DNA of 64,000 bases from Xylanibacter ruminicola (lineage in GTDB: Bacteria > Bacteroidota > Bacteroidia > Bacteroidales > Bacteroidaceae), in contig SUYC01000005.1 in NCBI GenBank assembly GCA_015060625.1, positions 41,270 to 105,269 on the forward strand, written 5' to 3'. The notes below the pieces were generated by a model that was given only the letters and a program-made list of their open reading frames with translations, was not told the origin of the DNA and searched no databases. The position numbers and the translations under genes were made by a program. This document shows, one piece after another, positions 1-64,000 of this stretch (position 1 is the first letter of the stretch; the number at the start of each line of letters is the position of its first letter).

Positions 1-317
1 CACTGAAAAAGCAGTTAGACGATGTGCAGACAGCTAAGCCAGTTGCACCTCAGGTTGAGCATATGCCAGCCACCACATTCCCAACACCTATCACCCAGCA
101 CCCAGCACCCGTGGCAACAGTCGAAGATGCCATTGCCGAAGAGTATATCGAGCCAGAAAAGGAACTTGAGAGCCTGAACCTGAACGATATGGGGAAGCAG
201 ATGCTCGAGAAGGCTCTGGAGCGTAATCATGGCAATCGTAAGAAAGCCGCCCAGGAGTTGGGAATTAGTGACAGGACCCTTTATCGCAGATTGAAACAGT
301 ATGGCTTGGATCAATAA
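1..317 (+). CDS. C-terminal part of a sigma54-interacting (NtrC/Fis-family) transcriptional regulator, 5'-truncated by the window
   Basis: Ends in a Fis-type HTH: LEKALERNHGNRKKAAQELGISDRTLYRRLKQYGL. Lies upstream of lptE/TPR/secG as is usual in Bacteroidales. Confidence 0.85.
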   Translation, partial: LKKQLDDVQTAKPVAPQVEHMPATTFPTPITQHPAPVATVEDAIAEEYIEPEKELESLNLNDMGKQMLEKALERNHGNRKKAAQELGISDRTLYRRLKQYGLDQ

Positions 318-819
318 GATAAAAACAATCGTGTTTGTTGCTGCCATTGCAGTTGTAACAAGCTGCTCCGTGAGCTATAAGTTCAATGGTGCCAGCATCG
401 ACTATTCGCAAACCAAGACGATTACGATTGCTGAATTCCCTATTCGTAGTAGCTATGTGTGGGGACCTATGGGACCCATGTTCAACAATCAGCTGAAAGA
501 TCAGTTTGCCAACCATACCCGACTGGAGCAGGTTAAGCGTAATGGCGACCTGAAGATTGAGGGTGAGATTGTGCGCTACGAGCAGCGTAACAAAAGCGTG
601 AGTGCCGAGGGGTATTCGGCTATGACAGAGCTCACCATGACAGTGAACGTACGATTTACGAATAATAAGAACCACAATGAAGATTTTGAGCAGCAGTTTA
701 CTGCCTCGCAGAGTTACGAGACCACACAGAGTCTGAACGCCGTGCAGGAGGAACTGGTAACGCTCATGGTCAAGGACCTCTGCGACCAGATCTTCAACCG
801 TACCGTAGCCAACTGGTAA
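301..819 (+). CDS. lptE: LptE-family LPS-assembly lipoprotein
   Basis: Lipoprotein signal (VVTSC), then SVSYKFNGASIDY and LKIEGEIVRY...ELTMTVNVRFTN, typical of Bacteroidetes LptE. Confidence 0.75.
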   Translation: MAWINKIKTIVFVAAIAVVTSCSVSYKFNGASIDYSQTKTITIAEFPIRSSYVWGPMGPMFNNQLKDQFANHTRLEQVKRNGDLKIEGEIVRYEQRNKSVSAEGYSAMTELTMTVNVRFTNNKNHNEDFEQQFTASQSYETTQSLNAVQEELVTLMVKDLCDQIFNRTVANW

Positions 820-840
820 TATAAAGTTAAAAAACGCGTA

Positions 841-1611
841 ATGGAGATTACAGAACTTATCAAGCATCCAGAACAAATGGACCGCGAGACGCTCTATGAG
901 CTGCGCTCGTTGCTGGCTCTGTATCCCTATTTCCAGACGGCACGCCTGCTCATGCTGCAGAATCTGTATCTGTTGCACGATCCTACATTCGACGAAGAAC
1001 TGCGCCGTGCTTCGGCCTATATCACCGATAGGCGCGTACTGTTCCAGATGATCGAGGGGCGCCACTACGAGTATCATCCTGTGGCTAAGCCCGCCGCCAA
1101 GCCTGTTCAGCAGCCTGCCGAACCTGTTGCCGACCGTACCATCTCGCTGATTGATAACTTCTTGGATAGCATCCCTGAAGAATCCAAGACGGATACGCGT
1201 AAACCTAAGCGTAAACCTACGCCAGCCGATGCGGCTGTGGATTACGTGGCCTATCTGATGGATGTGGAGCCGGATGGTGGTCAGGAGATGCCTGGTGAGA
1301 TGCCAAAAATGTTTGGTCAAGACCTGATAGATTCGTTCATAAATGATGACAAAGGCGGCTTCCAGTTGCGTGAGGTGCCCGAGTATCATCCTGAGCCCCA
1401 ACCAGAGCCTGTTGAGAGCGAAAATGGGGTTGAAAGTGAGTACTTTACCGAAACTTTGGCACGAATTTACATCAAACAGGGTAGATATTCGAAAGCTTTA
1501 GAAATTATTCAGCGATTAAGTTTGCAAATTCCGAAAAAAAATGCTTACTTTGCAGATCAGATACGTTTCTTAGAGAAATTAATAGTAAATAGTAACAAAA
1601 AAAATAAATAA
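841..1611 (+). CDS. Tetratricopeptide-repeat protein
   Basis: N-terminal YPYFQTARLL and C-terminal FTETLARIYIKQGRYSKALEII...PKKNAYFADQIRFLEKL, a conserved TPR gene before secG. Confidence 0.8.
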   Translation: MEITELIKHPEQMDRETLYELRSLLALYPYFQTARLLMLQNLYLLHDPTFDEELRRASAYITDRRVLFQMIEGRHYEYHPVAKPAAKPVQQPAEPVADRTISLIDNFLDSIPEESKTDTRKPKRKPTPADAAVDYVAYLMDVEPDGGQEMPGEMPKMFGQDLIDSFINDDKGGFQLREVPEYHPEPQPEPVESENGVESEYFTETLARIYIKQGRYSKALEIIQRLSLQIPKKNAYFADQIRFLEKLIVNSNKKNK

Positions 1612-1615
1612 AAAA

Positions 1616-1996
1616 ATGTACACATTATTTGTAATTCTCATTGTGGTTGCAGCACTGCTTATGATTGGCATTGTGCTCATCCAGGAGTCAAAGGGAGGCG
1701 GTTTGGCTTCTCAGTTCTCAGGTTATAACCAGATTGGCGGTGTTCGTAAAACTACCGACTTTATCGAGAAGGCTACTTGGTTCCTCGCTGGTTTTATGGT
1801 GTTCGTTAGTGTTTGTTGCGCTTATGTAGCTCCTCAGGCTGGTGGCGACACCTCTGTTATGGAGAACTATCAGGCTCCTGCTACCAATCCTAACAACCTG
1901 CCTGGTTTCGGTGCTAGTCAGCAGAAGGACGCAGCTGCTCCTGCAGCTCCTGCTACTCAGGCTCCCGCCGCTAAAACACCTGCTGAGAAGAAGTAA
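1616..1996 (+). CDS. secG: Preprotein translocase subunit SecG
   Basis: Two TM helices with VLIQESKGGGLASQF and TTDFIEKATWFLA. Confidence 0.95.
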   Translation: MYTLFVILIVVAALLMIGIVLIQESKGGGLASQFSGYNQIGGVRKTTDFIEKATWFLAGFMVFVSVCCAYVAPQAGGDTSVMENYQAPATNPNNLPGFGASQQKDAAAPAAPATQAPAAKTPAEKK

Positions 1997-2022
1997 TCAG
2001 CTTCTTTTGGCCTAACAAAAAC

Positions 2023-2065
2023 AATGGAGGGTTTGCTGCTGCAAGCTCTCCATTCTTGTTTTTTT
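2023..2065 (+). terminator. Intrinsic terminator after secG, probably bidirectional
   Basis: AATGGAGGGTTTGC-TGCT-GCAAGCTCTCCATT stem (with G-U pairs) followed by a T run, with an A run upstream. Confidence 0.75.
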
Positions 2066-2093
2066 AGCTGATTGTGCTTTTATATGTTCATAT

Positions 2094-2639
2094 CTACTGG
2101 GTGATTTTTCCACTCTTATCAACCGTAAACTTCAGTGTGGTGCTCTTGGGATAGAGTTTGGTGAGGTTGGCTGCTGGCACAATCATGTGCGAATCCTCTT
2201 CTTTCACCTTGTAGTCTATCACTCTACCATTGGCATCATAGCTGATCACCTCCAGTTTGTAGTGAAGGCCCACGCCGTACTTTTCTTTCTGCGTGATGTC
2301 GGCATCGGGAAGAAGCGACTCGCTGATGGTAATAGAACACTCGCCAGGCAGATTATTGAAATTCACGGCGGGCTGGACAGACATCTCTTCTATAAACTCC
2401 GAAAACTCCTGAGTCTCGGTCTCGCCATTGGTTTTGGGCATAGTTACAACTGTCTTCACGATGTCCTGCTGGTCATCTGCTCCTGTTCCGGCTTTGACCG
2501 TCAGTTTGAAGGTGTAAGTCGTTGCTCTGTTGTCTGCGGGTGAATCGCCATCGTCGCTTCCGCAGGCGGTGAATACTGTTGAAATCATTGCGCAGCAAAG
2601 GATGGCTGCTAACATCATAATAGTCTTTCTCATTTTCAT
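2094..2639 (-). CDS. Hypothetical lipoprotein
   Basis: 181-aa ORF with lipobox-like VFTAC followed by SDDGDSP. AT-rich upstream region. Confidence 0.75.
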   Translation of the reverse strand: MKMRKTIMMLAAILCCAMISTVFTACGSDDGDSPADNRATTYTFKLTVKAGTGADDQQDIVKTVVTMPKTNGETETQEFSEFIEEMSVQPAVNFNNLPGECSITISESLLPDADITQKEKYGVGLHYKLEVISYDANGRVIDYKVKEEDSHMIVPAANLTKLYPKSTTLKFTVDKSGKITQ

Positions 2640-2670
2640 TTAAGTTTAAAATTTATATGTTAATAATATC

Positions 2671-5160
2671 TTACTTGATCACAACCTTTTTACCTTTATA
2701 TATATACACGCCATGGGCCGTGGGCTTGCCTGGCAGAGGTCGGCCATTCAGGTCGTACCACGTGTCGTTTTGGGCATCCGTAGCCATTGTATCCCCGATG
2801 CCAGTGGTGCTGCTGACAGTGAGAGGAAAGGCGGCGAAGACGAAGTAATCTTTCTCTATGAGGCTGTGGAAGTCGTTGGCGATGAGGAGGTCGACGCCGT
2901 AGTCGCCCGGCTCCAAGGCTTCTGGCAGACGGATGGAGAAGGCTTTCCGCATATTGCTGCTGACCTGTAGAAATTCGTAGATGACGGGGAACTCGCTGAG
3001 GTCGTAGCCGCCTTCGGCGTTGGGCCTATAGATTTTGGCCAGCACCACGGCATCGTAGTCCAGAGGTGTGTCGTTGCCCACGGTGAGGTCGAGATAGTAG
3101 GCGGGATTGCCTTCCTCGTCGTTACGCTCATGGTATTCTGCAGACAATAAGTCGAAGGCCAGTTCGTCGAAGGTTACGCTCTTGTGCCCCATGTAGCCCG
3201 GAGCCTGCGCGATGTCGGCCAGTTTGCTGCCGGTGATGTCCTTGCCGTTGCCAGTCGTCGTCAGCAGCACCACGTACTCGCCAGCCATCGGTGCCGAGAA
3301 GTTAAAGTAGATGTCCTCGGCATCGCCCGCCTCAAGCATGAGTCCAGTCGAGGAATACCCGGTATTGGCTTTCAGTTCGCCATCCTCCACGTAATAGACG
3401 AAGCAATCTGCACCGCCCACGAAGCTGTCGTTGCTGGTGTTCCGGACGGTGACGGTGACGCTCTGGCTGATGCCGCGCTGCTTCAGTCCGTCGATGATGA
3501 TGTTATCGGCCGCGACTGTCAGCTTTGGTTGTTGCGGATAGTATGTCTTTTTCGTCACCTTACCCTCCTCGTCAACGCTGACCTTTACGTAGCAGTTGGA
3601 GCCGAAGAGAGTGCGCCAGGGGGCACTGGTGCCACTCATTCCCGACGTACCGTCGCCTACCCGTAGCCTTTCACGATTAACAAACACCAGGTCGTGCTGG
3701 CCTGGAGCGAGGCCGTCGAACATGCCTGAAGGCACTGTAAACATGTACAACCCATACAATCCATCAGTGTTAGATGTGTACTTGCCATAGTTGTATCCTT
3801 TCATCTCAATCTCTGTCTCACCGCTGATACGGCTGTAGTCAGGTGTTCCGTCAGCATTCCGTTCGGCAAGGGCAACGGAGAATACACCAGGCCTGTATGA
3901 CGGATTGGTAAGCATGAATACATGGTTGCCATTTCCATCGTCGCCGCTCACTCCTAAACTGTTGAGGTAGCGGGAGTATCCTTCCGATGAGCCATTCTGC
4001 GGGCACAGTCCGATGAGTGCCGTCTGGCGATAGCTGTAGCCATCCTTGGTGGTGCTACCGCCCGAGCCTGACTGGTCGGGGTTGAGCAGGGTGATCTTAA
4101 AGAAACCGTTGCATAAGCCTGACCAGCCCCAGTTAACGTTGTAGTAGCCCTCGCCGTCCTGCACCTCATAGCCGTCGACAACGAAAGCATGTCCGCCGCC
4201 CGTGGACTGTCCGCTATATACCAGCGGCCGTCCTTCGCTCAACTCGTTGTAGAGCAGTTCGTCCCAGTCGCTGACGGTGTACTCTTCGGCTCTGGCACAA
4301 TAAACACCGGGGTCGTAGCCGAACACAGTGGTCAGCAAGTCTATGTCGTATAGGCTTCCGAGGGAGAGCTGCGGCGTATAGTTCATCTGTATCAGCTGCC
4401 CGCAGTAGCGCATCAGCGTGGCCACGGCCACTTGTTGCTGCTCGGTGGTCTCCAGACGTATATAGTTTCTCTGAGCATTGTAGTAACTATATTCGTCCAA
4501 CATGTTGTCCCAGTCGAATGCCGTAACTGGCAGACCGTCAATCACGCGGCCGTTGGCCATCGTGTAGGCAGGCAGGTCGCCGCCTATCGGTCCCTGCGGC
4601 CAGCGGTGGTAACGCATCACCTGAGCCAGTGCTGTAGCCATGCAGCCCGTGAGGCACAGTTGACCGTCGGTCACGGGGCAGAAGGCATTATAAGGCAATT
4701 CTTGGTCCCAGCGGGTAGTCATCAGTGGGGCGATGTCGTCGTGGAGCGCCACGCTTCTGGCCTTCACACCGAGGCGACTGAGCAAGCTGATCTGGTTAGC
4801 CGTCGCGTCGAGCCACCACTGTAGGTTGTCGGGGATGGTCTCTGCGTCGAAAGTGCCTTGTGCAGAGTAGCCCAGCACGAGGTTGTCGCCAACGCAGTCG
4901 TCGCCGCTCACTACGACGAAGCCTTTGGAACCTGTGGCGTTGAACACGTAGAAGGGGCTGGCCTCAGTCTGCTCCCCACTGTCCATGCTGATGCCCATGG
5001 CGCGACTCTTGGCCCGCATGGCCTCGCTTTTCAGGGCGATGCCTTTCTTGTTCATGAACTTGGCAGCAGCCTGTCGTGCGGCTTGGGGCGAAACAGGTTC
5101 TGCCACAATTGTCACCCAGCAGCATAGGACGGCTGCAAGCGTCATTAGAATTTTTCTCAT
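2671..5160 (-). CDS. C10-family (streptopain/interpain-like) cysteine peptidase with propeptide and T9SS C-terminal domain
   Basis: Signal peptide. Propeptide FYVFN...KGFVVVSGDD...VLGYS. Catalytic Cys in TGCMATALAQVMRYHRWP, His in GGHAFVVDGY, and NWGWSG. CTD WYDLNGRPL...GVYIYKGKKVVIK. Confidence 0.92.
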   Translation of the reverse strand: MRKILMTLAAVLCCWVTIVAEPVSPQAARQAAAKFMNKKGIALKSEAMRAKSRAMGISMDSGEQTEASPFYVFNATGSKGFVVVSGDDCVGDNLVLGYSAQGTFDAETIPDNLQWWLDATANQISLLSRLGVKARSVALHDDIAPLMTTRWDQELPYNAFCPVTDGQLCLTGCMATALAQVMRYHRWPQGPIGGDLPAYTMANGRVIDGLPVTAFDWDNMLDEYSYYNAQRNYIRLETTEQQQVAVATLMRYCGQLIQMNYTPQLSLGSLYDIDLLTTVFGYDPGVYCARAEEYTVSDWDELLYNELSEGRPLVYSGQSTGGGHAFVVDGYEVQDGEGYYNVNWGWSGLCNGFFKITLLNPDQSGSGGSTTKDGYSYRQTALIGLCPQNGSSEGYSRYLNSLGVSGDDGNGNHVFMLTNPSYRPGVFSVALAERNADGTPDYSRISGETEIEMKGYNYGKYTSNTDGLYGLYMFTVPSGMFDGLAPGQHDLVFVNRERLRVGDGTSGMSGTSAPWRTLFGSNCYVKVSVDEEGKVTKKTYYPQQPKLTVAADNIIIDGLKQRGISQSVTVTVRNTSNDSFVGGADCFVYYVEDGELKANTGYSSTGLMLEAGDAEDIYFNFSAPMAGEYVVLLTTTGNGKDITGSKLADIAQAPGYMGHKSVTFDELAFDLLSAEYHERNDEEGNPAYYLDLTVGNDTPLDYDAVVLAKIYRPNAEGGYDLSEFPVIYEFLQVSSNMRKAFSIRLPEALEPGDYGVDLLIANDFHSLIEKDYFVFAAFPLTVSSTTGIGDTMATDAQNDTWYDLNGRPLPGKPTAHGVYIYKGKKVVIK

Positions 5161-5168
5161 ATCTATTT

Positions 5169-6440
5169 TTATCTGTTTTCGTATTCTTTTGTCATATAAA
5201 ATTTTTCGTTATATACTTTGCCTTCATTGTCTGTCTTCACCTGCACCATTTCTATCTTGGTTCCTGATTTGTCGATAGATACAGCATATTTTTTGGTATA
5301 TCCCGATCTTTCATTCTCTTTCTTTTCTTCGTCTTTTGCCCAAGTCTTGTAGTCTTCCACGAAGTAATTTGTTTGCTTCTCCATGCCGGGCTTGGTGGTA
5401 ACGTTGCTGGCATCTGTCTCGTATTTCGCTTCCTTTATTACCACAAACAAAGAGTCTGAATGCAATTCCCAACTGCCTTTCCTCGTGTTCACCATGACAT
5501 GACGGCCGTTGAAATAGGGTTCACTTTCGTAACCAATGTATTGGGATGTGAATGTATGATCAGCCTTAAATTCGAAAAAATCTTTTTTGTTTGCTGTATC
5601 TATAATCATCCATCGTCCTACCAATTCGTGTTCCTTCACGTTTTGTCCCGTCACATGGCGTGTTTTGACGTACTCGTCAAGTTCCTTGTCGGTGATGCCC
5701 ATTGCAAATTTACAGGAGTTGCTTTTTATCTCACATTCCTCGGCCCATAAGTTGAGATAATGCTGTCGGAGAGATTTCCCGTCTAAGAATACTACAACCT
5801 CCCTGCGAGGCATGTATTCTTTTATCTGGTCTTGATAATCAGGCCGACTATCTCCGAACTTCAACATGGTCTCATATTCCGCCTCGTTGCTGATTGGCTT
5901 CCGAAACCTCCAACTACTGTTCAGTGCGTAAAATATACTATGGCGAAAAACGTAAAAGTCTTGTACGGCATCAATGAATGCGGGATTATCGATGTTTTTC
6001 CACGAGTCCTGACTGCTGAGGAACACCTTTTCGCTCGCCTCATCGAACGGATACTGCTGCTGCGAACTGACCCCACTCATAATATAATTTATAGCTCTAG
6101 ACAACAAGTTATACTCAAGGGAGTCCAGCTTATCTAAATTGTCCAGCACATAACGGGCATCCTTTTCTCCGTCAACATCCTCCTTAGCCAATCTTCGCAA
6201 CAGCCCCACTGTATTGTCCATGTCGTGAATAACCATCATTGCCAAAAGGCGGGCATCGGCGTTCTTCTGCTTATGTTCGAAATACTGGGCCGTGCCAAAC
6301 GTCAGCACGATAGAGATGGTGGTGCCGAGGAATGTCATCAGCAGTTCCTTCATCCATCCCTTTACCGTCAGGTCGCGCCCACGCTCGGCTCTGCCGCTTT
6401 GCTTTGCAAAGAACTTGGGCATCTTGAATTTCGCGTTCAT
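5169..6440 (-). CDS. Hypothetical protein with N-terminal TM helix
   Basis: 423-aa ORF co-oriented with its neighbours. Hydrophobic ELLMTFLGTTISIVLTFGT. No family recognised. Confidence 0.7.
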   Translation of the reverse strand: MNAKFKMPKFFAKQSGRAERGRDLTVKGWMKELLMTFLGTTISIVLTFGTAQYFEHKQKNADARLLAMMVIHDMDNTVGLLRRLAKEDVDGEKDARYVLDNLDKLDSLEYNLLSRAINYIMSGVSSQQQYPFDEASEKVFLSSQDSWKNIDNPAFIDAVQDFYVFRHSIFYALNSSWRFRKPISNEAEYETMLKFGDSRPDYQDQIKEYMPRREVVVFLDGKSLRQHYLNLWAEECEIKSNSCKFAMGITDKELDEYVKTRHVTGQNVKEHELVGRWMIIDTANKKDFFEFKADHTFTSQYIGYESEPYFNGRHVMVNTRKGSWELHSDSLFVVIKEAKYETDASNVTTKPGMEKQTNYFVEDYKTWAKDEEKKENERSGYTKKYAVSIDKSGTKIEMVQVKTDNEGKVYNEKFYMTKEYENR

Positions 6441-6479
6441 ACCGATTTAGTATTTGCTTTTTTATTATTAATTCCTTAT

Positions 6480-7031
6480 TTATCTTCTCATCCTTGGTGC
6501 CAGTGGCTGGAGCGGACGTCCTTCATTCCATCTTCTTTTTCTTACAATATAGTCGCGGATGCCCCCCAAGTTGTCGACCATCTTCGAGTAATCGGGGCGT
6601 GACTTGAAATGAAATTGAGGCGTCGAATGATGTTCCTGATGACGAAACATAATAGATTGGATTCTGACGGTGTCCTTTTTCTGGATACTTCCCAGAGGCA
6701 TCTGTAGCCAATTCGGCTGGGAATGGGCGAACAAGGCATAATCAAATTCTACCCTTAACGGCGGTAACTTTGGAAATCTGTCAGAATACCTCCATGAAAT
6801 ATCGGAGGGTGTCTGTGCCATTGCCGTTGCCGTTAAGCAGAGTAACGCCACAGACATACCTGTTTGCCGTATTTTTCGCCGTAACTCCAGGTTCTCGTCG
6901 ATGAACTCTTTGAGGTGGGCATTGTTGTCACTGATGCGCCACCGCTGAAAGACGATGACGGCCACCAATGCCAGCACTATCACGATGATGGCAGCAGCGA
7001 GGGCGACGGTTAGGATGAGAGATGTTTCCAT
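6480..7031 (-). CDS. Hypothetical membrane protein, probable start METSLIL at 7031
   Basis: The ATG at 7031 lies just downstream of a TAATTTTG -7 box (7059-7066), so the longer 7115 start is unlikely. Confidence 0.55.
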   Translation of the reverse strand: METSLILTVALAAAIIVIVLALVAVIVFQRWRISDNNAHLKEFIDENLELRRKIRQTGMSVALLCLTATAMAQTPSDISWRYSDRFPKLPPLRVEFDYALFAHSQPNWLQMPLGSIQKKDTVRIQSIMFRHQEHHSTPQFHFKSRPDYSKMVDNLGGIRDYIVRKRRWNEGRPLQPLAPRMRR

Positions 7032-7058
7032 ACGTTTTGCGGTTTTGATTTCACGCCG

Positions 7059-7114
7059 CAAAATTACAACCCGCCAGCAAAACGGATGTCTCACTGGCGG
7101 GAAAATATGTCTCA
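7059..7114 (-). promoter_or_regulatory. Promoter with two TGAGACAT direct repeats 21 bp apart (candidate AraC sites)
   Basis: The + strand shows ATGTCTCA at 7086-7093 and 7107-7114. CAAAATTA at 7059-7066 reads as TAATTTTG on the minus strand. Confidence 0.55.
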
Positions 7115-7160
7115 AATCTGGGAAAAATGCTTTTTCCTTGTTACAGCGGGGGAAAAGCGG

Positions 7161-8858
7161 CTATATCTTGCGGTATTCGGTGGGTGTCATGCCGTAGGCA
7201 TTACGGAAAAGACGTGCGAGGGTGGCACGGCTGGGAATGCCTGAGAGTTCGCCAATAATGGCAATGGGGTCATCGGTGGACTTCAGCAGGCGGGCGACAT
7301 GCTCCAGACGGTAGTGGTTGATGAAGTCGGTGACGGTTTCGCCGTGGGAGCATTCGCGGATGGCCTGCGCGACGTATTTCTCGTTGGTGCCGAGTAGCGA
7401 GGCCAGTGTGTCACGGTTCAGGTTCTCGTCGGTATAGGGTTGCTGCTCGTCCATCAACGTGCAGAGGCGTCGGTAGAGCAGCTGCTCGGTGGTGAGCTCT
7501 GCCTCTGGAGTGGCCTGCAACTGTGCCATCTCCTGCTGCTGTTCCTGTCGGTGCTGCTCTATCTCCTCGTAGAGTTTACGGTTCTTTTCCGTCAACACCT
7601 TATTATATTTATACGAGCGACGGAGCAGGTAGGCGATAAGCAGAATGATGAGGATGGTGCCGATGAGGAGGATGCGGTGGACGCGCGTCTCGGCTCTCGA
7701 CTCCTCCAAGGCCAGTTCCTTCTCGTGTGTCTGGTAGATAACGGCCAGTTCCATCGACTTGTCACGGCGTTCCCATAGTTTGGCCGAATCGAGGGCAGCA
7801 ATCATTCGGGTTGCAACAGCCAGGGCAGAATCGCGCTGGCCTGCACCCAGGAAGGCTTCAAACCTCATCTTCACAAACCCCTGCAGGTTCTCAATGTTGT
7901 ACTGCATGCCCCTTCGGTGCAGCAACGGCTCTATCTCTTCGGAATTCGCCACAGCCTCGTCGAAACGGTGCGCCTTGTTGAGATAGGGAACCGCGTTTGC
8001 CCGTCCTACTGGCGTCTTGTAAAGGGGATTCTTCTGATATTCCTCGTAAGCCTTGGCTGCCTCATCACGACGACCCTCCATTTCGAGCAAGACGGGTTTG
8101 ATGGCTAACAGCTGCAACTGGATATACGGATGATTCACATCCATTTGCTCAGGATGCTTCGCCAAGTCATTCAGGGTCTGTTCAAGATATACCATCCACG
8201 CCCCACCGCGCTCATACTGGAACATATTACAATAGGCAATCATCGCGTCAACAGCCGTCTTCAGACGATATGTTTTCAACGTCTTCAAACTCTCATTGCT
8301 GTGCCCAGAGTCGGAGACGTAGCCATCTATCAGGTCGATTGCCCGTTTCAGATACTCCTCTGCCGTGTCATAACGCTCCAGAAAGATGCTGCATTGGGCC
8401 ATATTGCTGAGCGTTTGTACAAAGCTCGACAGCAGCATCTCATGGCTGTTGACGTAATCCTTGTCGGCGTCGCTAATATGCCGCTGACCCTTACGCAGGG
8501 CTAAGTCATAATGCTTGTTGGCGACGTCCACCTCGATACTGAGCCCCTGAACCATGAAACGGTAGAACCGGTCCTGCTCCGTCTCCAGCTTGCAGGCCAA
8601 AGCAGAGTCGATGATGGTCACAGCATGTTTTGGATTATGATGATACATAACACAGGCCAAATAGAAATCGCCAGTAATATCGCCTATCACGCCTTCCGTC
8701 TTCAGGCTATCGACCATACGATATATCGTTACGGTATCGTGGACCGTACTCAAAATACTGTCTATCGCGCTTGGATTGAAATCACGGTTGCACGAAGGAC
8801 TGCCGCACGATAATAATGCTGTAGCGCATAATAATATAAGGTATAGGAAGTGTCGCAT
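7161..8858 (-). CDS. Membrane-anchored AraC-family regulator with a periplasmic TPR-like sensor
   Basis: Lipoprotein-like N-terminus, helical repeats, TM ILLIGTILIILLIAYLL, and C-terminal AraC HTH YTDENLNRDTLASLLGTNEKY...FINHYRLEH...LFRNAYGMTPTEYRK. Confidence 0.92.
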   Translation of the reverse strand: MRHFLYLILLCATALLSCGSPSCNRDFNPSAIDSILSTVHDTVTIYRMVDSLKTEGVIGDITGDFYLACVMYHHNPKHAVTIIDSALACKLETEQDRFYRFMVQGLSIEVDVANKHYDLALRKGQRHISDADKDYVNSHEMLLSSFVQTLSNMAQCSIFLERYDTAEEYLKRAIDLIDGYVSDSGHSNESLKTLKTYRLKTAVDAMIAYCNMFQYERGGAWMVYLEQTLNDLAKHPEQMDVNHPYIQLQLLAIKPVLLEMEGRRDEAAKAYEEYQKNPLYKTPVGRANAVPYLNKAHRFDEAVANSEEIEPLLHRRGMQYNIENLQGFVKMRFEAFLGAGQRDSALAVATRMIAALDSAKLWERRDKSMELAVIYQTHEKELALEESRAETRVHRILLIGTILIILLIAYLLRRSYKYNKVLTEKNRKLYEEIEQHRQEQQQEMAQLQATPEAELTTEQLLYRRLCTLMDEQQPYTDENLNRDTLASLLGTNEKYVAQAIRECSHGETVTDFINHYRLEHVARLLKSTDDPIAIIGELSGIPSRATLARLFRNAYGMTPTEYRKI

Positions 8859-8962
8859 ATTATCTGTTTATCTATTACGCTGCAAAAATAAGCATTTATT
8901 TTCAATTACTGTCCGTTTTTTCTGCTTATTGTGCATTATTTCGCAAATTTCTTGCCCGAAAA

Positions 8963-8994
8963 TTTGCACAGCTCAAAAAATCTTAGTACCTTTG
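8963..8994 (+). promoter_or_regulatory. Bacteroidetes sigma-A promoter of tRNA-Tyr
   Basis: TTTG (8963-8966), 20 nt spacer, TACCTTTG (8987-8994), matching the -33/-7 consensus. Confidence 0.85.
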
Positions 8995-9012
8995 CACCCG
9001 CATTTGAGCGAT

Positions 9013-9095
9013 GGGTGTTTTCCAGAGTGGCCAAATGGGGCAGACTGTAAATCTGCTGTCTTTCGACTTCGGTGGTTCGAATCCATCAGCACCCA
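9013..9095 (+). tRNA. tRNA-Tyr(GTA)
   Basis: GGGTG...CACCCA acceptor stem, D-loop AGAGTGGCCAAATG, anticodon arm GCAGA-CTGTAAA-TCTGC, long variable arm, T-loop GGTTCGAATCC. 83 nt, CCA not encoded. Confidence 0.97.
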
Positions 9096-9096
9096 C

Positions 9097-9132
9097 AAAA
9101 AAAAGAGATCTGCTAAGCAGGTCTCTTTTTTT
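9097..9132. terminator. Bidirectional terminator between tRNA-Tyr and the DUF349 gene
   Basis: A8-GAGATCTGC-TAA-GCAGGTCTC-T7. Confidence 0.85.
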
Positions 9133-9158
9133 CTATCTATGTATTTAATTCGCAATCA

Positions 9159-10994
9159 TTATTTGTTTTCAGCATCAATAGCCTTAATCTTCTCGCGAAT
9201 CAGGTTCATATCGTCCTTCAACTTCTGCACCTTGCGGTTCATCTCGTCAATCAGACTGTTACCCTTCTTCGAGCTGGCATTCAGGAATCCGAGGTTGTTC
9301 TCGTAGGTCTGAATCTCCGACTTCAGGTTCTCGTACTGGCGGAACAGGCGTGTGCGCTCGTTGTCGAGGGCATTCTCGCCACGCTCAGCCACGCTCTTCA
9401 GGTTCTGCTTAAAGTTGTTCAGCTTGCGCTTAGCCACGCTGATGTTCAAATCCTTATACAGCTTGTCGAGCACTGCGTGATACTCCTTGTAGAGCTTGTC
9501 CTTCTCTTTATAAGGTACATGACCTACGGTGTTGTATTCATCTACCAGCTTCTGTACCTTTTCGGCCACCTCATCACCAGTCTCTGTAGCCAAAGCCTTC
9601 AGCTGCTCGATGATACCCTGCTTCTTCTCCAGGTTCTCGCGCTCCTCACCACGTGCACCAGCACCTGCGGCATTGCGGGCCTCGAAGAAGGTGTTGCAGG
9701 CTGTCAGGAACTCCTCCCACAGCTGGTCGCCCAACTTCTTAGGCACCATACCAATGGTTTTCCATTCCTTCTGCAGGGCAATGAACTTGTCGCTGGTAGA
9801 TTTCCAGTCGGTTGATGCCTGCAGTTCCTTGGCCTTCTCAATCAGGGCACGTTTCTTCTCGGCGTTCTCCTTGAAGGTTTCTTTCAGTCCCTTGAAGTAG
9901 GCGGCCTTACGACCAAAGAAATCGTCGCAGGCAGCGCGGAAACGCTCAAATATCTTCACGTTCATCTTCTGAGGTGCAAAACCGATGGTTTTCCACTCAG
10001 TCTGAATATCGATAATCTGCTTGGTATGCTTCTCCCAGTCGCCACTGCCCTTGTTTTCCTCGGCAGCAATAGCCTCTACCTTCTCGCAGAGAACGGTCTT
10101 ACGGGCCAGGTTTTCTTCCTCCTTGGCACGCACACCCTCAAAGTGCTGCTGGTGGCGCTTGTTGATAACGCTCGATGCAGCCTTGAAGCGGTTCCAGATT
10201 TCCTCGCGCTGCTCCTTGGCTACAGGACCGATTTCGCGATACTCCTGATGCAGCTTCTGCAACTGGTGGAAAGCGCTGATCACATCCTCCTCGTCGGCCA
10301 GCTTCTCGGCAGCCTCGCAGAGGGCGGTCTTCAGCTCCAGGTTCTTCTTAAAGTCATACTCGCGTGCTTCGCTGTTCAGGCGCAGCATATCGTAGAACTG
10401 CTCTACGTACAGCTGATAGTTGCGCCACAATTCGTTGGCCTTATCAGCTGGCACATTCTTAATTTCGCGCCACTGCTCCTGCAGGCTCTTGAACTCCTTG
10501 TAGTTCTTGTTAGCCTCGTCGGGGGTGGTTACCATAGCCTTGATACGGTCGATGATAGCCAGTTTCTTGGTCAGGTTCTCCTGCTTTTCAGCCTCCTGCT
10601 CCTTGAAAATCTTGGCGCGCTTTTCTTTGATGATGCCCATCTCAGCCTTGAAAGCCTCTTCCTGTTCATCGGGCGTGTACTGGTACTGCTCCGGATCGCC
10701 ACCGGCATCGAGATAAGCCTTGAGTTTTGCCTCACGCTCGGCCACATGCAGTTTGTAGAACGACGATTTCAGATACTCAATCTCGTCCTTCTGTGGAACT
10801 TCCTCGCTATGTGCAATGTCCTGCAAGCGGTGCAGCACATCGGCTTTGGTCTCGTAAACCACACGTGTCAGCTCCTCGGCCTGCTCAGCTGCTGGCTCTG
10901 AGTTTTCAGTTGTTTCTACTTGAGAGGTAACCTCTTCGTTAACTACTTCTTCGTTTTTACCCAGTTCGAGGGTCTTCTCTTGAGAGTCCATCAT
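9159..10994 (-). CDS. DUF349 repeat-containing protein
   Basis: Repeated units such as LQEQWREIKNVP...ELWRNY, LHQEYREIGPVAKEQREEIWNRFKAA and WKTIGFAPQKMNVKIFERFRAACDDFF. Confidence 0.9.
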   Translation of the reverse strand: MMDSQEKTLELGKNEEVVNEEVTSQVETTENSEPAAEQAEELTRVVYETKADVLHRLQDIAHSEEVPQKDEIEYLKSSFYKLHVAEREAKLKAYLDAGGDPEQYQYTPDEQEEAFKAEMGIIKEKRAKIFKEQEAEKQENLTKKLAIIDRIKAMVTTPDEANKNYKEFKSLQEQWREIKNVPADKANELWRNYQLYVEQFYDMLRLNSEAREYDFKKNLELKTALCEAAEKLADEEDVISAFHQLQKLHQEYREIGPVAKEQREEIWNRFKAASSVINKRHQQHFEGVRAKEEENLARKTVLCEKVEAIAAEENKGSGDWEKHTKQIIDIQTEWKTIGFAPQKMNVKIFERFRAACDDFFGRKAAYFKGLKETFKENAEKKRALIEKAKELQASTDWKSTSDKFIALQKEWKTIGMVPKKLGDQLWEEFLTACNTFFEARNAAGAGARGEERENLEKKQGIIEQLKALATETGDEVAEKVQKLVDEYNTVGHVPYKEKDKLYKEYHAVLDKLYKDLNISVAKRKLNNFKQNLKSVAERGENALDNERTRLFRQYENLKSEIQTYENNLGFLNASSKKGNSLIDEMNRKVQKLKDDMNLIREKIKAIDAENK

Positions 10995-11108
10995 TTAACT
11001 ATTAAATTATTACTAAATGATGCTTAGCATCATCAACATTTGGGGTCAAAATTAAACATTATTATTTAATTAACCTAATTTTTTTGCGTTTTTTTGCGTT
11101 TTTGAGGC

Positions 11109-12035
11109 CTAAACTAGTCGTTTATGACGGAAAATGCCCCATGCAATAGCCGAAATGGCGACAGAAATGATGACAGCCAAGATAAATCCCCATGGTTTGG
11201 ATTCCATGCCGTTGATGAGGTTCATACCGAACATCGACGTCACCAGCGTCGGTATCATCATCAGGATGGTTACCGTTGTCAGTGTACGCATCACGGTGTT
11301 CATGTTGTTATTGATAATACTTTGATAAGTGTCCATGGTTGACTCGAGAATGTTCGAGTAAATCATGGTGGTTTCGCGGGCCTGTGTCATCTCGATGGTA
11401 ACGTCCTCAATCAGGTCGGCATCCAATTCGTCAATCTGCAGTTTGAACTTCAGTTTCGACAACAGGGTTTCGTTGCCACGGATAGAAGTCTGGAAGTAAG
11501 TGAGCGAGTCTTGCAGTCGGCTCAGACCAATCAGACTCTCGTTGTTCACCTCCTTGTCCAGGTTGCGTTTGGCCTTATCAATCAGCATCGAAATCTGCTT
11601 CAGGCGCTTCAGGTACCAAACAGCACTCGAAAGGAACAAGCGGAAAATCATATCCACATGGTCGGTAAAGCCTTCGCCACGTTTCTGCTGGAAACTCACG
11701 AAATCTATCATCATGTTTGTTTCGTAAAAACAAACGGTAATCGTCACATCACGTTTATGGATGATACCCAAGGGCACGGTGGTATATGGCGTGCGTGAAC
11801 GTATCTCCTTGACGTAGGGGATACGCAGAATAATCAGCATCCAACCGTCGTCGTACTCATAACGAGCACGCTCATCGGTATCGCTGATGTCCGACATGAA
11901 ATAGTCGGGAATATTAAACTTCTCTTCGAGTTCGCGCTGGTCTTCTTCGGTGGGGCATGTCACCTGTATCCAGCAATTGGGCTGCCAGTCATTGATCTGG
12001 TTCAGTCCGCCTTGGGTATTCCAGAATGTCTTCAT
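11109..12035 (-). CDS. corA: CorA-family magnesium transporter, start MKTFWN at 12035
   Basis: Signature GMN in TSMFGMNL, two C-terminal TMs, and DTDERARYEYDDGW. Confidence 0.93.
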   Translation of the reverse strand: MKTFWNTQGGLNQINDWQPNCWIQVTCPTEEDQRELEEKFNIPDYFMSDISDTDERARYEYDDGWMLIILRIPYVKEIRSRTPYTTVPLGIIHKRDVTITVCFYETNMMIDFVSFQQKRGEGFTDHVDMIFRLFLSSAVWYLKRLKQISMLIDKAKRNLDKEVNNESLIGLSRLQDSLTYFQTSIRGNETLLSKLKFKLQIDELDADLIEDVTIEMTQARETTMIYSNILESTMDTYQSIINNNMNTVMRTLTTVTILMMIPTLVTSMFGMNLINGMESKPWGFILAVIISVAISAIAWGIFRHKRLV

Positions 12036-12053
12036 TTTGCTAATCCTCACATT

Positions 12054-12088
12054 TAATTGACAATTGGTAATTGACAATTGATAATTGT
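12054..12088. repeat. Five tandem heptamers (C/T)AATTG(A/G/T) in the corA leader
   Basis: TAATTGA CAATTGG TAATTGA CAATTGA TAATTGT. Confidence 0.85.
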
Positions 12089-12132
12089 TCTAGCGGCAAG
12101 AGGATTAGCGGTCTTGCCTGCCACCCTCCAGC

Positions 12133-12168
12133 CTAACAGTTGTAACTATTCGCCGGGTAATCGTCCAT
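12133..12168 (-). CDS. Candidate 11-aa leader peptide MDDYPANSYNC upstream of corA
   Basis: ATG preceded by an AT-rich region (AACAACAAAAAT). It sits between the corA promoter (TACCTTTG at 12200-12207, TTTG at 12227-12230) and competing hairpins. Confidence 0.5.
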   Translation of the reverse strand: MDDYPANSYNC

Positions 12169-12237
12169 ATTTTTGTTGTTTAATTAATAATATCGGGTGC
12201 AAAGGTAAAAAGAAAAATTGAAAAAACAAATTTTTAA

Positions 12238-12315
12238 GGCACGAATTACGCGAATTACACGAAAGTTTTCGATTGTGCATAAAAATAATCCGTGTTAATT
12301 CGTGTAATCCGTGCC
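12238..12315. repeat. Imperfect palindromic element with arms built of ~9-nt CACGAATTA/CACGGATTA units
   Basis: GGCACGAATTACGCGAATTACACGA ... TCCGTGTTAATTCGTGTAATCCGTGCC, just downstream of the pepD stop. Confidence 0.75.
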
Positions 12316-12321
12316 AAAAAA

Positions 12322-13779
12322 CTACTTCTCAGGAATAACCTCGAGTGTGTGCTTCAGCAGCGTCCAGAATGGCTCTACGGTTGCTATCAGTGCACGCTCG
12401 GTAGTGGTGTGAGGCGACTTCATCGTTGGTCCGAAGCTCACTACATCCAGGTGTGGATACTTGCCCAGGATGATAGAGCACTCCAAACCGGCATGGTCAA
12501 CCTGGATAATACCGTCCTGACCAAACAGCGCCTTATACTCTTTGCAGAGCAGGTTCAGAATCTCGCTATCGGGGTTGGGATCCCAGCCGCCGTAGCTGCC
12601 AGCAGTCTCCACCTTCATACCTGCCATGTTAAAGCAGCTCTCCAAGGTTTTTACAATATAGTCCTTCATATCCTCACGACTTGAACGAGCCAGAATCTTC
12701 AGCGAAGCCTTACCCTCGCCAATGTTGATGATGGCCAGGTTGCTTGATGTCTCCACCACGTTAGGATAGCTGGGAATCATGCGGATCACACCATCGTGAC
12801 AGCCGTAGATGGCATTAATCAGGTTGTCCTGAATCTCTACAGGCACCTCCATCTTTGGCGTCTCCACTTCCTCGCAGAGCACCTCGATACCGCTCTCGAT
12901 ACCTTTGTACTCATCCTGGAAATCGTCCTGCCAGTCGGCAGCCAACTCCTGCAGGGCAGCTACATTCTCTTTGGGCAATGTGAGCACGGCCTCGGCCTTG
13001 AATGGGATGGCATTACGCATGTTGCCACCCTGCCAACTGGCCAGACGAGCCTCGCACTCTTCGATGGCCTCGCGAACGATACGAACCAGCAGCTTGTTGG
13101 CATTACCGCGACCCTCGTGAATCTCCAGGCCAGAGTGTCCGCCACGCAAGCCCTTGACAGTTACCTTTACAGCAGCATCGTCGGCTTCGGTCTCTACCTC
13201 TTTATAGTCCAGAGTGGCAGTTACGTCGATACCACCAGCGCTACCAATCACAAACTTTCCCCAGCACTCAGAGTCGAGGTTCAGCAGAATATCGCCATTC
13301 AGCTCGCCAGCAGGCAGAGCGTTGGCACCAAACATACCTGTCTCCTCGTCGGCAGTAATCAGCGCCTCGATAGGACCATGCTTCAAGGTCTTATCCTCCA
13401 TCACAGCCATGATGGCTGCTACGCCTAAGCCGTTGTCGGCACCCAGGGTAGTGCCCTTAGCCTTTACCCACTCACCATCAATCCATGGCTCAATAGGGTC
13501 GGTCTCAAAGTTATGAGTGCTCTCAGGTGTCTTCTGTGGTACCATATCCATGTGTGCCTGCAGAATCACGCCCTTTTTCTTCTCCATACCAGGCGAAGCG
13601 GGCTTGCGCATCACAATATTATCTGCAGGGTCCTTAAAGGCCTCTACACCTGCCTGCTTGGCAAAATCAAGCAGAAACTGTTGTACTTTCTCCAAATGTC
13701 CAGAAGGACGTGGAACCTGTGTCAATGCATAGAAATTCTTCCAAATGCACTCAGGGTTCAGATTCTTAATTTCACTCAT
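12322..13779 (-). CDS. pepD: Aminoacyl-histidine dipeptidase (M20)
   Basis: LQAHMDMVPQK, TTLGADNGLG, TADEETGM, LLNLDSE, GGHSGLEIH, HAGLEC, SFGPT...PHTTTE. Confidence 0.95.
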   Translation of the reverse strand: MSEIKNLNPECIWKNFYALTQVPRPSGHLEKVQQFLLDFAKQAGVEAFKDPADNIVMRKPASPGMEKKKGVILQAHMDMVPQKTPESTHNFETDPIEPWIDGEWVKAKGTTLGADNGLGVAAIMAVMEDKTLKHGPIEALITADEETGMFGANALPAGELNGDILLNLDSECWGKFVIGSAGGIDVTATLDYKEVETEADDAAVKVTVKGLRGGHSGLEIHEGRGNANKLLVRIVREAIEECEARLASWQGGNMRNAIPFKAEAVLTLPKENVAALQELAADWQDDFQDEYKGIESGIEVLCEEVETPKMEVPVEIQDNLINAIYGCHDGVIRMIPSYPNVVETSSNLAIINIGEGKASLKILARSSREDMKDYIVKTLESCFNMAGMKVETAGSYGGWDPNPDSEILNLLCKEYKALFGQDGIIQVDHAGLECSIILGKYPHLDVVSFGPTMKSPHTTTERALIATVEPFWTLLKHTLEVIPEK

Positions 13780-14827
13780 AGTTTTTTTGTTTATTTGGGT
13801 TAAAACGTTTCGTAAACATCAAGGCAGCCCAGGCATAGATTCCTAATGCAATCACCAGCATGGTCTGCACAGTATGAACAATCAGCACAAACCAGAGGGC
13901 ATGCTCATCAGCCACACCATAGAGAATCAGCATGGTCTTGATGGCAAAATGCCAGGGCCCGGCACCATTAGGCGTAGGCACGATAACGGCAAAGTTAGCC
14001 ACTACAAACGATACCAATGCGCAGCCGATACCTAAGTCCTTAGTAAAGTCGAAGCAGAAGAAGGTGAGGTAGTAATGCAGAAAATACATCACCCAGATGC
14101 CAATCGAGAAAAACAGATAAAGTGGCAGGTTGTGCACCCCCTTGAGCGAGAGCACACCTTCCCAGATGCCACCTAACGTCATCTTTACCTTATTATATAT
14201 AGAGAAGTTTTTCAGCAACAGATGCAGCAGTATCAGTACAGCCACTGCACAGATGGCTGTCACCACCCAACCCATTACCGAGAAACCACCTAATATTCTG
14301 TCGAGCGATGTACCTGTCTTGCGGAAGAAGGTGCCAAACACGCTTATCTCAACCAGCAGGATAATACCCGAATAGATCATCACTATCAGCGTATCCACAG
14401 CACGTTCTGTAACCACTGTTCCCAGTGCTTTCGAGAATGATATGCCGTCGTAGCGCTTCAGGATGGCGCATCGCGAAAACTCGCCGATACGAGGTATCAC
14501 CAAACTGGCCGCATAGCTGATGAATACTGCATGTATGCAGGTACTGGCCCTATTAATTGCAGGTGCTTCATCCTTCCTCCTTTCTCCTTCCTCCTTCCTC
14601 GTAAGAATCGGCTCCAGTGTCTGTTTCCATCGCCAACCGCGAAACATCTGTGCCAGGATTCCAAAGGGAAACGATAGCAACATCCAAGTCCAGTTCATTT
14701 CTTCGGTCAGCACACGACTGATAGTCGAAAAGTCTTCACCACGATACATCCACCACAAAATGGCACCGCCAAGTATAAAAGGCAGTACCACTTTAGCAAC
14801 GCTACTGATGATGTTTTTTAATTCCAT
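13772..14827 (-). CDS. Lysylphosphatidylglycerol-synthase TM / flippase-like domain protein (UPF0104)
   Basis: FRGWRWKQTLEP, SYAASLVIPRIGEFSRC, GTVVTERAVD, VPTPNGAGPWH, multiple TMs. Confidence 0.85.
   Translation of the reverse strand: MELKNIISSVAKVVLPFILGGAILWWMYRGEDFSTISRVLTEEMNWTWMLLSFPFGILAQMFRGWRWKQTLEPILTRKEEGERRKDEAPAINRASTCIHAVFISYAASLVIPRIGEFSRCAILKRYDGISFSKALGTVVTERAVDTLIVMIYSGIILLVEISVFGTFFRKTGTSLDRILGGFSVMGWVVTAICAVAVLILLHLLLKNFSIYNKVKMTLGGIWEGVLSLKGVHNLPLYLFFSIGIWVMYFLHYYLTFFCFDFTKDLGIGCALVSFVVANFAVIVPTPNGAGPWHFAIKTMLILYGVADEHALWFVLIVHTVQTMLVIALGIYAWAALMFTKRFNPNKQKNYE
14566..14600. repeat. Five tandem CTTCCTC-type heptamers inside the flippase-like CDS
   Basis: CTTCATC CTTCCTC CTTTCTC CTTCCTC CTTCCTC, read on the minus strand as RKEEGERRKDE. 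Confidence 0.85.
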
Positions 14828-14918
14828 GGGGGCAAAGGTACGAATAAACGAGTGAAATACAAAATAAATCCCTATTTATTTTTATTTCCGAGTGGAAGTA
14901 CCTTCGGCGAAGCCAAAG
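14825..14918 (-). repeat. Left arm of a 94-bp inverted repeat containing the flippase-gene promoter and start codon
   Basis: 8 mismatches to the reverse complement of 15228-15321. Carries TACCTTTG followed 5 nt later by ATG. Confidence 0.9.
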
Positions 14919-15064
14919 TACGAATAATAATTGATACGTGTCAAAGAAAGCTCACTTTTTTGGCTTTTTTCTACTATTTTCTTGGCTGTGTGCGATAACA
15001 GTCGTACCTTTGCAGCGGTTTTAAGGATAACAAATAAATAAAAGATTAGAGAAAGGAATTAATT

Positions 15065-15169
15065 ATGGTAACTTTAGAGACAAGTTTTTTATTAATGACC
15101 ATGGCTGCCTTCGCATTAGCTGTATCACTGGTAGTAACCGTTGCTGTTAATGTAGACAACAATAAGTAA
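15065..15169 (+). CDS. Small 34-aa hydrophobic peptide [34 protein letters not shown], not in the ORF track
   Basis: Has its own promoter (CTTG 14981-14984, 20 nt, TACCTTTG 15005-15012), an AT-rich upstream region, one TM segment and its own terminator. Confidence 0.6.
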
Positions 15170-15193
15170 TTGAACAAAAATTGAAAAATGGGG

Positions 15194-15223
15194 TCGCAGA
15201 TTTTCTAATCTGCGATTTTTTTT
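15194..15223 (+). terminator. Intrinsic terminator of the small ORF
   Basis: TCGCAGATT-TTCT-AATCTGCGA followed by T8. Confidence 0.8.
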
Positions 15224-15227
15224 GTAG

Positions 15228-15321
15228 CTTTGGCTTCGCCGAAGGTACTTCCGTTCGGAAATAAAAATAAATTCGGATTTATTTTGTATTTCGCTCACTT
15301 ATTCGTACCTTTGTCCCCATG
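15228..15321 (+). repeat. Right arm of the 94-bp inverted repeat containing the rsmA promoter and start codon
   Basis: CTTTGGCTTCGCCGAAGGTACTTCC...ATTCGTACCTTTGTCCCCATG. Confidence 0.9.
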
Positions 15322-16143
15322 AAACAAGTTCGACCCAAGAAAAATCTCGGTCAGCACTTTCTGACCGACCTGAATATCGCCAAGCGTATTGCCGATACCG
15401 TAGATGCCTGTCCCGACATTCCTGTACTGGAGGTTGGTCCTGGCATGGGTGTGATGACTCAATATCTCGTAGAGAAGCCCCGTCCCTTCAAGGTCGTCGA
15501 AATCGACCGCGAGAGTGTAGCCTATCTGCAGGAACATTTCCCTGAATTTACGAGTCCCCTTCCTCCTTCCTCCCTTCTCCTTCCTCGAGAAATCATCTCT
15601 GCTGATTTCTTGAAGATGGATCTTCGTGAGGTGTTTGATGGTCAGCAGTTTGTGCTCACCGGCAACTATCCTTACGATATCTCATCGCAGATTTTCTTCA
15701 AGATGCTCGACAATAAGGATCTGATTCCCTGTTGCACCGGTATGATTCAGCACGAGGTGGCAGTTCGCATGGCCTCACAGCCCGGCAACAAACAGTATGG
15801 CGTCTTGTCGGTGCTTATTCAGGCTTGGTATAATGTGGAGTATCTCTTCACTGTCGAGCCAGGCGTGTTCAATCCGCCTCCCAAGGTACAGAGTGCTGTT
15901 ATCCGCATGACGCGTAACGAGGTGACCAATCTGGGTTGCGACGAACAGTTGTTCCGTCGCGTGGTAAAAACCACTTTCAACCAGCGTCGCAAGATGCTGC
16001 GTGTTTCTCTTCGTCAGATTTTCGATGCCAATCATCCTGCCCCCGCAGGCTTCTTCGACGATGAGATAATGACCCGCCGCCCCGAGCAGCTCTCCATCCC
16101 CCAGTTCATCGAACTCACCAACAAAGTCGCATCAGCATTATAA
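15319..16143 (+). CDS. rsmA: 16S rRNA (A1518/A1519) dimethyltransferase KsgA/RsmA
   Basis: KKNLGQHFL, VLEVGPGMG, VVEIDR, GNYPYDISS, FNPPPKVQSAV, FNQRRKML. Confidence 0.97.
   Translation: MKQVRPKKNLGQHFLTDLNIAKRIADTVDACPDIPVLEVGPGMGVMTQYLVEKPRPFKVVEIDRESVAYLQEHFPEFTSPLPPSSLLLPREIISADFLKMDLREVFDGQQFVLTGNYPYDISSQIFFKMLDNKDLIPCCTGMIQHEVAVRMASQPGNKQYGVLSVLIQAWYNVEYLFTVEPGVFNPPPKVQSAVIRMTRNEVTNLGCDEQLFRRVVKTTFNQRRKMLRVSLRQIFDANHPAPAGFFDDEIMTRRPEQLSIPQFIELTNKVASAL
15559..15586. repeat. Four tandem CTTCCTC-type heptamers inside rsmA
   Basis: CTTCCTC CTTCCTC CCTTCTC CTTCCTC, translated within SPLPPSSLLLPRE. Confidence 0.85.
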
Positions 16144-16195
16144 CCCCGCTCGCATAAAGCTCGCTCCACCCGCCCTCGCTCTTTTGGGGGTGCGT

Positions 16196-16224
16196 GCCCC
16201 CAGCCGCGCGGCATACCCCGCGGT
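16196..16224. repeat. GC-rich REP-like hairpin element, copy 1
   Basis: GCCCCCAGCCGCGCGGCATACCCCGCGGT, preceded by GGGGGTGCGT. Near-identical to 20527-20556. Confidence 0.8.
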
Positions 16225-16320
16225 CCTTTTGGGTATTTTTACATCTAATAGTAACTTTTTCCCTTAAAGACTTGGTATTTTTAATTATATTGTTTATATT
16301 TGCAGCCGAAAAGCGAATTT

Positions 16321-16335
16321 AAACATTAAATGTTT
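16321..16335. promoter_or_regulatory. Palindromic operator candidate downstream of the abiE promoter
   Basis: AAACATT-A-AATGTTT, just downstream of a TATATTTG -7 box near 16295. Confidence 0.45.
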
Positions 16336-16355
16336 ATTTCTGTTAGTAGATTGTT

Positions 16356-17168
16356 ATGCGAACGGGTAGTTTACAGAGCTGGGTTGACCAGCAAATGATT
16401 CGAGGCAGGTACATCTTTACGAAGGAAGATGTGTTAGCACAAGGGCTATCGCAGGCGGATGATAGTCTGAATACGGCTTTGTCGAGGTTAGGTAAGAAGG
16501 GTGTGATTGTTTCTCCTTGGCAGAATTTCTATGTGGTGGTGCCTACGGAGTATCGGTTGAAGGGAAATGTGCCACCATCGCTTTATATCGACCATCTGAT
16601 GAAGTCTTTAGGTAGGGATTATTACGTATCTCTGCTGTCGGCTGCTGCGCTGAACGGCGCGGGGCATCAGCGGGCAATGGCGTTTCAGGTTACAGTGAAC
16701 GGAGCACCTATACACTCTGGAATAAAGAATGGAGTAAGACTTGATTTTACACTTCGCAACCCTCTCCCTATGATGTATGTGAAGCAGGTGAAGACTCAAA
16801 TGGGGTTCATAAATGTTTCGTTGCCTGAGTTAACGGCCCTTGATTTGGTGCTTAATGAGAACAAGGTTGGTGGTATTAATCGCGTTACAGAGGTGCTGAT
16901 AGAACTATCAGAAAACATGCATTTCGACGAATCCTTCACAGATCTTCTCACTTTCTTTAATGCACCCGTTATTCAGCGTCTGGGATATTTGCTTGATTTG
17001 ATTGAAGAGCATGAACTTGCCGATCGTCTGCTGATGCTTGCACAAAAGCAGAGTAAACTGTTTCGGAAAATCCGTCTGAAGCAGTCGAAGACTCAAACAG
17101 ACGATATGGTAATTGATAGTCGATGGAAGGTGATTGTTAATCAAGAAATAGAAACTGATGAAATATGA
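16356..17168 (+). CDS. abiEi: Type IV TA antitoxin, AbiEi family
   Basis: N-terminal wHTH, YYVSLLSAAALNGAGHQRAMAFQV, PELTALDLV, QRLGYLLD. ATGA overlap with the toxin. Confidence 0.85.
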   Translation: MRTGSLQSWVDQQMIRGRYIFTKEDVLAQGLSQADDSLNTALSRLGKKGVIVSPWQNFYVVVPTEYRLKGNVPPSLYIDHLMKSLGRDYYVSLLSAAALNGAGHQRAMAFQVTVNGAPIHSGIKNGVRLDFTLRNPLPMMYVKQVKTQMGFINVSLPELTALDLVLNENKVGGINRVTEVLIELSENMHFDESFTDLLTFFNAPVIQRLGYLLDLIEEHELADRLLMLAQKQSKLFRKIRLKQSKTQTDDMVIDSRWKVIVNQEIETDEI

Positions 17169-17968
17169 TACCAGAATACTTTATCCAAGAATGGAAGGAA
17201 ATGGCTCCTTGGACAGAGCCTTATATGGTGGAGCAAGATCTCATTATCTGCCGTGCGTTGATAAGTATCTTTAGCGATGAATTTCTCGCTTCACAATTAG
17301 CATTCCGTGGTGGCACAGCCCTGCATAAGCTTTACTTATCACCGCAGCCTCGCTATAGTGAGGATATCGACCTTGTGCAGATTAATCCTGGTCCTATCAA
17401 ACCTATTATGTATAGGTTAGGAGAAGTGCTCAGTTGGCTACCCGATAGAGTGACCAAGCAGAAACGATACAACAATACAATGTTGTTTAGGGTTGAATCG
17501 GAGATAGCTCCTGTGATTCAGATTCGACTAAAGGTTGAAATCAACTGCTTTGAACATTTTAACGTGCTGGGGTTGACTAAAGTTCCTTTTAGTATGAAGA
17601 ACTCGTGGTTTACAGGTAAGGCTGAATTGACAACCTATCACTTCGAGGAATTACTTGGAACCAAACTGCGTGCGCTTTATCAACGAAAGAAGGGACGCGA
17701 CCTGTTTGACCTTTATTGTGCATTGACCAAGCATGATGTGGACGTGGATAAGGTTATGCTATGCTATAAGAAGTATATGGAATTTGTGGTAGATAAGGCA
17801 CCGTCGTACAAGCAGTTTGTGAATAATATGGAGGAGAAAATGCAAGATCCGGAGTTCTTGGAGGACACAACGCTGCTTCTCCGCCCTGAGATAAAATTCT
17901 CACCCTCAGAAGCCTATCCGATAGTTTATAAGATTTTTATTGATAAGATGGAGGGTAAGCGTGATTAA
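17165..17968 (+). CDS. abiEii: Type IV TA toxin, AbiEii-family nucleotidyltransferase
   Basis: VEQDLII, AFRGGTALHKLY...RYSEDIDL, LKVEIN, KLRALYQRKKGRDLFDL. Confidence 0.9.
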   Translation: MIPEYFIQEWKEMAPWTEPYMVEQDLIICRALISIFSDEFLASQLAFRGGTALHKLYLSPQPRYSEDIDLVQINPGPIKPIMYRLGEVLSWLPDRVTKQKRYNNTMLFRVESEIAPVIQIRLKVEINCFEHFNVLGLTKVPFSMKNSWFTGKAELTTYHFEELLGTKLRALYQRKKGRDLFDLYCALTKHDVDVDKVMLCYKKYMEFVVDKAPSYKQFVNNMEEKMQDPEFLEDTTLLLRPEIKFSPSEAYPIVYKIFIDKMEGKRD

Positions 17969-18281
17969 TAATCAAATCTTGAATGCTATAAGAGACAAGG
18001 CTAGTCAGATTGTGCCAAAGGGTACTACAGTTATTCTCTTTGGCTCAAGAGCACGTGGTGATGCTCGTGAAGATTCTGATTGGGATGTGCTTATCCTGCT
18101 TGATAAAGATCACATAACCTCTCAGGATATTGATGATTATTCTTGTCCATTACGCGAATTGGGTTGGGACTATAATCAGTGCATTAATGCGATCTTATAT
18201 ACAAAACGTGATTGGGATAGCAGTATTATCAGTCCTTTCCGCGAAAACGTAACTGAAGATGGAATAATATTATTGGGTTAA
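17961..18281 (+). CDS. Minimal nucleotidyltransferase (MNT) domain protein
   Basis: ILFGSRARGDAREDSDWDVLILL. A GTG start overlaps the abiEii stop. Confidence 0.85.
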   Translation: MINNQILNAIRDKASQIVPKGTTVILFGSRARGDAREDSDWDVLILLDKDHITSQDIDDYSCPLRELGWDYNQCINAILYTKRDWDSSIISPFRENVTEDGIILLG

Positions 18282-18333
18282 GTGGCTAAAAACTACACTT
18301 TTCAAACGATAAACTACACTTTTAAAATTGTGG

Positions 18334-18424
18334 CGTTATTATGTAAAATATCGCGTTCTGAAACGTTATTTCTTGTAAAATATCGTATTCTGATGCTATG
18401 TTTTTATGTAAAATATCGCGTTTT
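18334..18424. repeat. Three degenerate 32-33 bp tandem units with core TGTAAAATATCG
   Basis: Cores at 18342, 18374 and 18407, ending just upstream of TATCTTTG (18439-18446). Confidence 0.75.
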
Positions 18425-18485
18425 ACGTTTTTTCTTCGTATCTTTGTACCCAAAATAGGTTTCATAGATTGATAAATCAAGGAAC

Positions 18486-19733
18486 ATGGCAAGACTTATA
18501 GTTAGAAATGTAGGACCAATAAAGGATGTGGATATTGAGCTAAGGAAGGTCAATGTCTTCATGGGACCTCAAGGTTGTGGCAAGAGCACTCTTGCTAAAA
18601 TCATCAGTTTTTGTTCCTGGCTTGAGAAAGATAGTGATGCTACGATGAAAGCCGAGACGGGTGGTCTTGTGTCATTAATGATGAAGTTCCATAGAATGGA
18701 AGGCTATTTCCAGGATGAGTCAGAACTGGCATACATTGGAGATGATGTGGCCTTTTTCTATCATTTCCCTGAACCATTCCCTCTCAATTGGAAATCTGAC
18801 GATTTTGCCACATCTCACTTTCGCCAAGATGAGTTTATTTTCCATAAGGCTCAGAGAAGTGTCAACCCTAAGGTGATATATATTCCTGCTGAGAGAAATT
18901 TCGTGTCTGTTGTACCTAATCTTCAAAAATACGCGGAGCAAGATGATTCTCTTCAGAGTTTTGTGAACGACTGGTTCGTTGCTAAAAAGGCATATACAGA
19001 AAAACAGCCGCTGAAGATAGAAATGTTGGGTATAGAGTATTATTACAGTTCTAAGACTGATAGCGACATTGTGGTTATGGCTGGACAAAATGTTAGGCTT
19101 AGCCAGTCAAGTAGCGGTTTTCAGTCAGTTGTGCCATTAATGGCTTTGCTGAGCTATCTGTCATCAACAATCTATGAAGAAAACAAACCTTTTTCGCCAG
19201 CAGAAAACGAACAGATGAGAGAGATTCTTTCGCGTGTGTCGAGTGAAGCCAAAGATGGAATGGAGCAGAAACTGATAGAACGCATAAAAGGATTTCTTCA
19301 GGGAAAAGTATATACTCATACCCAGTTTGTCGTTGAAGAACCTGAGCAGAATCTGTTCCCAAATACGCAGTGCCAACTGATGTATCATCTGCTAAGTTGT
19401 TTGAATCATGGCAAAGCACACCGTGCTGTAATAACAACACACAGTCCCTATATACTTTATGCTCTTAATAATTGCTTATTGGCAAATATTGTCCGGGAAG
19501 AAATTCTTAAAGAAGAAAATGCAGAGTTGAACATAAATTGTTTAGATGTTGTTATAGCTCCTGGCGATGTGGGCGTGTGGGAAATAGAGAATGGAAGCAT
19601 GAAAACATACGGTGAGGAATCTGCCAACAGTACTATACAAGATAAAGATGGACTGATAAGACAGAACTACTTCAATAGTGTGATGGGCGACGTGATGCGT
19701 GATTTTAATAATCTGCTGATGTATAAGGACTAA
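18486..19733 (+). CDS. ABC-type (AAA_15/AAA_21-like) ATPase
   Basis: IRNVGPI-like N-terminus, Walker A GPQGCGKST, YIPAERN, signature LSQSSSGFQS, Walker B/D-loop VVEEPEQNLFP, H-loop ITTHSPY. Confidence 0.9.
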   Translation: MARLIVRNVGPIKDVDIELRKVNVFMGPQGCGKSTLAKIISFCSWLEKDSDATMKAETGGLVSLMMKFHRMEGYFQDESELAYIGDDVAFFYHFPEPFPLNWKSDDFATSHFRQDEFIFHKAQRSVNPKVIYIPAERNFVSVVPNLQKYAEQDDSLQSFVNDWFVAKKAYTEKQPLKIEMLGIEYYYSSKTDSDIVVMAGQNVRLSQSSSGFQSVVPLMALLSYLSSTIYEENKPFSPAENEQMREILSRVSSEAKDGMEQKLIERIKGFLQGKVYTHTQFVVEEPEQNLFPNTQCQLMYHLLSCLNHGKAHRAVITTHSPYILYALNNCLLANIVREEILKEENAELNINCLDVVIAPGDVGVWEIENGSMKTYGEESANSTIQDKDGLIRQNYFNSVMGDVMRDFNNLLMYKD

Positions 19734-19741
19734 AATCTGAG

Positions 19742-20332
19742 ATGGAAAAGATATTCAGAGAAACTGAGCGATTTGAGTCCGACTTCTATATTGGAGACTA
19801 TACGCGATATTCAGAGAGTTATCCGACTTGCGGAAAGACGGGTGTTGTAATGTCAAACATGCCGTTTGCAGATATCAAAACACTTCATTTCGAAAACAAA
19901 CAGCATATACCTGTATTGGCTGTCAACTTTGAGAAGAATTTGAGCTATTTTAGGGGCAATGATCACGAACTTGTTTCGAATTGTGAATGTATGCTTGTTT
20001 CAGACAAGGCTCGTAAGAAGGGGTGGCTGGTGTTGGCAGAGTTGAAATATTGTGGTGGAGATCCAAGAACGGTGAATGATAATTTTGAGAAAGCTCTTTC
20101 ACAGGTAAAGGACACTTTTCTATATTTGAGAGATATAAAACACTTGTTTGGTGAGTCCGACTACCGGTATATATGGGTTGTTTCTCTTCCAGAGCATGAC
20201 GAAATGATACCATTCAGCCAGTTCTATCCATCACCCGAACGTATTCTGACTTACAAAGAGCAGCTTCATGTTAACCTGATATGTTCGAATACAATTGAGA
20301 TTCGCACTCATCAACATGTAAAGGTAGAGTAA
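19742..20332 (+). CDS. Hypothetical protein, putative PD-(D/E)xK-like nuclease partner of the ATPase
   Basis: CECMLV...LVLAELKY...KALSQVKDT pattern. Starts 8 nt after the ATPase stop. Confidence 0.6.
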   Translation: MEKIFRETERFESDFYIGDYTRYSESYPTCGKTGVVMSNMPFADIKTLHFENKQHIPVLAVNFEKNLSYFRGNDHELVSNCECMLVSDKARKKGWLVLAELKYCGGDPRTVNDNFEKALSQVKDTFLYLRDIKHLFGESDYRYIWVVSLPEHDEMIPFSQFYPSPERILTYKEQLHVNLICSNTIEIRTHQHVKVE

Positions 20333-20385
20333 AAATCTTAATCATAGATAACAATAAAACCTTACATACTCTTATTCTTAGTTAA

Positions 20386-20547
20386 AGTACGTCGGGGAAC
20401 GACAACAACGGTGGCAGTGGTGGTGATACGCAGAACTTCCCATCGGTTGGCGACACCTATCAAGGATGCCACGTGCTGGCCGTGACGGTGGAAGATGATG
20501 GGCAGTCGGCTGAGTTGGGGCTGCTCGCCCCCAGCCGCGCGGCATAA
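20386..20547 (+). pseudogene. Possible start-less 3' remnant of a surface-protein gene
   Basis: Open frame STSGNDNNGGSGGDTQNFPSVGDTYQGCHVLAVTVEDDGQSAELGLL..., preceded by an in-frame stop and GC-richer than its flanks. Confidence 0.25.
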
Positions 20548-20556
20548 CCCCGCGGT
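20527..20556. repeat. GC-rich REP-like hairpin element, copy 2
   Basis: GCCCCCAGCCGCGCGGCATAACCCCGCGGT, same orientation as 16196-16224 with one extra A. Confidence 0.8.
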
Positions 20557-20570
20557 GTTTTAGCATGGTA

Positions 20571-20708
20571 TTAGATATGTTCAATAATGTCGCGGTTGAA
20601 ACTACGGAGTGATTTCAACTCGCCAACAAACTCATCGTCTGTCATACCATCATCACCCCAGATGCCATAATATTTCTTAGCTGATATACGCTTAGGAGTT
20701 GTAACCAT
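20571..20708 (-). CDS. Small antitoxin-like protein MVTTPKRISAKKYYGIWGDDGMTDDEFVGELKSLRSFNRDIIEHI
   Basis: 45 aa directly downstream of a TATCTTTG promoter. The GIW..D..D.EF..EL...R pattern resembles small antitoxins found before PIN toxins. Confidence 0.4.
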   Translation of the reverse strand: MVTTPKRISAKKYYGIWGDDGMTDDEFVGELKSLRSFNRDIIEHI

Positions 20709-20725
20709 AACTTTACTATTTTTGC

Positions 20726-20764
20726 TGCAAAGATAGGATATATCTTTGAAACTTGCAAGTTTTT
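20726..20764 (-). promoter_or_regulatory. Promoter with palindrome AAACTTGCAAGTTT, duplicated at 21970-22008
   Basis: TGCAAAGATAGGATATATCTTTGAAACTTGCAAGTTTTT versus TGCAAAGATAGAATATATTTTTGAAACTTGCAAGCTTTT (3 mismatches). Confidence 0.75.
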
Positions 20765-20897
20765 GGTTCACTTCTTTTTGTAAAGAAGGTGAACAACTCA
20801 AGAAAGCACTAGCACTATTTGGGCTTACAAATTAAGTAAGCTACCCATAAATGTTGCAAAGGAATTGCATTTGCCTGATGCCATTAGATTAGAGAAA

Positions 20898-21947
20898 TCA
20901 TCCTTTGTGAGTATTGACATGATTGGTGATAAAGTTAGAAGAAAGGATATCATAATTGCTAAGACCCGTGCGAGCAAACTTAGCAAACAGTTCCTGGTGG
21001 GTTTGGCTATTAAGACTGGTAACCACGCTACCCGTACGTTGAAGGATATTCCACAAATCCAAATCAACCGTATCAAGTAGGAAACTATCATTCGAAGTTA
21101 CTATCAGCTGTATCGACTTGGCCTTACAATAGGAGAACACTATCTTACCCAACTTTGTAGATCGGCGATAGTCCAAACCTTCGCCCATATCATCAATCAT
21201 CAGGCAGCGGGCTCCCTTCAGTGTTGAGCTGTATATCATATAGAGCAATACACTGAACACACGGAACATTCCGTTTGAGAGTTCGTAGAACTCCATCGGC
21301 TTCTCGATGCCTGTTTCGTATATCAACAGCCACTTACCACCAGAAGCATTCTCAACTACCTCAATCTTGTCAATCTGGTAGCCAAGCTCCTTAATATACT
21401 CTATCAATACGTTTTGCTGATTCTTTATCTGCTCATACATCTCAGGGATAAGAGGCTCGGTAGAGAGTATATAAGGACTTAACGACTTTAACGAAGCCGT
21501 GATATTACTAAACACATAAAGCGAAGTATGCTCAGCCCATAAAATAATCTCCTCGATTTCTGGATAACGCATGGTATCTCTACGAGCCTGTATTAACAGC
21601 TTGTTTGCAGGTGGATTTACCGATTCACCATACATCTCGGCGGTAGATGCATTTCTGACAATCTTAGACTGTCCATCAATCAAGAGACTTTCTGACTTGA
21701 TTAATCCGTCAGACAGCTCGAATGCATATTCAATCTGATGGCTATTTGACAATCTAAGCACACAAGAGAAATCCTTTTTGGCCAATTCTGAGTCGTTCTT
21801 AATAAAGCGAATGACATTACCCAAGGCCTCTAAAGTCCTTGACTTACCTACAGAATTCATACCAACAATAAGGTTCTGGTGATGAAGTGTAAGCTTTTCC
21901 AGTTGCCAACCGGAAGATTCTCTATATGAAAATTCTGTCAGAATCAT
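20898..21947 (-). CDS. ABC-type (AAA_21-like) ATPase, start MILTEF at 21947
   Basis: Walker A VGMNSVGKSR, signature ELSNGMFR, Walker B LMIDDMGEGLD, and IVTSND at the H-loop position. Confidence 0.85.
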   Translation of the reverse strand: MILTEFSYRESSGWQLEKLTLHHQNLIVGMNSVGKSRTLEALGNVIRFIKNDSELAKKDFSCVLRLSNSHQIEYAFELSDGLIKSESLLIDGQSKIVRNASTAEMYGESVNPPANKLLIQARRDTMRYPEIEEIILWAEHTSLYVFSNITASLKSLSPYILSTEPLIPEMYEQIKNQQNVLIEYIKELGYQIDKIEVVENASGGKWLLIYETGIEKPMEFYELSNGMFRVFSVLLYMIYSSTLKGARCLMIDDMGEGLDYRRSTKLGKIVFSYCKAKSIQLIVTSNDSFLLDTVDLDLWNILQRTGSVVTSLNSQTHQELFAKFARTGLSNYDILSSNFITNHVNTHKG

Positions 21948-22051
21948 AATGTATATACTATTATTCGCATGCAAAGATAGAATATATTTTTGAAACTTGC
22001 AAGCTTTTTGAAAAGAAGATGAACAAAAATTAGATGTTAATTTGCATTTTA

Positions 22052-22083
22052 TTTGGCTATTTCAGATAAAAGTTGTATCTTTG
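22052..22083 (+). promoter_or_regulatory. Sigma-A promoter of the upxY/polysaccharide transcript
   Basis: TTTG (22052-22055), 20 nt, TATCTTTG (22076-22083). Implies a 5' leader of about 375 nt. Confidence 0.8.
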
Positions 22084-22089
22084 CCCCCG

Positions 22090-22420
22090 AATTCTCGTCA
22101 TGTCCACGCCGGATTCAAGGCAATCGTGCCAAGAAGTGGAAGGGTGGGTAGCGAGTTTTCGTACATATTAAAGGCGTTTACAAGCGCTACGTTTGAGACT
22201 CTTCGGAATCTGGAAAATTCAAAATTGGAATCTTGAACATAGCAACGGTAGATGCTCTCGGGATGTGTTTATACGCGTCCCCAATCCTCTGAATGTGGGG
22301 GTAGGGTGACTTGTATTCATATCGGCGTGGGCTCTGACGTTGTCTGTTCAATTCCAATGGGCAATTCCAGAGCCTCGAAGAGTGGGACGGGCAACAGCAC
22401 GATTCCACGCTTTTTTTATG
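22090..22420 (+). ncRNA. Candidate structured 5' leader RNA of upxY
   Basis: Nested long-range complementarities: 22122-29 with 22397-404, 22199-214 with 22366-382, 22225-247 with 22338-357. Ends in T7. Confidence 0.4.
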
Positions 22421-22464
22421 TCTTGCCGCTAAGATTTTGGCGCGCATAAAAACAGAAGGCCGAT

Positions 22465-23157
22465 ATGGATGCATTGATTAATGCTAACAAGGCAACATCA
22501 CCAATAACCCGCTGTGGACTTACCTCCATGGCCATCCCCGAAGCTATAGATGCACAAAAAGGGGCGTCGGTAGAATACGCTCCTGACCCTGATAAGCGCT
22601 GGTATGTGCTCCGTGCCTCCTATGGTCGTGAGATATTAGCCGAACAGCTACTCATCCAGAGCCATGTCTATGCCTACGTTCCCAAACGCTATACCTATAT
22701 CGAGGTGAAGGGCCGCCCCAAAAAGGTGTTGCAATGCCTCATTGCCAATATCGTGTTTGCCTATCTCACACCCAAGCAAGCTATGATGTTCGTTCGTAAT
22801 AACGATCCTGATGAGCCATCGCCAGCCCCGCAATTGTCAGAATTTATTAGCTTCTACTATAATCATTTTGTCGAGGGTGAAAACTGGCGAAATCCGCCGC
22901 TTACTATCCCTGAGCACGAGATGCTCAACTTTATTTGTGCCACCTGCTCGAACGACGAGAATCTGCTGATGCTCCAGGGAGGCGACTTTCATTACAAAAC
23001 CGACGATGAAGTCGAGGTTATCTGTGGTCAGTTCAAAGGTGTTCGTGGTCGAGTCATCCGAGCCCGCGGTCAGCAACGAGTGCTTGTCGCTCTTACCGCC
23101 CTCAATTGCTTCTGTGCCACCGCTTATATTCCGACCCCGTTCCTCCAAAAAATATAA
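22465..23157 (+). CDS. upxY: UpxY-family (NusG-like) transcription antiterminator
   Basis: NGN domain WYVLRASYGRE...YVPKRY...LIANIVFAY and KOW EVEVICGQFKGVRGRVIR. First gene of a polysaccharide locus. Confidence 0.88.
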   Translation: MDALINANKATSPITRCGLTSMAIPEAIDAQKGASVEYAPDPDKRWYVLRASYGREILAEQLLIQSHVYAYVPKRYTYIEVKGRPKKVLQCLIANIVFAYLTPKQAMMFVRNNDPDEPSPAPQLSEFISFYYNHFVEGENWRNPPLTIPEHEMLNFICATCSNDENLLMLQGGDFHYKTDDEVEVICGQFKGVRGRVIRARGQQRVLVALTALNCFCATAYIPTPFLQKI

Positions 23158-23171
23158 CTCCCAAAATACCG

Positions 23172-23227
23172 TGAGTTAATTCAAAACGTCTAATGAGTTA
23201 ATTCATTGCCCCTTTTGAATTAATTCA
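23172..23227. repeat. Three palindromic TGA(G/A)TTAATTCA sites at a 22-bp period
   Basis: Copies at 23172, 23194 and 23216. Confidence 0.75.
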
Positions 23228-23256
23228 CCGCACTTCGAGGCCTCTCGATTACGATG

Positions 23257-23318
23257 AAAAATCAAATTGATTTTGGAGCAAAAGTAACTTGATTTTGAGT
23301 AATAATCAACTTGATTTT
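23257..23318. repeat. Three AATCAA(C/A)TTGATTTT-type sites at a 22-bp period
   Basis: TTGATTTT ends at 23274, 23296 and 23318. Confidence 0.75.
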
Positions 23319-23338
23319 CGATGAAAACCAATAAGGAA

Positions 23339-23438
23339 AATATCCTCATCCCTTCTTAACCCCCTCTCTATATAGCCCCCATCCTCTCTCTAAAGAGAGG
23401 TGGGGCTATAGTAAGAGGGGTGTAAGGGATAGGGATAT
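23339..23438. repeat. Long imperfect hairpin with ~45-50 bp arms
   Basis: ATATCC...CCCCTCT...TATAGCCCC...CCTCTC / GAGAGG.TGGGGCTATA...AGAGGGG...GGATAT. Confidence 0.7.
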
Positions 23439-23708
23439 GCCTTACGATTGGGCTATGGCATGGCGAGAAAAGGTCGAATGTAATTCAACCGGTTATTATC
23501 ATGGGATTGTACCATCATCGTAATCTTATTGGTTCGCCAAGTGCATTCGTGAGAGTTGTATGATATACTGCCACATGGCAGGTATATAAAAACGTTTTAA
23601 AGGGGGCAGACTCTTATCAGGATTTCTCATAAATAAAGGTTCAATAACCTGGTAATCCTGCCCCTTTTTCAAAGTAAATTAGTAGAATAAGAAATAATAA
23701 ACAAAATT

Positions 23709-24965
23709 ATGGAAAGAAGAAAAGATAGAATCCTTCTATGCCTGTGCCATCTTTCTGGCAACGAGCAGAAGTTTGTAAACGAAGCATTTGATACCAACTG
23801 GGTTGTGCCCCTTGGCCCTAATGTAAATGGATTCGAGAAAGACCTCGAAGAGTTCGTTGGTCAAAATAAGAGGGTGGTAGCCCTCTCTGCTGGAACAGCA
23901 GCTGTGCATCTTGCATTGCTGAACTGTGGTGTAGGACCTGGTGATGAAGTGCTGGTACAGAGCTTTACGTTCTGCGCATCTAGCCACCCTATTACATATC
24001 TTGGTGCAACGCCTGTTTTCATTGATTCTGAGAAAGAGACATGGAACATGGATCCAGAGTTGTTGGAGAAGGCTATTATCGACCGTAAGGAGAAAACAGG
24101 TAAGTACCCCAAGGCTATCGTGCCGGTAGCACTCTACGGTATGCCGTACAAGATTGACCAGATTATGGCTATCGCCAACAAGTATGGCATTCCTGTGGTA
24201 GAGGATGCTGCTGAGGGCTTTGGCTCTAAGTTCAACGGTCAGGTGCTGGGTACATTTGGTAAATATGGTGTATTAAGCTTTAACGGTAACAAGATGATTA
24301 CTACCTCTGGCGGTGGTGCATTGATTACTGAGAACGAGGACGAGTGGCGAGAGATTATGATGTATGCCACTCAGTACCGTGAAAGCTATCCGTACTACCA
24401 GCACGAGAAGATTGGCTATAACTACCGTATGAGTAATATCTGTGCAGGTATTGGTCGTGGTCAGATGACCATATTAGATGAGCATATTGCCCATCACAAG
24501 AAGGTACAGAAGATGTACGAAGAGCTGCTGAAGGACGTGAAGGGTGTTACCGTACATAGCCAGCCTGAAACAGGAGAGTACGACTCTAACTACTGGCTTT
24601 GCACCATGACCATTAATCCTGACGTGAAGGTTAAGGGGCAGGAGAATGCGTATAAGCAGATTGTTACAGGTGCCGTAGGAGGTGCTGCTGGTGTGATTCA
24701 TGCTGCAGATTCAGCAACAACAGACTGTCAGCCTAATGATAATGTGGAGGCCATGCGTATGGGCTTGGATGCCCTGAATATTGAGAGCCGCCCACTTTGG
24801 AAGCCTATGCATAAGCAGCCTGTTTATAAGAATGCACCTGCATATGTAAATGGTGTCAGCGAAGACCTGTTCAAGATAGGTATGTGCTTACCTGCAGGCC
24901 CATATGTTACAGAGGATGACGTGCATTTCATCTGTGATGCTATCAAGAGTTTGATTAACGAATAA
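23709..24965 (+). CDS. DegT/DnrJ/EryC1/StrS (PglE-like) NDP-4-keto-6-deoxy-sugar aminotransferase
   Basis: EAFDTNWVVPLGPNVNGFE, SAGTAAVHLAL, EDAAE, PLP Lys in SFNGNKMITTSGGG, GYNYRMSN, ESRPLWKPMH. Confidence 0.92.
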   Translation: MERRKDRILLCLCHLSGNEQKFVNEAFDTNWVVPLGPNVNGFEKDLEEFVGQNKRVVALSAGTAAVHLALLNCGVGPGDEVLVQSFTFCASSHPITYLGATPVFIDSEKETWNMDPELLEKAIIDRKEKTGKYPKAIVPVALYGMPYKIDQIMAIANKYGIPVVEDAAEGFGSKFNGQVLGTFGKYGVLSFNGNKMITTSGGGALITENEDEWREIMMYATQYRESYPYYQHEKIGYNYRMSNICAGIGRGQMTILDEHIAHHKKVQKMYEELLKDVKGVTVHSQPETGEYDSNYWLCTMTINPDVKVKGQENAYKQIVTGAVGGAAGVIHAADSATTDCQPNDNVEAMRMGLDALNIESRPLWKPMHKQPVYKNAPAYVNGVSEDLFKIGMCLPAGPYVTEDDVHFICDAIKSLINE

Positions 24966-24983
24966 AAAACGCTGTAATTGGCT

Positions 24984-26077
24984 GTGAATAAGAAAAATCC
25001 CCCCCCCATTTAAGGGTTGAAAGGCAGTCCAACTTTGAGGCTTTAAGACTGCTCTCCATGCTGATGGTACTTAATCTCCATAGTTTTTGGGGATTTAACT
25101 ATGGCAGTGGTATTTGGCAGGCTCTTGACTTCTTTAGGGAAAGCACTTCTATCTGTGCCGTAGACTGTTTCATATTGATTTCAGGCTATTTTTGCATCAA
25201 GTGGAAGTTCCGCAGTTTCTTCAATCTCATATTTCAGATTTTCTTCTATAGCGTAGGGCTCTATCTCGTTGTAGTCGGCCTTGGAATTGTTGATTGGAGC
25301 TTAAAAGAATTCATCATCAGGTTCGGATGTCTGTTTACAAGATCGTGGGGCTTTGCCATCACGTTTGTCCTACTTTACTTCTGTTCACCTGTGCTGAATG
25401 CTTTTGCAGATAGGTCATCGTCTCGTGAGTTGCTTCTATACATTATTGTATTTTTCATAGTCATCAATTTCGTGAGTATTCCTCGTTTCGACCTGTTTAC
25501 CTATGCACTGGTTTACCTCGTCGGTCGATGGTTGAGAAAAATGAATGTAGCAGATCTGAAGTTTCCTTCTGGAAAGGCATATTGGATAGTGACAGTTTTG
25601 ATATTTGTTATCGTCTATGTCCTTTGCTTTTGCGTGTTGCATTTTACGAAGTCTAACGTTCTCAAATGGCCTTTTGGTATCATTGGCTATAATTATGCGG
25701 CACCGTTGGTTATACTACAGGCAGTATCCCTTTTTATGTTCTTTGCACGACTGAGGTTCAAAAGTAACTTTATCAACTGGTGTGCAGCATCAAGTTTTGC
25801 AATCTATCTCATTCACATGCATCCGACCATCAAACAAATAGGATATTATGCATTTACTAAGTCTTTATATGAACAGCCTCCCTTTCTGCATGTTGTTGCT
25901 CTCGTTGCATTTATCTTAGCAGTGTTTTTCGCTTGTATATTCATAGATAAAATCAGAATAGCAATATCTAATGTATGCTTTCTTATGGTAGAATCATTAC
26001 TGAAGCATGTACCAGTAAAAATATTTAAGATAGAAACCTATTTGCCATCATCTATGGCAGTATTGATTTCAAAATAA
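24984..26077 (+). CDS. Acyltransferase family 3 (OafA-like) membrane O-acyltransferase, frameshifted at the C9 tract; intact frame runs 24992-26077
   Basis: The conserved family start ERQSNFEALRLLSMLMVLNLH lies upstream of the first in-frame ATG (25058). Also VDCFILISGYF and SSFAIYLIH. Confidence 0.8.
24999..25007 (+). repeat. C9 homopolymer that separates the acyltransferase start codon from its reading frame
   Basis: GTG AAT AAG AAA AAT C9 ATT TAA stops at 25013. C10 or C7 would read through into RQSNFEALRLLSM. Confidence 0.8.
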
Positions 26078-26078
26078 T

Positions 26079-26714
26079 ATGAAGAATCTAATCCTTATAG
26101 GTGGTGGTGGTCACTGCAAGTCCGTTATGGATGCAGCTGAGAGTGCGGGTTACAGTATTTTTGGAGTGCTGGATGTAGCGGAGAATGTTGGCAAGGAAGT
26201 ACTCTCAACCAAGATTATAGGCACAGATGAAAACATTCCTGCTTACGTTGATAAGGCAGAGTTTGTTATCACTGTTGGTTTCATCAAGAATCCTGCAGTT
26301 CGTATCAAGCTATACAATAAGGTAAAGGAAGCTGGAGGAAAGTTCGCTACAATCATAGCTTCTACTGCATACGTTTCTAAATATGCAGAAATAGGCGAAG
26401 GTACGGTCGTTCTCCATCAGGCATTTGTGAATGCTGGTGCTAGGGTTGGTAAGAATGTCATATTGAATACTGCAACCAACATTGAGCATGATGCAGTTAT
26501 TGGCAATCACTGCCATATTTCTACAGGAACTATGGTAAATGGCGAGTGCAAGGTCGGCGAACGCTGCTTTATTGGAAGTCAGTCCGTTCTCGCCAACTGC
26601 ATTTCTGTTGGAGATGATATTATTGTGGGAGCTGGTTCTTTTGTCAGAAAGACAATTTCTGAAAAAGGTATCTACTCAGGTAATCCTGCTATTCTAAAAA
26701 TTAGGGCAAAATGA
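26079..26714 (+). CDS. neuD: NeuD/PglD-family sugar acetyltransferase
   Basis: LILIGGGGHCKSV, hexapeptide repeats, NTATNIEHD..IG.HCHISTG. Confidence 0.85.
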   Translation: MKNLILIGGGGHCKSVMDAAESAGYSIFGVLDVAENVGKEVLSTKIIGTDENIPAYVDKAEFVITVGFIKNPAVRIKLYNKVKEAGGKFATIIASTAYVSKYAEIGEGTVVLHQAFVNAGARVGKNVILNTATNIEHDAVIGNHCHISTGTMVNGECKVGERCFIGSQSVLANCISVGDDIIVGAGSFVRKTISEKGIYSGNPAILKIRAK

Positions 26715-27721
26715 AACATACAATCATCATAGCAGAGGCTGGCGTGAACCATAATGGTTCCATTGAGCTGGCAAAGCAGCTGGTAGATAAAGCCGTTGAA
26801 GCAGGTGTGGACTTTATCAAATTCCAGACCTTTAAGGCTGCAAAGCTTGTCACTAAGACTGCAAAGCAGGCAGAATATCAGCAGAAGAACATTGGTAAAG
26901 AAGGTGATAGTCAGTACCAGATGTTGAAGAAGTTGGAGCTTTCACCTGAAGACCATGAGTTATTGATTGCTTACTGCAAAGAGAAAGGCATTAAGTTCTT
27001 CTCTACGGCCTTTGACTTTGATAGCATTGAGTATTTGCATTCATTGAATCTGGGCTTGTGGAAGATTCCTTCAGGAGAAGTAACCAACTATCCTTTCTTG
27101 AAGCGTGTGGCTGCCTATAATGAAAAGACCATCCTCAGTACAGGTATGTGTGATATGGTTGATGTTCGTGCAGCTGTAGAGGCTTTATACAAGAATGGTT
27201 TATCAAAGGAGAACCTGATTCTGCTTCATTGCAATACCGAGTATCCTACGCCTTTTGAGGATGTAAACCTTAAAGCAATGGAGGCACTCCGTGAAGAATT
27301 TGGTGTAGAGGTGGGTTATAGCGACCATACAAAAGGTATTGAAGTACCCATTGCTGCTGTAGCTTTAGGTGCAACTGTCATTGAGAAGCATTTCACCCTT
27401 GACCGTAACATGGAAGGACCTGACCATAAAGCCAGCCTTGAACCTGATGAATTGAAAGCGATGGTCTCAGCCATCCGCAACATTGAGAAGGCTGTGGGTG
27501 GCGACGGTACTAAGCACGTGAGTGAAAGTGAACGAAAAAATATCGCCATTGCCCGCAAGAGCATTGTGGCTGCTTGCGATATCAAAGCTGGCGAAACCTT
27601 TACGGAAGAGAACCTGACTGTAAAGCGTCCTGGTAGCGGTATCTCTCCCATGCGTTGGGAAGAGATAGTTGGCCAGAAAGCCAAGAAAGATTTCAATGAA
27701 GACGAGTTGATTGAGCTATGA
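26711..27721 (+). CDS. neuB: Nonulosonate synthase, NeuB/LegI type
   Basis: IIAEAGVNHNGS, KFQTF, KIPSGEVTN, LLHCNTEYPTP, GYSDHT, IEKHFTLD..GPDH.ASLEP, C-terminal SAF domain. Confidence 0.95.
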   Translation: MKHTIIIAEAGVNHNGSIELAKQLVDKAVEAGVDFIKFQTFKAAKLVTKTAKQAEYQQKNIGKEGDSQYQMLKKLELSPEDHELLIAYCKEKGIKFFSTAFDFDSIEYLHSLNLGLWKIPSGEVTNYPFLKRVAAYNEKTILSTGMCDMVDVRAAVEALYKNGLSKENLILLHCNTEYPTPFEDVNLKAMEALREEFGVEVGYSDHTKGIEVPIAAVALGATVIEKHFTLDRNMEGPDHKASLEPDELKAMVSAIRNIEKAVGGDGTKHVSESERKNIAIARKSIVAACDIKAGETFTEENLTVKRPGSGISPMRWEEIVGQKAKKDFNEDELIEL

Positions 27722-28878
27722 GAAAGATTTGTGTAGTAACAGGTACTCGTGCAGAGTATGGCTTGCTGAGCAGGCTGATGGGGATGATTAAGGATTCTGA
27801 CCAGACGCAGTTGCAGGTCATTGTTACTAATATGCACCTAAGTCAAAAATATGGCAATACTTACCAAGAAATAGAGAAAGATGGTTTTACCATTGACTGC
27901 AAGATCCCTATTATAGATCAGAACGCTGAGGACAATGCTGTAACAACGGTAAAGTCAATGGCAACAGCCCTTTCTGGATTTGCTGAAGCATACAATACGT
28001 TGAAACCGGATTTGGTGGTAGTACTTGGTGACCGTTATGAGATACTTGCTGCCGCAACAGCTGCATTGATTGAGCGTATTCCCATAGCTCATCTGCATGG
28101 CGGTGAAGTGACAGAAGGGGCTTACGATGATGCTATTCGTCATAGCATTACCAAGATGAGCCACTTGCATTTCACTTCTACGGAAGAGTATAGAAACCGT
28201 GTGATTCAATTGGGTGAGCAGCCTGATAGAGTATTCTATGTGGGAGCTCCTGGGGTGGAGAATATCAAGAAGTTCCCGCTGATGAGTAAGGAAGAAGTTG
28301 AGGAATCGGTCAACTTCAAGTTGGATGAAAACACTATTTTGGTGACTTATCATCCAGTGACCTTGGGTGACCATACCGCAGGAAAGGACATCAAAGAGTT
28401 TCTAGGTGCGTTAGAAGAGCGCAAGGATTTGCGTGTGTTCTTTACTATGCCCAACTCTGATACAGGTTCTCAAGCTATTGTGGATGCCATCAATGAATTT
28501 GTGGCAAACAACTCAGACAGAGCCATTGCTTATAAGTCGCTTGGAATTAAGCGTTATCTCTCTGTGATGAAATATGCAGGAGCTGTCGTTGGCAATTCTT
28601 CCAGTGGTTTGCTGGAAGTACCTTCTTTTGGCATTCCCACATTGAATATTGGTGATCGCCAAAAGGGTAGGATGGCTGCTGATAGTGTCTATAACTGTGA
28701 GACTGATAAAGAGTCTATCCTGAAAGGTTTGGATGTGATTTTGTCACCAGCTTTTAAAAAGAAAGCGGCAGAAACGCATAATCCTTACGAGAAAGCAAAT
28801 ACAGCAGAAGAGATATTCAAGGTGATTAGCACCTATCCTTTGGAGGAATTAAAACAGAAACATTTCTACGATTTATGA
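27718..28878 (+). CDS. neuC: Hydrolysing NDP-GlcNAc/Bac 2-epimerase, NeuC/LegG type
   Basis: VVTGTRAEYGLL, LGDRYE, HLHGGE, DDAIRHSITKMSHLHF, VTYHPVT, GNSSSG, NIGDRQKGR. Confidence 0.95.
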   Translation: MRKICVVTGTRAEYGLLSRLMGMIKDSDQTQLQVIVTNMHLSQKYGNTYQEIEKDGFTIDCKIPIIDQNAEDNAVTTVKSMATALSGFAEAYNTLKPDLVVVLGDRYEILAAATAALIERIPIAHLHGGEVTEGAYDDAIRHSITKMSHLHFTSTEEYRNRVIQLGEQPDRVFYVGAPGVENIKKFPLMSKEEVEESVNFKLDENTILVTYHPVTLGDHTAGKDIKEFLGALEERKDLRVFFTMPNSDTGSQAIVDAINEFVANNSDRAIAYKSLGIKRYLSVMKYAGAVVGNSSSGLLEVPSFGIPTLNIGDRQKGRMAADSVYNCETDKESILKGLDVILSPAFKKKAAETHNPYEKANTAEEIFKVISTYPLEELKQKHFYDL

Positions 28879-29852
28879 AAATAATAGTTATTGGACTCGG
28901 CTCAATGGGTAAGCGCAGAATACGCCTACTGAGTGAGAATCAAGATATAGAGCTCTTTGGTATAGATAGCCAGGAGAGCCGTTGTGCGGAAGTGAAGGAG
29001 AAGTTTGGCCTGAAATGCTATGCTAGCATTGCTGAGGCTGTTGCAGCAGAACGACCCGATGCTGCTGTGATTAGTACATCTCCTCTTTCTCATTCTTCTA
29101 TCATCAAAGAATGCTTGCAGAACAACCTCCACGTATTCACAGAGATTAATCTGGTGGCAGATGGCTATGCAGAGAATATGGCATTGGCCAAGGAAAAAGG
29201 GAAAGTGCTGTTCCTTTCTTCAACGTTCCTGTATCGTAAAGAGACTCAGACCATCATTGAGAAGGCAAACAAGGCAACCTGCCCTCTGAACTATATCTAT
29301 CATATTGGTCAGTACCTGCCTGACTGGCATCCATGGGAGAGTTACAATAACTATTTTATTGGTAATCCCAGAACCAATGGTTGTCGTGAGATTATGGCCA
29401 TTGACCTGCCTTGGATAGTTACTGCCTTTGGACCTATCAAGAGTGTAAGTGCGGTAAAGAGCAAGAACACTCAGCTAAACATTAACTACAACGATAACTA
29501 CTTGATTACCATTGAACATGAGAATGGTAACAAGGGAGTTTTGGCTGCTGATGTGGTAACTCGTAAGTCCATCCGTCATATTGATGTATATGGTGAATCA
29601 TTCCAGATGTCTTGGAATGGTACAGCAGACTCTTTGCAGGAGTATAATGTTGAGACCAAGGAAATGCAGGCTATCCAGTTTGATGATGCTTCAGAACATG
29701 TGGAAGGTTATGCTGCATTTGTTACGGAAAATCCTTATCGCGAGGAACTGAATGCTTTCTTGGCTCAGATTGCCAACCCAAAGGCCGTTCCAGCTTGGAC
29801 TTTTGAGAAGGACTTTGAGTTGCTGAAGGTTATTGATCAGATTGAAGCATAA
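28875..29852 (+). CDS. Gfo/Idh/MocA-family oxidoreductase
   Basis: VIGLGSMGKRR, HVFTE, GQYLPDWHPWE. Confidence 0.88.
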   Translation: MKIIVIGLGSMGKRRIRLLSENQDIELFGIDSQESRCAEVKEKFGLKCYASIAEAVAAERPDAAVISTSPLSHSSIIKECLQNNLHVFTEINLVADGYAENMALAKEKGKVLFLSSTFLYRKETQTIIEKANKATCPLNYIYHIGQYLPDWHPWESYNNYFIGNPRTNGCREIMAIDLPWIVTAFGPIKSVSAVKSKNTQLNINYNDNYLITIEHENGNKGVLAADVVTRKSIRHIDVYGESFQMSWNGTADSLQEYNVETKEMQAIQFDDASEHVEGYAAFVTENPYREELNAFLAQIANPKAVPAWTFEKDFELLKVIDQIEA

Positions 29853-30802
29853 TGAAGAAATATAAGATAGCTTTTGTAGGACTTGGCTCCATTGCAACAC
29901 GTCACCTAAAGAATGTGCATGCTTATTTGGCATCACAGGGTGATTGTTGCGAGGTGGACTTATACCGCAGTTCTCTAGGTAGACCGTTGGCAGATGAGTT
30001 GCAGCCATTGGTAAGTAACGCTTACTTGTATGCTGATGAGATACCTGCAGACCGCCAGTATGATGTGGTTTTCGTAACCAATCCTACATCAATGCACTAT
30101 GAAACGGTTGAGCGGTTTGCTGCACATACCAAATCATTCTTCATAGAAAAGCCGGTATTTGACAGTTCGAAGGTTGACGAGAAGATATTTGATACCATCA
30201 AGGATATTCCTTCATACGTTGCCTGTCCGCTTCACTATAATGCCGTTCTGCAATATGTAAAGCAGCATGTGAATCCTGAAAATGTGATTTGTGCCAGAGC
30301 TATGTCTTCTAGTTATTTGCCTGACTGGAGACCTGGACAAGACTATCGCAATACCTATAGCGCTCATAAGAATTTGGGAGGTGGAGTAAGTATTGATCTC
30401 ATTCATGAATGGGATTATCTTACTTGGCTCTTTGGGATGCCTGCGGAATGCCACTCCATGATTAACAAGGTTTCCAATTTGGAAATTGATAGCGATGATT
30501 TGGCCATCTATATTGGCAAAAATGATAAGACAACCTTTGAACTTCATTTGGACTACTTTGGAAGACAAACACAACGTACGCTTGATCTGTTTACGGCAGA
30601 TGACACCATCCATTGTGATTTGATAGCTGGTACAGTAAGCTATTTGAAGAAAGGAGAAACCATTAAGCTGGAAAGTGAGCGTAATGCCTTCCAGATGGCT
30701 GAGATTGCACATTTCTTTGGGATAATAAACAATAAAACAATAAACGACAGCAACCCTGAACATGCTTACCAGGTGCTGAAAATAGCAAAAGGAGAATTCT
30801 AA
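29852..30802 (+). CDS. Gfo/Idh/MocA-family oxidoreductase
   Basis: FVGLGSIATRH, FFIEKP, SYLPDWRPGQDYR, GGGVSIDLIHEWDY. Confidence 0.9.
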   Translation: MKKYKIAFVGLGSIATRHLKNVHAYLASQGDCCEVDLYRSSLGRPLADELQPLVSNAYLYADEIPADRQYDVVFVTNPTSMHYETVERFAAHTKSFFIEKPVFDSSKVDEKIFDTIKDIPSYVACPLHYNAVLQYVKQHVNPENVICARAMSSSYLPDWRPGQDYRNTYSAHKNLGGGVSIDLIHEWDYLTWLFGMPAECHSMINKVSNLEIDSDDLAIYIGKNDKTTFELHLDYFGRQTQRTLDLFTADDTIHCDLIAGTVSYLKKGETIKLESERNAFQMAEIAHFFGIINNKTINDSNPEHAYQVLKIAKGEF

Positions 30803-30803
30803 T

Positions 30804-31574
30804 ATGAACATTCTGTTTACATTATGTGGTCGTGCGGGCTCCAAGGGAGTAAAAGGCAAGAATGCCCGAGACTTTCTGGATGTACCCCTAGTTTGGTATT
30901 CTATGGCCAACATTGCTCTGTATATGGAAAAATATGCAGGCGAGGATGATATCAAAATCGTGTTGAATACTGATAGCGAGCCATTGAAAGATTTGGTTAG
31001 ACGTGTAAAGGATGTGCCTGTAACTATCATCCATCGTGAAGAGAGTCTGGCTGGAGATAAGGTACCCAAGGTGGCTGTAATTCTGGATTCTCTGAACAAG
31101 GCAGAAGAGATTTTCGCTCAGAAGTTTGATATGGTGGTTGATTTGGATATAACTTCACCTTTACGTACCGTTCAGGATGTGAAGAATGCCATTGACCGCA
31201 AGAAGCAGAGAAATGATGTGGATGTGGTTTACAGTGTAGCACCATCCCGAAGAAATCCATATTTTAATATGGTAAAAGAGGATAACGGTTTCTTCTGTAA
31301 GGCCATTCCTTCCAACTTCACCACTCGTCAGGAAGCACCTGTATTCTATGACATGAACGCTTCTATCTATGCTTATTCACCTGACGCTTTAAGGAATAAG
31401 GAACATGCTACTTTCTTTAACTCTGGATGTGATGCTGTGGTAATGGCAGATACCGGTATTCTCGATATTGATTCAGAGGAAGATTATGAATTAATGCAGG
31501 TTATAGCTAAGTATCTGTTTGAGAATAATGAAGCGTTTAAAGAAACGTTTAACAAGGCTATAGGATGGAAATGA
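30804..31574 (+). CDS. neuA: Acylneuraminate (nonulosonate) cytidylyltransferase
   Basis: CGRAGSKGVKGKN, LDITSPLR, RQEAP..YDMNASIY, DIDSEED. Confidence 0.88.
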   Translation: MNILFTLCGRAGSKGVKGKNARDFLDVPLVWYSMANIALYMEKYAGEDDIKIVLNTDSEPLKDLVRRVKDVPVTIIHREESLAGDKVPKVAVILDSLNKAEEIFAQKFDMVVDLDITSPLRTVQDVKNAIDRKKQRNDVDVVYSVAPSRRNPYFNMVKEDNGFFCKAIPSNFTTRQEAPVFYDMNASIYAYSPDALRNKEHATFFNSGCDAVVMADTGILDIDSEEDYELMQVIAKYLFENNEAFKETFNKAIGWK

Positions 31575-32605
31575 AGAATCATATCATATCTCAGAATATA
31601 ACATTACTTGATGCGCTTGTACGTATCAACAGTCTAGCCCCAGACCCATTGGTGCTTTTTGTGGTGGATGGCGAACAGCGCATGGTGGGAACGCTTACCG
31701 ATGGCGATTCGCGTCGTGCCTTAATTGCTGGCGCATCCGTCAGTGACAAGGCCGAGCAGATAATGCACCGAGATTTTAATTATATGCGTGCTGATGACGC
31801 AACGGATGTGCTTGAAATCCGTCGGCAGAAAGAGATAAAGATGAAATTGGTTCCTATCCTTGATGAGGAACACCACATTGTGGACATTATTAATCTGGAG
31901 AAGTTCAAGACACGTCTGCCTGTTGATGCTGTAATGATGGCTGGCGGTAAAGGAGAACGTTTGCGTCCATTGACCGAGAAGACTCCAAAGCCATTGCTAC
32001 CTGTTGGTGACAAGGCAATTATCGACCATAATGTGGATCGATTAATTTCATACGGTATTAACCACATTAGTGTGACTGTTAACTATCTGAAGGAACAGAT
32101 AGAGGAACATTATCAGGAACCAAGAAATGGCGTTCAGATACATACGGTACGCGAACCAAAGTTCCTTGGTACAATAGGCAGCATTCGTTTCGTTCCTGAG
32201 TTCTATAACGATACTGTACTGGTGATGAACAGCGATGTGTTTACGAACATTGACTATGAGGACTTTTTCCTCCACTACCAGCAACACGATGCTGAAATGT
32301 CTGTGGCAGCTATCCCTTACAACGTAGCTATTCCATATGGCATCTTTGATCTTGATGGACGTAATATCAAGGGACTGATTGAAAAACCCAAATACAACTA
32401 CTATGCCAATGCTGGCATCTATCTTATTAAGCGCCGCGCACTCGATGAAATTCCTGAAGATACCATGTTCCATGCTACAGATCTGGTGGAAAAGCTCATA
32501 TCTCAAGGAAAAACCGTTATTCGTTATCCACTGAATGGTACTTGGATAGATATAGGCAATCCTCAGGAATACCAGAAGGCGAAAGACTTGGTGAAACATT
32601 TATAA
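31571..32605 (+). CDS. CBS-domain nucleotidyltransferase (PtmE-like sugar-1-phosphate guanylyltransferase)
   Basis: N-terminal CBS pair (GTLTDGDSRR) plus MAGGKGERLRPLTEKTPKPLL, LGTIGS, MNSD, WIDIG. Confidence 0.85.
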   Translation: MKNHIISQNITLLDALVRINSLAPDPLVLFVVDGEQRMVGTLTDGDSRRALIAGASVSDKAEQIMHRDFNYMRADDATDVLEIRRQKEIKMKLVPILDEEHHIVDIINLEKFKTRLPVDAVMMAGGKGERLRPLTEKTPKPLLPVGDKAIIDHNVDRLISYGINHISVTVNYLKEQIEEHYQEPRNGVQIHTVREPKFLGTIGSIRFVPEFYNDTVLVMNSDVFTNIDYEDFFLHYQQHDAEMSVAAIPYNVAIPYGIFDLDGRNIKGLIEKPKYNYYANAGIYLIKRRALDEIPEDTMFHATDLVEKLISQGKTVIRYPLNGTWIDIGNPQEYQKAKDLVKHL

Positions 32606-32676
32606 TTGGTGTATAACGCAGAGTGTCTTTTTGTGAGATATTTTGTTTCAGTTTAATATTTATAAACAGTTTATTT

Positions 32677-33627
32677 ATGGAATTAATTAACAAAGTTAGA
32701 TTTATTCTTAGGGGAACATTGAATGCATATAGGACATATTCAATCCTTAATAATAAAGACAAAGAAATAAGTAGACATGAGGGTGAGATAATAAGGTATA
32801 CACATTCATTAGAAAAAGGTCTTTCTTTAGAAGATATTAGACCCTTTTTTGGCTTTGCGAAAATAACAGAAGGTTATTCGCATGTAAAAAAATACCTTGC
32901 TTTAGGAGGTGATAGTGAAAGGCCAACAATGTTCGTGTCAGCGCTCAAACAATATCTTGAATATCATGATAGCAGAAAACTTGCGTCTGAGAACTTGGAA
33001 ATAGTTCGTAAGATATTCGATGAACTGAGTGAACTGGTTATACCTACTTCAGGAACAGGTGGAATACTGACAATAAAGAAACCGATTTATTCGGAAGAGG
33101 AACAAAAATGTTTTGAGAAATTGTTTAACGACCGCCATAGCGTCCGTGAATTTTCCCATACCCCAATAGATCAGGAGAATTTGCATGAGGCAATAGAGTT
33201 GGCAATGCGTTGTCCCAGTGCGTGTAACCGTCAGTGTTATCGTTGTTACACACTGTCTAAGAATTCCTTAAAGGCATTAGGTGACTTATCGGGAATTGGA
33301 GGGTTTGCAAATGATGCGGAACAATTTTTGCTAATAACGGGTCGAATGTCCGACTACCGTTTGTCTGAGAACTTGCAATGGATAGTGACTGGTACGATTT
33401 TCGCCTCATATTTGACATTGACACTTCAGGCGAAAGGAATAGCATCGTGTTTTGTGCAAAGGCCAGTAACTCCTTCAAGGTGGATGTATAATATATGGGA
33501 TAAACTTAACATAAGTAAAGATGAACAGATGATATGTCTGCTAGCGATAGGTAATTTTAAAGATGAATATAAAGCTCCTGTTTCTCATCGTTTGTCATAC
33601 AACAAGATCGTAAAGAAATTGGATTGA
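32677..33627 (+). CDS. Nitroreductase-family protein
   Basis: RHSVREF and AMRCPSACNRQ. AT-rich. Confidence 0.8.
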   Translation: MELINKVRFILRGTLNAYRTYSILNNKDKEISRHEGEIIRYTHSLEKGLSLEDIRPFFGFAKITEGYSHVKKYLALGGDSERPTMFVSALKQYLEYHDSRKLASENLEIVRKIFDELSELVIPTSGTGGILTIKKPIYSEEEQKCFEKLFNDRHSVREFSHTPIDQENLHEAIELAMRCPSACNRQCYRCYTLSKNSLKALGDLSGIGGFANDAEQFLLITGRMSDYRLSENLQWIVTGTIFASYLTLTLQAKGIASCFVQRPVTPSRWMYNIWDKLNISKDEQMICLLAIGNFKDEYKAPVSHRLSYNKIVKKLD

Positions 33628-35159
33628 TGAAAGCCGACGCAAGGAAAAACAACAAAAGAATAGTTAAGAACGTGTTTTTTCTTTATTTCCGCATGTTCTT
33701 AATTATTTCGGTGTCTCTTTATACTTCAAGGGTTGTCCTTAATGTATTAGGAGTTACCGATTATGGTATATATAATGTAATCGGTGGCGTAGTGGCATTG
33801 ATGGGGCTCTTAAATGGCGCAATGACTTCAGCGACAAATCGTTTTTTTGCATTTGAGTTAGGAAGAAATGATGAAGTAGGGTTAAAGAGAACTTTCTCGA
33901 TGTCAATTAACATTTATCTGATAGTTGCAATATTTATTGTCATTTTGGCAGAAACTATTGGCCTTTGGTTTCTTAATACCCAATTAGTCATTCCGGCAGA
34001 TAGACTGACTGCAGCAAATTATGCTTATCAGTTTTCTGTGCTTTCATGTATAGTTGCACTTTTTACCATACCGTTTAATTCTTCAATTATAGCACATGAA
34101 GACATGAATGTGTTTGCATATATCAGTATTGTTGATGTCCTACTAAAATTGGCAGTGGTATATCTGCTTAACCTATTCTCCTTTGACAAGCTTTGCTTTT
34201 ATTCAGCGCTTCTCTTTATAGTTAGCATCTCTATAACTATAAGTTATGGCATCTATTGTTGGTGTCATTATAAAGAATGTCGATACTCATTTGATTGGGA
34301 TAAGAGTTTGTTTAGGAAATTGTTGTCATACTCAGGATGGAATCTATTTGGAGCAACAGCTGCAGTTGTTAAGACCCAAGGTCTTAATATCTTACTGAAT
34401 ATGTTTTTTTCTCCTTCAGTAAATGCATCAAGGGGAATATCAGCACAAGTGAATGCAGGTGTTAATCAGTTTAGCAATAATTTCTTTATGGCTGTTCGCC
34501 CACAGATAATTAAATATTATGCTCAGAATGACTTGGATAATATGTTTAAGCTTGTGATTCGAAGCACGAAGCTAACATCTTTTCTGTTACTGGCTCTTGC
34601 AGTTCCATTGATATTAGATACACCATACATTATCAATCTTTGGCTTGGTCAGATGCCAGAATATGTGGTCATTTTCACTCGATTGATGTTGGTAATAAGT
34701 TTTGTGGAAGGAATTGCACATCCTATTATGACTTCTTGCCATGCGACAGGTCGCGTAGCATTATATCAGTCAGTTGTAGGATTAATGTTGATATTTAATG
34801 TGCCAATTTCTTATTTCTTTTTAAAGTTTGGATTTCAGCCTCCGGTTGTATATGTTATTTCATTTATAATTGCCATTTTGGCATTTTATGCTCGTTTGTT
34901 GATATTAAAACGCTTAATTCCCACTTTTCCAGTACTGAGGTTTAATTATGAAACAGTTTTCAAAGGAATAGTGGTTTGCGCTTTTTCTGTCTTTCTTCCT
35001 GGCTGGTTTCATCATTTTCATTCTGGGACGTTCTTAGATTTTCTGATTCTTATCCTAATATATGAAACATGCCTTATTATTTCTTTTTTTATCATTGGAT
35101 TAGATAAGACAGAGAGAAACAGTATTTTTTCGTTTGTACAGAGTAAAATCCATAAGTAA
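33627..35159 (+). CDS. wzx: Wzx-type polysaccharide flippase (MOP superfamily)
   Basis: KN..FLYFRM....VSLYTSRVVLNVLGVTDYGIYNV.GG, many TMs. Confidence 0.88.
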   Translation: MKADARKNNKRIVKNVFFLYFRMFLIISVSLYTSRVVLNVLGVTDYGIYNVIGGVVALMGLLNGAMTSATNRFFAFELGRNDEVGLKRTFSMSINIYLIVAIFIVILAETIGLWFLNTQLVIPADRLTAANYAYQFSVLSCIVALFTIPFNSSIIAHEDMNVFAYISIVDVLLKLAVVYLLNLFSFDKLCFYSALLFIVSISITISYGIYCWCHYKECRYSFDWDKSLFRKLLSYSGWNLFGATAAVVKTQGLNILLNMFFSPSVNASRGISAQVNAGVNQFSNNFFMAVRPQIIKYYAQNDLDNMFKLVIRSTKLTSFLLLALAVPLILDTPYIINLWLGQMPEYVVIFTRLMLVISFVEGIAHPIMTSCHATGRVALYQSVVGLMLIFNVPISYFFLKFGFQPPVVYVISFIIAILAFYARLLILKRLIPTFPVLRFNYETVFKGIVVCAFSVFLPGWFHHFHSGTFLDFLILILIYETCLIISFFIIGLDKTERNSIFSFVQSKIHK

Positions 35160-35169
35160 TTTCAAATAT

Positions 35170-36204
35170 ATGAATATTTTAATTATTACAGTATATAATC
35201 ATGATAACTGCGGTAGTTTCTACCAGGCTTATGCTTTGGGGCAAGTATTGGTACAACAAGGCCATAATGTGTCATATTTAGAAAGCCCATTGGTCGGAAA
35301 AGATTACAGTCGTGTATATGCAGTTTTAAAATACATATATAAAGGTGATTTCAAAGCCATTCCATATTTTCTTGCAAGACGAGGGAAATTTAAAGAGGCC
35401 CACAAACTTCTGCATGTATATAATTCTCCAACAGATCCAACTCCTGAAGTTGTTGTTATTGGTAGTGATACCCTATGGAATCATCAAAAATCATTTTATA
35501 GGGCTATGGCGGAAGAGTATCATGGATTGTCTTTCCCTCAATCTAAAGCGATTACCTACGCCATTTCTGTAGCGAATACTAGTTTAGGTGAATATGTCAA
35601 CACGATAACACCTTTTAAAGATAAGATAAACATTTGTCATTTCTTGGCCAGAGATTATCATACAAAAGAAATTATAGATGAGGCATACGGCTTGCAATCA
35701 GAAATAGTTTGTGACCCCACACTTTTACTTCATAAAGAAGATTATGACATTATGGCACGTCCTGTGTCAAAAGAAAAATATCTGTTGCTCTATTATTTTA
35801 GAGAAATGACTGTTTCTCAGAAAGAATATGTAAAGCAGTTTGCTGATAATTTCAAACTAAAAATAGTTACATTTAGTGTGAGAAAGCCTTGGGGTGATAA
35901 AATATTAAGTGCCTCTCCATACAATTTTATATCATGGTTTAAGGAAGCAGAATATGTGTTGACAGATACTTTCCATGGGACGGCTTTCTCTATTATTTTC
36001 GGAAAGAGATTTGCTGTTTATGATGAAAATAAAAATAAGGTAAAGGAGCTGCTTTTACAATATGGTTTGATTCAACACCTATTCAAAGATTTTAGAGATT
36101 TATGTGGTACAATGGAGCTGCAAAATGACGCGATTGAAAATGGCGTATATGAAAAAATAAGGGAGAATTCTTTAAAGTTGTTATATAAGGCTATTTCTGA
36201 TTAA
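35170..36204 (+). CDS. Polysaccharide pyruvyl transferase family protein
   Basis: NCGSFYQAYAL, VIGSDTLWN, CDPTLLL, TDTFHGTAFSIIF. Confidence 0.88.
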   Translation: MNILIITVYNHDNCGSFYQAYALGQVLVQQGHNVSYLESPLVGKDYSRVYAVLKYIYKGDFKAIPYFLARRGKFKEAHKLLHVYNSPTDPTPEVVVIGSDTLWNHQKSFYRAMAEEYHGLSFPQSKAITYAISVANTSLGEYVNTITPFKDKINICHFLARDYHTKEIIDEAYGLQSEIVCDPTLLLHKEDYDIMARPVSKEKYLLLYYFREMTVSQKEYVKQFADNFKLKIVTFSVRKPWGDKILSASPYNFISWFKEAEYVLTDTFHGTAFSIIFGKRFAVYDENKNKVKELLLQYGLIQHLFKDFRDLCGTMELQNDAIENGVYEKIRENSLKLLYKAISD

Positions 36205-36291
36205 TTTTTCAGAGGCTCTTTGTTTTGCTAAAGGCAAAATTGAAATTTTGTAATATCATTTTAGATGAGAATATAAACTCTAATATACTAT

Positions 36292-37515
36292 ATGAACGCT
36301 TCGCTGAAAAGGTTTAGTATAGCTGACTTTGTATATTTGTCAGGGCTTTTTGTAATGCTGATTAGTCAATATCTGACTGTAATAACCAATATTAAATTCA
36401 TTGGGGCAGCACTTTGCTTGATATATCTTCTTTTATCAGGAAATATAAATTTTGATAAAAAATATTATAGATGGATTCTGTCATTTAACGTTCTCTTTCT
36501 TCTTTCTTTTTTATGGTCCCCTAATGTTAAGGTCTCAGCTATTGTATTTTTTTCTCATTTGATTCCATACTACCTGTTGACATTTGCTACGATCAAATAC
36601 TTTAGCAGCTATCAAAAACTAGATACTATTTGTTTTGCAGTTTTTGTTAGTGGATTAATCTTGATTGCATATGTGGCCAATAATATGGATGAATTTGTAT
36701 TGGGTGAACGATTTGGAAGTGATTTAAATGATGATCCAGAAGAAAGGGCGTGGAATGTCAACTCAATAGGAATGTGCTTTAGTTATTCTATTTTTGCAGG
36801 TTTCTTTCTTTTTAACAAAAAAAATGTTGGATTAATCAGGAAAGCGTTGTTCATTTCTTCTTTTATACTTATGGGTTTTGCCGCGTTGTTAACAGGTTCT
36901 CGAAAAGTTCTGTTGATGCTGGTAATCCCAATTTTCTATTTCTCATATAATAGATTTAAAAAACATTTTCTTTTAGGATTAGTGTTACTTTTAGTTCTTG
37001 TAGGTGCCGGTTATTATTTGATAATGAACGTTGAAGCTCTTTATACAACAATTGGCCAACGAACTGAAGATATGTTTGCTGTTCTTTCGGGTAATGGAAC
37101 AGGTTATGAAGACAATTCGCGACAGCTCTTAGCTTTAAAAGGTTTAGAATGGTGGCAAGATAATCCAATCCTTGGCGTAGGAATAAATTGCTTCAAAGAG
37201 TTATCCAATGTAGATCCTCTGTTTAGAGGAAAACATTGGTATGCACACAATAATTATGTAGAGCTTTTAGTTGATGTTGGAGTTGTTGGTTTTTTTCTTT
37301 ATTACAGAGGGGTCTATTATTTATTAAGGGAATCGTTAAAGAAAAAATCAAATGCGATGTCATTCGTTTTTATAATGACAATAATGGTTTTGGTGTTGGA
37401 TACAGGTAATGTGTCTTATTATGACATGCGCGTACAACTCTTAATTGTTATACTTTTTGGAATTCTGAGATTGGAAAAGAAGAAAAATTTAATTAAAAGC
37501 TATGAAGCAAGTTGA
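36292..37515 (+). CDS. wzy: Wzy/O-antigen ligase-family polymerase
   Basis: About 11 TMs, LTGSRK, NPILGVG, HNNYVELL. Confidence 0.8.
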   Translation: MNASLKRFSIADFVYLSGLFVMLISQYLTVITNIKFIGAALCLIYLLLSGNINFDKKYYRWILSFNVLFLLSFLWSPNVKVSAIVFFSHLIPYYLLTFATIKYFSSYQKLDTICFAVFVSGLILIAYVANNMDEFVLGERFGSDLNDDPEERAWNVNSIGMCFSYSIFAGFFLFNKKNVGLIRKALFISSFILMGFAALLTGSRKVLLMLVIPIFYFSYNRFKKHFLLGLVLLLVLVGAGYYLIMNVEALYTTIGQRTEDMFAVLSGNGTGYEDNSRQLLALKGLEWWQDNPILGVGINCFKELSNVDPLFRGKHWYAHNNYVELLVDVGVVGFFLYYRGVYYLLRESLKKKSNAMSFVFIMTIMVLVLDTGNVSYYDMRVQLLIVILFGILRLEKKKNLIKSYEAS

Positions 37516-38752
37516 TATCATCATCTCCAGTGGTATAAACCATATTGGTGGCCCATTGGGTACTTTGAAGAGAATACTCTCTAAGAAGGATTACTTCGAG
37601 AGCCGCGGTTATAAAGTTAGTGTGTTTACTTTCGACTCTGTATTGAGAGGCCCTTATGAGGACATCTCAATGGTTCCTGTTGCCCGTTCACAATCTTCCA
37701 ATGTGACATGGCGGATGAAGGTGTCATCGCTTATTAGAAAGATGGCATTGAAAAGTAAGCTGCTGACAGATATTATTATATGGAAGAAATACAAAAAGAC
37801 GAAAGAGCTTATAAAGTATTACGTTGCATTAGACAGGAAGCCTGATATTGTGGAGCTACACTCTCATTATGATGGCTCTCACTACTATATGTACCGTAAA
37901 GATACTGCTCCAAAAACGGCAGTGTTTCTTCACAGTAATGGTATCCCATACGATCAGGAGCTAAGTACGTTCCCGCTACTGACAAAAACGCTATATTTCA
38001 AAAAATTGAAATCGCAGTTAGATTCGATGATCCGACAGGCAGATCTTTTGGCCTTTATAGCTAATATCGGACAGAAGAACTTCCTTGAACGTTATCCGAA
38101 TCGTTCAAAGGGTGATACTGTTGTAATCCGAAACGGTATCGATGATATAGGAGTCGATCAGATGGCTGTCTATAAGAGTATCAAGACAGAAAGCAATAAA
38201 TCGCCGTTTAAATACCGCCTAGTTACTGTCGGTACGGTTAGCTACAGAAAAGGACAAAGGCTCATTATTGAGACGTTGCATTCTTTGCCTCAGGACGTAC
38301 TGAAGGATATTCATGTGGACTTCGTGGGTGAAGGGCCTGAACGTCCGATTCTGGAAGAGCTTGTTGTAGAATATAATCTTGGTGAACACGTGAAGTTCTG
38401 TGGGAGTGTGCCAAATGTGGAAGTGTACAAGTACCTTGCCCAGAGCAATATCTATATACTAATGAGCAGCAATGAGGGATTGCCGATTTCTATACTGGAG
38501 GCTATGCGTGTTGGTATGCCAGTCATTGGAACAAATATCGCAGGAATCCCTGAGTGTATCGAGAATGGGTATAACGGTTTCCTGCTGGATCCTGACGAGA
38601 AGCAATTGTCAGACCTGCTAAAGAAACTTCCTAAATACGATTGGGAAGAGATGGGAGTCAATTCACGTGCTAAATTTGAAAGAGAATTCACATTTGAACG
38701 GATGATGAGAGAATTTTGTGATATGTATGACAAATTAACAAAAACGAAATAA
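37502..38752 (+). CDS. Glycosyltransferase family 4
   Basis: EGLPISILEAMRVGMPVIGTNIAGIPE. Confidence 0.9.
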   Translation: MKQVDIIISSGINHIGGPLGTLKRILSKKDYFESRGYKVSVFTFDSVLRGPYEDISMVPVARSQSSNVTWRMKVSSLIRKMALKSKLLTDIIIWKKYKKTKELIKYYVALDRKPDIVELHSHYDGSHYYMYRKDTAPKTAVFLHSNGIPYDQELSTFPLLTKTLYFKKLKSQLDSMIRQADLLAFIANIGQKNFLERYPNRSKGDTVVIRNGIDDIGVDQMAVYKSIKTESNKSPFKYRLVTVGTVSYRKGQRLIIETLHSLPQDVLKDIHVDFVGEGPERPILEELVVEYNLGEHVKFCGSVPNVEVYKYLAQSNIYILMSSNEGLPISILEAMRVGMPVIGTNIAGIPECIENGYNGFLLDPDEKQLSDLLKKLPKYDWEEMGVNSRAKFEREFTFERMMREFCDMYDKLTKTK

Positions 38753-38757
38753 TAACA

Positions 38758-40311
38758 ATGAGAGCAGTTTATGTATGTTGTATAGCAGATCCCTATATTG
38801 ATGTTGCTATACGGCTGAAAAAGGAAAAAGGTATAGAACCAATATATTGGATTAGCGATTTGGATTCTACACATGGCGACGTGGAAAATCTGGTAAAAAA
38901 AGAATTTCCAGAAATCACTTACCAGCGTTATTATGATGCATGGCACGGCGTATTTCCTAGGGAGATTGAGAATGCTTCTCATGAAGAGGGGATAGAAATA
39001 GATTTCCTAAAAAAGTTCTACAATGAGGAGTTACAGTCGTTGTCCATGATGGATAGAATGGATTATGACCGTAAGAGTTTCAATATGATGGAACGTGAGC
39101 GTTTTTTTCTGTCATTGGTTAGGAAATGGATGGCTTTTTTCAAATTGTATAAACCGGATATAGTTATAGCATCCAATAATCCCCATAGAGTTTTTGACCA
39201 TGTTCTTTATCTTGTGTGCAAATACAAAGGCATTCCTTATATTACCTCTATGTATACTCAGATGGTGGGAAGAATGTTCATGCTGGAGGATTTCCGCAAA
39301 CCAAACATCATAGGTGAGATAATGGATGAAGCTTATGCCCAGAATTTGGGAAAGGAAATAGATGTAACATTGCTACCAAGAGATATACAAGATAATTATA
39401 ATAGGCTTCATAAGGATTATAAGGATGCAAAACCCTATTATATGAACTCTTTTGATAAACTGAACTCCAAGAATAAAAACTATTTCTTCCTTATGCGTCG
39501 GTTTATATCTGATCACAACCTTCTCATTGGCGAAGACAAAATTCTTAAGGGGCAGAAACATACAATTTATAAAGAGGGGAAGCGAAGCCCAGAAGAATGG
39601 AACTTCTCACTCTGGGAATGGTATTCAATGAGAAAAGGGGCAGACAAATATAAGAAGTCTCTGTTTAATCATTACAACGCGATATCAGAAGAGGCACCGC
39701 TTGATGTACCATACGTGGCTTTCTTCCTGCACTATCAGCCCGAAGAAAACACCTGCCCCAATGCAGGCATGTTTGCCAACCAGTATCTGTGCATACTTTC
39801 CCTTCTGAGAAGCCTGCCTGATAATGTGATGATCTACGTGAAGGAGCATCCGCACCAGTTTATGTCACATATGCAAGGTCAGACAAAGAGAATCAAGGAA
39901 TTCTATGATGACTTGGCTGCAATCCCCAGGGTCAAGCTGATAAATTTCAGTATGGACTCCTTCTCGCTCATGGCCAATGCGATGGCAGTTGCAACTGTTG
40001 CGGGAACTGCCGGGTGGGAAGCTGCTGTGAAAGGGAAACCCGTTATTGTCTATGGTATGTCATGGTACGAACGTATGAAAGGTGTGATGAGAGTCACTGA
40101 CGATGAATCTGCGAAGCACGTCTATGAGTTCATTCAGAACTATAAGTTTGACAATCAGGCCGTGCTCGCCTATCTCTATACGTTTGCCCAAAAGTCCTAT
40201 ACAGGGTATAACTATAAGGGCTATAAGGAACTGACGGGATATTCCCACGAAGAGTCTGTTGAGAATATCTATAATGCATTAAATGCTGTAATTTTCAAGA
40301 ATAGCAAATGA
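38758..40311 (+). CDS. KpsS/LipB-like capsule biosynthesis glycosyltransferase
   Basis: FFLHYQPEE, YVKEHP, TVAGTAGWEA..KGKPVIVYG. Confidence 0.7.
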   Translation: MRAVYVCCIADPYIDVAIRLKKEKGIEPIYWISDLDSTHGDVENLVKKEFPEITYQRYYDAWHGVFPREIENASHEEGIEIDFLKKFYNEELQSLSMMDRMDYDRKSFNMMERERFFLSLVRKWMAFFKLYKPDIVIASNNPHRVFDHVLYLVCKYKGIPYITSMYTQMVGRMFMLEDFRKPNIIGEIMDEAYAQNLGKEIDVTLLPRDIQDNYNRLHKDYKDAKPYYMNSFDKLNSKNKNYFFLMRRFISDHNLLIGEDKILKGQKHTIYKEGKRSPEEWNFSLWEWYSMRKGADKYKKSLFNHYNAISEEAPLDVPYVAFFLHYQPEENTCPNAGMFANQYLCILSLLRSLPDNVMIYVKEHPHQFMSHMQGQTKRIKEFYDDLAAIPRVKLINFSMDSFSLMANAMAVATVAGTAGWEAAVKGKPVIVYGMSWYERMKGVMRVTDDESAKHVYEFIQNYKFDNQAVLAYLYTFAQKSYTGYNYKGYKELTGYSHEESVENIYNALNAVIFKNSK

Positions 40312-40940
40312 AGAATCTGATTATTATTGGTGCGGGCGGAATGGGCAGAACCGTCTACAGTAATGCACTCGAAAGTGTTGGCTATGGAGAATCTTATACT
40401 GTTAAGGGATTCATAGATGACAATCTAAATGCCTTGGATGGTTTTCCTAATTATCCGCCAATTATAGGCACCATCAAAGACTATATTCCACAAGAAAATG
40501 ACGTGTTTGTCTCTAGTATTGGGGGAGCTTCCCGTCGTCCGTGTATGGAAGAAATAATCAGTCGTGGAGGAGAGTTTATAGAGCTGATTCATAAGACAGC
40601 ACGAATCTATAAGAATGCCAAACTTGGAAAAGGAAACTTTATCGGCGCTTATTCCGTCATAGGCAATGATGCCGTGGTGGGTGACTACAATATGATACAG
40701 GCTTATTCTGTAATCGGACATGATGCTAAAATAGGCAGTTGGAATCGCATAGACACTCATGTGACTTGTGTGGGCGGTATTGTTATCGAAGACGAAGTGA
40801 ATATCCACACGTCAGCAGTCATCAATCATGGTGTGACAGTAGGCAGTAGTGCCCATGTCGGAGCATTGAGTTTTGTAATACGTAAGGTAAAGGCGGGAAC
40901 TACGGTAATGGGGAATCCTGCAAAAAAAATAGAAATATAA
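40308..40940 (+). CDS. NeuD/PglD-like acyltransferase
   Basis: LIIIGAGGMGR, hexapeptide repeats, VIGHDA.IG, MGNPAK. Confidence 0.85.
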   Translation: MKNLIIIGAGGMGRTVYSNALESVGYGESYTVKGFIDDNLNALDGFPNYPPIIGTIKDYIPQENDVFVSSIGGASRRPCMEEIISRGGEFIELIHKTARIYKNAKLGKGNFIGAYSVIGNDAVVGDYNMIQAYSVIGHDAKIGSWNRIDTHVTCVGGIVIEDEVNIHTSAVINHGVTVGSSAHVGALSFVIRKVKAGTTVMGNPAKKIEI

Positions 40941-40963
40941 TTTTAATTTTAAAATAGAATAAT

Positions 40964-41197
40964 ATGGAATTGAAAGATTTTATCCAGAATTTCGCAGAGC
41001 AGTTTGATGATACGCCTGCAAGTGAGTTTACAGCTGAAACTGTTTTTCATGAGTTAGATGAGTATTCATCGCTGATAGCACTGTCCATCATTTCGATGGT
41101 TGACGAAGAGTATGGGGTCATGCTTAGCGGTAATGAAATGAAGGCGGCTGTTACTATTGAAGATTTGTATAACACCGTAAAGAGTAAGGCAGAGTGA
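40964..41197 (+). CDS. Acyl carrier protein
   Basis: 77 aa, acidic, with phosphopantetheine Ser in EYSSLIAL. Confidence 0.85.
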   Translation: MELKDFIQNFAEQFDDTPASEFTAETVFHELDEYSSLIALSIISMVDEEYGVMLSGNEMKAAVTIEDLYNTVKSKAE

Positions 41198-41940
41198 TGT
41201 ATAATCCATTCTCATTGGAAGGAAAGAGCATTCTGATTACTGGTGCTGCTGGTGGCATTGGCCGTGCCATGGCCATCGAGTGTGCCAAGATGGGAGCAAG
41301 ACTTTTCCTGACGGATGTTGTAAAGGAAGGACTTGACGCAACGATAAGCCTGTTGGAAGGTGAAGGCCACAAAAGCATTGTGGCAGATCTGACCGATGAC
41401 GAGCAGCTTGACTCGCTGGTGTCAGCTCTTCCAGCCTTGGACGGCATGGTGAGCAATGCAGGTGTCACAAAGCCTGCTCCTGTGAAATTTATCAAGAAAG
41501 AGGATTTGCAGCGAATTGTTTCCATCAATGCAATGGCTCCAATCTGTCTCACCCAGAAACTGCTGAAGAAGAAAAAGTTCAATGACGGCGGCTCTTTGGT
41601 ATTTACCGTTTCTATAGGTGGCGTCTATACAACTGCACCTGGCAATGCTATGTATGGTGCATCGAAAGGTGCTCTTCAGGTGTTTGTCAAGAATGTGGCC
41701 TTGGAGATGGCTCCTAAACTGCGTTGCAACAGCATCAATCCAGGCATGGTGAATACTGGGCTGGTGAAGGGTGGTATCTACTCTGATGAAGACAAGGCGA
41801 AGGACCTTATGACTTATCCGCTAAAAAGGTATGGTGAACCAAGAGACATCGCACTGGCTGCGGTTTATCTGCTGTCTGACGCTTCGTCGTGGATGACAGG
41901 TCACTCTCTTATCATAGACGGTGGAAAAACGCTTTATTAA
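41197..41940 (+). CDS. FabG-like SDR oxidoreductase
   Basis: ITGAAGGIG, SNAG, YGASK, NSINPG. Confidence 0.9.
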   Translation: MYNPFSLEGKSILITGAAGGIGRAMAIECAKMGARLFLTDVVKEGLDATISLLEGEGHKSIVADLTDDEQLDSLVSALPALDGMVSNAGVTKPAPVKFIKKEDLQRIVSINAMAPICLTQKLLKKKKFNDGGSLVFTVSIGGVYTTAPGNAMYGASKGALQVFVKNVALEMAPKLRCNSINPGMVNTGLVKGGIYSDEDKAKDLMTYPLKRYGEPRDIALAAVYLLSDASSWMTGHSLIIDGGKTLY

Positions 41941-41948
41941 AAAAAGAC

Positions 41949-42674
41949 ATGTTATTAGAAAATAAAATTGCTATCGTGACAGGAGCTGGCCGAGGCATAG
42001 GTCGCGCTATCGCAGAGAAGTTTGCCAGCGAAGGTGCTATTGTCTATGCTGCAGATGTCCGTGAAGATGATTTGAAATGGACGGAGGAAAACACCTCTGT
42101 GCATAGCATTACTTTGGATATCTGTGACTTTGCAGCCGTTAAGAACGCTGTGATGGCCATTAAGAAGGAACATGGTCAGATAGATGTGCTCGTCAACAAC
42201 GCTGGACTTATCTCATACGAGATGATGAGCATGATAGACTATGACAAGTTTCGCAAAATGATTGAAGTGAACGTCGTAGCATTGATACACCTAATGCAGA
42301 TGGTGGCGAGAATTATGACACGCCGAAACGAAGGTTCTATCATCAACATGGCAAGTATGGTGGCAGTAAAAGGCGCTGCTGGCCAATTGTCGTATGCAGC
42401 AACGAAAGGTGCGGTCATCTCTGCTACCAAGTCGGCTGCGAAAGAGCTGGCCAACAATCATATCCGTGTGAATGCAATTGCTCCTGGTATGGTTGGGACA
42501 GAGAGGTTTAAGGCCGTCTTGAAAGAAAAATTTAGTCAAAAAATCAATGACATACCCTTTGGTCGCTTGGCAGAACCAGAGGATATAGCCAATGCTGCAC
42601 TCTATCTGGCTTCCGATATGTCATGTTACGTGACAGGTCAGGTGTTGGGTGTGGATGGTGCTGCTGTCATCTAA
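41949..42674 (+). CDS. FabG-like SDR oxidoreductase
   Basis: VTGAGRGIG, VNNAG, YAATK, NAIAPG. Confidence 0.9.
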   Translation: MLLENKIAIVTGAGRGIGRAIAEKFASEGAIVYAADVREDDLKWTEENTSVHSITLDICDFAAVKNAVMAIKKEHGQIDVLVNNAGLISYEMMSMIDYDKFRKMIEVNVVALIHLMQMVARIMTRRNEGSIINMASMVAVKGAAGQLSYAATKGAVISATKSAAKELANNHIRVNAIAPGMVGTERFKAVLKEKFSQKINDIPFGRLAEPEDIANAALYLASDMSCYVTGQVLGVDGAAVI

Positions 42675-42686
42675 AAAACAATAGTT

Positions 42687-43757
42687 ATGGCTTTATTTAC
42701 AATTAAGAACGTAAAAATCAAGGGTGTTTCAGCCGCTGTACCTGAGACAAAAGTATCTACATACGATTACGACTTCTTCAGTAAGGAAGATGCGGATACA
42801 TTCATCAAGACTGTAGGAATCGAAAATAGGTATGTGGCTCAGAATGGAGAATGTGCTTCTGACCTGTGTAAGTTAGCGGCCGACAAACTGATTGAAGGCT
42901 TAGGCTGGGAGAGAGAGAGTATTGGTATTCTTTCTTTTGAGTCTGTTACGGCAGATTATCGCACTCCGCCAACCTCATGCATCTTGCAGGATAGGCTTGG
43001 ACTGAGTACTGACTGTATGACCTTCGATCTGCCTATGGGATGCTGCGGTTTTCTCTATTCTGTGTGTGTAGTAGGAAAGATGATGCAGACAGGCGACGTG
43101 AACCGTGCTATTTTGCTGATAGGAGATACTATCACAAGGATGGGTTCGCCAAAGGATAAAAGCAGACTTCCCTTGTTTGGTGATTGCGGTACGGCTGTAG
43201 CCTTGGAGTATGACGAGAGTGCAGATGACATTATCATTGACATGAACTCATATGGTAAGGGTTTTGAGGCTCTGATTACACCGCACAGCGGTTTCCGCCA
43301 TCAGGTGACACCAGAGTCCTTTGAGTATGAGGACTTCGGCAACGGAGTGGTTCGTGCCCCGGTACACTCGCTAATTCAGGGCATGGACGTGTTTGCCTTT
43401 GCTATCTCCAGACCACCAAAGTCTATTAAGGCTCTGTTTGAGAAGTATGGTATCGACAAGGAAAAGGATATAGATTACTTCCTTATTCATCAGGCCAATA
43501 AACTGATTGTCGATAAGGTGGTGAAGAAATCTGGTCTTGACCTTGCTAAGACACCATCCAACATCAAGAATTTTGCAAACTTAGGTGGGGCATCTATCCC
43601 TATGCTGATGGTGTCGGAGATTGCAGATGACCTGAAGGGTAAGAAACTGAGTCTGATGGCTTCCGCTTTTGGCCTTGGTCTGACATGGGGTACGATGCTT
43701 TTCAAGACAGAGAATCTTATCGTACCAGAATTAGCTTTCTATAACAAGGAGGATTAA
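42687..43757 (+). CDS. 3-oxoacyl-ACP synthase III (FabH-like)
   Basis: Cys-His-Asn triad: MGCCGFLY, IHQAN, FANLGGASIP. Confidence 0.9.
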   Translation: MALFTIKNVKIKGVSAAVPETKVSTYDYDFFSKEDADTFIKTVGIENRYVAQNGECASDLCKLAADKLIEGLGWERESIGILSFESVTADYRTPPTSCILQDRLGLSTDCMTFDLPMGCCGFLYSVCVVGKMMQTGDVNRAILLIGDTITRMGSPKDKSRLPLFGDCGTAVALEYDESADDIIIDMNSYGKGFEALITPHSGFRHQVTPESFEYEDFGNGVVRAPVHSLIQGMDVFAFAISRPPKSIKALFEKYGIDKEKDIDYFLIHQANKLIVDKVVKKSGLDLAKTPSNIKNFANLGGASIPMLMVSEIADDLKGKKLSLMASAFGLGLTWGTMLFKTENLIVPELAFYNKED

Positions 43758-43761
43758 GCGT

Positions 43762-45141
43762 ATGTTTCTGGATTTAGACAAAAAGGACAAAACTGCAGTC
43801 GCTGTCATTGATGATAGTGGCCAGTCTATTACCTACGGCGATATTTGTGACTTCTCCAAAAAGTTCCACGAATATCTGCCGATACGTGCGCTGATATTCA
43901 TCCTTTCTGAAAACAGAATAGGCTCGCTATTGGGATATACCTCTGCACTGAGTAACAGAATTGTACCGTTGATTCTGAGTGCTAAGACAGAGAAAGGACT
44001 CTATGAAAATTTGCGGGATATGTATAAGCCTGAATATCTCTGGTTGCCCAATGAAATGGTGGAGGATATGGGGTATGAGACAATATTCTCTGATTTTGGT
44101 TATACATTAGTAAAGACTGGAAATCCTGCTGCGGCCATGTACGAAGATTTGTCTCTATTACTGCCTACGTCAGGCTCTACAGGTAGTCCAAAATTGGTTC
44201 GCCATTCATATCGCAATATTGAGGCAAACGCCTTTAATGTGTTGAGGATGTTTGGTCTGACACCATCGGAGAAGGCTATGGCTATACTGCCGATGCACTA
44301 TACGATGGGCCTTTCCGTGATAGCATCGCATCTTTTGGCAGGCGCGACATTGCTTCTTTCAGGAAGGTCGCTGCTCGACAAAGGCTTCTGGGATATGTTG
44401 AAGGAGGCAACCAGCTTTACAGGTGTTCCCTACAGCTATGAGATCCTGATGAAGATGCGCTTCACCCGTATGGACTTGCCGAATCTGAAGATTATTACAC
44501 AAGGTGGCGGAAAACTGACAGAGGAAATGTTTCAGGCTCTTGCTAAATATGCGCAGGAGAAGGGAAAACAGTTTATTCCTACCTATGGTCAGTCAGAATG
44601 TACTGCACGTATGGCATACCTGCCTGCCGAGCTTGCACTCACTAAGACCTGTAGTATCGGTATGGCAGAGCCAGGTGGTCAGTTGTCTATCATTGATAAC
44701 GACGGGAATGAAACCTTCGAGGGTGTGGCACAAGGCGAAATGGTGTATCGAGGCGAGAATGTAACCCTTGGATATGCCTATAGCATAGATGATTTGCAAA
44801 AAGGTGATGAAAACCATGGCGTAATGCATACAGGTGATCTTGCAAAACGAGATGCAGATGGGTGCTATTACATTGTAGGCAGGCTGAAACGCTTCCTGAA
44901 AATCTTCGGACTCAGGATTGGACTTGACGAGATAGAAGGTCTTATCAAAGAGAGATACGACATCGACTGTTACTGTAAGGGCGATGACGAAAAGCTTATT
45001 GTACTGATTACAAAGGCTGATCTTTCTGATGAGATCATATCATTTATAGAAGAAAAGACACATTTGTTCCATAAGAATATTGAGGTTCAAATCGTGGATG
45101 CTATCCTAAGGAATGAAGCAGGTAAAGTAATTAATCAATAA
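43762..45141 (+). CDS. AMP-binding (adenylate-forming) acyl/aminoacyl ligase
   Basis: TSGSTGSPK, YGQSE, HTGDL, GRLKR...G.RI. Confidence 0.9.
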   Translation: MFLDLDKKDKTAVAVIDDSGQSITYGDICDFSKKFHEYLPIRALIFILSENRIGSLLGYTSALSNRIVPLILSAKTEKGLYENLRDMYKPEYLWLPNEMVEDMGYETIFSDFGYTLVKTGNPAAAMYEDLSLLLPTSGSTGSPKLVRHSYRNIEANAFNVLRMFGLTPSEKAMAILPMHYTMGLSVIASHLLAGATLLLSGRSLLDKGFWDMLKEATSFTGVPYSYEILMKMRFTRMDLPNLKIITQGGGKLTEEMFQALAKYAQEKGKQFIPTYGQSECTARMAYLPAELALTKTCSIGMAEPGGQLSIIDNDGNETFEGVAQGEMVYRGENVTLGYAYSIDDLQKGDENHGVMHTGDLAKRDADGCYYIVGRLKRFLKIFGLRIGLDEIEGLIKERYDIDCYCKGDDEKLIVLITKADLSDEIISFIEEKTHLFHKNIEVQIVDAILRNEAGKVINQ

Positions 45142-45148
45142 AAAGAAT

Positions 45149-45388
45149 ATGACAAATTTGGAAAAATTGAATAACATCTTTGCAGAGGTGTTTAATGTAG
45201 AAGTGTCTGCTCTGAATGCAGATTTTGATAACAAAAGTGTTGAAGGATGGGACAGCGTTCATCAGCTTAGTCTGACAAGTGCTGTCGAGGATGAGTTTGA
45301 CATCATGCTTGATGGTGAGGATATTCTGGGATTTACCTCATACGAGAATGCCAAGGAAATCCTAAAGAAGTATGAAATATCTCTTTAG
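45149..45388 (+). CDS. Second acyl/aminoacyl carrier protein
   Basis: 79 aa with WDSVHQL phosphopantetheine motif. Confidence 0.85.
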   Translation: MTNLEKLNNIFAEVFNVEVSALNADFDNKSVEGWDSVHQLSLTSAVEDEFDIMLDGEDILGFTSYENAKEILKKYEISL

Positions 45389-45444
45389 AGTAAGATTCAT
45401 ATTATTAAGTTGATTACTCCAGATTATTAACCGTATTTTTTATT

Positions 45445-45876
45445 ATGAATTTGAGATCATATTTATGGAAGAAACTTGTAAGGTTCTATCCATGGTATCT
45501 GCGTCGTGTTTATAAAATGGATATAGGAAAGGACGTGTGGGTTTCATGGAAAGCACATCTTGATAAGTCCATAAATCCTCGTGGAATACATATTGGGGAT
45601 AGAACGATTATCGCAAATGGGGCAATGATATTATCACATGATATGTGCCGACGATTAAAAGTGAACACAACAATAGGTAATGATTGTCTCATAGGTGCAA
45701 GATCAATAATTCTTCCCGGAGTGACCATTGGTGATTCGTCTTTAGTAGCTGCGGGGGGGGTAGTTTCTAAAGATGTTCCACCAAATTGTGTCGTGGCAGG
45801 TAACCCTGCTAAAATTGTAAAAACTGGTGTTGTTCTTAAAAAAGGCATTATCATTGAGGCAGGACAAAAGGTATAA
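45445..45876 (+). CDS. Hexapeptide-repeat (LbH) acyltransferase
   Basis: TTIGNDCLIGARSIILPGVTIGDSSLVAAGGVV..DVP...VVAGNPAK. Contains a G8 tract at 45753-45760. Confidence 0.88.
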   Translation: MNLRSYLWKKLVRFYPWYLRRVYKMDIGKDVWVSWKAHLDKSINPRGIHIGDRTIIANGAMILSHDMCRRLKVNTTIGNDCLIGARSIILPGVTIGDSSLVAAGGVVSKDVPPNCVVAGNPAKIVKTGVVLKKGIIIEAGQKV

Positions 45877-45923
45877 ACTGTTGAAACGGGGCTTTGCGAA
45901 GAGCGTAATAATTATATAAGCAA

Positions 45924-46925
45924 ATGATTATGAACAAGATACAATTGATGGGGGGGGTACGAATAGATGCCATAGATATTCTCAAATTCTTAGCAGCCCT
46001 TCTTATTACAAACAGTCACATGAATGGACTGTATCCGCCAAAATTTGAGGCATTAGCAACAGGTGGCGCTTTAGGAGACTCATGTTTCTTTTTTTGTTCT
46101 GGCTTCCTTTTGATACAAAGCCGAGGTGGTGATTTTTTCAATTGGTATAAAAGGAGGGTGAACAGAATCTTCCCGACGTTGTTTGCTATAGCTATTGTAT
46201 CCATCGTGGCTTTCGGTAAGAATCCAGCGTTCAAATCTGTAATCCTATCAGAAAATGCTTGGTTTGTACAAGCCATATTGGTTTTCTATGCCGCATTTTG
46301 GTTCGTAAAACGTTTCCTTTCGGACAAGATGTGGGGAGTAATAACTGCAGTGGGCATAATAAGTCTGATATGGTTCGCTTTCTTTTGGGACAAAAGTGTA
46401 TCGGTTTTCATGGTCGGAACCTATCTGCGTTGGCCATTGTTTTTTTGTGTAATGTTAATAGGTGCTATTACAGCGAAGAATTATCGTCAGGGCATTCAGC
46501 ACAAACTGATGATTTCGTTTTTATTCTTCATACTTTTGATGGGCTTGTTCTATGGATATCAAATCTTGGAGAAGAAAAAAATGATGCTATGCAATTATGA
46601 AATTGTGATAGCTCCCATTCTGTTCTTGGCAGTATATGAGTTGTTCTGGATTTGTTCAAATGAAAGAGTAGTATCTTTTTACCGCAAGAAAGGCATTTAT
46701 GCAGTAGTGTTTTTCATCTCATCATTGTGCTTTGAGATTTACTTGTCACAACATTATCTGTTTCCTATAGGGAAAAGCCTGATTAGACTATTCCCGCTGA
46801 ATATCATTATTTGTTTTGTATTGATAGTCGGTGTGGCTTATATAGTAAAGGTTTTGGGCAACTTTATCAGCCAAACATTTAAGTCGGATAATTACGAATG
46901 GAAGAAAATGGTGAAAATACCCTAA
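45924..46925 (+). CDS. Acyltransferase family 3 membrane O-acyltransferase
   Basis: RIDAIDILKF, FFFCSGF, FEIYLSQ, many TMs. In-frame G8 tract at 45950-45957. Confidence 0.8.
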   Translation: MIMNKIQLMGGVRIDAIDILKFLAALLITNSHMNGLYPPKFEALATGGALGDSCFFFCSGFLLIQSRGGDFFNWYKRRVNRIFPTLFAIAIVSIVAFGKNPAFKSVILSENAWFVQAILVFYAAFWFVKRFLSDKMWGVITAVGIISLIWFAFFWDKSVSVFMVGTYLRWPLFFCVMLIGAITAKNYRQGIQHKLMISFLFFILLMGLFYGYQILEKKKMMLCNYEIVIAPILFLAVYELFWICSNERVVSFYRKKGIYAVVFFISSLCFEIYLSQHYLFPIGKSLIRLFPLNIIICFVLIVGVAYIVKVLGNFISQTFKSDNYEWKKMVKIP

Positions 46926-46945
46926 TTGTAAAAAATAGTAGAGTT

Positions 46946-47560
46946 ATGTATAAACACTTTTTTAAGCGGTTTCTGGATTTCTGGATTTCGTTGATAGCAT
47001 TAATCGTCATATCGCCTATCTTATTAGTGGTGACGATATGGCTGCACTTTGCAAATAAAGGAGCAGGGGCTTTTTTCTTTCAAGAAAGGCCAGGTAGGGA
47101 TGCTAAGATATTCAAAGTGATTAAGTTCAAGACGATGACGGATGAGCGTGGAGCTGACGGACAACTGTTGCCTGATGCACAAAGATTAACAAAGGTCGGA
47201 AAGTTTGTACGCTCTTCATCTTTGGATGAATTACCGCAACTAATCAACGTGTTGAAGGGTGACATGGCTCTTATTGGACCTCGTCCCCTGTTAGTACAAT
47301 ATCTGCCCCTTTATTCAAAAGAGCAGGCTCGTCGCCATGAAGTCCGTCCTGGTATAAGTGGTTGGGCACAGTGTCATGGCAGAAATACCATAAGCTGGAC
47401 AGAAAAGTTCAAATTGGATGTGTGGTATGTTGACCATGTTTCTCTTTGGACTGACATGAAGGTTATTTGGATAACTATTATGAAAGTTCTGAGAAGGGCG
47501 GATGTTAACACTGAGTCGGGTCAATCAGCTACAATGGAGTTGTTTACAGGAATCAACTAA
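46946..47560 (+). CDS. PglC-like initiating phosphoglycosyl transferase
   Basis: KRFLD, FFFQERPG, KFKTM, RSSSLDELPQLINVLKGDMALIGPRP, VRPGISGWAQ. Confidence 0.92.
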   Translation: MYKHFFKRFLDFWISLIALIVISPILLVVTIWLHFANKGAGAFFFQERPGRDAKIFKVIKFKTMTDERGADGQLLPDAQRLTKVGKFVRSSSLDELPQLINVLKGDMALIGPRPLLVQYLPLYSKEQARRHEVRPGISGWAQCHGRNTISWTEKFKLDVWYVDHVSLWTDMKVIWITIMKVLRRADVNTESGQSATMELFTGIN

Positions 47561-47561
47561 T

Positions 47562-48665
47562 ATGAAAGCGCTTCTTGCTATACTATTTCTTTTTGTGAAT
47601 GGCAGTGTAGGCTATGGCCAGTCTAATAAAGAGATAATCCATTTGTTGTTGAACGAGCCTGATGAAGAGTTCGATGTGCTTTTTTGTGACAAAAGCTGGG
47701 AGTCGCATCTGGCTTTTGCCACTATTCTTACTGTAGATAGTGGATATGTAATGTACTACAGAACTTCTAATCTGAAAACGACTCCGCGTCATACCTATTG
47801 CAGAGCGACATCAATAGATGGCATTCATTGGGATAAACCAGACATCTGCCTTTTTGAATATGACGGTTCCAAGGACAATAACATTATATCAAACAGAATA
47901 GAAGGTGTGTCAGTGGATTATGTCAATGGAACCTACTGGATGTTGTCAGATAGAACGTATGATAAGAAGAATAAGGCGCATCGGGAGGTCGTTGCATACA
48001 AAAGTACCGACGGCATCACTTTTGAACGATACGATAAATTTCATGTGCCGTTTTACTGTGACTCACAAAATGAAATCATGTGGGATAGCACAAGCAATAC
48101 GTTTAAGATCTATTTACGTAGTTGGAATAAATCCAGGGGGCGATTGAGGACATATCATCATTCTCATCAGAATTATCGAACCGTTTCCCTGTTGGAGATT
48201 CCGACATTAGATTATAAGTTGCCAGTAGGAGAGAACGCTTCTTTTAAGATGGGGAAAACGAAGCCACCTACAATTTCACAGGAATTGCCTATTGTCATCA
48301 AAAACAATTCAAAGACAGAGGATTTTGATATCTATTGCGCGTATGTGAATAAGTACAGGGAAGATTTGTATATAGCCTACCCGATAAACTATTACCATAC
48401 GGATAATATAAAACGTGGCGGCAAGATAGATAATGACGGCTATGGTACAATCGGCTTTTGGACGAGTAATGACGGTCGACAGTTTGAGGAGATAAAGAGA
48501 GATTATATTACCAACGGTTCCAACTGGATGGAGACATGTATCGGTCACATAGAGACTGAGGAAAAGTTTATCCATTATTATATACCATTCAACAACACAC
48601 ATGCGGAGAAGCATAGGCAAAATACCATCAGGGCCAGAATCCATTACAAGAAAAAACGCCATTAA
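47562..48665 (+). CDS. Secreted protein with Asp-box (BNR) motifs, putative beta-propeller glycosidase
   Basis: Signal peptide MKALLAILFLFVNGSVGYG. Motifs SIDGIHW, STDGITF, SNDGRQF. Confidence 0.6.
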   Translation: MKALLAILFLFVNGSVGYGQSNKEIIHLLLNEPDEEFDVLFCDKSWESHLAFATILTVDSGYVMYYRTSNLKTTPRHTYCRATSIDGIHWDKPDICLFEYDGSKDNNIISNRIEGVSVDYVNGTYWMLSDRTYDKKNKAHREVVAYKSTDGITFERYDKFHVPFYCDSQNEIMWDSTSNTFKIYLRSWNKSRGRLRTYHHSHQNYRTVSLLEIPTLDYKLPVGENASFKMGKTKPPTISQELPIVIKNNSKTEDFDIYCAYVNKYREDLYIAYPINYYHTDNIKRGGKIDNDGYGTIGFWTSNDGRQFEEIKRDYITNGSNWMETCIGHIETEEKFIHYYIPFNNTHAEKHRQNTIRARIHYKKKRH

Positions 48666-48673
48666 GTTGTGCT

Positions 48674-49777
48674 ATGAAAAGGTTGGAAGCTATTGATGCC
48701 ATAATAAGACTGTGTAATGCTGTATTACTAAGGAATGAACCAACTTCGCTGCCTGATTTGTCTGCAAAAGAATGGAATAAGTTGCTGACAATCGCAAGTG
48801 AGCAAGGGGTACTTCCTATCATTGCACCTCTTTTGACCGAGGTGACTTTCGAAGATGAAATGTCACGACTGATGCTGGTGGAATGGATTGTGACGGCAGA
48901 ACAGAATGCGGCACAATATCAGGAGCGTTTGAAAACAATGCAATTCATGGCGAAGATGTTTGCCAATGAAGGTATAGACATTATGTTCTTGAAAGGGGCC
49001 TCATTGGCACAGCTTTATTCCAAACCAGAATGGCGGGTATTCAGTGACATTGACTATTATCTTTATGGTTGGTCGGAGCGGGGTTTAGAGGTAATGGAGC
49101 GGCACGGAATAGAGAATGAGGGCTATTACCATCATCATACGCAAGCAACGCTAAACGGCATACTGCTGGAGAACCATTATGACTTCGTAGAGCGGGTGAA
49201 CCATCGGTGCGATATTGCGCTGGATGATGCGTTGAAGGAGTTGTCTGAGAAAGAGGGGCATTCGCTGAGGGCAACTTTTCTCGGTGACGAAGTCACTAAT
49301 GCGTATGTGATGACACCAACGATGAATGCTCTCTTCCTAATGCGCCATATGTCGGCACATTTCGTAAGCGAAACAATACCTTTGAGAATGCTCTATGATT
49401 GGGTTTTGTTTTTGAAGCATCATGCTACGGATGTGGACTGGCAATTGGTGATAGACCTATATGATAAGTCGGAGATGTCGGAGTTTGCTGGACTTATTCA
49501 GTATCTGCTCAAAACAAAACTTGGTGTCGAGTATGCAGAATGTCCCGTGTTTCTTGTCGATGAAGAAATAGCGGAGAAGCTATGGCTAAGTATCATCAAT
49601 CCGCCAGAACAGGATCCATACAAGAAGTTTAGCTTAAGATACTACATTTTTGAAACAAAAACGTTTTGGAAGAACCGCTGGAAGCATCAGATTGTCTATA
49701 CTGGAGAATCGTATGTTTGGTTGTTTTGCAGATATGCGTTGTTAGGAACCAAGAAAATGCTAGGGGTATTAAAGTAG
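48674..49777 (+). CDS. Uncharacterised nucleotidyltransferase-family protein (NTP_transf_5-like)
   Basis: MFLKGASLAQLY...RVFSDIDY, LLENHY, LRMLYDW. Confidence 0.8.
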   Translation: MKRLEAIDAIIRLCNAVLLRNEPTSLPDLSAKEWNKLLTIASEQGVLPIIAPLLTEVTFEDEMSRLMLVEWIVTAEQNAAQYQERLKTMQFMAKMFANEGIDIMFLKGASLAQLYSKPEWRVFSDIDYYLYGWSERGLEVMERHGIENEGYYHHHTQATLNGILLENHYDFVERVNHRCDIALDDALKELSEKEGHSLRATFLGDEVTNAYVMTPTMNALFLMRHMSAHFVSETIPLRMLYDWVLFLKHHATDVDWQLVIDLYDKSEMSEFAGLIQYLLKTKLGVEYAECPVFLVDEEIAEKLWLSIINPPEQDPYKKFSLRYYIFETKTFWKNRWKHQIVYTGESYVWLFCRYALLGTKKMLGVLK

Positions 49778-49778
49778 C

Positions 49779-50366
49779 ATGGTAAAACTTGTTCATGTTG
49801 TCAACTCGGTTTTTACATCGAAAACATATTTTTTGACACAGGAAGGGAATCCGTCTGTGTGGCTGGTTGATTGTGGAGATGTGCCCCCTATAGTTGATAT
49901 GCTGTCATCAATGGGGGGCACGTTTATTATCAAAGGCGTGCTGTTGACTCATGTACATTATGACCATATATATGGATTGCCGCGATTGACAGAGAAGTTT
50001 CCATCACTGCGGGTTTATACCAATGAGTATGGGAAAAATGCATTGACGGATATTCGTCTGAATTACTCGAAATACCACAATGATCCGATAGAATATGAAT
50101 CGGAGAATGTGGTGACTTGTGATGAAGGGACGATGATTGAACTGTTTGACGGTGTGCAGGCTAAGGTGTACCATACACCAGGACACAATCCTTCGTGCTT
50201 GACCTACGAGGTAGGTGATTATCTGTTTACGGGTGATGCTTATATTCCAGGAATTAAGGTCGTGACGACTTTCAAGGGCGGAGATAAAGTGAGGGCGGCG
50301 GAGAGCGTGGAAAGGATTCTGCAGTTGGCTGAAGGAAAAGTGGTTTGCCCAGGGCATAAGGTATGA
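49779..50366 (+). CDS. Metallo-beta-lactamase-fold hydrolase (glyoxalase II-like)
   Basis: LVDCG, THVHYDH, HTPGH, FTGD, CPGH. Confidence 0.9.
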   Translation: MVKLVHVVNSVFTSKTYFLTQEGNPSVWLVDCGDVPPIVDMLSSMGGTFIIKGVLLTHVHYDHIYGLPRLTEKFPSLRVYTNEYGKNALTDIRLNYSKYHNDPIEYESENVVTCDEGTMIELFDGVQAKVYHTPGHNPSCLTYEVGDYLFTGDAYIPGIKVVTTFKGGDKVRAAESVERILQLAEGKVVCPGHKV

Positions 50367-50411
50367 TTCCTGTATAATAATAACGATAAAGAGAATAAAT
50401 AATAATAAAAT

Positions 50412-51620
50412 ATGTTCAATTTAGACAAGTTTATAAGCGATTCGGTCACATACAGACTGGAGAGCATGTTTAAGGGTGACATCGAGGCAAATGCTGAGAA
50501 GCTCACTCTGGAGATTAAGGGTAAGAAGGTATGTGTGATTGGTGGTGCTGGCTCTATCGGTTCCAGCTTCATCAAGGCGGTGCTGCGGTTTGAGCCGGCA
50601 TCAGTGGTGGTGGTTGACCTGAACGAGAATGGGTTGGCAGAGCTGGTGCGCGATGTGCGCTCAACGAACGGACTGTATGTGCCTGATGAGTTCCGCTGCT
50701 ACACGCTGAACTTTGCTGACCCCATCTTTGAGCGCATCTTCCGTGAGGAGAAGGGATTTGATATTGTGGCGAACTTCTCAGCACACAAGCATGTGCGTTC
50801 GGAGAAAGACCGCTATAGCGTACAAGCGTTGATAGAGAACAATGACATCAAGGCGAAGAAGCTGATGGATTTGTTGACGGTATATCCACCGAAGCACTTC
50901 TTCTGCGTTTCGACGGATAAGGCAGCCAACCCTGTGAACATCATGGGCGCCTCGAAGCGCATCATGGAGGACTTGGTGATGGCGTATAATAAATATTTTA
51001 AGGTGACTACAGCTCGCTTTGCGAATGTGGCATTCAGTAACGGTTCGCTGCCTGACGGATGGATTCATCGCTTGCAGAAGAAGCAGCCGCTGGCTGCACC
51101 AAGTGACGTGAAGCGTTACTTCGTTAGCCCTGAGGAAAGCGGTCAGATTTGTATGCTGGCTTGTATCTTGGGTAATGGGGGAGAGGTGTTCTTCCCGAAG
51201 TTGGGTGAAGACCAGATGTTGACGTTCTCTTCGATTTGCGACAAGTTCGTGACTGCTAATGGGCTGGAGAAAGATCCTTGCTCTTCGGATGATGAGGCCA
51301 AGCGCAAGGCTGCTGCACTGGGATGGGATGACAACAAGTATCCTACGGTGTACTTCGGTTCGGACACGACAGGTGAAAAGGCTTACGAGGAGTTCTATGT
51401 GCCTGGTGAGAAGATTGACATGCAGCGCTTCGCAGCTCTGGGCGTGGTCTGCCAGACCACTCGCCATGAAATGGCAGAGGTGAATGGATTCTTTGATAAA
51501 CTGGAGGATATCTTTGCTAAAGAGAACTTCACCAAGGCTCAGGTGGTAGAGGCGATCAAGGAGTTTATCCCGAATTTCGAGCATGAAGAGAAAGGGAAGA
51601 ATCTGGATCAGAAAATGTAA
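50412..51620 (+). CDS. NDP-GlcNAc 4,6-dehydratase (polysaccharide biosynthesis protein, PglF/LegB role)
   Basis: GGAGSIG, SAHKHVRSEKD, VSTDKAANP, MGASK, RFANVAFSNGSL. Confidence 0.82.
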   Translation: MFNLDKFISDSVTYRLESMFKGDIEANAEKLTLEIKGKKVCVIGGAGSIGSSFIKAVLRFEPASVVVVDLNENGLAELVRDVRSTNGLYVPDEFRCYTLNFADPIFERIFREEKGFDIVANFSAHKHVRSEKDRYSVQALIENNDIKAKKLMDLLTVYPPKHFFCVSTDKAANPVNIMGASKRIMEDLVMAYNKYFKVTTARFANVAFSNGSLPDGWIHRLQKKQPLAAPSDVKRYFVSPEESGQICMLACILGNGGEVFFPKLGEDQMLTFSSICDKFVTANGLEKDPCSSDDEAKRKAAALGWDDNKYPTVYFGSDTTGEKAYEEFYVPGEKIDMQRFAALGVVCQTTRHEMAEVNGFFDKLEDIFAKENFTKAQVVEAIKEFIPNFEHEEKGKNLDQKM

Positions 51621-51624
51621 ATAA

Positions 51625-52029
51625 ATGGTTATCGACAAGAATCTCCTAGACGAGGTGTCAGAGCGGGCGAAATCCTCACCGAGACTCCGTATGAACTACA
51701 ATTTTCATCAGAGTCTCGATGAGAAGTGCCATCGGTTCCTGAATGCAGTAGAGCCAGGAACAGAAGTGCCTATCCACAAGCATCCCACGAAGGATGAGAC
51801 CTTTGTGATTCTCCGTGGAAAGGTGCGGGTGACTACGCATAGGGATGATGGCTCGATTATCGAGGACGTGGTGCTATGTGCTGAAGAAGGCCGATATGGG
51901 GTGAATATTCCGAAAGGGGTGTGGCATACGATTGAGGCGATAGAGCCAGATAATGTGATATTTGAATGTAAGGAGGGACCGTTTGTGGAGCATGAGGTGG
52001 ATGGGATACTGAATGTGGAGAAGAAATGA
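51625..52029 (+). CDS. WbuC-family cupin
   Basis: SPRLRMNYNFH, RFLNAVEPGT..PIHKH, IPKGVWH, FECKEGP. Confidence 0.88.
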   Translation: MVIDKNLLDEVSERAKSSPRLRMNYNFHQSLDEKCHRFLNAVEPGTEVPIHKHPTKDETFVILRGKVRVTTHRDDGSIIEDVVLCAEEGRYGVNIPKGVWHTIEAIEPDNVIFECKEGPFVEHEVDGILNVEKK

Positions 52030-52127
52030 TTAAGGAGATTGTTAAAGGGGTATGGGCGTTTTGTTCATTCCTTTTTGTGCCTCAATGGGGAAAACATAGG
52101 CAATAATATTTATGGAAAAGTATCTTA

Positions 52128-52243
52128 CTAGTGTAACGAGTGTAGCGAGTTTTTACAACTTTCTCTATATAAATATATTCACCTCCAACCAAATGTATTT
52201 CCTTAGTGAAAGTTTGATTTTCTCATTACACTCGTTACACTAG
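52128..52243. repeat. 22-bp imperfect inverted repeat with nonamer-like units directly upstream of the transposase
   Basis: CTAGTGTAACGAGTGTAGCGAG (52128-52149) versus CTCATTACACTCGTTACACTAG (52222-52243), 2 mismatches, 72-bp spacer. Confidence 0.8.
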
Positions 52244-52264
52244 AGAGTTGAAAATAGTTTTTTT

Positions 52265-53041
52265 ATGGCTAGGAAACCGAGAGTGAGGGCACGTTCGGGG
52301 GTGTATCATGTGTTGATGCAGGGTGTGAGGCACCGTGACATCTACATAGATGATGAGGACTACCGGACGTTTGTGGAGATACTGGAGAGGTTGCAAAAGT
52401 CGAAGGATGGTGAGGAGCGCTACTTTACGGTGTATGCGTATTGTTTGCTGCCGGACCACTTTCACCTGCTGCTGAAGGAGGAGGCCGACACGGTGAGTGT
52501 GACGATGGGACGCATTGCGGCGGCCTACGCACATTACTTTAATGATAAATACGACCGCGACGGCGCCATCTACAGGGCGAGATTTGCAAGCGAACCGGTG
52601 GAGAATGAGGAGCGATGGAACACGGTGCTGAGGTACGTCAGTCAGTCGCCGGAGCGCATGAAGGTGTGGGATGCCGAGCACTATCCGTATAGCAGTTGGC
52701 ATGAGTATGCCGGAGAGGAGAGTGAACTACCGCGCATTTGCGAGGTGCCTGCTGGCTATCAGCAACTGTCGAAAGAGGAAATGGTGCGGCTGCTGTCGGC
52801 ACCTGTGCCCCGGCAGGCGGCCTGTCTGGGACCGCGGACGGAGGAGATGCGACGACCCAAGGACGACCAGGTGTTGACGATACTCTACGATATGACTAAA
52901 ACCACCTGTATGATGGAGTTTTTAGGCCTGACAAGGGCAGAGCAACTGAAGGCGCTGGCGGACTTGAGAAAGAAAGGGGCATCGATACGACAACTTGAAA
53001 AACTAACGGGGATAGGCAGGGGCGTGATACAGAACCTGTAA
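52265..53041 (+). mobile_element. Y1 HUH tyrosine transposase, REP-associated (RAYT)-like, with C-terminal HTH
   Basis: YHVLMQG, AYCLLPDHFHLLL (HUH), YAHYFN.KY.R.G, catalytic-Tyr region LRYVSQSP, YPYSSW, C-terminal SIRQLEKLTGIGRGVI. Confidence 0.85.
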
Positions 53042-53127
53042 GAGGATGTTAAAAAATCGGGAGTTTGCTTGGTGTTTTGATGAATTCTTGCTATCTTTGC
53101 ACGGATTATCAAAAAATTCATTAATGA

Positions 53128-56238
<3,111 letters not shown>

Positions 56239-56273
56239 AATGAGCGCTTTTTAAGCGTTTTAAGAGCAAAGTG

Positions 56274-56326
56274 TAACCGCCTGTGGCTTGATTTCGGTCA
56301 AAAAGAAGCCCACAGGCGGTTATTTT
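56274..56326 (+). terminator. Terminator-like hairpin after the beta-galactosidase gene
   Basis: TAACCGCCTGTGG ... CCACAGGCGGTTA followed by TTTT. Confidence 0.75.
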
Positions 56327-56383
56327 ATGAATTTTTAGCCAAAATCGCTTGGAGCGTACCTTATAAATTATTACCTTTGCACC

Positions 56384-56869
56384 GTGAAACAAAGATGGAT
56401 TGATATGAAGATGAGAGAAAAAGTTACAATTTTACTGCTGGCTCTGATGATGGGGCCGGTTGTTAGCTTTGCAGAGGAAGCTCAAGTCACTAGCGAATGT
56501 GACACCACTTATATTAAGCTCGACGAGAATCGCGTGCCCATTACACATGTAAACCTGACATACGATGAACTCGTAGAGAAAGTTGGTGAATTGGAGACTA
56601 TTCTGGAAACCGATGAGTTCCAGCTCTATGCTGCAGGTGAATATACTTATAAGGTAGTTGGTGGAATCGTTACATCTATGGCTATTCAGATTGCTGATGA
56701 CAACAACGATAAGGTGGTTTACAATCAGATTCTGAACACACTGGCCAAGAGCAACTCGCTGAAAGATACGCATAATACAGGTGGTAACAACTACCAGTAT
56801 GCCAACTTCCAGATTCAGTTTGACGATTTTGAAGGTTACGAGAAACTAACCTTCTCGGTTCTTGAGTAG
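56384..56869 (+). CDS. Hypothetical exported protein, true start probably 56404 or 56410
   Basis: Promoter TACCTTTG at 56372-56379. Signal peptide MREKVTILLLALMMGPVVSFA. Confidence 0.6.
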   Translation: MKQRWIDMKMREKVTILLLALMMGPVVSFAEEAQVTSECDTTYIKLDENRVPITHVNLTYDELVEKVGELETILETDEFQLYAAGEYTYKVVGGIVTSMAIQIADDNNDKVVYNQILNTLAKSNSLKDTHNTGGNNYQYANFQIQFDDFEGYEKLTFSVLE

Positions 56870-57751
56870 ATTGAGATAATACCCCAAACGGTATAATTGA
56901 TAAAGAGAGAGAAGAGGGCGGGATCCACAAAGGTTCCGCCTTTCTGTTGCTCCAAACATCAGGTGCCAAAGGCGAAACAGCCACAGAATGGCTGGGATGT
57001 GGATGCCCTGGATAAAGGTGAGCAGGCGCGAATAGCCGTGCAGGTCGTTGCGAAACTCATACAGCGTGCGTAGCTGGCGTTCGGTCTTCGCTATGTAGTC
57101 GGCGTTCGATTCAAACTGAGTCATCACCACTGGATTGTCGATATGCAGTGCGGAGACGTGCTGCTGTTTGAGATGCTTGCCAAACAGTACGTCCTCATAG
57201 CCGCTCATGGTGAATCGCTCGTCGAAGTGACACCGATCGAAGGCCTCGCGGCGAATCATAAAATTGGTAGAGCGGAACGACTGATACTTGTTTTGCTGGC
57301 GTCGCTCGGCAGTATGATCTGGCTCGGCTGCTTTCTCATACTTGTAGCGCAGGTTGTGAGCCAGCTCAGGCATGTCGGCTATGGTTATTCCACCGTTGAT
57401 AACCTCTGCTTGCTGCTCCATATATATATAATAGGTGTGCAGAAACTGCGGGTTGGTGATGGTGATGTCGCAATCGAGAAACAGCAACCATGGATGATGG
57501 CTCACCGAGACCAGGTAGTTGCGATTGGCAGCACTGCCGCTATTGGTGGGGCGAATTATGAAGGTGCAGTGGGGAATGGCGTTGATGGCCTCGTTGGCAG
57601 TCACGGTGTCGCCATTGGGCGAAGCATCATCGGATACAATAATCTCGTAGTTAACGTTAAGAGTATTAGCCTGTTGCGACAGAATCTGAACCAGCTTAAC
57701 GCAAACTGTATTATAAGTTGGAATTAGTATGGATAATGCTTGTTTACTCAT
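56846..57751 (-). CDS. Glycosyltransferase family 2
   Basis: SILIPTYN, IIVSDDAS, LLFLDCD, GYEDV. Confidence 0.88.
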   Translation of the reverse strand: MSKQALSILIPTYNTVCVKLVQILSQQANTLNVNYEIIVSDDASPNGDTVTANEAINAIPHCTFIIRPTNSGSAANRNYLVSVSHHPWLLFLDCDITITNPQFLHTYYIYMEQQAEVINGGITIADMPELAHNLRYKYEKAAEPDHTAERRQQNKYQSFRSTNFMIRREAFDRCHFDERFTMSGYEDVLFGKHLKQQHVSALHIDNPVVMTQFESNADYIAKTERQLRTLYEFRNDLHGYSRLLTFIQGIHIPAILWLFRLWHLMFGATERRNLCGSRPLLSLYQLYRLGYYLNLLKNREG

Positions 57752-57823
57752 TTCTGCCTGCAAAATTAAGCATTTTCGGTTAGCTATATCAGCTTTTCTA
57801 CCAAAAAATAGTTAAAAAAACAA

Positions 57824-57858
57824 TAATTCTCAATTATCAATTGTCAATTGTCAATTAT
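57824..57858. repeat. Five tandem CAATT(G/A)T-type heptamers within the rpsP promoter
   Basis: TAATTCT CAATTAT CAATTGT CAATTGT CAATTAT, ending 6 nt before TAACTTTG (57865-57872). Confidence 0.85.
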
Positions 57859-57938
57859 TAGTAGTAACTTTGCACCCGCTTTTACGAGTTAAGAGCATGA
57901 AATTCAAATTATTAATAACAAATTAAAGATTTAAAAAA

Positions 57939-58481
57939 ATGGCAACAAAAATCAGATTGCAGCGCGGTGGTCGCAAAGGTTATGCTTTCTACAGCATCGT
58001 AATCGCCGACGCTCGTGCACCACGTGATGGTCGTTTCACTGAAAAGATTGGTACTTACAATCCTAACACCAATCCTGCCACAGTTGACCTGAATTTCGAG
58101 CGTGCACTGTACTGGGTAGAGACTGGTGCTCAGCCCACTGACACTGTACGTAACATCCTGAGCCGTGAGGGCGTTTACCTGATGAAGCACCTGAAGGGTG
58201 GCGTAAAGAAGGGCGCTTTCGACGAGGCTACATGCCAGAAGAAGTTCGATGCCTGGAAGGCTGACAAGCAGAATGGTCTGAACAAGATCGCTGAGGCTGA
58301 GGCTAAGGCAAAGAAGGACGCTGCTGCTAATGCCCTGAAGGCTGAGAAGGCCGTTAATGAGGCCATCGCTAAGAAGGTAGCTGATAAGAAGGCTGCTGAG
58401 GCTGCCGCTAAGGCTGAGGCCGAGGCTGCTGCTGCCGCTGCTGAGGCTCCCGCTACTGAGGAGGCTCCTGCTGAGGCATAA
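57939..58481 (+). CDS. rpsP: 30S ribosomal protein S16 with Bacteroidetes Ala/Lys/Glu-rich extension
   Basis: [39 protein letters not shown]. Confidence 0.97.
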
Positions 58482-58487
58482 AGCACC

Positions 58488-59660
58488 ATGCATATACTCG
58501 AGATACCCTCATTCTTCACACCTTATGGTGGAGAGTTCTGTCTGGAACAGGCCAAAGCCTTAAAGGCCTTGGGACATGAGGTTCGCATCCTGAGTAATGT
58601 GCTATTAGGATTTACCATCGGAGGGAAGGACTTTCTGGTCCTTCCCTCTTGTCGTTTTGAGCACGAGCGCGAGGGCATCACCATCTATCAGTCGTACCAG
58701 CGTGGATGGCCTCGCATGGTGCATCATAATGTGAAGCACTGGGTAGGGATTGTGCGCTCGATGTTTGCCGACTATGTAGCTAAATATGGCAAACCGGATA
58801 TCCTGCATGCCCACTGTGCCAAATGGGCTGGCTATGCTGCCATGCTCATCAGTAGGGAGTATGGCATACCATATGTTATCACCGAACATCTGCCCAAACT
58901 GATACTGGAACCCGAATTGGGGCCTGCACCTTCGACGGCCTGGCAGGTGCCACTGCTGAAAGAGGCTTATCATGAGGCTGCCCAGGTGATTACCGTGTCG
59001 GATGAGCTGGTGGCTGAGTTGGCTGACTATTTTGGGCATGATTTTCGCCATATCACCATTGGCAATGTGGTGGACACTGACTTTTATGCATTCAAGAAAC
59101 GTCGGCTCATGGATGGGCGGCGCTTCGCTTTCTGTTGCCCTGCGGTGTTTAACCATCGCAAAGGCTATGACGTGCTGTTCAAGGCCTTTGCCCTTTTGGC
59201 AAAGGTGTGTCCTGAAACAGAATTGCATATCGCTGGACGTGGTACTGATAGTAAGGACTGCCGAAAGCTGATGAGATTCTATGGACTGAAAGGCAACGTG
59301 ACGTGTCATGGCACACTGGATGCCGATGGGGTGAGGCATCTGTACTATCAGTCGGATGCCTTGGTGCTGGCCACTCGCAATGAGTCGCAAGGACTGGTGA
59401 TAGCCGAGGCAATGAGCACTGGCATACCTGCCATATCAACCCAAGGGGTGCCCAAGAGTATGCAGTTGGACGGTGGTTATCGTTATGTTCCAGTAGGCGA
59501 TGCCGAAGCCTTGATGGTGGAGATGCAGAAAGCCGTCGGCCGACCTGTGACAGAAGAGGAAGGGCGGCATCTGGCAGAATTGGTGGAAAGGCGTTTCGCG
59601 CCAAATGTTATCGGCGCTCAGATTGCTGAAGTAATGACTGGTACATGGCCTCGTAGCTGA
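58488..59660 (+). CDS. Glycosyltransferase family 4
   Basis: PDILHAH, HRKGYDVL, ESQGLVIAEAMSTG. Confidence 0.88.
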   Translation: MHILEIPSFFTPYGGEFCLEQAKALKALGHEVRILSNVLLGFTIGGKDFLVLPSCRFEHEREGITIYQSYQRGWPRMVHHNVKHWVGIVRSMFADYVAKYGKPDILHAHCAKWAGYAAMLISREYGIPYVITEHLPKLILEPELGPAPSTAWQVPLLKEAYHEAAQVITVSDELVAELADYFGHDFRHITIGNVVDTDFYAFKKRRLMDGRRFAFCCPAVFNHRKGYDVLFKAFALLAKVCPETELHIAGRGTDSKDCRKLMRFYGLKGNVTCHGTLDADGVRHLYYQSDALVLATRNESQGLVIAEAMSTGIPAISTQGVPKSMQLDGGYRYVPVGDAEALMVEMQKAVGRPVTEEEGRHLAELVERRFAPNVIGAQIAEVMTGTWPRS

Positions 59661-60723
59661 GGGCAATCAGTTTGTAATCGTGATGTTTCTTGACGTAGCT
59701 GATGCTGTCGGCCTTTAATTGGTTGATTTTTTGAGGATGGGCTATCAGCCACTCTAACTGGGCGCACACACTCTCATAGGTGGGCTCAACATTGATGATG
59801 GGGCGCAGACTGGTTTCATGAATCAGGTCGTATTGTTCGGGCTCGCCACCGCCCACCACGATGATGCCCTTGCTCATGGCCAGCAGCGAGTTCATGGAAG
59901 GGGTGTAGCTGTATAGTTGGTCGAGCATCACGTCGCTGCTATTCATAGACTGCTGATAGTCGGCATAGGGCAGGTCCTCCACTTTGATGATATCGCAGGA
60001 GTCGGGATGCTTGGCGGCTATGTGCTCCAGGGCGCTCAGCATGATGTCGGTGCCCTTGTACTGGCTGCGAGCCTTGTCGATGCCGATGAAGAAACGTAGG
60101 CGTTTACCATTGAACAGGTGGGTAGGGGTGTCGTTCTCTATCTCTATGGGCAACGGGATATATTCGCTCTTCTCGGGGAAATAATGGGCATAGCAAGCCT
60201 GGTATTCGTAGAGGCAGGTGGGGATTCGGTCGGCATCTTCCATCACATAGCGACAGTAGTCGCCCTTGGGCGTGTCAACATACTCATCGATAAACTGTTG
60301 TGCAGCAGGGTCATGGCGCATCTGGTTGCCGATATAGAAATCGCCATATCTGAAGGTCTTGTGGTGCAAGCCATCGTCCACCCAATACCAGTCGCAACCA
60401 AAAGCCCCCACCACCATTTTGCGGTTGTGACGGCGCAGAAAATCGTAGAAGAAATACTCTCTTTCTGCCTTTAGGCCGAAGCAGTCGGGATTGATGAGTT
60501 GCACGATGTCATAGCCTGTGAAGCGTGGCAGCAGACTAAGCATTCTGGCCATGTGGCGGATGCCGGAAAAAGGACCATCGCTGCGCCGTATATCGATGTC
60601 GCGCGGCAGATCGTGAAACATATTGCCATTGCCCACCAGTGTTACTTGATGGCCTAACTCGCGCAGACCCTTTGCCAGTAGGGTGTGCAGTGTGCTATAA
60701 TCCTCAAAGAGTAGTATCCTCAT
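59608..60723 (-). CDS. GT-B glycosyltransferase
   Basis: LLFEDYS.LH.LLAKGLR.LGH, KGTDIML, LDQLYSYTPSMNSLLAMSKG. Confidence 0.82.
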   Translation of the reverse strand: MRILLFEDYSTLHTLLAKGLRELGHQVTLVGNGNMFHDLPRDIDIRRSDGPFSGIRHMARMLSLLPRFTGYDIVQLINPDCFGLKAEREYFFYDFLRRHNRKMVVGAFGCDWYWVDDGLHHKTFRYGDFYIGNQMRHDPAAQQFIDEYVDTPKGDYCRYVMEDADRIPTCLYEYQACYAHYFPEKSEYIPLPIEIENDTPTHLFNGKRLRFFIGIDKARSQYKGTDIMLSALEHIAAKHPDSCDIIKVEDLPYADYQQSMNSSDVMLDQLYSYTPSMNSLLAMSKGIIVVGGGEPEQYDLIHETSLRPIINVEPTYESVCAQLEWLIAHPQKINQLKADSISYVKKHHDYKLIALSYEAMYQSLLQQSERR

Positions 60724-61670
60724 CTTTCTCGCTTCATGAGTGGCAGCACCTTGACAAGGGTGGCCAAACCTAATTTACTGTTCGACAGGCGGCGGAACCA
60801 CTGATATTTGGTGGTGTAGTTGCGGTCGGGGAGGGGGAACAGGCCTTCGCTGCGCAACTGGGTGATGCACTGGCGGGTGACTGCCAGTGAACGGGATAGC
60901 ATGATGGTGTTGTAGAGGTAGTCCATCGTAAGCTGAGCCACTCGGCGTTCCATGGCCAACTGGTCGTTCTTGGGCAAGCGGTCTGCCAGTTGGTTCAGTT
61001 CGCGGATAACCTGATGCAAATCTGTCAGTCGTTTCTCTACATGGGGGCCATCCATGCTTGTAGTGATGGAGTTGGGACGCTTGTTGTAGCAGTATGCATT
61101 GGCTTTAGTGGGATACACCACCTCGGCGCGTATCAGCAGTTGCGGGGTGAAAAGCTCGTCTTCGTGAAAGATGCCAGGTGTAAATCGTAGATCGCTCAGT
61201 GTAGCACGACGCACCAGATAGCTCCAAGCAGCAGCGTGGATATTGTGGTGGCGCATAAAACTGGTTCCACTGGTAGGGGGCTCATCGTCGATTTCGAAGA
61301 GCACCATATCGGCATCATGGTGCTGTCGGATGAGGTTCAGACAATGGTCATAGCCCGACTTGATGAGTTGGTCGTCAGCATCCACAAATTGCAGATAGCG
61401 ACCTGTTGCCATTCTGATGCCTGTATTGCGTGCCACGCTCAGTCCTTGGTGTTTCTGCCGCAAGAACAGCACGTCGTTTACATAATCGTCGAGCTCAGGC
61501 AGTGGACTGTGAGCTGAGCCGTCATCGACGATGATAATCTGTCGTTCTTCTGGTTTTAGCGACAGCGCAAGAATGCTGTCGAGGCACTCACAAAGCATCT
61601 TGGCGGGCAACTCGTAGTAGGCGATGATGAAACTCACCAATGGTGTTGTTTCCTGTTGATTTACTATCAT
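60720..61670 (-). CDS. Glycosyltransferase family 2, start MIVNQQ
   Basis: VSFIIAYY, IIVDDGS, GLSVARNTG, FVDADD, FHEDE. Confidence 0.9.
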   Translation of the reverse strand: MIVNQQETTPLVSFIIAYYELPAKMLCECLDSILALSLKPEERQIIIVDDGSAHSPLPELDDYVNDVLFLRQKHQGLSVARNTGIRMATGRYLQFVDADDQLIKSGYDHCLNLIRQHHDADMVLFEIDDEPPTSGTSFMRHHNIHAAAWSYLVRRATLSDLRFTPGIFHEDELFTPQLLIRAEVVYPTKANAYCYNKRPNSITTSMDGPHVEKRLTDLHQVIRELNQLADRLPKNDQLAMERRVAQLTMDYLYNTIMLSRSLAVTRQCITQLRSEGLFPLPDRNYTTKYQWFRRLSNSKLGLATLVKVLPLMKRER

Positions 61671-61745
61671 GATGGCTGCAAAGATACGAAAAAATTTGTA
61701 GATATGTAATTTTTTGTTTACTTTTGCGTTTGTTTTTATGGAAAT

Positions 61746-63203
61746 ATGAGTAAAGAGCGCGACGATAGCTATAGTCATGTGCTGAAATACACGGGCGTTT
61801 TTGGTGGCGTGCAGGTTCTGAATGTGTTGGTGGGGCTTGTGCGCAACAAGTTCGTAGCCATGCTGTTAGGGCCTGGTGGCATGGGACTGGTGTCGCTCTT
61901 TAATACTACTGTACAGTTGCTCTCGCAAGCCACCAACTTGGGGGTGGCGACGAGTGCCGTACGTCATATTTCGGAATACTACGACGCTGGCGATGAAGTG
62001 CAGACTGTGCACTATGTGAAGGTGGTGCGAGGATGGTGCTTGCTCACCGCATTGTTGGGTATGCTGGTTTGCGTGGTGTTAGGCCCCTTTTTGAATCACG
62101 CTACTTTCTCGTGGGGTGATCACACATTGCACTTTGTGCTGCTGGCACCTGCCATTGGTATGCTGGCCATCACCGGTGGCGAGACTGCCATCCTGAAAGG
62201 TACCCGACAGCTGGGAGCGTTGGCAGTGGTGCAGATAATGGCGGCCTTGGCATCGCTGGCTATAGCTATACCTATTTATTATATGTTCAATCAAACGGGC
62301 ATCGTTCCGGTCATCGTGCTGATGGCCTTTGTGACTATGTGTGCCACGCTGTGGTTCTCACAGCGTGTGTTTCCGTGGCGGTTGCGTGGCGCCAAGGGTG
62401 TATTGGGTGAAGGTATGGAGATGGTGCGTCTTGGCGTGGCTTTCACTTTGGCTGGCATAGTGGGCAGTGGAGCCGAGATGTTCGTAAGGTCGTATCTGAA
62501 TGTGGTGGGCAATCTCGACATGTTAGGACTCTATAATGCCGGCTATATGCTCACCATCACTTATGCCGGTATGGTGTTCTCGGCGATGGAGAGTGATTAT
62601 TATCCGCGCCTCTCGTCAGTGAATCATGATGTGCTGGCTACTAATCAGGTGGTGAACCGTCAGATGGAGGTGTCGCTGCTCATTGTGGCACCTATGCTCA
62701 CAGTGCTGATAGTACTTTTGCCGATACTCATTCCGCAGCTCCTCACCAGTGAGTTTCTGCCAGTGGTGCCGATGGCTCAGGTGGCTGCGCTGGCCATGTT
62801 CTTCAAGGTGCTCACCATGCCTGTGGCATATATCACCTTAGCACGTGGTCTGGCTGTAACCTATCTGATGCTCGAAACGGTTTACTTTCTGGTATTTGTT
62901 GTTCTGGTGGTGCTGGGCTACCAGCTGTGGGGGCTGCTTGGCACTGGTGTCGCCATCACCTTAGCGCATGTGTTCGACTATCTCATGATTAATGTCTATG
63001 CCTATAAAAAATACGGCTACCGTATGTCGGCAGCCGTATCTCGATATGCTGTTGTTCTGTTTTCTCTAGGATTTCTCGCCTATGCCTGTACCATCCTTCT
63101 TGATGGCATTGCCTACTGGATAGTGGAACTTGTGGTGGTATTGGCGAGCTGCCTTTATATGGTTCAGAATCTGAAGTCGAGCTCTACATCCACAAAGTTG
63201 TGA
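61746..63203 (+). CDS. wzx: Wzx-type O-antigen translocase
   Basis: VLKYTGVFGGVQV..VLVGLVRNKFVAMLLGPGG.G, DYYPRLS, about 12-13 TMs. Confidence 0.88.
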   Translation: MSKERDDSYSHVLKYTGVFGGVQVLNVLVGLVRNKFVAMLLGPGGMGLVSLFNTTVQLLSQATNLGVATSAVRHISEYYDAGDEVQTVHYVKVVRGWCLLTALLGMLVCVVLGPFLNHATFSWGDHTLHFVLLAPAIGMLAITGGETAILKGTRQLGALAVVQIMAALASLAIAIPIYYMFNQTGIVPVIVLMAFVTMCATLWFSQRVFPWRLRGAKGVLGEGMEMVRLGVAFTLAGIVGSGAEMFVRSYLNVVGNLDMLGLYNAGYMLTITYAGMVFSAMESDYYPRLSSVNHDVLATNQVVNRQMEVSLLIVAPMLTVLIVLLPILIPQLLTSEFLPVVPMAQVAALAMFFKVLTMPVAYITLARGLAVTYLMLETVYFLVFVVLVVLGYQLWGLLGTGVAITLAHVFDYLMINVYAYKKYGYRMSAAVSRYAVVLFSLGFLAYACTILLDGIAYWIVELVVVLASCLYMVQNLKSSSTSTKL

Positions 63204-64000
63204 TTCTTATGAGCCGAACGCTCGTTCACCAAACCATATTCTGCATTCAGCTGCAGGTTCTTGGTGAAGTAGTAGTTCAAACCAACCTCGTACATGCTCT
63301 TTGAGGTGCTCCATTCCTTCTGTGCACGATAGGTCTGATAACGTGCTTTGGCGTGCAGCTTACCCTTTACTACAGGTACGATACCGAAGGCATACCAACC
63401 ATCGGCTTTGTCGCCCTTGCTGTAGTCGATCTCGCGGATGTTGTTGCCGGCTTTGGCAGCACCCCAACCCTGGCTGTGGATATACTCAGCACGGAAGGTG
63501 TACTCATCCTTGTCGTATTCGGCTGAAAGGGCATAACGGTTTTTCTCGATGCTGATGGTCTTGCCTGTAAGAGGGTCGAGCATACCACCACGAGAACCGG
63601 TCCATCCGAAGGCACCGATGCGTACGCCCTTGATGGGCATCACCCAAACACCGCCGATAATATCCTTGCGGTTGTCCTGATCCTTAGAATTGACACCCTC
63701 ACCATTGTAAACACCAATCTGGTAGTGGAACAGGCGACGGCCGTTGGCATTGGGGAACAGATCACCAGAGAACTGGATACCAATATCACGACCACCTGAA
63801 GACTTCTCACCTGTGCGATCGCCAAAAGCCGACAGGTTGTTGACTACCATGGCGTAGGAATACCAGCCCTGAGTGATGGGGTTTGTTGGGTTCTCGAAAG
63901 TGAAGGCGCGCTTGAACTGACCAGCACGAATCTTGAACTCAGGATACTTGCGCCACTCGGCATAGAGATCGACCAGCTGTACGGTGGGCTGACCAGGACC
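63164..64000 (-). CDS. Outer-membrane porin (phosphate-selective porin O/P-like), 5'-truncated by the window
   Basis: Frame is open from 64000 (DLYAEW...KIRAGQFKRAFTFEN). GRDIG.QF.G, alternating beta-strand pattern, C-terminal Phe (LDFRF). Confidence 0.8.
   Translation of the reverse strand, partial: GPGQPTVQLVDLYAEWRKYPEFKIRAGQFKRAFTFENPTNPITQGWYSYAMVVNNLSAFGDRTGEKSSGGRDIGIQFSGDLFPNANGRRLFHYQIGVYNGEGVNSKDQDNRKDIIGGVWVMPIKGVRIGAFGWTGSRGGMLDPLTGKTISIEKNRYALSAEYDKDEYTFRAEYIHSQGWGAAKAGNNIREIDYSKGDKADGWYAFGIVPVVKGKLHAKARYQTYRAQKEWSTSKSMYEVGLNYYFTKNLQLNAEYGLVNERSAHKNHNFVDVELDFRF

Follow-up and report, generated by a model that had tools for sequence, protein, structure and literature searches.

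The window, the whole stretch of 64,000 nucleotides analyzed here, carries a capsule operon with a gene for a 517-aa glycosyltransferase of the PF05159 (KpsC/KpsS-like) family. The encoded protein is probably the transferase that places the CMP-activated Leg-type nonulosonic acid of the locus onto the capsule repeat unit. We favor this reading because of the family, the fold, the CMP-binding motif and the gene context, including linkage to NeuB. The same evidence supports the first-pass annotation, which had proposed a transferase for a Leg-type or epimeric nonulosonate. The idea is not original: it is that of the published Gtr59/KpsS1 proposal (PMC4487303), and our finding is this published idea applied to a new Bacteroidales locus. 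Modestly new are the invariant QPE motif found instead of QXXXD, the breadth of the family, and the weak association of nonulosonate type with transferase clade.

The capsule operon and its nonulosonate module

The locus is a Bacteroidales-type Wzx/Wzy capsule locus carrying a Leg-type nonulosonate pathway. A UpxY/NusG-like gene at 22465 precedes its genes, all of which are on the + strand. We ran a Pfam scan on every long + strand ORF between 22465 and 51620, and the features used below are as follows.

23709..32605, + strand: Leg-type CMP-nonulosonate biosynthesis module (Pfam, NCBIfam)
33624-35159, + strand: Wzx-like flippase (Pfam, NCBIfam)
35134-36204, + strand: pyruvyl transferase (Pfam, NCBIfam)
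36292-37515, + strand: Wzy polymerase (Pfam, NCBIfam)
37502-38752, + strand: GT4 glycosyltransferase (Pfam, NCBIfam)
38758..40311, + strand: PF05159 (KpsC/KpsS-like) GT-B glycosyltransferase gene, 517 aa (ORF, Pfam, AF2 model, fold matches)
40308-40940, + strand: NeuD-type acyltransferase, directly after the PF05159 gene
40308-45876, + strand: acyl-carrier/FabG/FabH/adenylating module
45149-45388, + strand: acyl carrier protein, 79 aa
45445-45876, + strand: hexapeptide acyltransferase
46898-47560, + strand: PglC-like initiating phosphoglycosyl transferase (Bac_transf; Pfam, NCBIfam)
47502-48665, + strand: 387-aa protein, directly after the initiating transferase (Atlas structure search)
50412..51620, + strand: Polysacc_synt_2 dehydratase (Pfam, NCBIfam)

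The module begins with a LegC-family aminotransferase, an Acyl_transf_3 protein, a NeuD/PglD-type acetyltransferase and NeuB, which scores 514.7 bits on TIGR03569, exceeding the model cut-off. It continues with a hydrolysing NeuC-type 2-epimerase, two Gfo/Idh/MocA oxidoreductases, a CMP-nonulosonate synthetase and a CBS-nucleotidyltransferase (Pfam/NCBIfam). A gene for a nitroreductase-family protein stands between the CBS-nucleotidyltransferase and the flippase. The sugar of the locus would be Leg, or an epimer made by the two Gfo/Idh/MocA oxidoreductases. Their genes are adjacent (28875-30802, +) and directly upstream of the CMP-nonulosonate synthetase gene, and the same trio occurs in a related locus, L013. 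ElaA (Gfo/Idh/MocA) and ElaC (SDR) carry out the C8 epimerization of CMP-Leg. The arrangement here is reminiscent of that pairing but has two Gfo-type enzymes, and ElaA was not among the PDB search matches for either of them. The Polysacc_synt_2 protein is the probable 4,6-dehydratase of the nonulosonate pathway; a homologue directly adjoins the transferase gene in L013 (L013:11579, 679 bits) and in L014 (L014:11554, 684 bits).

The locus encodes two glycosyltransferases and an initiating enzyme. Across the scanned ORFs, Pfam returned the single GT4 that had been counted in the first-pass annotation and, in agreement with it, no classical sialyltransferase. The 517-aa protein with HYQPE and KEHP motifs described there is also borne out, with an intact ORF that has an ATG start and zero internal stops. 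Its N-terminus aligns in register from residue 1 with 20 homologues, and the start codon is therefore credible. A gap of 5 nt separates the start of the gene from the GT4 stop, and its 3' end shares 4 nt with the gene that follows. This packing places it inside the operon, the Wzx/Wzy capsule operon in which NeuB lies 11 kb upstream.

We also observed two gene sets further downstream. The segment 40308-45876 encodes the NeuD-type acyltransferase, two FabG-like SDRs, a FabH-like KAS III and an adenylating enzyme alongside the carrier protein and hexapeptide acyltransferase, and probably builds an unusual N-acyl group on one amino sugar of the locus. The 387-aa protein had zero Pfam or NCBIfam matches. 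In the Atlas structure search its model was akin to BNR/sialidase-like beta-propellers (TM 0.77), not to a GT fold, which speaks against a hidden glycosyltransferase; going by this model, it could be a glycan-trimming or editing enzyme. Genes for an NTP_transf_5 protein, a metallo-beta-lactamase-fold protein and the Polysacc_synt_2 dehydratase lie 3' of it.

Linkage to nonulosonate synthases

We assessed the gene context of relatives in 80 related loci (GTDB, one genome per species, flanks of at most 10 kb). A NeuB homologue lay within 10 kb in 58 of the 80. Where at least 9 kb was available on both sides, the count was 39 of 46, at a median distance of 3.7 kb and in many phyla. Five of the seven full-flank loci without NeuB were examined: three had NeuB just past the flank and two had it on another contig. 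A sample of 201 genomes from the same order contained the family in 5 genomes and NeuB in 95, and all five family carriers had NeuB on the same contig, 1-11 kb away. The genome of the window (3.72 Mb, 97% complete) gave one PF05159 match, which is the gene studied here, and one NeuB match, in the same operon.

The order sample also bears on a different explanation, that the nonulosonate is attached by the GT4 or by an unrecognized protein and that the PF05159 protein adds another residue or acts on another glycan, as suggested for SpsB. The family was absent from 90 of the 95 NeuB-positive genomes, and other nonulosonate transferases must therefore exist in Bacteroidales. In B. subtilis, spsB lies next to a Leg pathway and its deletion did not reduce spore Leg (PMC7439481), so gene adjacency can mislead. 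The genetically validated Pse and Leg transferases of Tannerella are TagB-like (PMC5420450), and the genome of the window has one TagB-like gene (L091:9337-10650, 437 aa, contig C4). We rejected this gene as a rival transferase because it lies in the PEP mutase module of another capsule locus. That second locus (genome G000, contig C4, L091:5009-10650) encodes a fused cytidylyltransferase-PEP mutase, a TPP decarboxylase, an aminotransferase, a nucleotidyltransferase and the TagB-like protein, and is probably a phosphonate (aminoethylphosphonate-type) decoration module. The position of the TagB-like gene directly after the other four fits a phosphonate transferase. GT4 enzymes use NDP-sugars and are not known to use CMP-sugars, which argues against the GT4 of the locus. 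GT38 and Maf were not found in the genome. GT42, GT52 and GT80 were not found either, in searches that had no positive control and are weak negatives. Taken together, we consider it unlikely that another enzyme attaches the nonulosonate, and we retain the PF05159 protein as the candidate.

The synthases adjoining the relatives were 20 PseI-type, 14 Leg/Neu-type (12 with NeuC; that of the window is a 15th) and 24 divergent. We built a quick IQ-TREE maximum-likelihood tree, excluding the partial rows L023, L050, L072 and L080. Nonulosonate-type labels changed 35 times on the tree, compared to 42.4 in shuffles, a weak signal. The tree shows transferase clades that, as far as these sequences indicate, follow taxonomy more than nonulosonate type. 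Four Prevotellaceae/Bacteroidales transferases (L011, L013, L014 and L034) have branch lengths of 0.1-0.24. The synthase beside them is PseI-type in L011 and Leg/Neu-type in L013, L014 and L034. This pattern suggests rapid donor switching or donor promiscuity. Since close relatives stand beside different synthase types, donor choice seems to switch easily, as reported for two Tannerella enzymes (PMC5420450).

The closest relative, L001, is 74% identical and syntenic for the CMP synthetase, the CBS-nucleotidyltransferase and the GT4. It sits on an 11-kb contig (CACYCJ010000153.1) of a MAG labelled Lachnospiraceae, which suggests that the contig was misbinned or that a Bacteroidales capsule locus has been transferred. 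A homologue with 54% identity occurs in the culturable Bacteroides heparinolyticus. L003 and L004 (46% identity) had no NeuB within 10 kb. The capsule locus of L003 encodes a TIM-barrel C-C bond lyase and a split transketolase (L003:12478-13614, L003:2660-4465), and the branch may use a different keto-sugar donor.

Fold, motifs and proposed mechanism

The protein matched Pfam PF05159 (Capsule_synth) with E 1.9e-12 and 47.7 bits against a gathering cut-off of 20; the match was confined to residues 348-480, equal to profile positions 179-306 of 310. PF05159 was the only Pfam match, without a classical sialyltransferase model (GT38, GT42, GT52, GT80) and without PF04464 (Glyphos_transf/TagB), and zero models matched in the NCBIfam scan. 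Clustered at 50% identity, the family comprises 802 clusters when the cut-off is E < 1e-30 and 6,981 when it is E < 1e-3. Most members are 500-520 aa, and the family spans Bacteroidota, Pseudomonadota, bacteria of the candidate phyla radiation and Archaea. Public databases label the relatives 'capsular polysaccharide export protein, LipB/KpsS family', a misleading name that the present annotation corrects. Neither Gtr59 nor the B. fragilis protein EIY96989 could be connected with the family through these cluster names.

KpsC was the only meaningful match in a sequence search of the PDB (E 3.5e-5 with the single sequence). With a 21-sequence profile it was found at E 5.4e-8, in an alignment that spans the HP motif. 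An AlphaFold2 model built on the 21-sequence alignment (pLDDT 88.6, pTM 0.89) consists of two Rossmann-like domains, with an inserted helical region spanning about residues 184-310. Foldseek against the PDB gave only generic GT-B and 2-epimerase matches (TM 0.2-0.3), low scores that are probably due to domain orientation. We also compared the model with 48,161 representative chains in a wide VIA-align search, which is independent of Foldseek. The best matches were the KpsC beta-Kdo 2,7-transferase (6mgd, Z 13.0) and the KpsC 2,4-transferase (6mgb, Z 12.9), followed by the Kdo-transferase domain of WbbB (5fa0, Z 12.0) and, at rank five, KrkA (9yfx, Z 10.0), with 264-292 residues aligned. KpsC, WbbB and KrkA all take an ulosonic acid from a CMP-sugar.

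Three short stretches of the protein carry the residues discussed below.

39181..39186, + strand: Pro142-His143 in the N-terminal domain, with a candidate active-site His (77/77 sequences)
39730..39744, + strand: HYQPE motif, residues 325-329 (counts over 77 sequences)
39841..39852, + strand: KEHP, the (K/R)XHP CMP-binding motif, residues 362-365 (HMMER alignment to the VKVHP stretch of KpsC)

The (K/R)XHP motif binds CMP and is common to sialyltransferases (GT29, 38, 42, 52, 80) and retaining Kdo transferases (GT99, GT107) (PMC12887879). KEHP (K362-E-H364-P365) fits it exactly; (K/R)XHP alone does not define the sialyltransferase families. A second motif, QXXXD, is absolutely conserved in retaining Kdo transferases, with the Gln in carboxylate binding and the Asp as covalent nucleophile (PMC10148158, PMC12887879). 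KpsC has Q156-T-F-N-D160 and its HP at 194-195 (PMC10148158). We set the register of Q327 with QXXXD by motif spacing to HP. The Gln-to-His spacing is 37 residues here (Q327 to H364) compared to 38 in KpsC, and Q327 follows a beta-strand, so the register is well supported.

We counted conservation over 77 relatives from Bacteria and Archaea (25-74% identity). P328, E329 and P334 were kept in 77/77, Q327 in 74/77, K362 and E363 in 75/77 and H364 in 71/77. Pro142-His143, G416, G419 and E421 were also invariant. Because they are conserved over this range, the HYQPE and KEHP motifs are, judged by the alignment, not chance. The position of the QXXXD Asp, N331 here, was T (57), S (11) or N (5) in 74/77 relatives and never D. 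The protein thus lacks the nucleophilic Asp of the QXXXD that GT99, GT107 and GT140 conserve absolutely. The residues indicate that the family has retained the Gln and a predicted CMP site while arranging the putative catalytic carboxylate differently. The term KpsS-like, applied earlier to this protein, holds for the PF05159 family, the KpsC-like fold and (K/R)XHP. It does not extend to orthology with KpsS, because the QXXXD nucleophile that defines Kdo transferases is missing.

These results also speak to a Kdo transferase of the KpsS/KpsC/WbbB/KrkA kind, one that would use CMP-Kdo to attach Kdo to the repeat unit or a lipid anchor. In its favor, the enzymes matched best in structure and in sequence are without exception CMP-Kdo transferases, the public name of the relatives includes 'LipB/KpsS family', and L003 and L004 lack a nearby NeuB. 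The Bacteroidales host, like any Bacteroidales cell, makes CMP-Kdo for LPS, and this donor is therefore available. Against this stand the T, S or N at the QXXXD Asp position, the single PF05159 gene in the genome, which leaves no KpsC partner, and the Wzx/Wzy type of the locus. A Kdo donor would also leave the cross-phylum linkage to nonulosonate synthases unexplained. We regard Kdo transfer as very unlikely. A protein without catalytic function, or one whose activated donor, CMP-linked or not, is something other than Kdo or a nonulosonate, would agree with the atypical motif at the nucleophile position. Yet this reading is highly improbable given an intact frame, tight operon packing and the strict conservation of active-site-type residues in 77 bacterial and archaeal sequences.

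In the CMP-nonulosonate transferase reading that we prefer, a cytoplasmic GT-B enzyme would take the CMP-activated Leg-type nonulosonic acid from the upstream gene products and add it to the undecaprenyl-diphosphate-linked repeat unit. The unit would be begun by the PglC-like enzyme, extended by the GT4, flipped by Wzx and polymerized by Wzy. Selection of the acceptor would fall to the large N-terminal domain, which contains the helical insert, and donor identity would follow the local module, not the transferase clade. Because the Asp of QXXXD is absent, the KpsC mechanism cannot be transferred unchanged to this protein. Q327 may bind the C1 carboxylate of the sugar, and the invariant E329 may replace the Asp as catalytic carboxylate, whether by serving as the nucleophile of a double displacement or in some different capacity. 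The absent Asp and the invariant QPE thus pose a mechanistic question, a Glu-linked adduct versus a single displacement. Tentatively, the ~510-aa 'QPE' proteins might form a separate GT family, distinct from GT99, GT107, GT118 and GT140 (from KpsS1 of GT118 by description), in which a Glu two residues after the Gln supplants the Asp and donor choice (Pse, Leg, divergent) switches easily.

Dedicated transferases for Leg-type sugars are scarce: in the literature consulted, the evidence consists of the Tannerella knock-outs, predictions such as Gtr59 (PMC5420450, PMC4487303) and one characterized Pse enzyme, KpsS1 (cited in PMC12887879). If confirmed, a Leg-type transferase from a gut/rumen commensal would aid glycoengineering and the prediction of capsule structures from genomes.

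Comparison with known systems

The nearest precedent is Gtr59 of A. baumannii KL12, a PF05159 protein assigned to acinetaminic acid transfer by Kenyon et al. 2015 (PMC4487303). Genes of the Gtr59/KpsS1 type adjoin nonulosonate modules in Acinetobacter, E. coli O108 and O165, Photobacterium, Sphingobium and Bacteroides fragilis CL05T00C42, with Gtr59-like genes in E. coli O108, Photobacterium profundum and B. fragilis CL05T00C42. Gtr59, KpsS1 and KpsS2 of Acinetobacter and the Gtr59-like B. fragilis gene were proposed as nonulosonate transferases (PMC4487303). As with Gtr59, we observed a Wzx/Wzy locus in which a PF05159 gene neighbors a module for nonulosonate biosynthesis, such modules being Leg-derived (lga/aci/ela-type) or Pse, and predict a nonulosonate transferase. 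The likeness noted here is one of family and gene context, and the role of Gtr59 is itself only predicted.

KpsS1 of A. baumannii KL2 founded the family GT118 and is reported to be a retaining transferase of Pse5Ac7Ac (Walklett et al. 2024, cited in PMC12887879). This report agrees with the earlier suggestion that KpsS-like proteins are linked to pseudaminic acid transfer. Like the protein studied here, KpsS1 is PF05159-type and encoded beside a nonulosonate module, and according to that source its use of a CMP-nonulosonate has been shown biochemically. As far as the same description goes, the two are set apart: KpsS1 is reported to be 30% identical to E. coli KpsS and uses a Pse donor, whereas the PF05159 match here covers only the C-terminal third, the QXXXD Asp is absent and the donor would be Leg-type.

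The retaining beta-Kdo transferases KpsC (GT107), the WbbB N-domain (GT99) and KrkA (GT140) share with this protein a GT-B-like fold, (K/R)XHP and a Gln at near-equal spacing to HP. Unlike them, it lacks the Asp nucleophile and has an invariant Glu two residues after the Gln. It is also ~190 residues longer, with the helical insert at roughly 184-310, and is linked to nonulosonate genes, not to an ABC-transporter capsule system. The capsule-anchor system pairs KpsS with a two-module KpsC, whereas here a single PF05159 gene stands in a Wzx/Wzy-type locus.

In Tannerella forsythia, Tanf_01245 and TFUB4_00887 were identified by knock-out as Pse and Leg transferases (PMC5420450). These enzymes are TagB-like, ~445 aa in length, and act on a protein O-glycan, whereas the protein here has no PF04464 match. 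Like it, they come from Bacteroidota, carry an HP motif, are encoded beside CMP-Pse or CMP-Leg genes and show donor switching between close relatives.

Follow-up and report, generated by a model that had tools for sequence, protein, structure and literature searches.

Gene content of the block and its surroundings

The window analyzed here, a 64,000-nucleotide stretch of Xylanibacter ruminicola DNA, contains a Bacteroidales capsule locus in which a legionaminic-acid-type pathway is also encoded. According to the ORF listing, eight closely packed ORFs are located on the plus strand at positions 40308-45876 in the following order: PglD/NeuD-type acyltransferase (M1), ACP1, SDR1, SDR2, KAS III, adenylating enzyme (M6), ACP2, and a small LbH acyltransferase (M8) (Table 1). 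The block is placed in a co-directional capsule operon, with glycosyltransferases on one side and the initiating transferase on the other. Minus-strand ORFs in this region are merely 62-142 aa long and are nested in the plus-strand genes. An earlier sequence-only reading had described the same eight ORFs and domains, in agreement with the ORF coordinates and profile matches; the tight coupling that it noted is confirmed by 4-nt overlaps (40308/40311 and 41194/41197) and intergenic gaps of 4-23 nt, except for 56 nt upstream of the last gene (45445).

Table 1. Positions and profile matches of the block, its neighbor, and the sugar-pathway genes of the window
Feature	Length	Position	Strand	Profile match
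DegT aminotransferase (LegC family), only one in locus		23709..24965	+	DegT_DnrJ_EryC1, 299 bits
Legionaminic-acid-type block		26079..31574	+	TIGR03570 194.9, TIGR03569 514.7, TIGR03568 485.8 bits, CTP_transf_3
KpsS-like Capsule_synth protein	517 aa	38758..40311	+	PF05159, 47.7 bits
M1, PglD/NeuD/VioB-family N-acyltransferase	210 aa	40308..40940	+	PglD_N + Hexapep
ACP1	77 aa	40964..41197	+	PP-binding, 22 bits
SDR1	248 aa	41194..41940	+	adh_short_C2, 168 bits
SDR2, FabG-like	241 aa	41949..42674	+	adh_short_C2, 199 bits
KAS III	356 aa	42687..43757	+	ACP_syn_III + ACP_syn_III_C
M6, short ANL-superfamily adenylating enzyme	459 aa	43762..45141	+	AMP-binding, 123 bits
ACP2	79 aa	45149..45388	+	PP-binding, 23 bits
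M8, small LbH acyltransferase	143 aa	45445..45876	+	Hexapep
PglC-type initiating phosphoglycosyl transferase (PGT), small		46898..47560	+	Bac_transf, 204 bits
NDP-HexNAc 4,6-dehydratase-type gene, only one in locus		50412..51620	+	Polysacc_synt_2, 129 bits

M1 matches the NeuD/PglB/VioB family TIGR03570 with 151.6 bits, slightly below the 160.8 cut-off, and its best solved relatives are VioB (7txp, E 2.9e-18), the PglB acetyltransferase (4m98), and WeeI (4m9c). The protein contains a GHD motif with the presumed catalytic His and is 68% identical to its Parabacteroides distasonis counterpart and 31% identical to the second PglD-type gene product of the window (26079). M8 matches maltose/WcaF-type O-acetyltransferase models weakly. 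In ACP1, the Ser of the E-[YW]-S-S-L motif is invariant (29/29 homologues), as is the W-D-S motif in ACP2 (27/27).

SDR1 shows TGxxxGIG and YxxxK motifs; among solved structures it is closest to glucose 1-dehydrogenase and FabG (about 116-122 bits). The ORF of SDR2 opens at a GTG codon (41889), the probable start being ATG 41949; it matches FabG models with 199-226 bits, all under their cut-offs, and its best solved relative is FabG 4nbu (174 bits). Since neither protein reaches a FabG equivalog cut-off, the previous label FabG-FabG, apt insofar as two SDRs are present and the second is clearly FabG-like, is better replaced by "two SDRs". KAS III scores 163-193 bits with beta-ketoacyl-ACP synthase III models, under their cut-offs (best solved relative 4efi, 196 bits); its Cys119, His268, and Asn298 are invariant in all 35 homologues.

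The M6 family is large, with 2961 clusters at 50% identity (E<1e-30), and no solved relative of M6 above 91 bits was found, the best being an oxalate-CoA ligase with this score. Motifs A3 (TSGSTGSPK), A5 (TYGQSE), A7 (HTGD), A8 (GRxKRFLKxxGxRI), and A10 (GK) are invariant among 23 sequences. The A4 position is occupied by His instead of Asp (LPMHYTMGL) in 22 of the 23; in amino-acid-activating enzymes this position presumably binds the alpha-amino group, so the substrate of M6 is more likely a non-amino carboxylic acid. This residue, together with the absence of a condensation domain in the block, speaks against the NRPS-like or DltA-like loading of amino acids suggested earlier.

Conservation of the block and its two parts

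Related rumen loci were retrieved via M6 alone. The core of ACP1, SDR1, SDR2, M6, ACP2, and KAS III is syntenic in all 25 full-length loci, which come from different rumen Bacteroidales genomes, and in two loci of the cultured species P. distasonis; judging from these sequences, the gene arrangement is far beyond chance, and the block is genuine and widespread. The core was also found in L040, a relative with 41% identity, and the catalytic residues are intact throughout the homologues examined.

As for the flanking acyltransferases, 14 of 27 related loci have a PglD-type gene immediately 5' of ACP1; in approximately half of the loci no such gene adjoins ACP1, and its place is taken by other LbH or GNAT-like genes. 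The terminal LbH gene, counted as a block member in the sequence-only reading, is not conserved: a close counterpart of M8 (77% identity) was found in L002 only, LbH genes of the same cluster but more distant lie next to the module in L003, L009, L010, and L023, and in about seven loci the module is flanked by another LbH type (c8). The membership of M8 in the block is uncertain, although the fusion protein P0231 (see below), which contains an M8-like LbH, speaks for it. The enzyme may be a plain O-acetyltransferase, or it may take the acyl from a carrier and so act as a second outlet.

The comparison of loci suggests that the core is divided into a starter unit (SDR2, M6, and ACP2) and an extension unit (ACP1, SDR1, and KAS III), as indicated by the agreement of SDR type with position, natural fusions, and reduced variants of the cassette. 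The SDR located directly 5' of the adenylating enzyme is of the SDR2 type in every locus, and that beside ACP1 or KAS3' is always of the SDR1 type. ACP2 adjoins M6 in almost every locus (in L003 one short ORF lies between them), and natural fusion proteins such as P0147, P0231, and P0261 join an ACP2-type domain to an M6-type enzyme, some of them also containing an LbH or GNAT-like domain. In addition, a Ponticoccus ACP-SDR-AMP cluster without KAS III combines an SDR2-type SDR (44% vs 36%) with an ACP2-type carrier. The neighbor of ACP1 is always an SDR1-type reductase or a second KAS III, stand-alone ACP1-KAS III-SDR1 mini-modules without an adenylating enzyme are present in L003, L018, and L024, and the only SDR of a one-SDR P. 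distasonis variant is of the SDR1 type (44% vs 33% identity). We propose that SDR2 modifies the ACP2-bound starter and belongs with M6 and ACP2, ACP2 being the starter carrier cognate to M6. The joint action of both SDRs on one intermediate, as previously assumed, does not fit the pairing of SDR2 with M6 and ACP2 and of SDR1 with ACP1 and KAS III.

The same block could also consist of two independent acylation units placed side by side, which we consider rather unlikely. The first (M1, ACP1, SDR1, SDR2, and KAS III) would be of the Flavobacterium psychrophilum type, forming a 3-hydroxyacyl from an acyl-CoA primer and malonyl-ACP1 and N-acylating an amino sugar; the second (M6, ACP2, and M8) would be an RfbK/L/O- or Dlt-like trio, in which M8 moves the ACP2-loaded acid directly to another glycan position. 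The contiguity of M6, ACP2, and M8 in the window and the existence of the mini-modules agree with this arrangement. Moreover, P0231, a fusion of an M8-like LbH (34% identity), an ACP2-type domain, and an M6-type enzyme, comes from a polysaccharide locus in which 7.8 kb contain neither a KAS III nor an SDR gene, P0261 is similar, and a Metabacillus M6 homologue (42% identity) with an ACP lies beside an MBOAT gene without KAS III. Such LbH-ACP2-AMP fusions suggest that ACP2-bound acids may be transferred straight to a glycan without KAS III, which counts against a single line.

However, in 22 of 25 related loci the gene immediately after ACP2 is that of KAS III (L001 and L002 are like the window in that it precedes the adenylating enzyme), and ACP1, SDR1, and KAS III accompany M6 in every one of the loci retrieved with it alone. 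Many related loci (L001, L008, L013, and L015) contain no M8- or c8-type LbH nearby, and the close M8 counterpart is confined to a single locus. In the P. distasonis loci L029 and L030, both carriers are present, and one PglD-type enzyme is the sole transferase annotated beside the module, according to the PLSDB gene table, which is incomplete; this would point to one line rather than two units.

Predicted pathway and acceptor sugar

The reading that we prefer, with about an even chance of being right, is that the block encodes a carrier-primed, single-extension "mini-FAS" supplying a short hydroxylated acyl for N-acylation of a capsule amino sugar. Comparative genomics favors the order already suggested by the sequence-only reading, from the adenylating enzyme and its carrier through KAS III and SDR to LbH transfer to an amino sugar. 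The sequences themselves show the gene content, the intact catalytic residues, the synteny, the fusions, and the way in which the components pair; we infer every chemical step, and likewise the starter, the direction in which SDR2 works, the use of acyl-ACP (not acyl-CoA) as the M1 donor, and the acceptor.

M6, as the proposed acid:ACP2 ligase, would activate a free non-amino carboxylic acid and load it onto ACP2 as the starter, and SDR2 would then modify the bound starter, most simply converting an oxo group to a hydroxyl. KAS III is the proposed decarboxylating condensing enzyme, which would join the ACP2-bound starter once with malonyl-ACP1. KAS III enzymes are classically primed by acyl-CoA, so priming from ACP is an assumption. 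Neither FabD nor a phosphopantetheinyl transferase is encoded in the block; malonyl supply and carrier phosphopantetheinylation would be provided by the housekeeping enzymes. SDR1, the proposed 3-oxoacyl-ACP1 reductase, would reduce the 3-oxo group, ACP1 being the proposed carrier of both extender and product. The conserved cassette contains no dehydratase, enoyl reductase, or elongating KAS I/II; with the first two absent, the hydroxyls would be kept. The predicted product is a 3-hydroxy- or 3,5-dihydroxy-alkanoyl longer than the starter by two carbons. With low confidence, 3,5-dihydroxyhexanoyl or 3,5-dihydroxypentanoyl can be suggested, and a known group such as 3,5-dihydroxyhexanoyl suits the enzyme set equally well as the undescribed acyl group expected previously.

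A single line with other roles of its enzymes seems quite unlikely. M6 would then supply the extender or a dicarboxylate (malonate, or malonyl-CoA via its free carboxylate like MupQ), either SDR2 would reduce a thioester as MupS does or KAS III would act for two rounds, and the starter would be acetyl-CoA or 3-hydroxypropionyl and not an exogenous oxo-acid. In mupirocin biosynthesis, 3-hydroxypropionyl-MacpD is indeed made from malonyl-CoA by an adenylating enzyme and an SDR (PMC10098928), the weak best matches of M6 include oxalate-CoA ligases and malonyl-CoA synthetases, and the missing FabD gene is consistent with such roles. Nevertheless, these dicarboxylate-ligase scores barely exceed those of luciferases (91 vs 83 bits), ACP1-type carriers occur in mini-modules without an adenylating enzyme, and the one-SDR variant retains the SDR1 and not the SDR2 type. 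If the extender were on ACP2, the product would stay there, and ACP1, beside the final transferase, would be left without a role.

In the preferred mini-FAS pathway, M1 is proposed to be the final transferase, which would take the acyl off ACP1 and attach it to the C4 amine of an NDP-4-amino-4,6-dideoxy-hexose. We infer this acceptor from the M1 relatives VioB, PglB, and WeeI and from L029, a complete locus in which the cassette is 68-72% identical to that of the window and is accompanied by genes of the dTDP-4-amino-6-deoxyhexose pathway (RfbA, dTDP-glucose 4,6-dehydratase, and DegT). In the window, the only visible source of the amine would be the single dehydratase (50412) with the single LegC-type aminotransferase (23709). 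The latter, which matches the LegC family TIGR04181 with 341 bits (under the 420 cut-off), is probably the source of the 4-amino sugar acylated by M1. The dehydratase is 76-88% identical to those encoded beside the module in L004, L005, L007, L016, L021, and L026, where they adjoin DegT and nucleotidyltransferase genes.

One aminotransferase is shared by the two PglD-type genes of the locus (40308 and 26079), so more than one fate of the acylated sugar is possible. As an N4-acyl bacillosamine-type residue it could go straight to the PglC-type transferase, a possible user; in L015, a PGT 77% identical to this transferase is encoded immediately upstream of the PglD-type gene. Alternatively, it may enter the legionaminic-type block, which comprises the second PglD/NeuD-type gene, NeuB/LegI, a hydrolysing 2-epimerase, two GFO oxidoreductases, and a cytidylyltransferase; the 2-epimerase, NeuB, and the cytidylyltransferase would yield Leg5Ac7acyl, with the acyl on N7. 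Of the nonulosonate positions N5/N7 named in the sequence-only reading, N5 is unlikely, as it derives from the GlcNAc acetamido group. The nonulosonate is a possible target here but not a required one: no nonulosonate gene is annotated in L029 (three of its genes are listed as hypothetical only, in a PLSDB table that is incomplete), and NeuB was not found within 10 kb in most related loci. The cassette thus seemingly does not need nonulosonate genes in other genomes.

It is very improbable that the module makes a lipid or lipid anchor (a hydroxy-fatty acyl for a glycolipid primer, or an aryl-polyene/flexirubin-like product) and no capsule decoration. FAS-like genes are present, and the KpsS-like gene adjoins the block, overlapping the start of M1 by 4 nt; its homologues adjoin the module in L001, L007, L019, and L021. 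Enzymes of the KpsS type make a lipid-linked primer in group 2 capsules. After the A. baumannii KpsS1-type naming, we take this protein to be possibly a nonulosonate transferase. However, long chains cannot be made without the missing dehydratase, enoyl reductase, and elongating KAS I/II, the block lies inside the capsule operon, the flanking transferases are of sugar-nucleotide N-acyltransferase types, and the L029 cassette goes with a dTDP-amino-sugar pathway.

Comparison with known systems

Gene sets of this kind have been predicted before in other polysaccharide loci, and the block is one of their variants. In F. psychrophilum, the PglD homologue WfpG is predicted to use the locus-specific ACP WfpD (PMC6519341). 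This precedent, rated as established in the sequence-only reading, is real but is itself a prediction.

In mupirocin biosynthesis, MupQ, MupS, and MacpD make the 3-hydroxypropionyl-MacpD starter, and the KS, malonyl-MacpA, and the KR MupD were shown in vitro to give 3,5-dihydroxypentanoyl-MacpA (PMC10098928). The six functions of the mupirocin cassette and its use of two carriers are those predicted for the block described here.

The acyl cassette and its conservation

The block at window positions 40308-45876 consists of eight plus-strand ORFs that overlap or are separated by very short gaps; the minus-strand ORFs of the same interval are short and nested within the plus-strand genes. The ORFs and their Pfam and NCBIfam domains bear out the block in which the sequence-only reading had seen a miniature two-carrier FAS/NRPS-like assembly line, and the outline of that reading was largely right. 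Two PP-binding carriers and a KAS III-type condensing enzyme are encoded within a glycan locus. The genes of the block and of its surroundings are listed in the table.

Features of the acyl cassette, the capsule locus and its flanks (window positions)
Feature	Position	Strand	Size	Annotation and remarks
AbiEi/AbiEii pair	16356-17968			Antitoxin and nucleotidyltransferase toxin
ATPase gene	18486-19733	+		AAA_15/AAA_21
ORF	19742-20332		196 aa	No family match
ATPase gene	20898-21974	-		AAA_15/AAA_21
NusG/UpxY-like gene	22465			First in locus order
LegC-family aminotransferase (DegT)	23709			TIGR04181, 341 bits (below cut-off); followed by an Acyl_transf_3 gene
Second PglD/NeuD-type transferase	26079-26714			TIGR03570, 194.9 bits; followed by NeuB/LegI (TIGR03569, 514.7 bits), hydrolysing 2-epimerase (TIGR03568, 485.8 bits), two GFO oxidoreductases, cytidylyltransferase (CTP_transf_3) and nucleotidyltransferase
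Nitroreductase-family protein	32623-33627		334 aa	Within the capsule operon, between the nucleotidyltransferase and the probable flippase
Flippase (probable), pyruvyl transferase, Wzy, GT1				Next in locus order
KpsS-like gene	overlaps M1 start			Capsule_synth
M1	40308-40940	+	210 aa	PglD_N and hexapeptide acyltransferase, NeuD/PglB/VioB family (Pfam, NCBIfam)
ACP1	40964-41197	+	77 aa	PP-binding protein (Pfam, NCBIfam)
SDR1	41194-41940	+	248 aa	Short-chain dehydrogenase/reductase (Pfam, NCBIfam)
SDR2	41949 (probable start)-42674	+	241 aa	Short-chain dehydrogenase/reductase, FabG-like
KAS III	42687-43757	+	356 aa	Beta-ketoacyl-ACP synthase III type, ACP_syn_III domains
M6	43762-45141	+	459 aa	AMP-binding (ANL) enzyme, 123 bits
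ACP2	45149-45388	+	79 aa	PP-binding protein
M8	45445-45876	+	143 aa	Small hexapeptide acyltransferase
Second Acyl_transf_3 gene	3' of the block			Precedes the initiating transferase
PglC-type initiating transferase	46898			Small
Three genes without clear role	47502-50366			387-aa protein without family match; NTP_transf_5 "uncharacterised nucleotidyltransferase"; metallo-beta-lactamase-fold protein; between initiating transferase and dehydratase
Dehydratase	50412			Polysacc_synt_2; followed by a cupin gene
IS200-like gene	52265-53041			Y1 transposase
GH2 beta-galactosidase	53137-56238			Follows the IS200-like gene

The catalytic residues of the carriers and the condensing enzyme are invariant. 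The KAS III triad Cys119/His268/Asn298 was found in 35/35 homologues, the phosphopantetheine-attachment Ser of ACP1 in 29/29, and the Asp-Ser of ACP2, which includes the attachment Ser, in 27/27. The highest scores against the FabG equivalog models were 142 bits for SDR1 and 226 bits for SDR2, so neither passes the NCBIfam cut-offs (296-333 bits). Despite this score, SDR2 is clearly FabG-like (best solved relative 4nbu, 174 bits), and SDR1 is a more generic SDR. No dehydratase, enoyl reductase or elongating KS was found in the cassette, which suggests that the chain is short and that its hydroxyls are kept; an aryl-polyene or lipid reading was rejected, as both a dehydratase and an elongating KS are missing.

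A homologue search with M6 alone, using one genome per species, yielded 26 loci (25 of them full-length), all from rumen Bacteroidales/Prevotellaceae genomes and with 68-86% identity. ACP1, SDR1, SDR2, M6, ACP2 and KAS III are present and co-linear in 25/25 full-length loci. The usual gene order is ACP1-SDR1-SDR2-M6-ACP2-KAS III, with KAS III placed 5' of M6 in the window and in the loci L001 and L002. The cassette is also annotated in the cultured Parabacteroides distasonis TSDC17.2-1.1 (M6 72% and M1 68% identical) and was found in a 41%-identity relative. The M6 family has more than 7,800 database matches, the best 120 of which are all at least 78% identical, and forms 2961 clusters at 50% identity (E < 1e-30). 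The cassette is a genuine and conserved feature, and a very frequent one among Bacteroidales of the gut and rumen. A cluster look-up returned no informative protein names among eight close homologues. The contexts of the M6 relatives P0133 and P0137 were set aside, since their contigs are too short to inform.

Other genes recur beside the cassette in the rumen loci. In L006 and L014 (also in L005), a MaoC-type hydratase is encoded together with HpcH/CitE-like lyases (one or two), and a small LbH gene often comes next; this trio looks like another, acyl-CoA-based decoration module. ATP-grasp ligases adjoin the cassette in L016, L017, L019 and L021 (upstream of ACP1) and in L004, L005 and L026, usually together with a DegT aminotransferase, and many further ATP-grasp-like genes are present in the related loci; they suggest amide-linked amino-acid decorations in the same capsules. 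A 154-aa protein without a Pfam match is encoded directly 5' of ACP1 in L016, L017 and L019.

Proposed starter and extension sub-units

The partners of each carrier and reductase point to two sub-units within the cassette, a starter sub-unit (SDR2, M6, ACP2) and an extension sub-unit (ACP1, SDR1, KAS III). The SDR directly upstream of the adenylating enzyme M6 is always of the SDR2 type, and the SDR adjoining ACP1 is always of the SDR1 type. ACP2 and M6 are neighbours in nearly all loci, and ACP2-type domains are fused to M6-family enzymes in three independent natural fusions, P0147 (ACP, weak GNAT-like and AMP-binding domains) and P0231 and P0261 (LbH, ACP and AMP-binding domains); loading of a carrier rather than of CoA is predicted. 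In a Ponticoccus ACP-SDR-AMP-LuxE...LuxC cluster without KAS III, the carrier is ACP2-type and the SDR is SDR2-type. Stand-alone mini-modules of ACP1-type carrier, KAS III and SDR1-type reductase without an adenylating enzyme were found in L003, L018 and L024, and a second KAS III lies between ACP1 and SDR1 in five loci (L004, L006, L011, L020 and L021). The one-SDR variant of P. distasonis retains the SDR1 type, and the two sub-units are physically apart in L002. The roles proposed earlier for the two SDRs, both as reductases of the extended chain, therefore need correction, SDR2 pairing with M6/ACP2 and SDR1 with ACP1/KAS III. The two SDR types and the two ACP types, now generically named, can be distinguished by these partners.

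The core motifs of M6, namely TSGSTGSPK (A3), TYGQSE (A5), HTGD (A7), GRxKRFLKxxGxRI (A8) and GK (A10 Lys), are invariant in 23 sequences, and the A4 position is His (LPMHYTMGL) in 22/23. We take LPMHYTMGL to correspond to the FDxS motif from a reading of the motifs by eye, not from a computed alignment to DltA or PheA. In amino-acid-activating enzymes, the A4 Asp binds the alpha-amino group of the substrate; since M6 has His at this position, its starter is probably not an alpha-amino acid. The NRPS and amino-acid flavour of the sequence-only reading was accordingly dropped: no condensation domain was found in the eight proteins or their neighbours, and His stands where amino-acid enzymes have Asp. 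No close characterised relative of M6 was found among solved structures (best match 91 bits), and a substrate assignment from the matches to oxalate and malonate ligases was rejected as too weak (91 bits at best).

Several M6 relatives have other architectures. Fusions with LuxC/LuxE were found in P0173, P0182 and P0270. On Rhizobium and Rhodococcus plasmids (L027, L032), the M6-family domain forms the N-terminal half of proteins of ~870 aa; as such fusions have unrelated neighbourhoods, they were set aside as guides to context. In Leisingera, the tblastn match to M6 also covers a gene annotated as "acyltransferase family protein".

Each chemical step of the following scheme is conditional. 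M6 would load a free acid onto ACP2, and SDR2 would modify the ACP2-bound acid. KAS III would then catalyse one condensation of this starter with malonyl-ACP1, SDR1 would reduce the 3-oxo group, and M1 would move the product onto a sugar amine. In KAS III chemistry, the product stays on the carrier of the extender; a product held on ACP1 would therefore fit the position of ACP1 next to M1. If SDR2 acts as a ketoreductase and the starter is a 3-oxo acid, the scheme would lead to a 3,5-dihydroxyalkanoyl group, a class already known from Flavobacterium psychrophilum (PMC6519341).

The last gene, M8, had been counted as a member of the block, and this was not upheld. A close counterpart (77%) of this small LbH acyltransferase was found in L002 only, whereas other loci contain distant members of its LbH cluster, a different type of LbH or no LbH, and by profile M8 resembles generic O-acetyltransferases. 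In favour of membership, the fusion protein P0231, encoded in a simple polysaccharide locus, combines an M8-like LbH with an ACP2-type domain and an M6-type enzyme, which shows that an M8-type LbH is able to function together with M6/ACP2. A second outlet is thus a possible role of M8, and this fusion is the main support for the view that the cassette comprises two independent units. A single line is nevertheless favoured from the gene content of the related loci, because the P. distasonis loci L029/L030 carry both carriers while one PglD-type enzyme is the only transferase annotated beside the module (in an incomplete PLSDB gene table), and because many rumen loci have no second LbH.

Capsule locus and predicted acceptor sugar

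The block lies inside a co-directional Bacteroidales-type capsule locus. All genes expected for the legionaminic acid pathway were found in it (NeuB/LegI, 2-epimerase, LegC-type aminotransferase, PglD/NeuD-type transferase, cytidylyltransferase and dehydratase), the dehydratase being ~25 kb away from the others. The pathway appears to be legionaminic-acid-type, with a sequence fit that does not discriminate between Leg and another nonulosonate. The locus encodes one DegT aminotransferase and one 4,6-dehydratase versus two PglD/NeuD-type transferases, which share only 31% identity. The NTP_transf_5 gene was also found after the transferase in L001 and L009.

The G+C content is 34-40% across 32-40 kb versus 48-52% in the flanks, and the IS200-like gene directly follows the last capsule gene; both are consistent with a variable region that is exchanged horizontally. 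The AbiEi/AbiEii pair, a type IV toxin-antitoxin or abortive-infection system, lies upstream of the capsule locus at a distance of a few kb. Between this pair and the UpxY-like gene lie the two AAA_15/AAA_21 ATPase genes and, in the same interval, the 196-aa ORF; the ATPase region may be a defence island adjoining the capsule locus.

The nearest solved relatives of M1 are VioB, PglB and WeeI, which are N-acetyltransferases of sugar-nucleotide 4-amines. A PglD-type gene is located directly 5' of ACP1 in 14/27 related loci; in the window, M1 likewise adjoins ACP1, and the DegT aminotransferase and the dehydratase provide a 4-amino-sugar pathway. The LegC-type aminotransferase with the single dehydratase is the sole visible source of a 4-amine in the window. 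The L029 record of P. distasonis spans the region from a tyrosine autokinase to an initiating sugar transferase and encodes RfbA, dTDP-glucose 4,6-dehydratase and DegT; it contains no annotated nonulosonate gene, three of its genes being annotated just as hypothetical. This gene content suggests that the cassette acylates a 4-amino-6-deoxyhexose as such and would not require a nonulosonate pathway. The DegT proteins of P. distasonis and of the window share only 28% identity, and an attempt to deduce the acceptor from the aminotransferase was rejected as uninformative.

The acylated sugar could be converted by the 2-epimerase and NeuB to a 7-N-acyl legionaminic-type acid, or it could serve as a direct substrate of the PglC-type transferase; the two fates are about equally likely. 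In support of a nonulosonate link, the module is directly flanked by KpsS-like genes in the window, L001, L007, L019 and L021 and has Leg-type neighbours in L004, L005, L007, L016, L019, L021 and L026, and the gene for the M6/ACP fusion P0147 is part of a set of pseudaminic-acid-type genes. Against a requirement for nonulosonates, the initiating transferase of L015 is directly beside the PglD-type gene, and NeuB was not seen within 10 kb in most loci. The earlier proposal of N5 or N7 of the nonulosonate as the acylation site was narrowed by these data: the nonulosonate route is possible in the window, given the KpsS-like and Leg-type neighbours, but is not required, as L029 indicates, and N5 is unlikely because its nitrogen derives from GlcNAc.

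P0147 (L035-L037) is a 780-aa protein. Its gene is accompanied by those for PseB-like, DegT, aldo-keto reductase, SDR, cytidylyltransferase, LbH, NeuB and MptE-like proteins, and it is a candidate for carrier-dependent N-acylation of a nonulosonate precursor.

Bacteroidales capsules shape phage susceptibility, immune recognition and gut colonisation, and, to our knowledge, almost none of their structures have been determined. In its fullest form, the model describes a widespread class of carrier-primed mini-FAS in capsule loci of gut and rumen Bacteroidales, with an acyl-ACP-dependent PglD-family transferase and, in the window, a new hydroxylated acyl group on N7 of a legionaminic-acid-type sugar, the starter, the SDR stereotype and a second KAS III varying the capsules; taken together, this is improbable enough to be offered as a speculation. 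We know of no demonstration of acyl-ACP-dependent activity for the PglD family so far. If the scheme set out for the cassette holds, it would account for non-acetyl N-acyl decorations made by these bacteria, provide the first biochemical case of a dedicated ACP feeding a PglD-type enzyme, and describe a compact adenylation/ACP/KAS III system for short polyhydroxy acyl groups. Both the nature of the acyl group and the position at which it ends up can be tested directly. The easiest choice for this is the cultured P. distasonis TSDC17.2-1.1, whose 68-72% identical cassette in a simpler locus makes it a tractable test system.

Comparison with known systems

A polysaccharide-locus acyl module is in itself of a known kind; the carrier-primed design with two ACPs and two distinct SDRs is new. 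In the literature searched, neither a two-carrier cassette nor ACP/adenylation-dependent N-acylation of nonulosonic acids was found described, and such absence is not proof. Shewanella sfmABCDE, considered as a precedent, is not a close analogue: besides a PseI-like protein and an SDR, it encodes a methyltransferase and an ATP-grasp enzyme. The term "acyl carrier" does not occur in the paper on it, which, as far as consulted, describes no condensing enzyme.

In the DltA/DltC system, too, a polymer of the cell surface is decorated by way of a small dedicated carrier that is charged by an adenylating enzyme. The similarity of M6 to DltA is weak (58-60 bits to solved structures and ~80 bits to models with cut-offs of 476-560 bits), DltB and DltD are absent from the window, and the A4 His of M6 differs from the alpha-amino-binding Asp; the Dlt system was rejected on these grounds. 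A Dlt-like operon with an M6-family enzyme in place of DltA was found on the Metabacillus plasmid pB218 (L028), where a homologue of M6 (42% identity) is encoded together with an ACP, an MBOAT O-acyltransferase and a hypothetical protein.

The tetronate genes wbeK-wbeO (rfbK-O) of Vibrio cholerae O1 encode an ACP, the ligase WbeL, an alcohol dehydrogenase, a LuxC/LuxE-like protein and an acetyltransferase that acylate perosamine, and they use LuxC/LuxE-type reduction instead of KAS III. By description, this O-antigen locus shares with the window an adenylating enzyme of the same unusually short length class, a carrier dedicated to it and an LbH transferase. Its product, a short, hydroxylated N-acyl substituent of a 4-amino sugar, is of the kind predicted for the window. 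Further likeness was noted within the M6 family, in the LuxC/LuxE fusions and the Ponticoccus cluster. The window contains neither LuxC/LuxE nor an iron alcohol dehydrogenase, whereas a KAS III, present in the window, is not known from wbe. WbeL is a 471-aa ligase required for the O1 antigen (PMC3441752).

Closest in kind, by described gene functions, is wfpC-wfpG of the F. psychrophilum O-antigen, with two KAS, an ACP, a ketoreductase and a PglD homologue and with predicted transfer of 3,5-dihydroxyhexanoyl to UDP-Qui2NAc4N (PMC6519341). In both systems, a polysaccharide locus of a Bacteroidota member encodes an ACP of its own along with KAS III-type enzyme(s), an SDR ketoreductase and a PglD-family transferase; both lack a dehydratase and an enoyl reductase, so that hydroxyls would be retained, and the predicted acceptor is a 4-amino-4,6-dideoxy sugar nucleotide. 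The rumen loci with a second KAS III and the mini-modules without an adenylating enzyme are closer still to wfp than the window is. The wfp set, whose assignment is a prediction and not biochemistry, has one ACP and no adenylating enzyme. The window has one KAS III only, but in addition an adenylating enzyme, another carrier and another SDR that is distinct from the first.

The closest proven mechanism, when matched by described function, appears to be the priming and first extension of 9-hydroxynonanoate in mupirocin biosynthesis, which involves MupQ (adenylating), MacpD, MupS (reductase), the KS MmpF, MacpA and the KR MupD (PMC10098928). In vitro, MupQ, MupS and MacpD give a 3-hydroxypropionyl starter, and the KS with malonyl-MacpA and MupD gives 3,5-dihydroxypentanoyl-MacpA (PMC10098928). 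The same six functions can be recognised in the window: an adenylating enzyme, a starter ACP and an SDR, followed by a condensing enzyme, a second ACP and a ketoreductase. The condensing enzyme is a KS-AT (KAS I-like) in mupirocin versus KAS III in the window, and the mupirocin product is extended further and esterified to the polyketide rather than amide-linked to a sugar. The two-carrier logic ending in a 3,5-dihydroxyacyl-ACP, demonstrated in vitro for mupirocin, would be the same in the capsule cassette.
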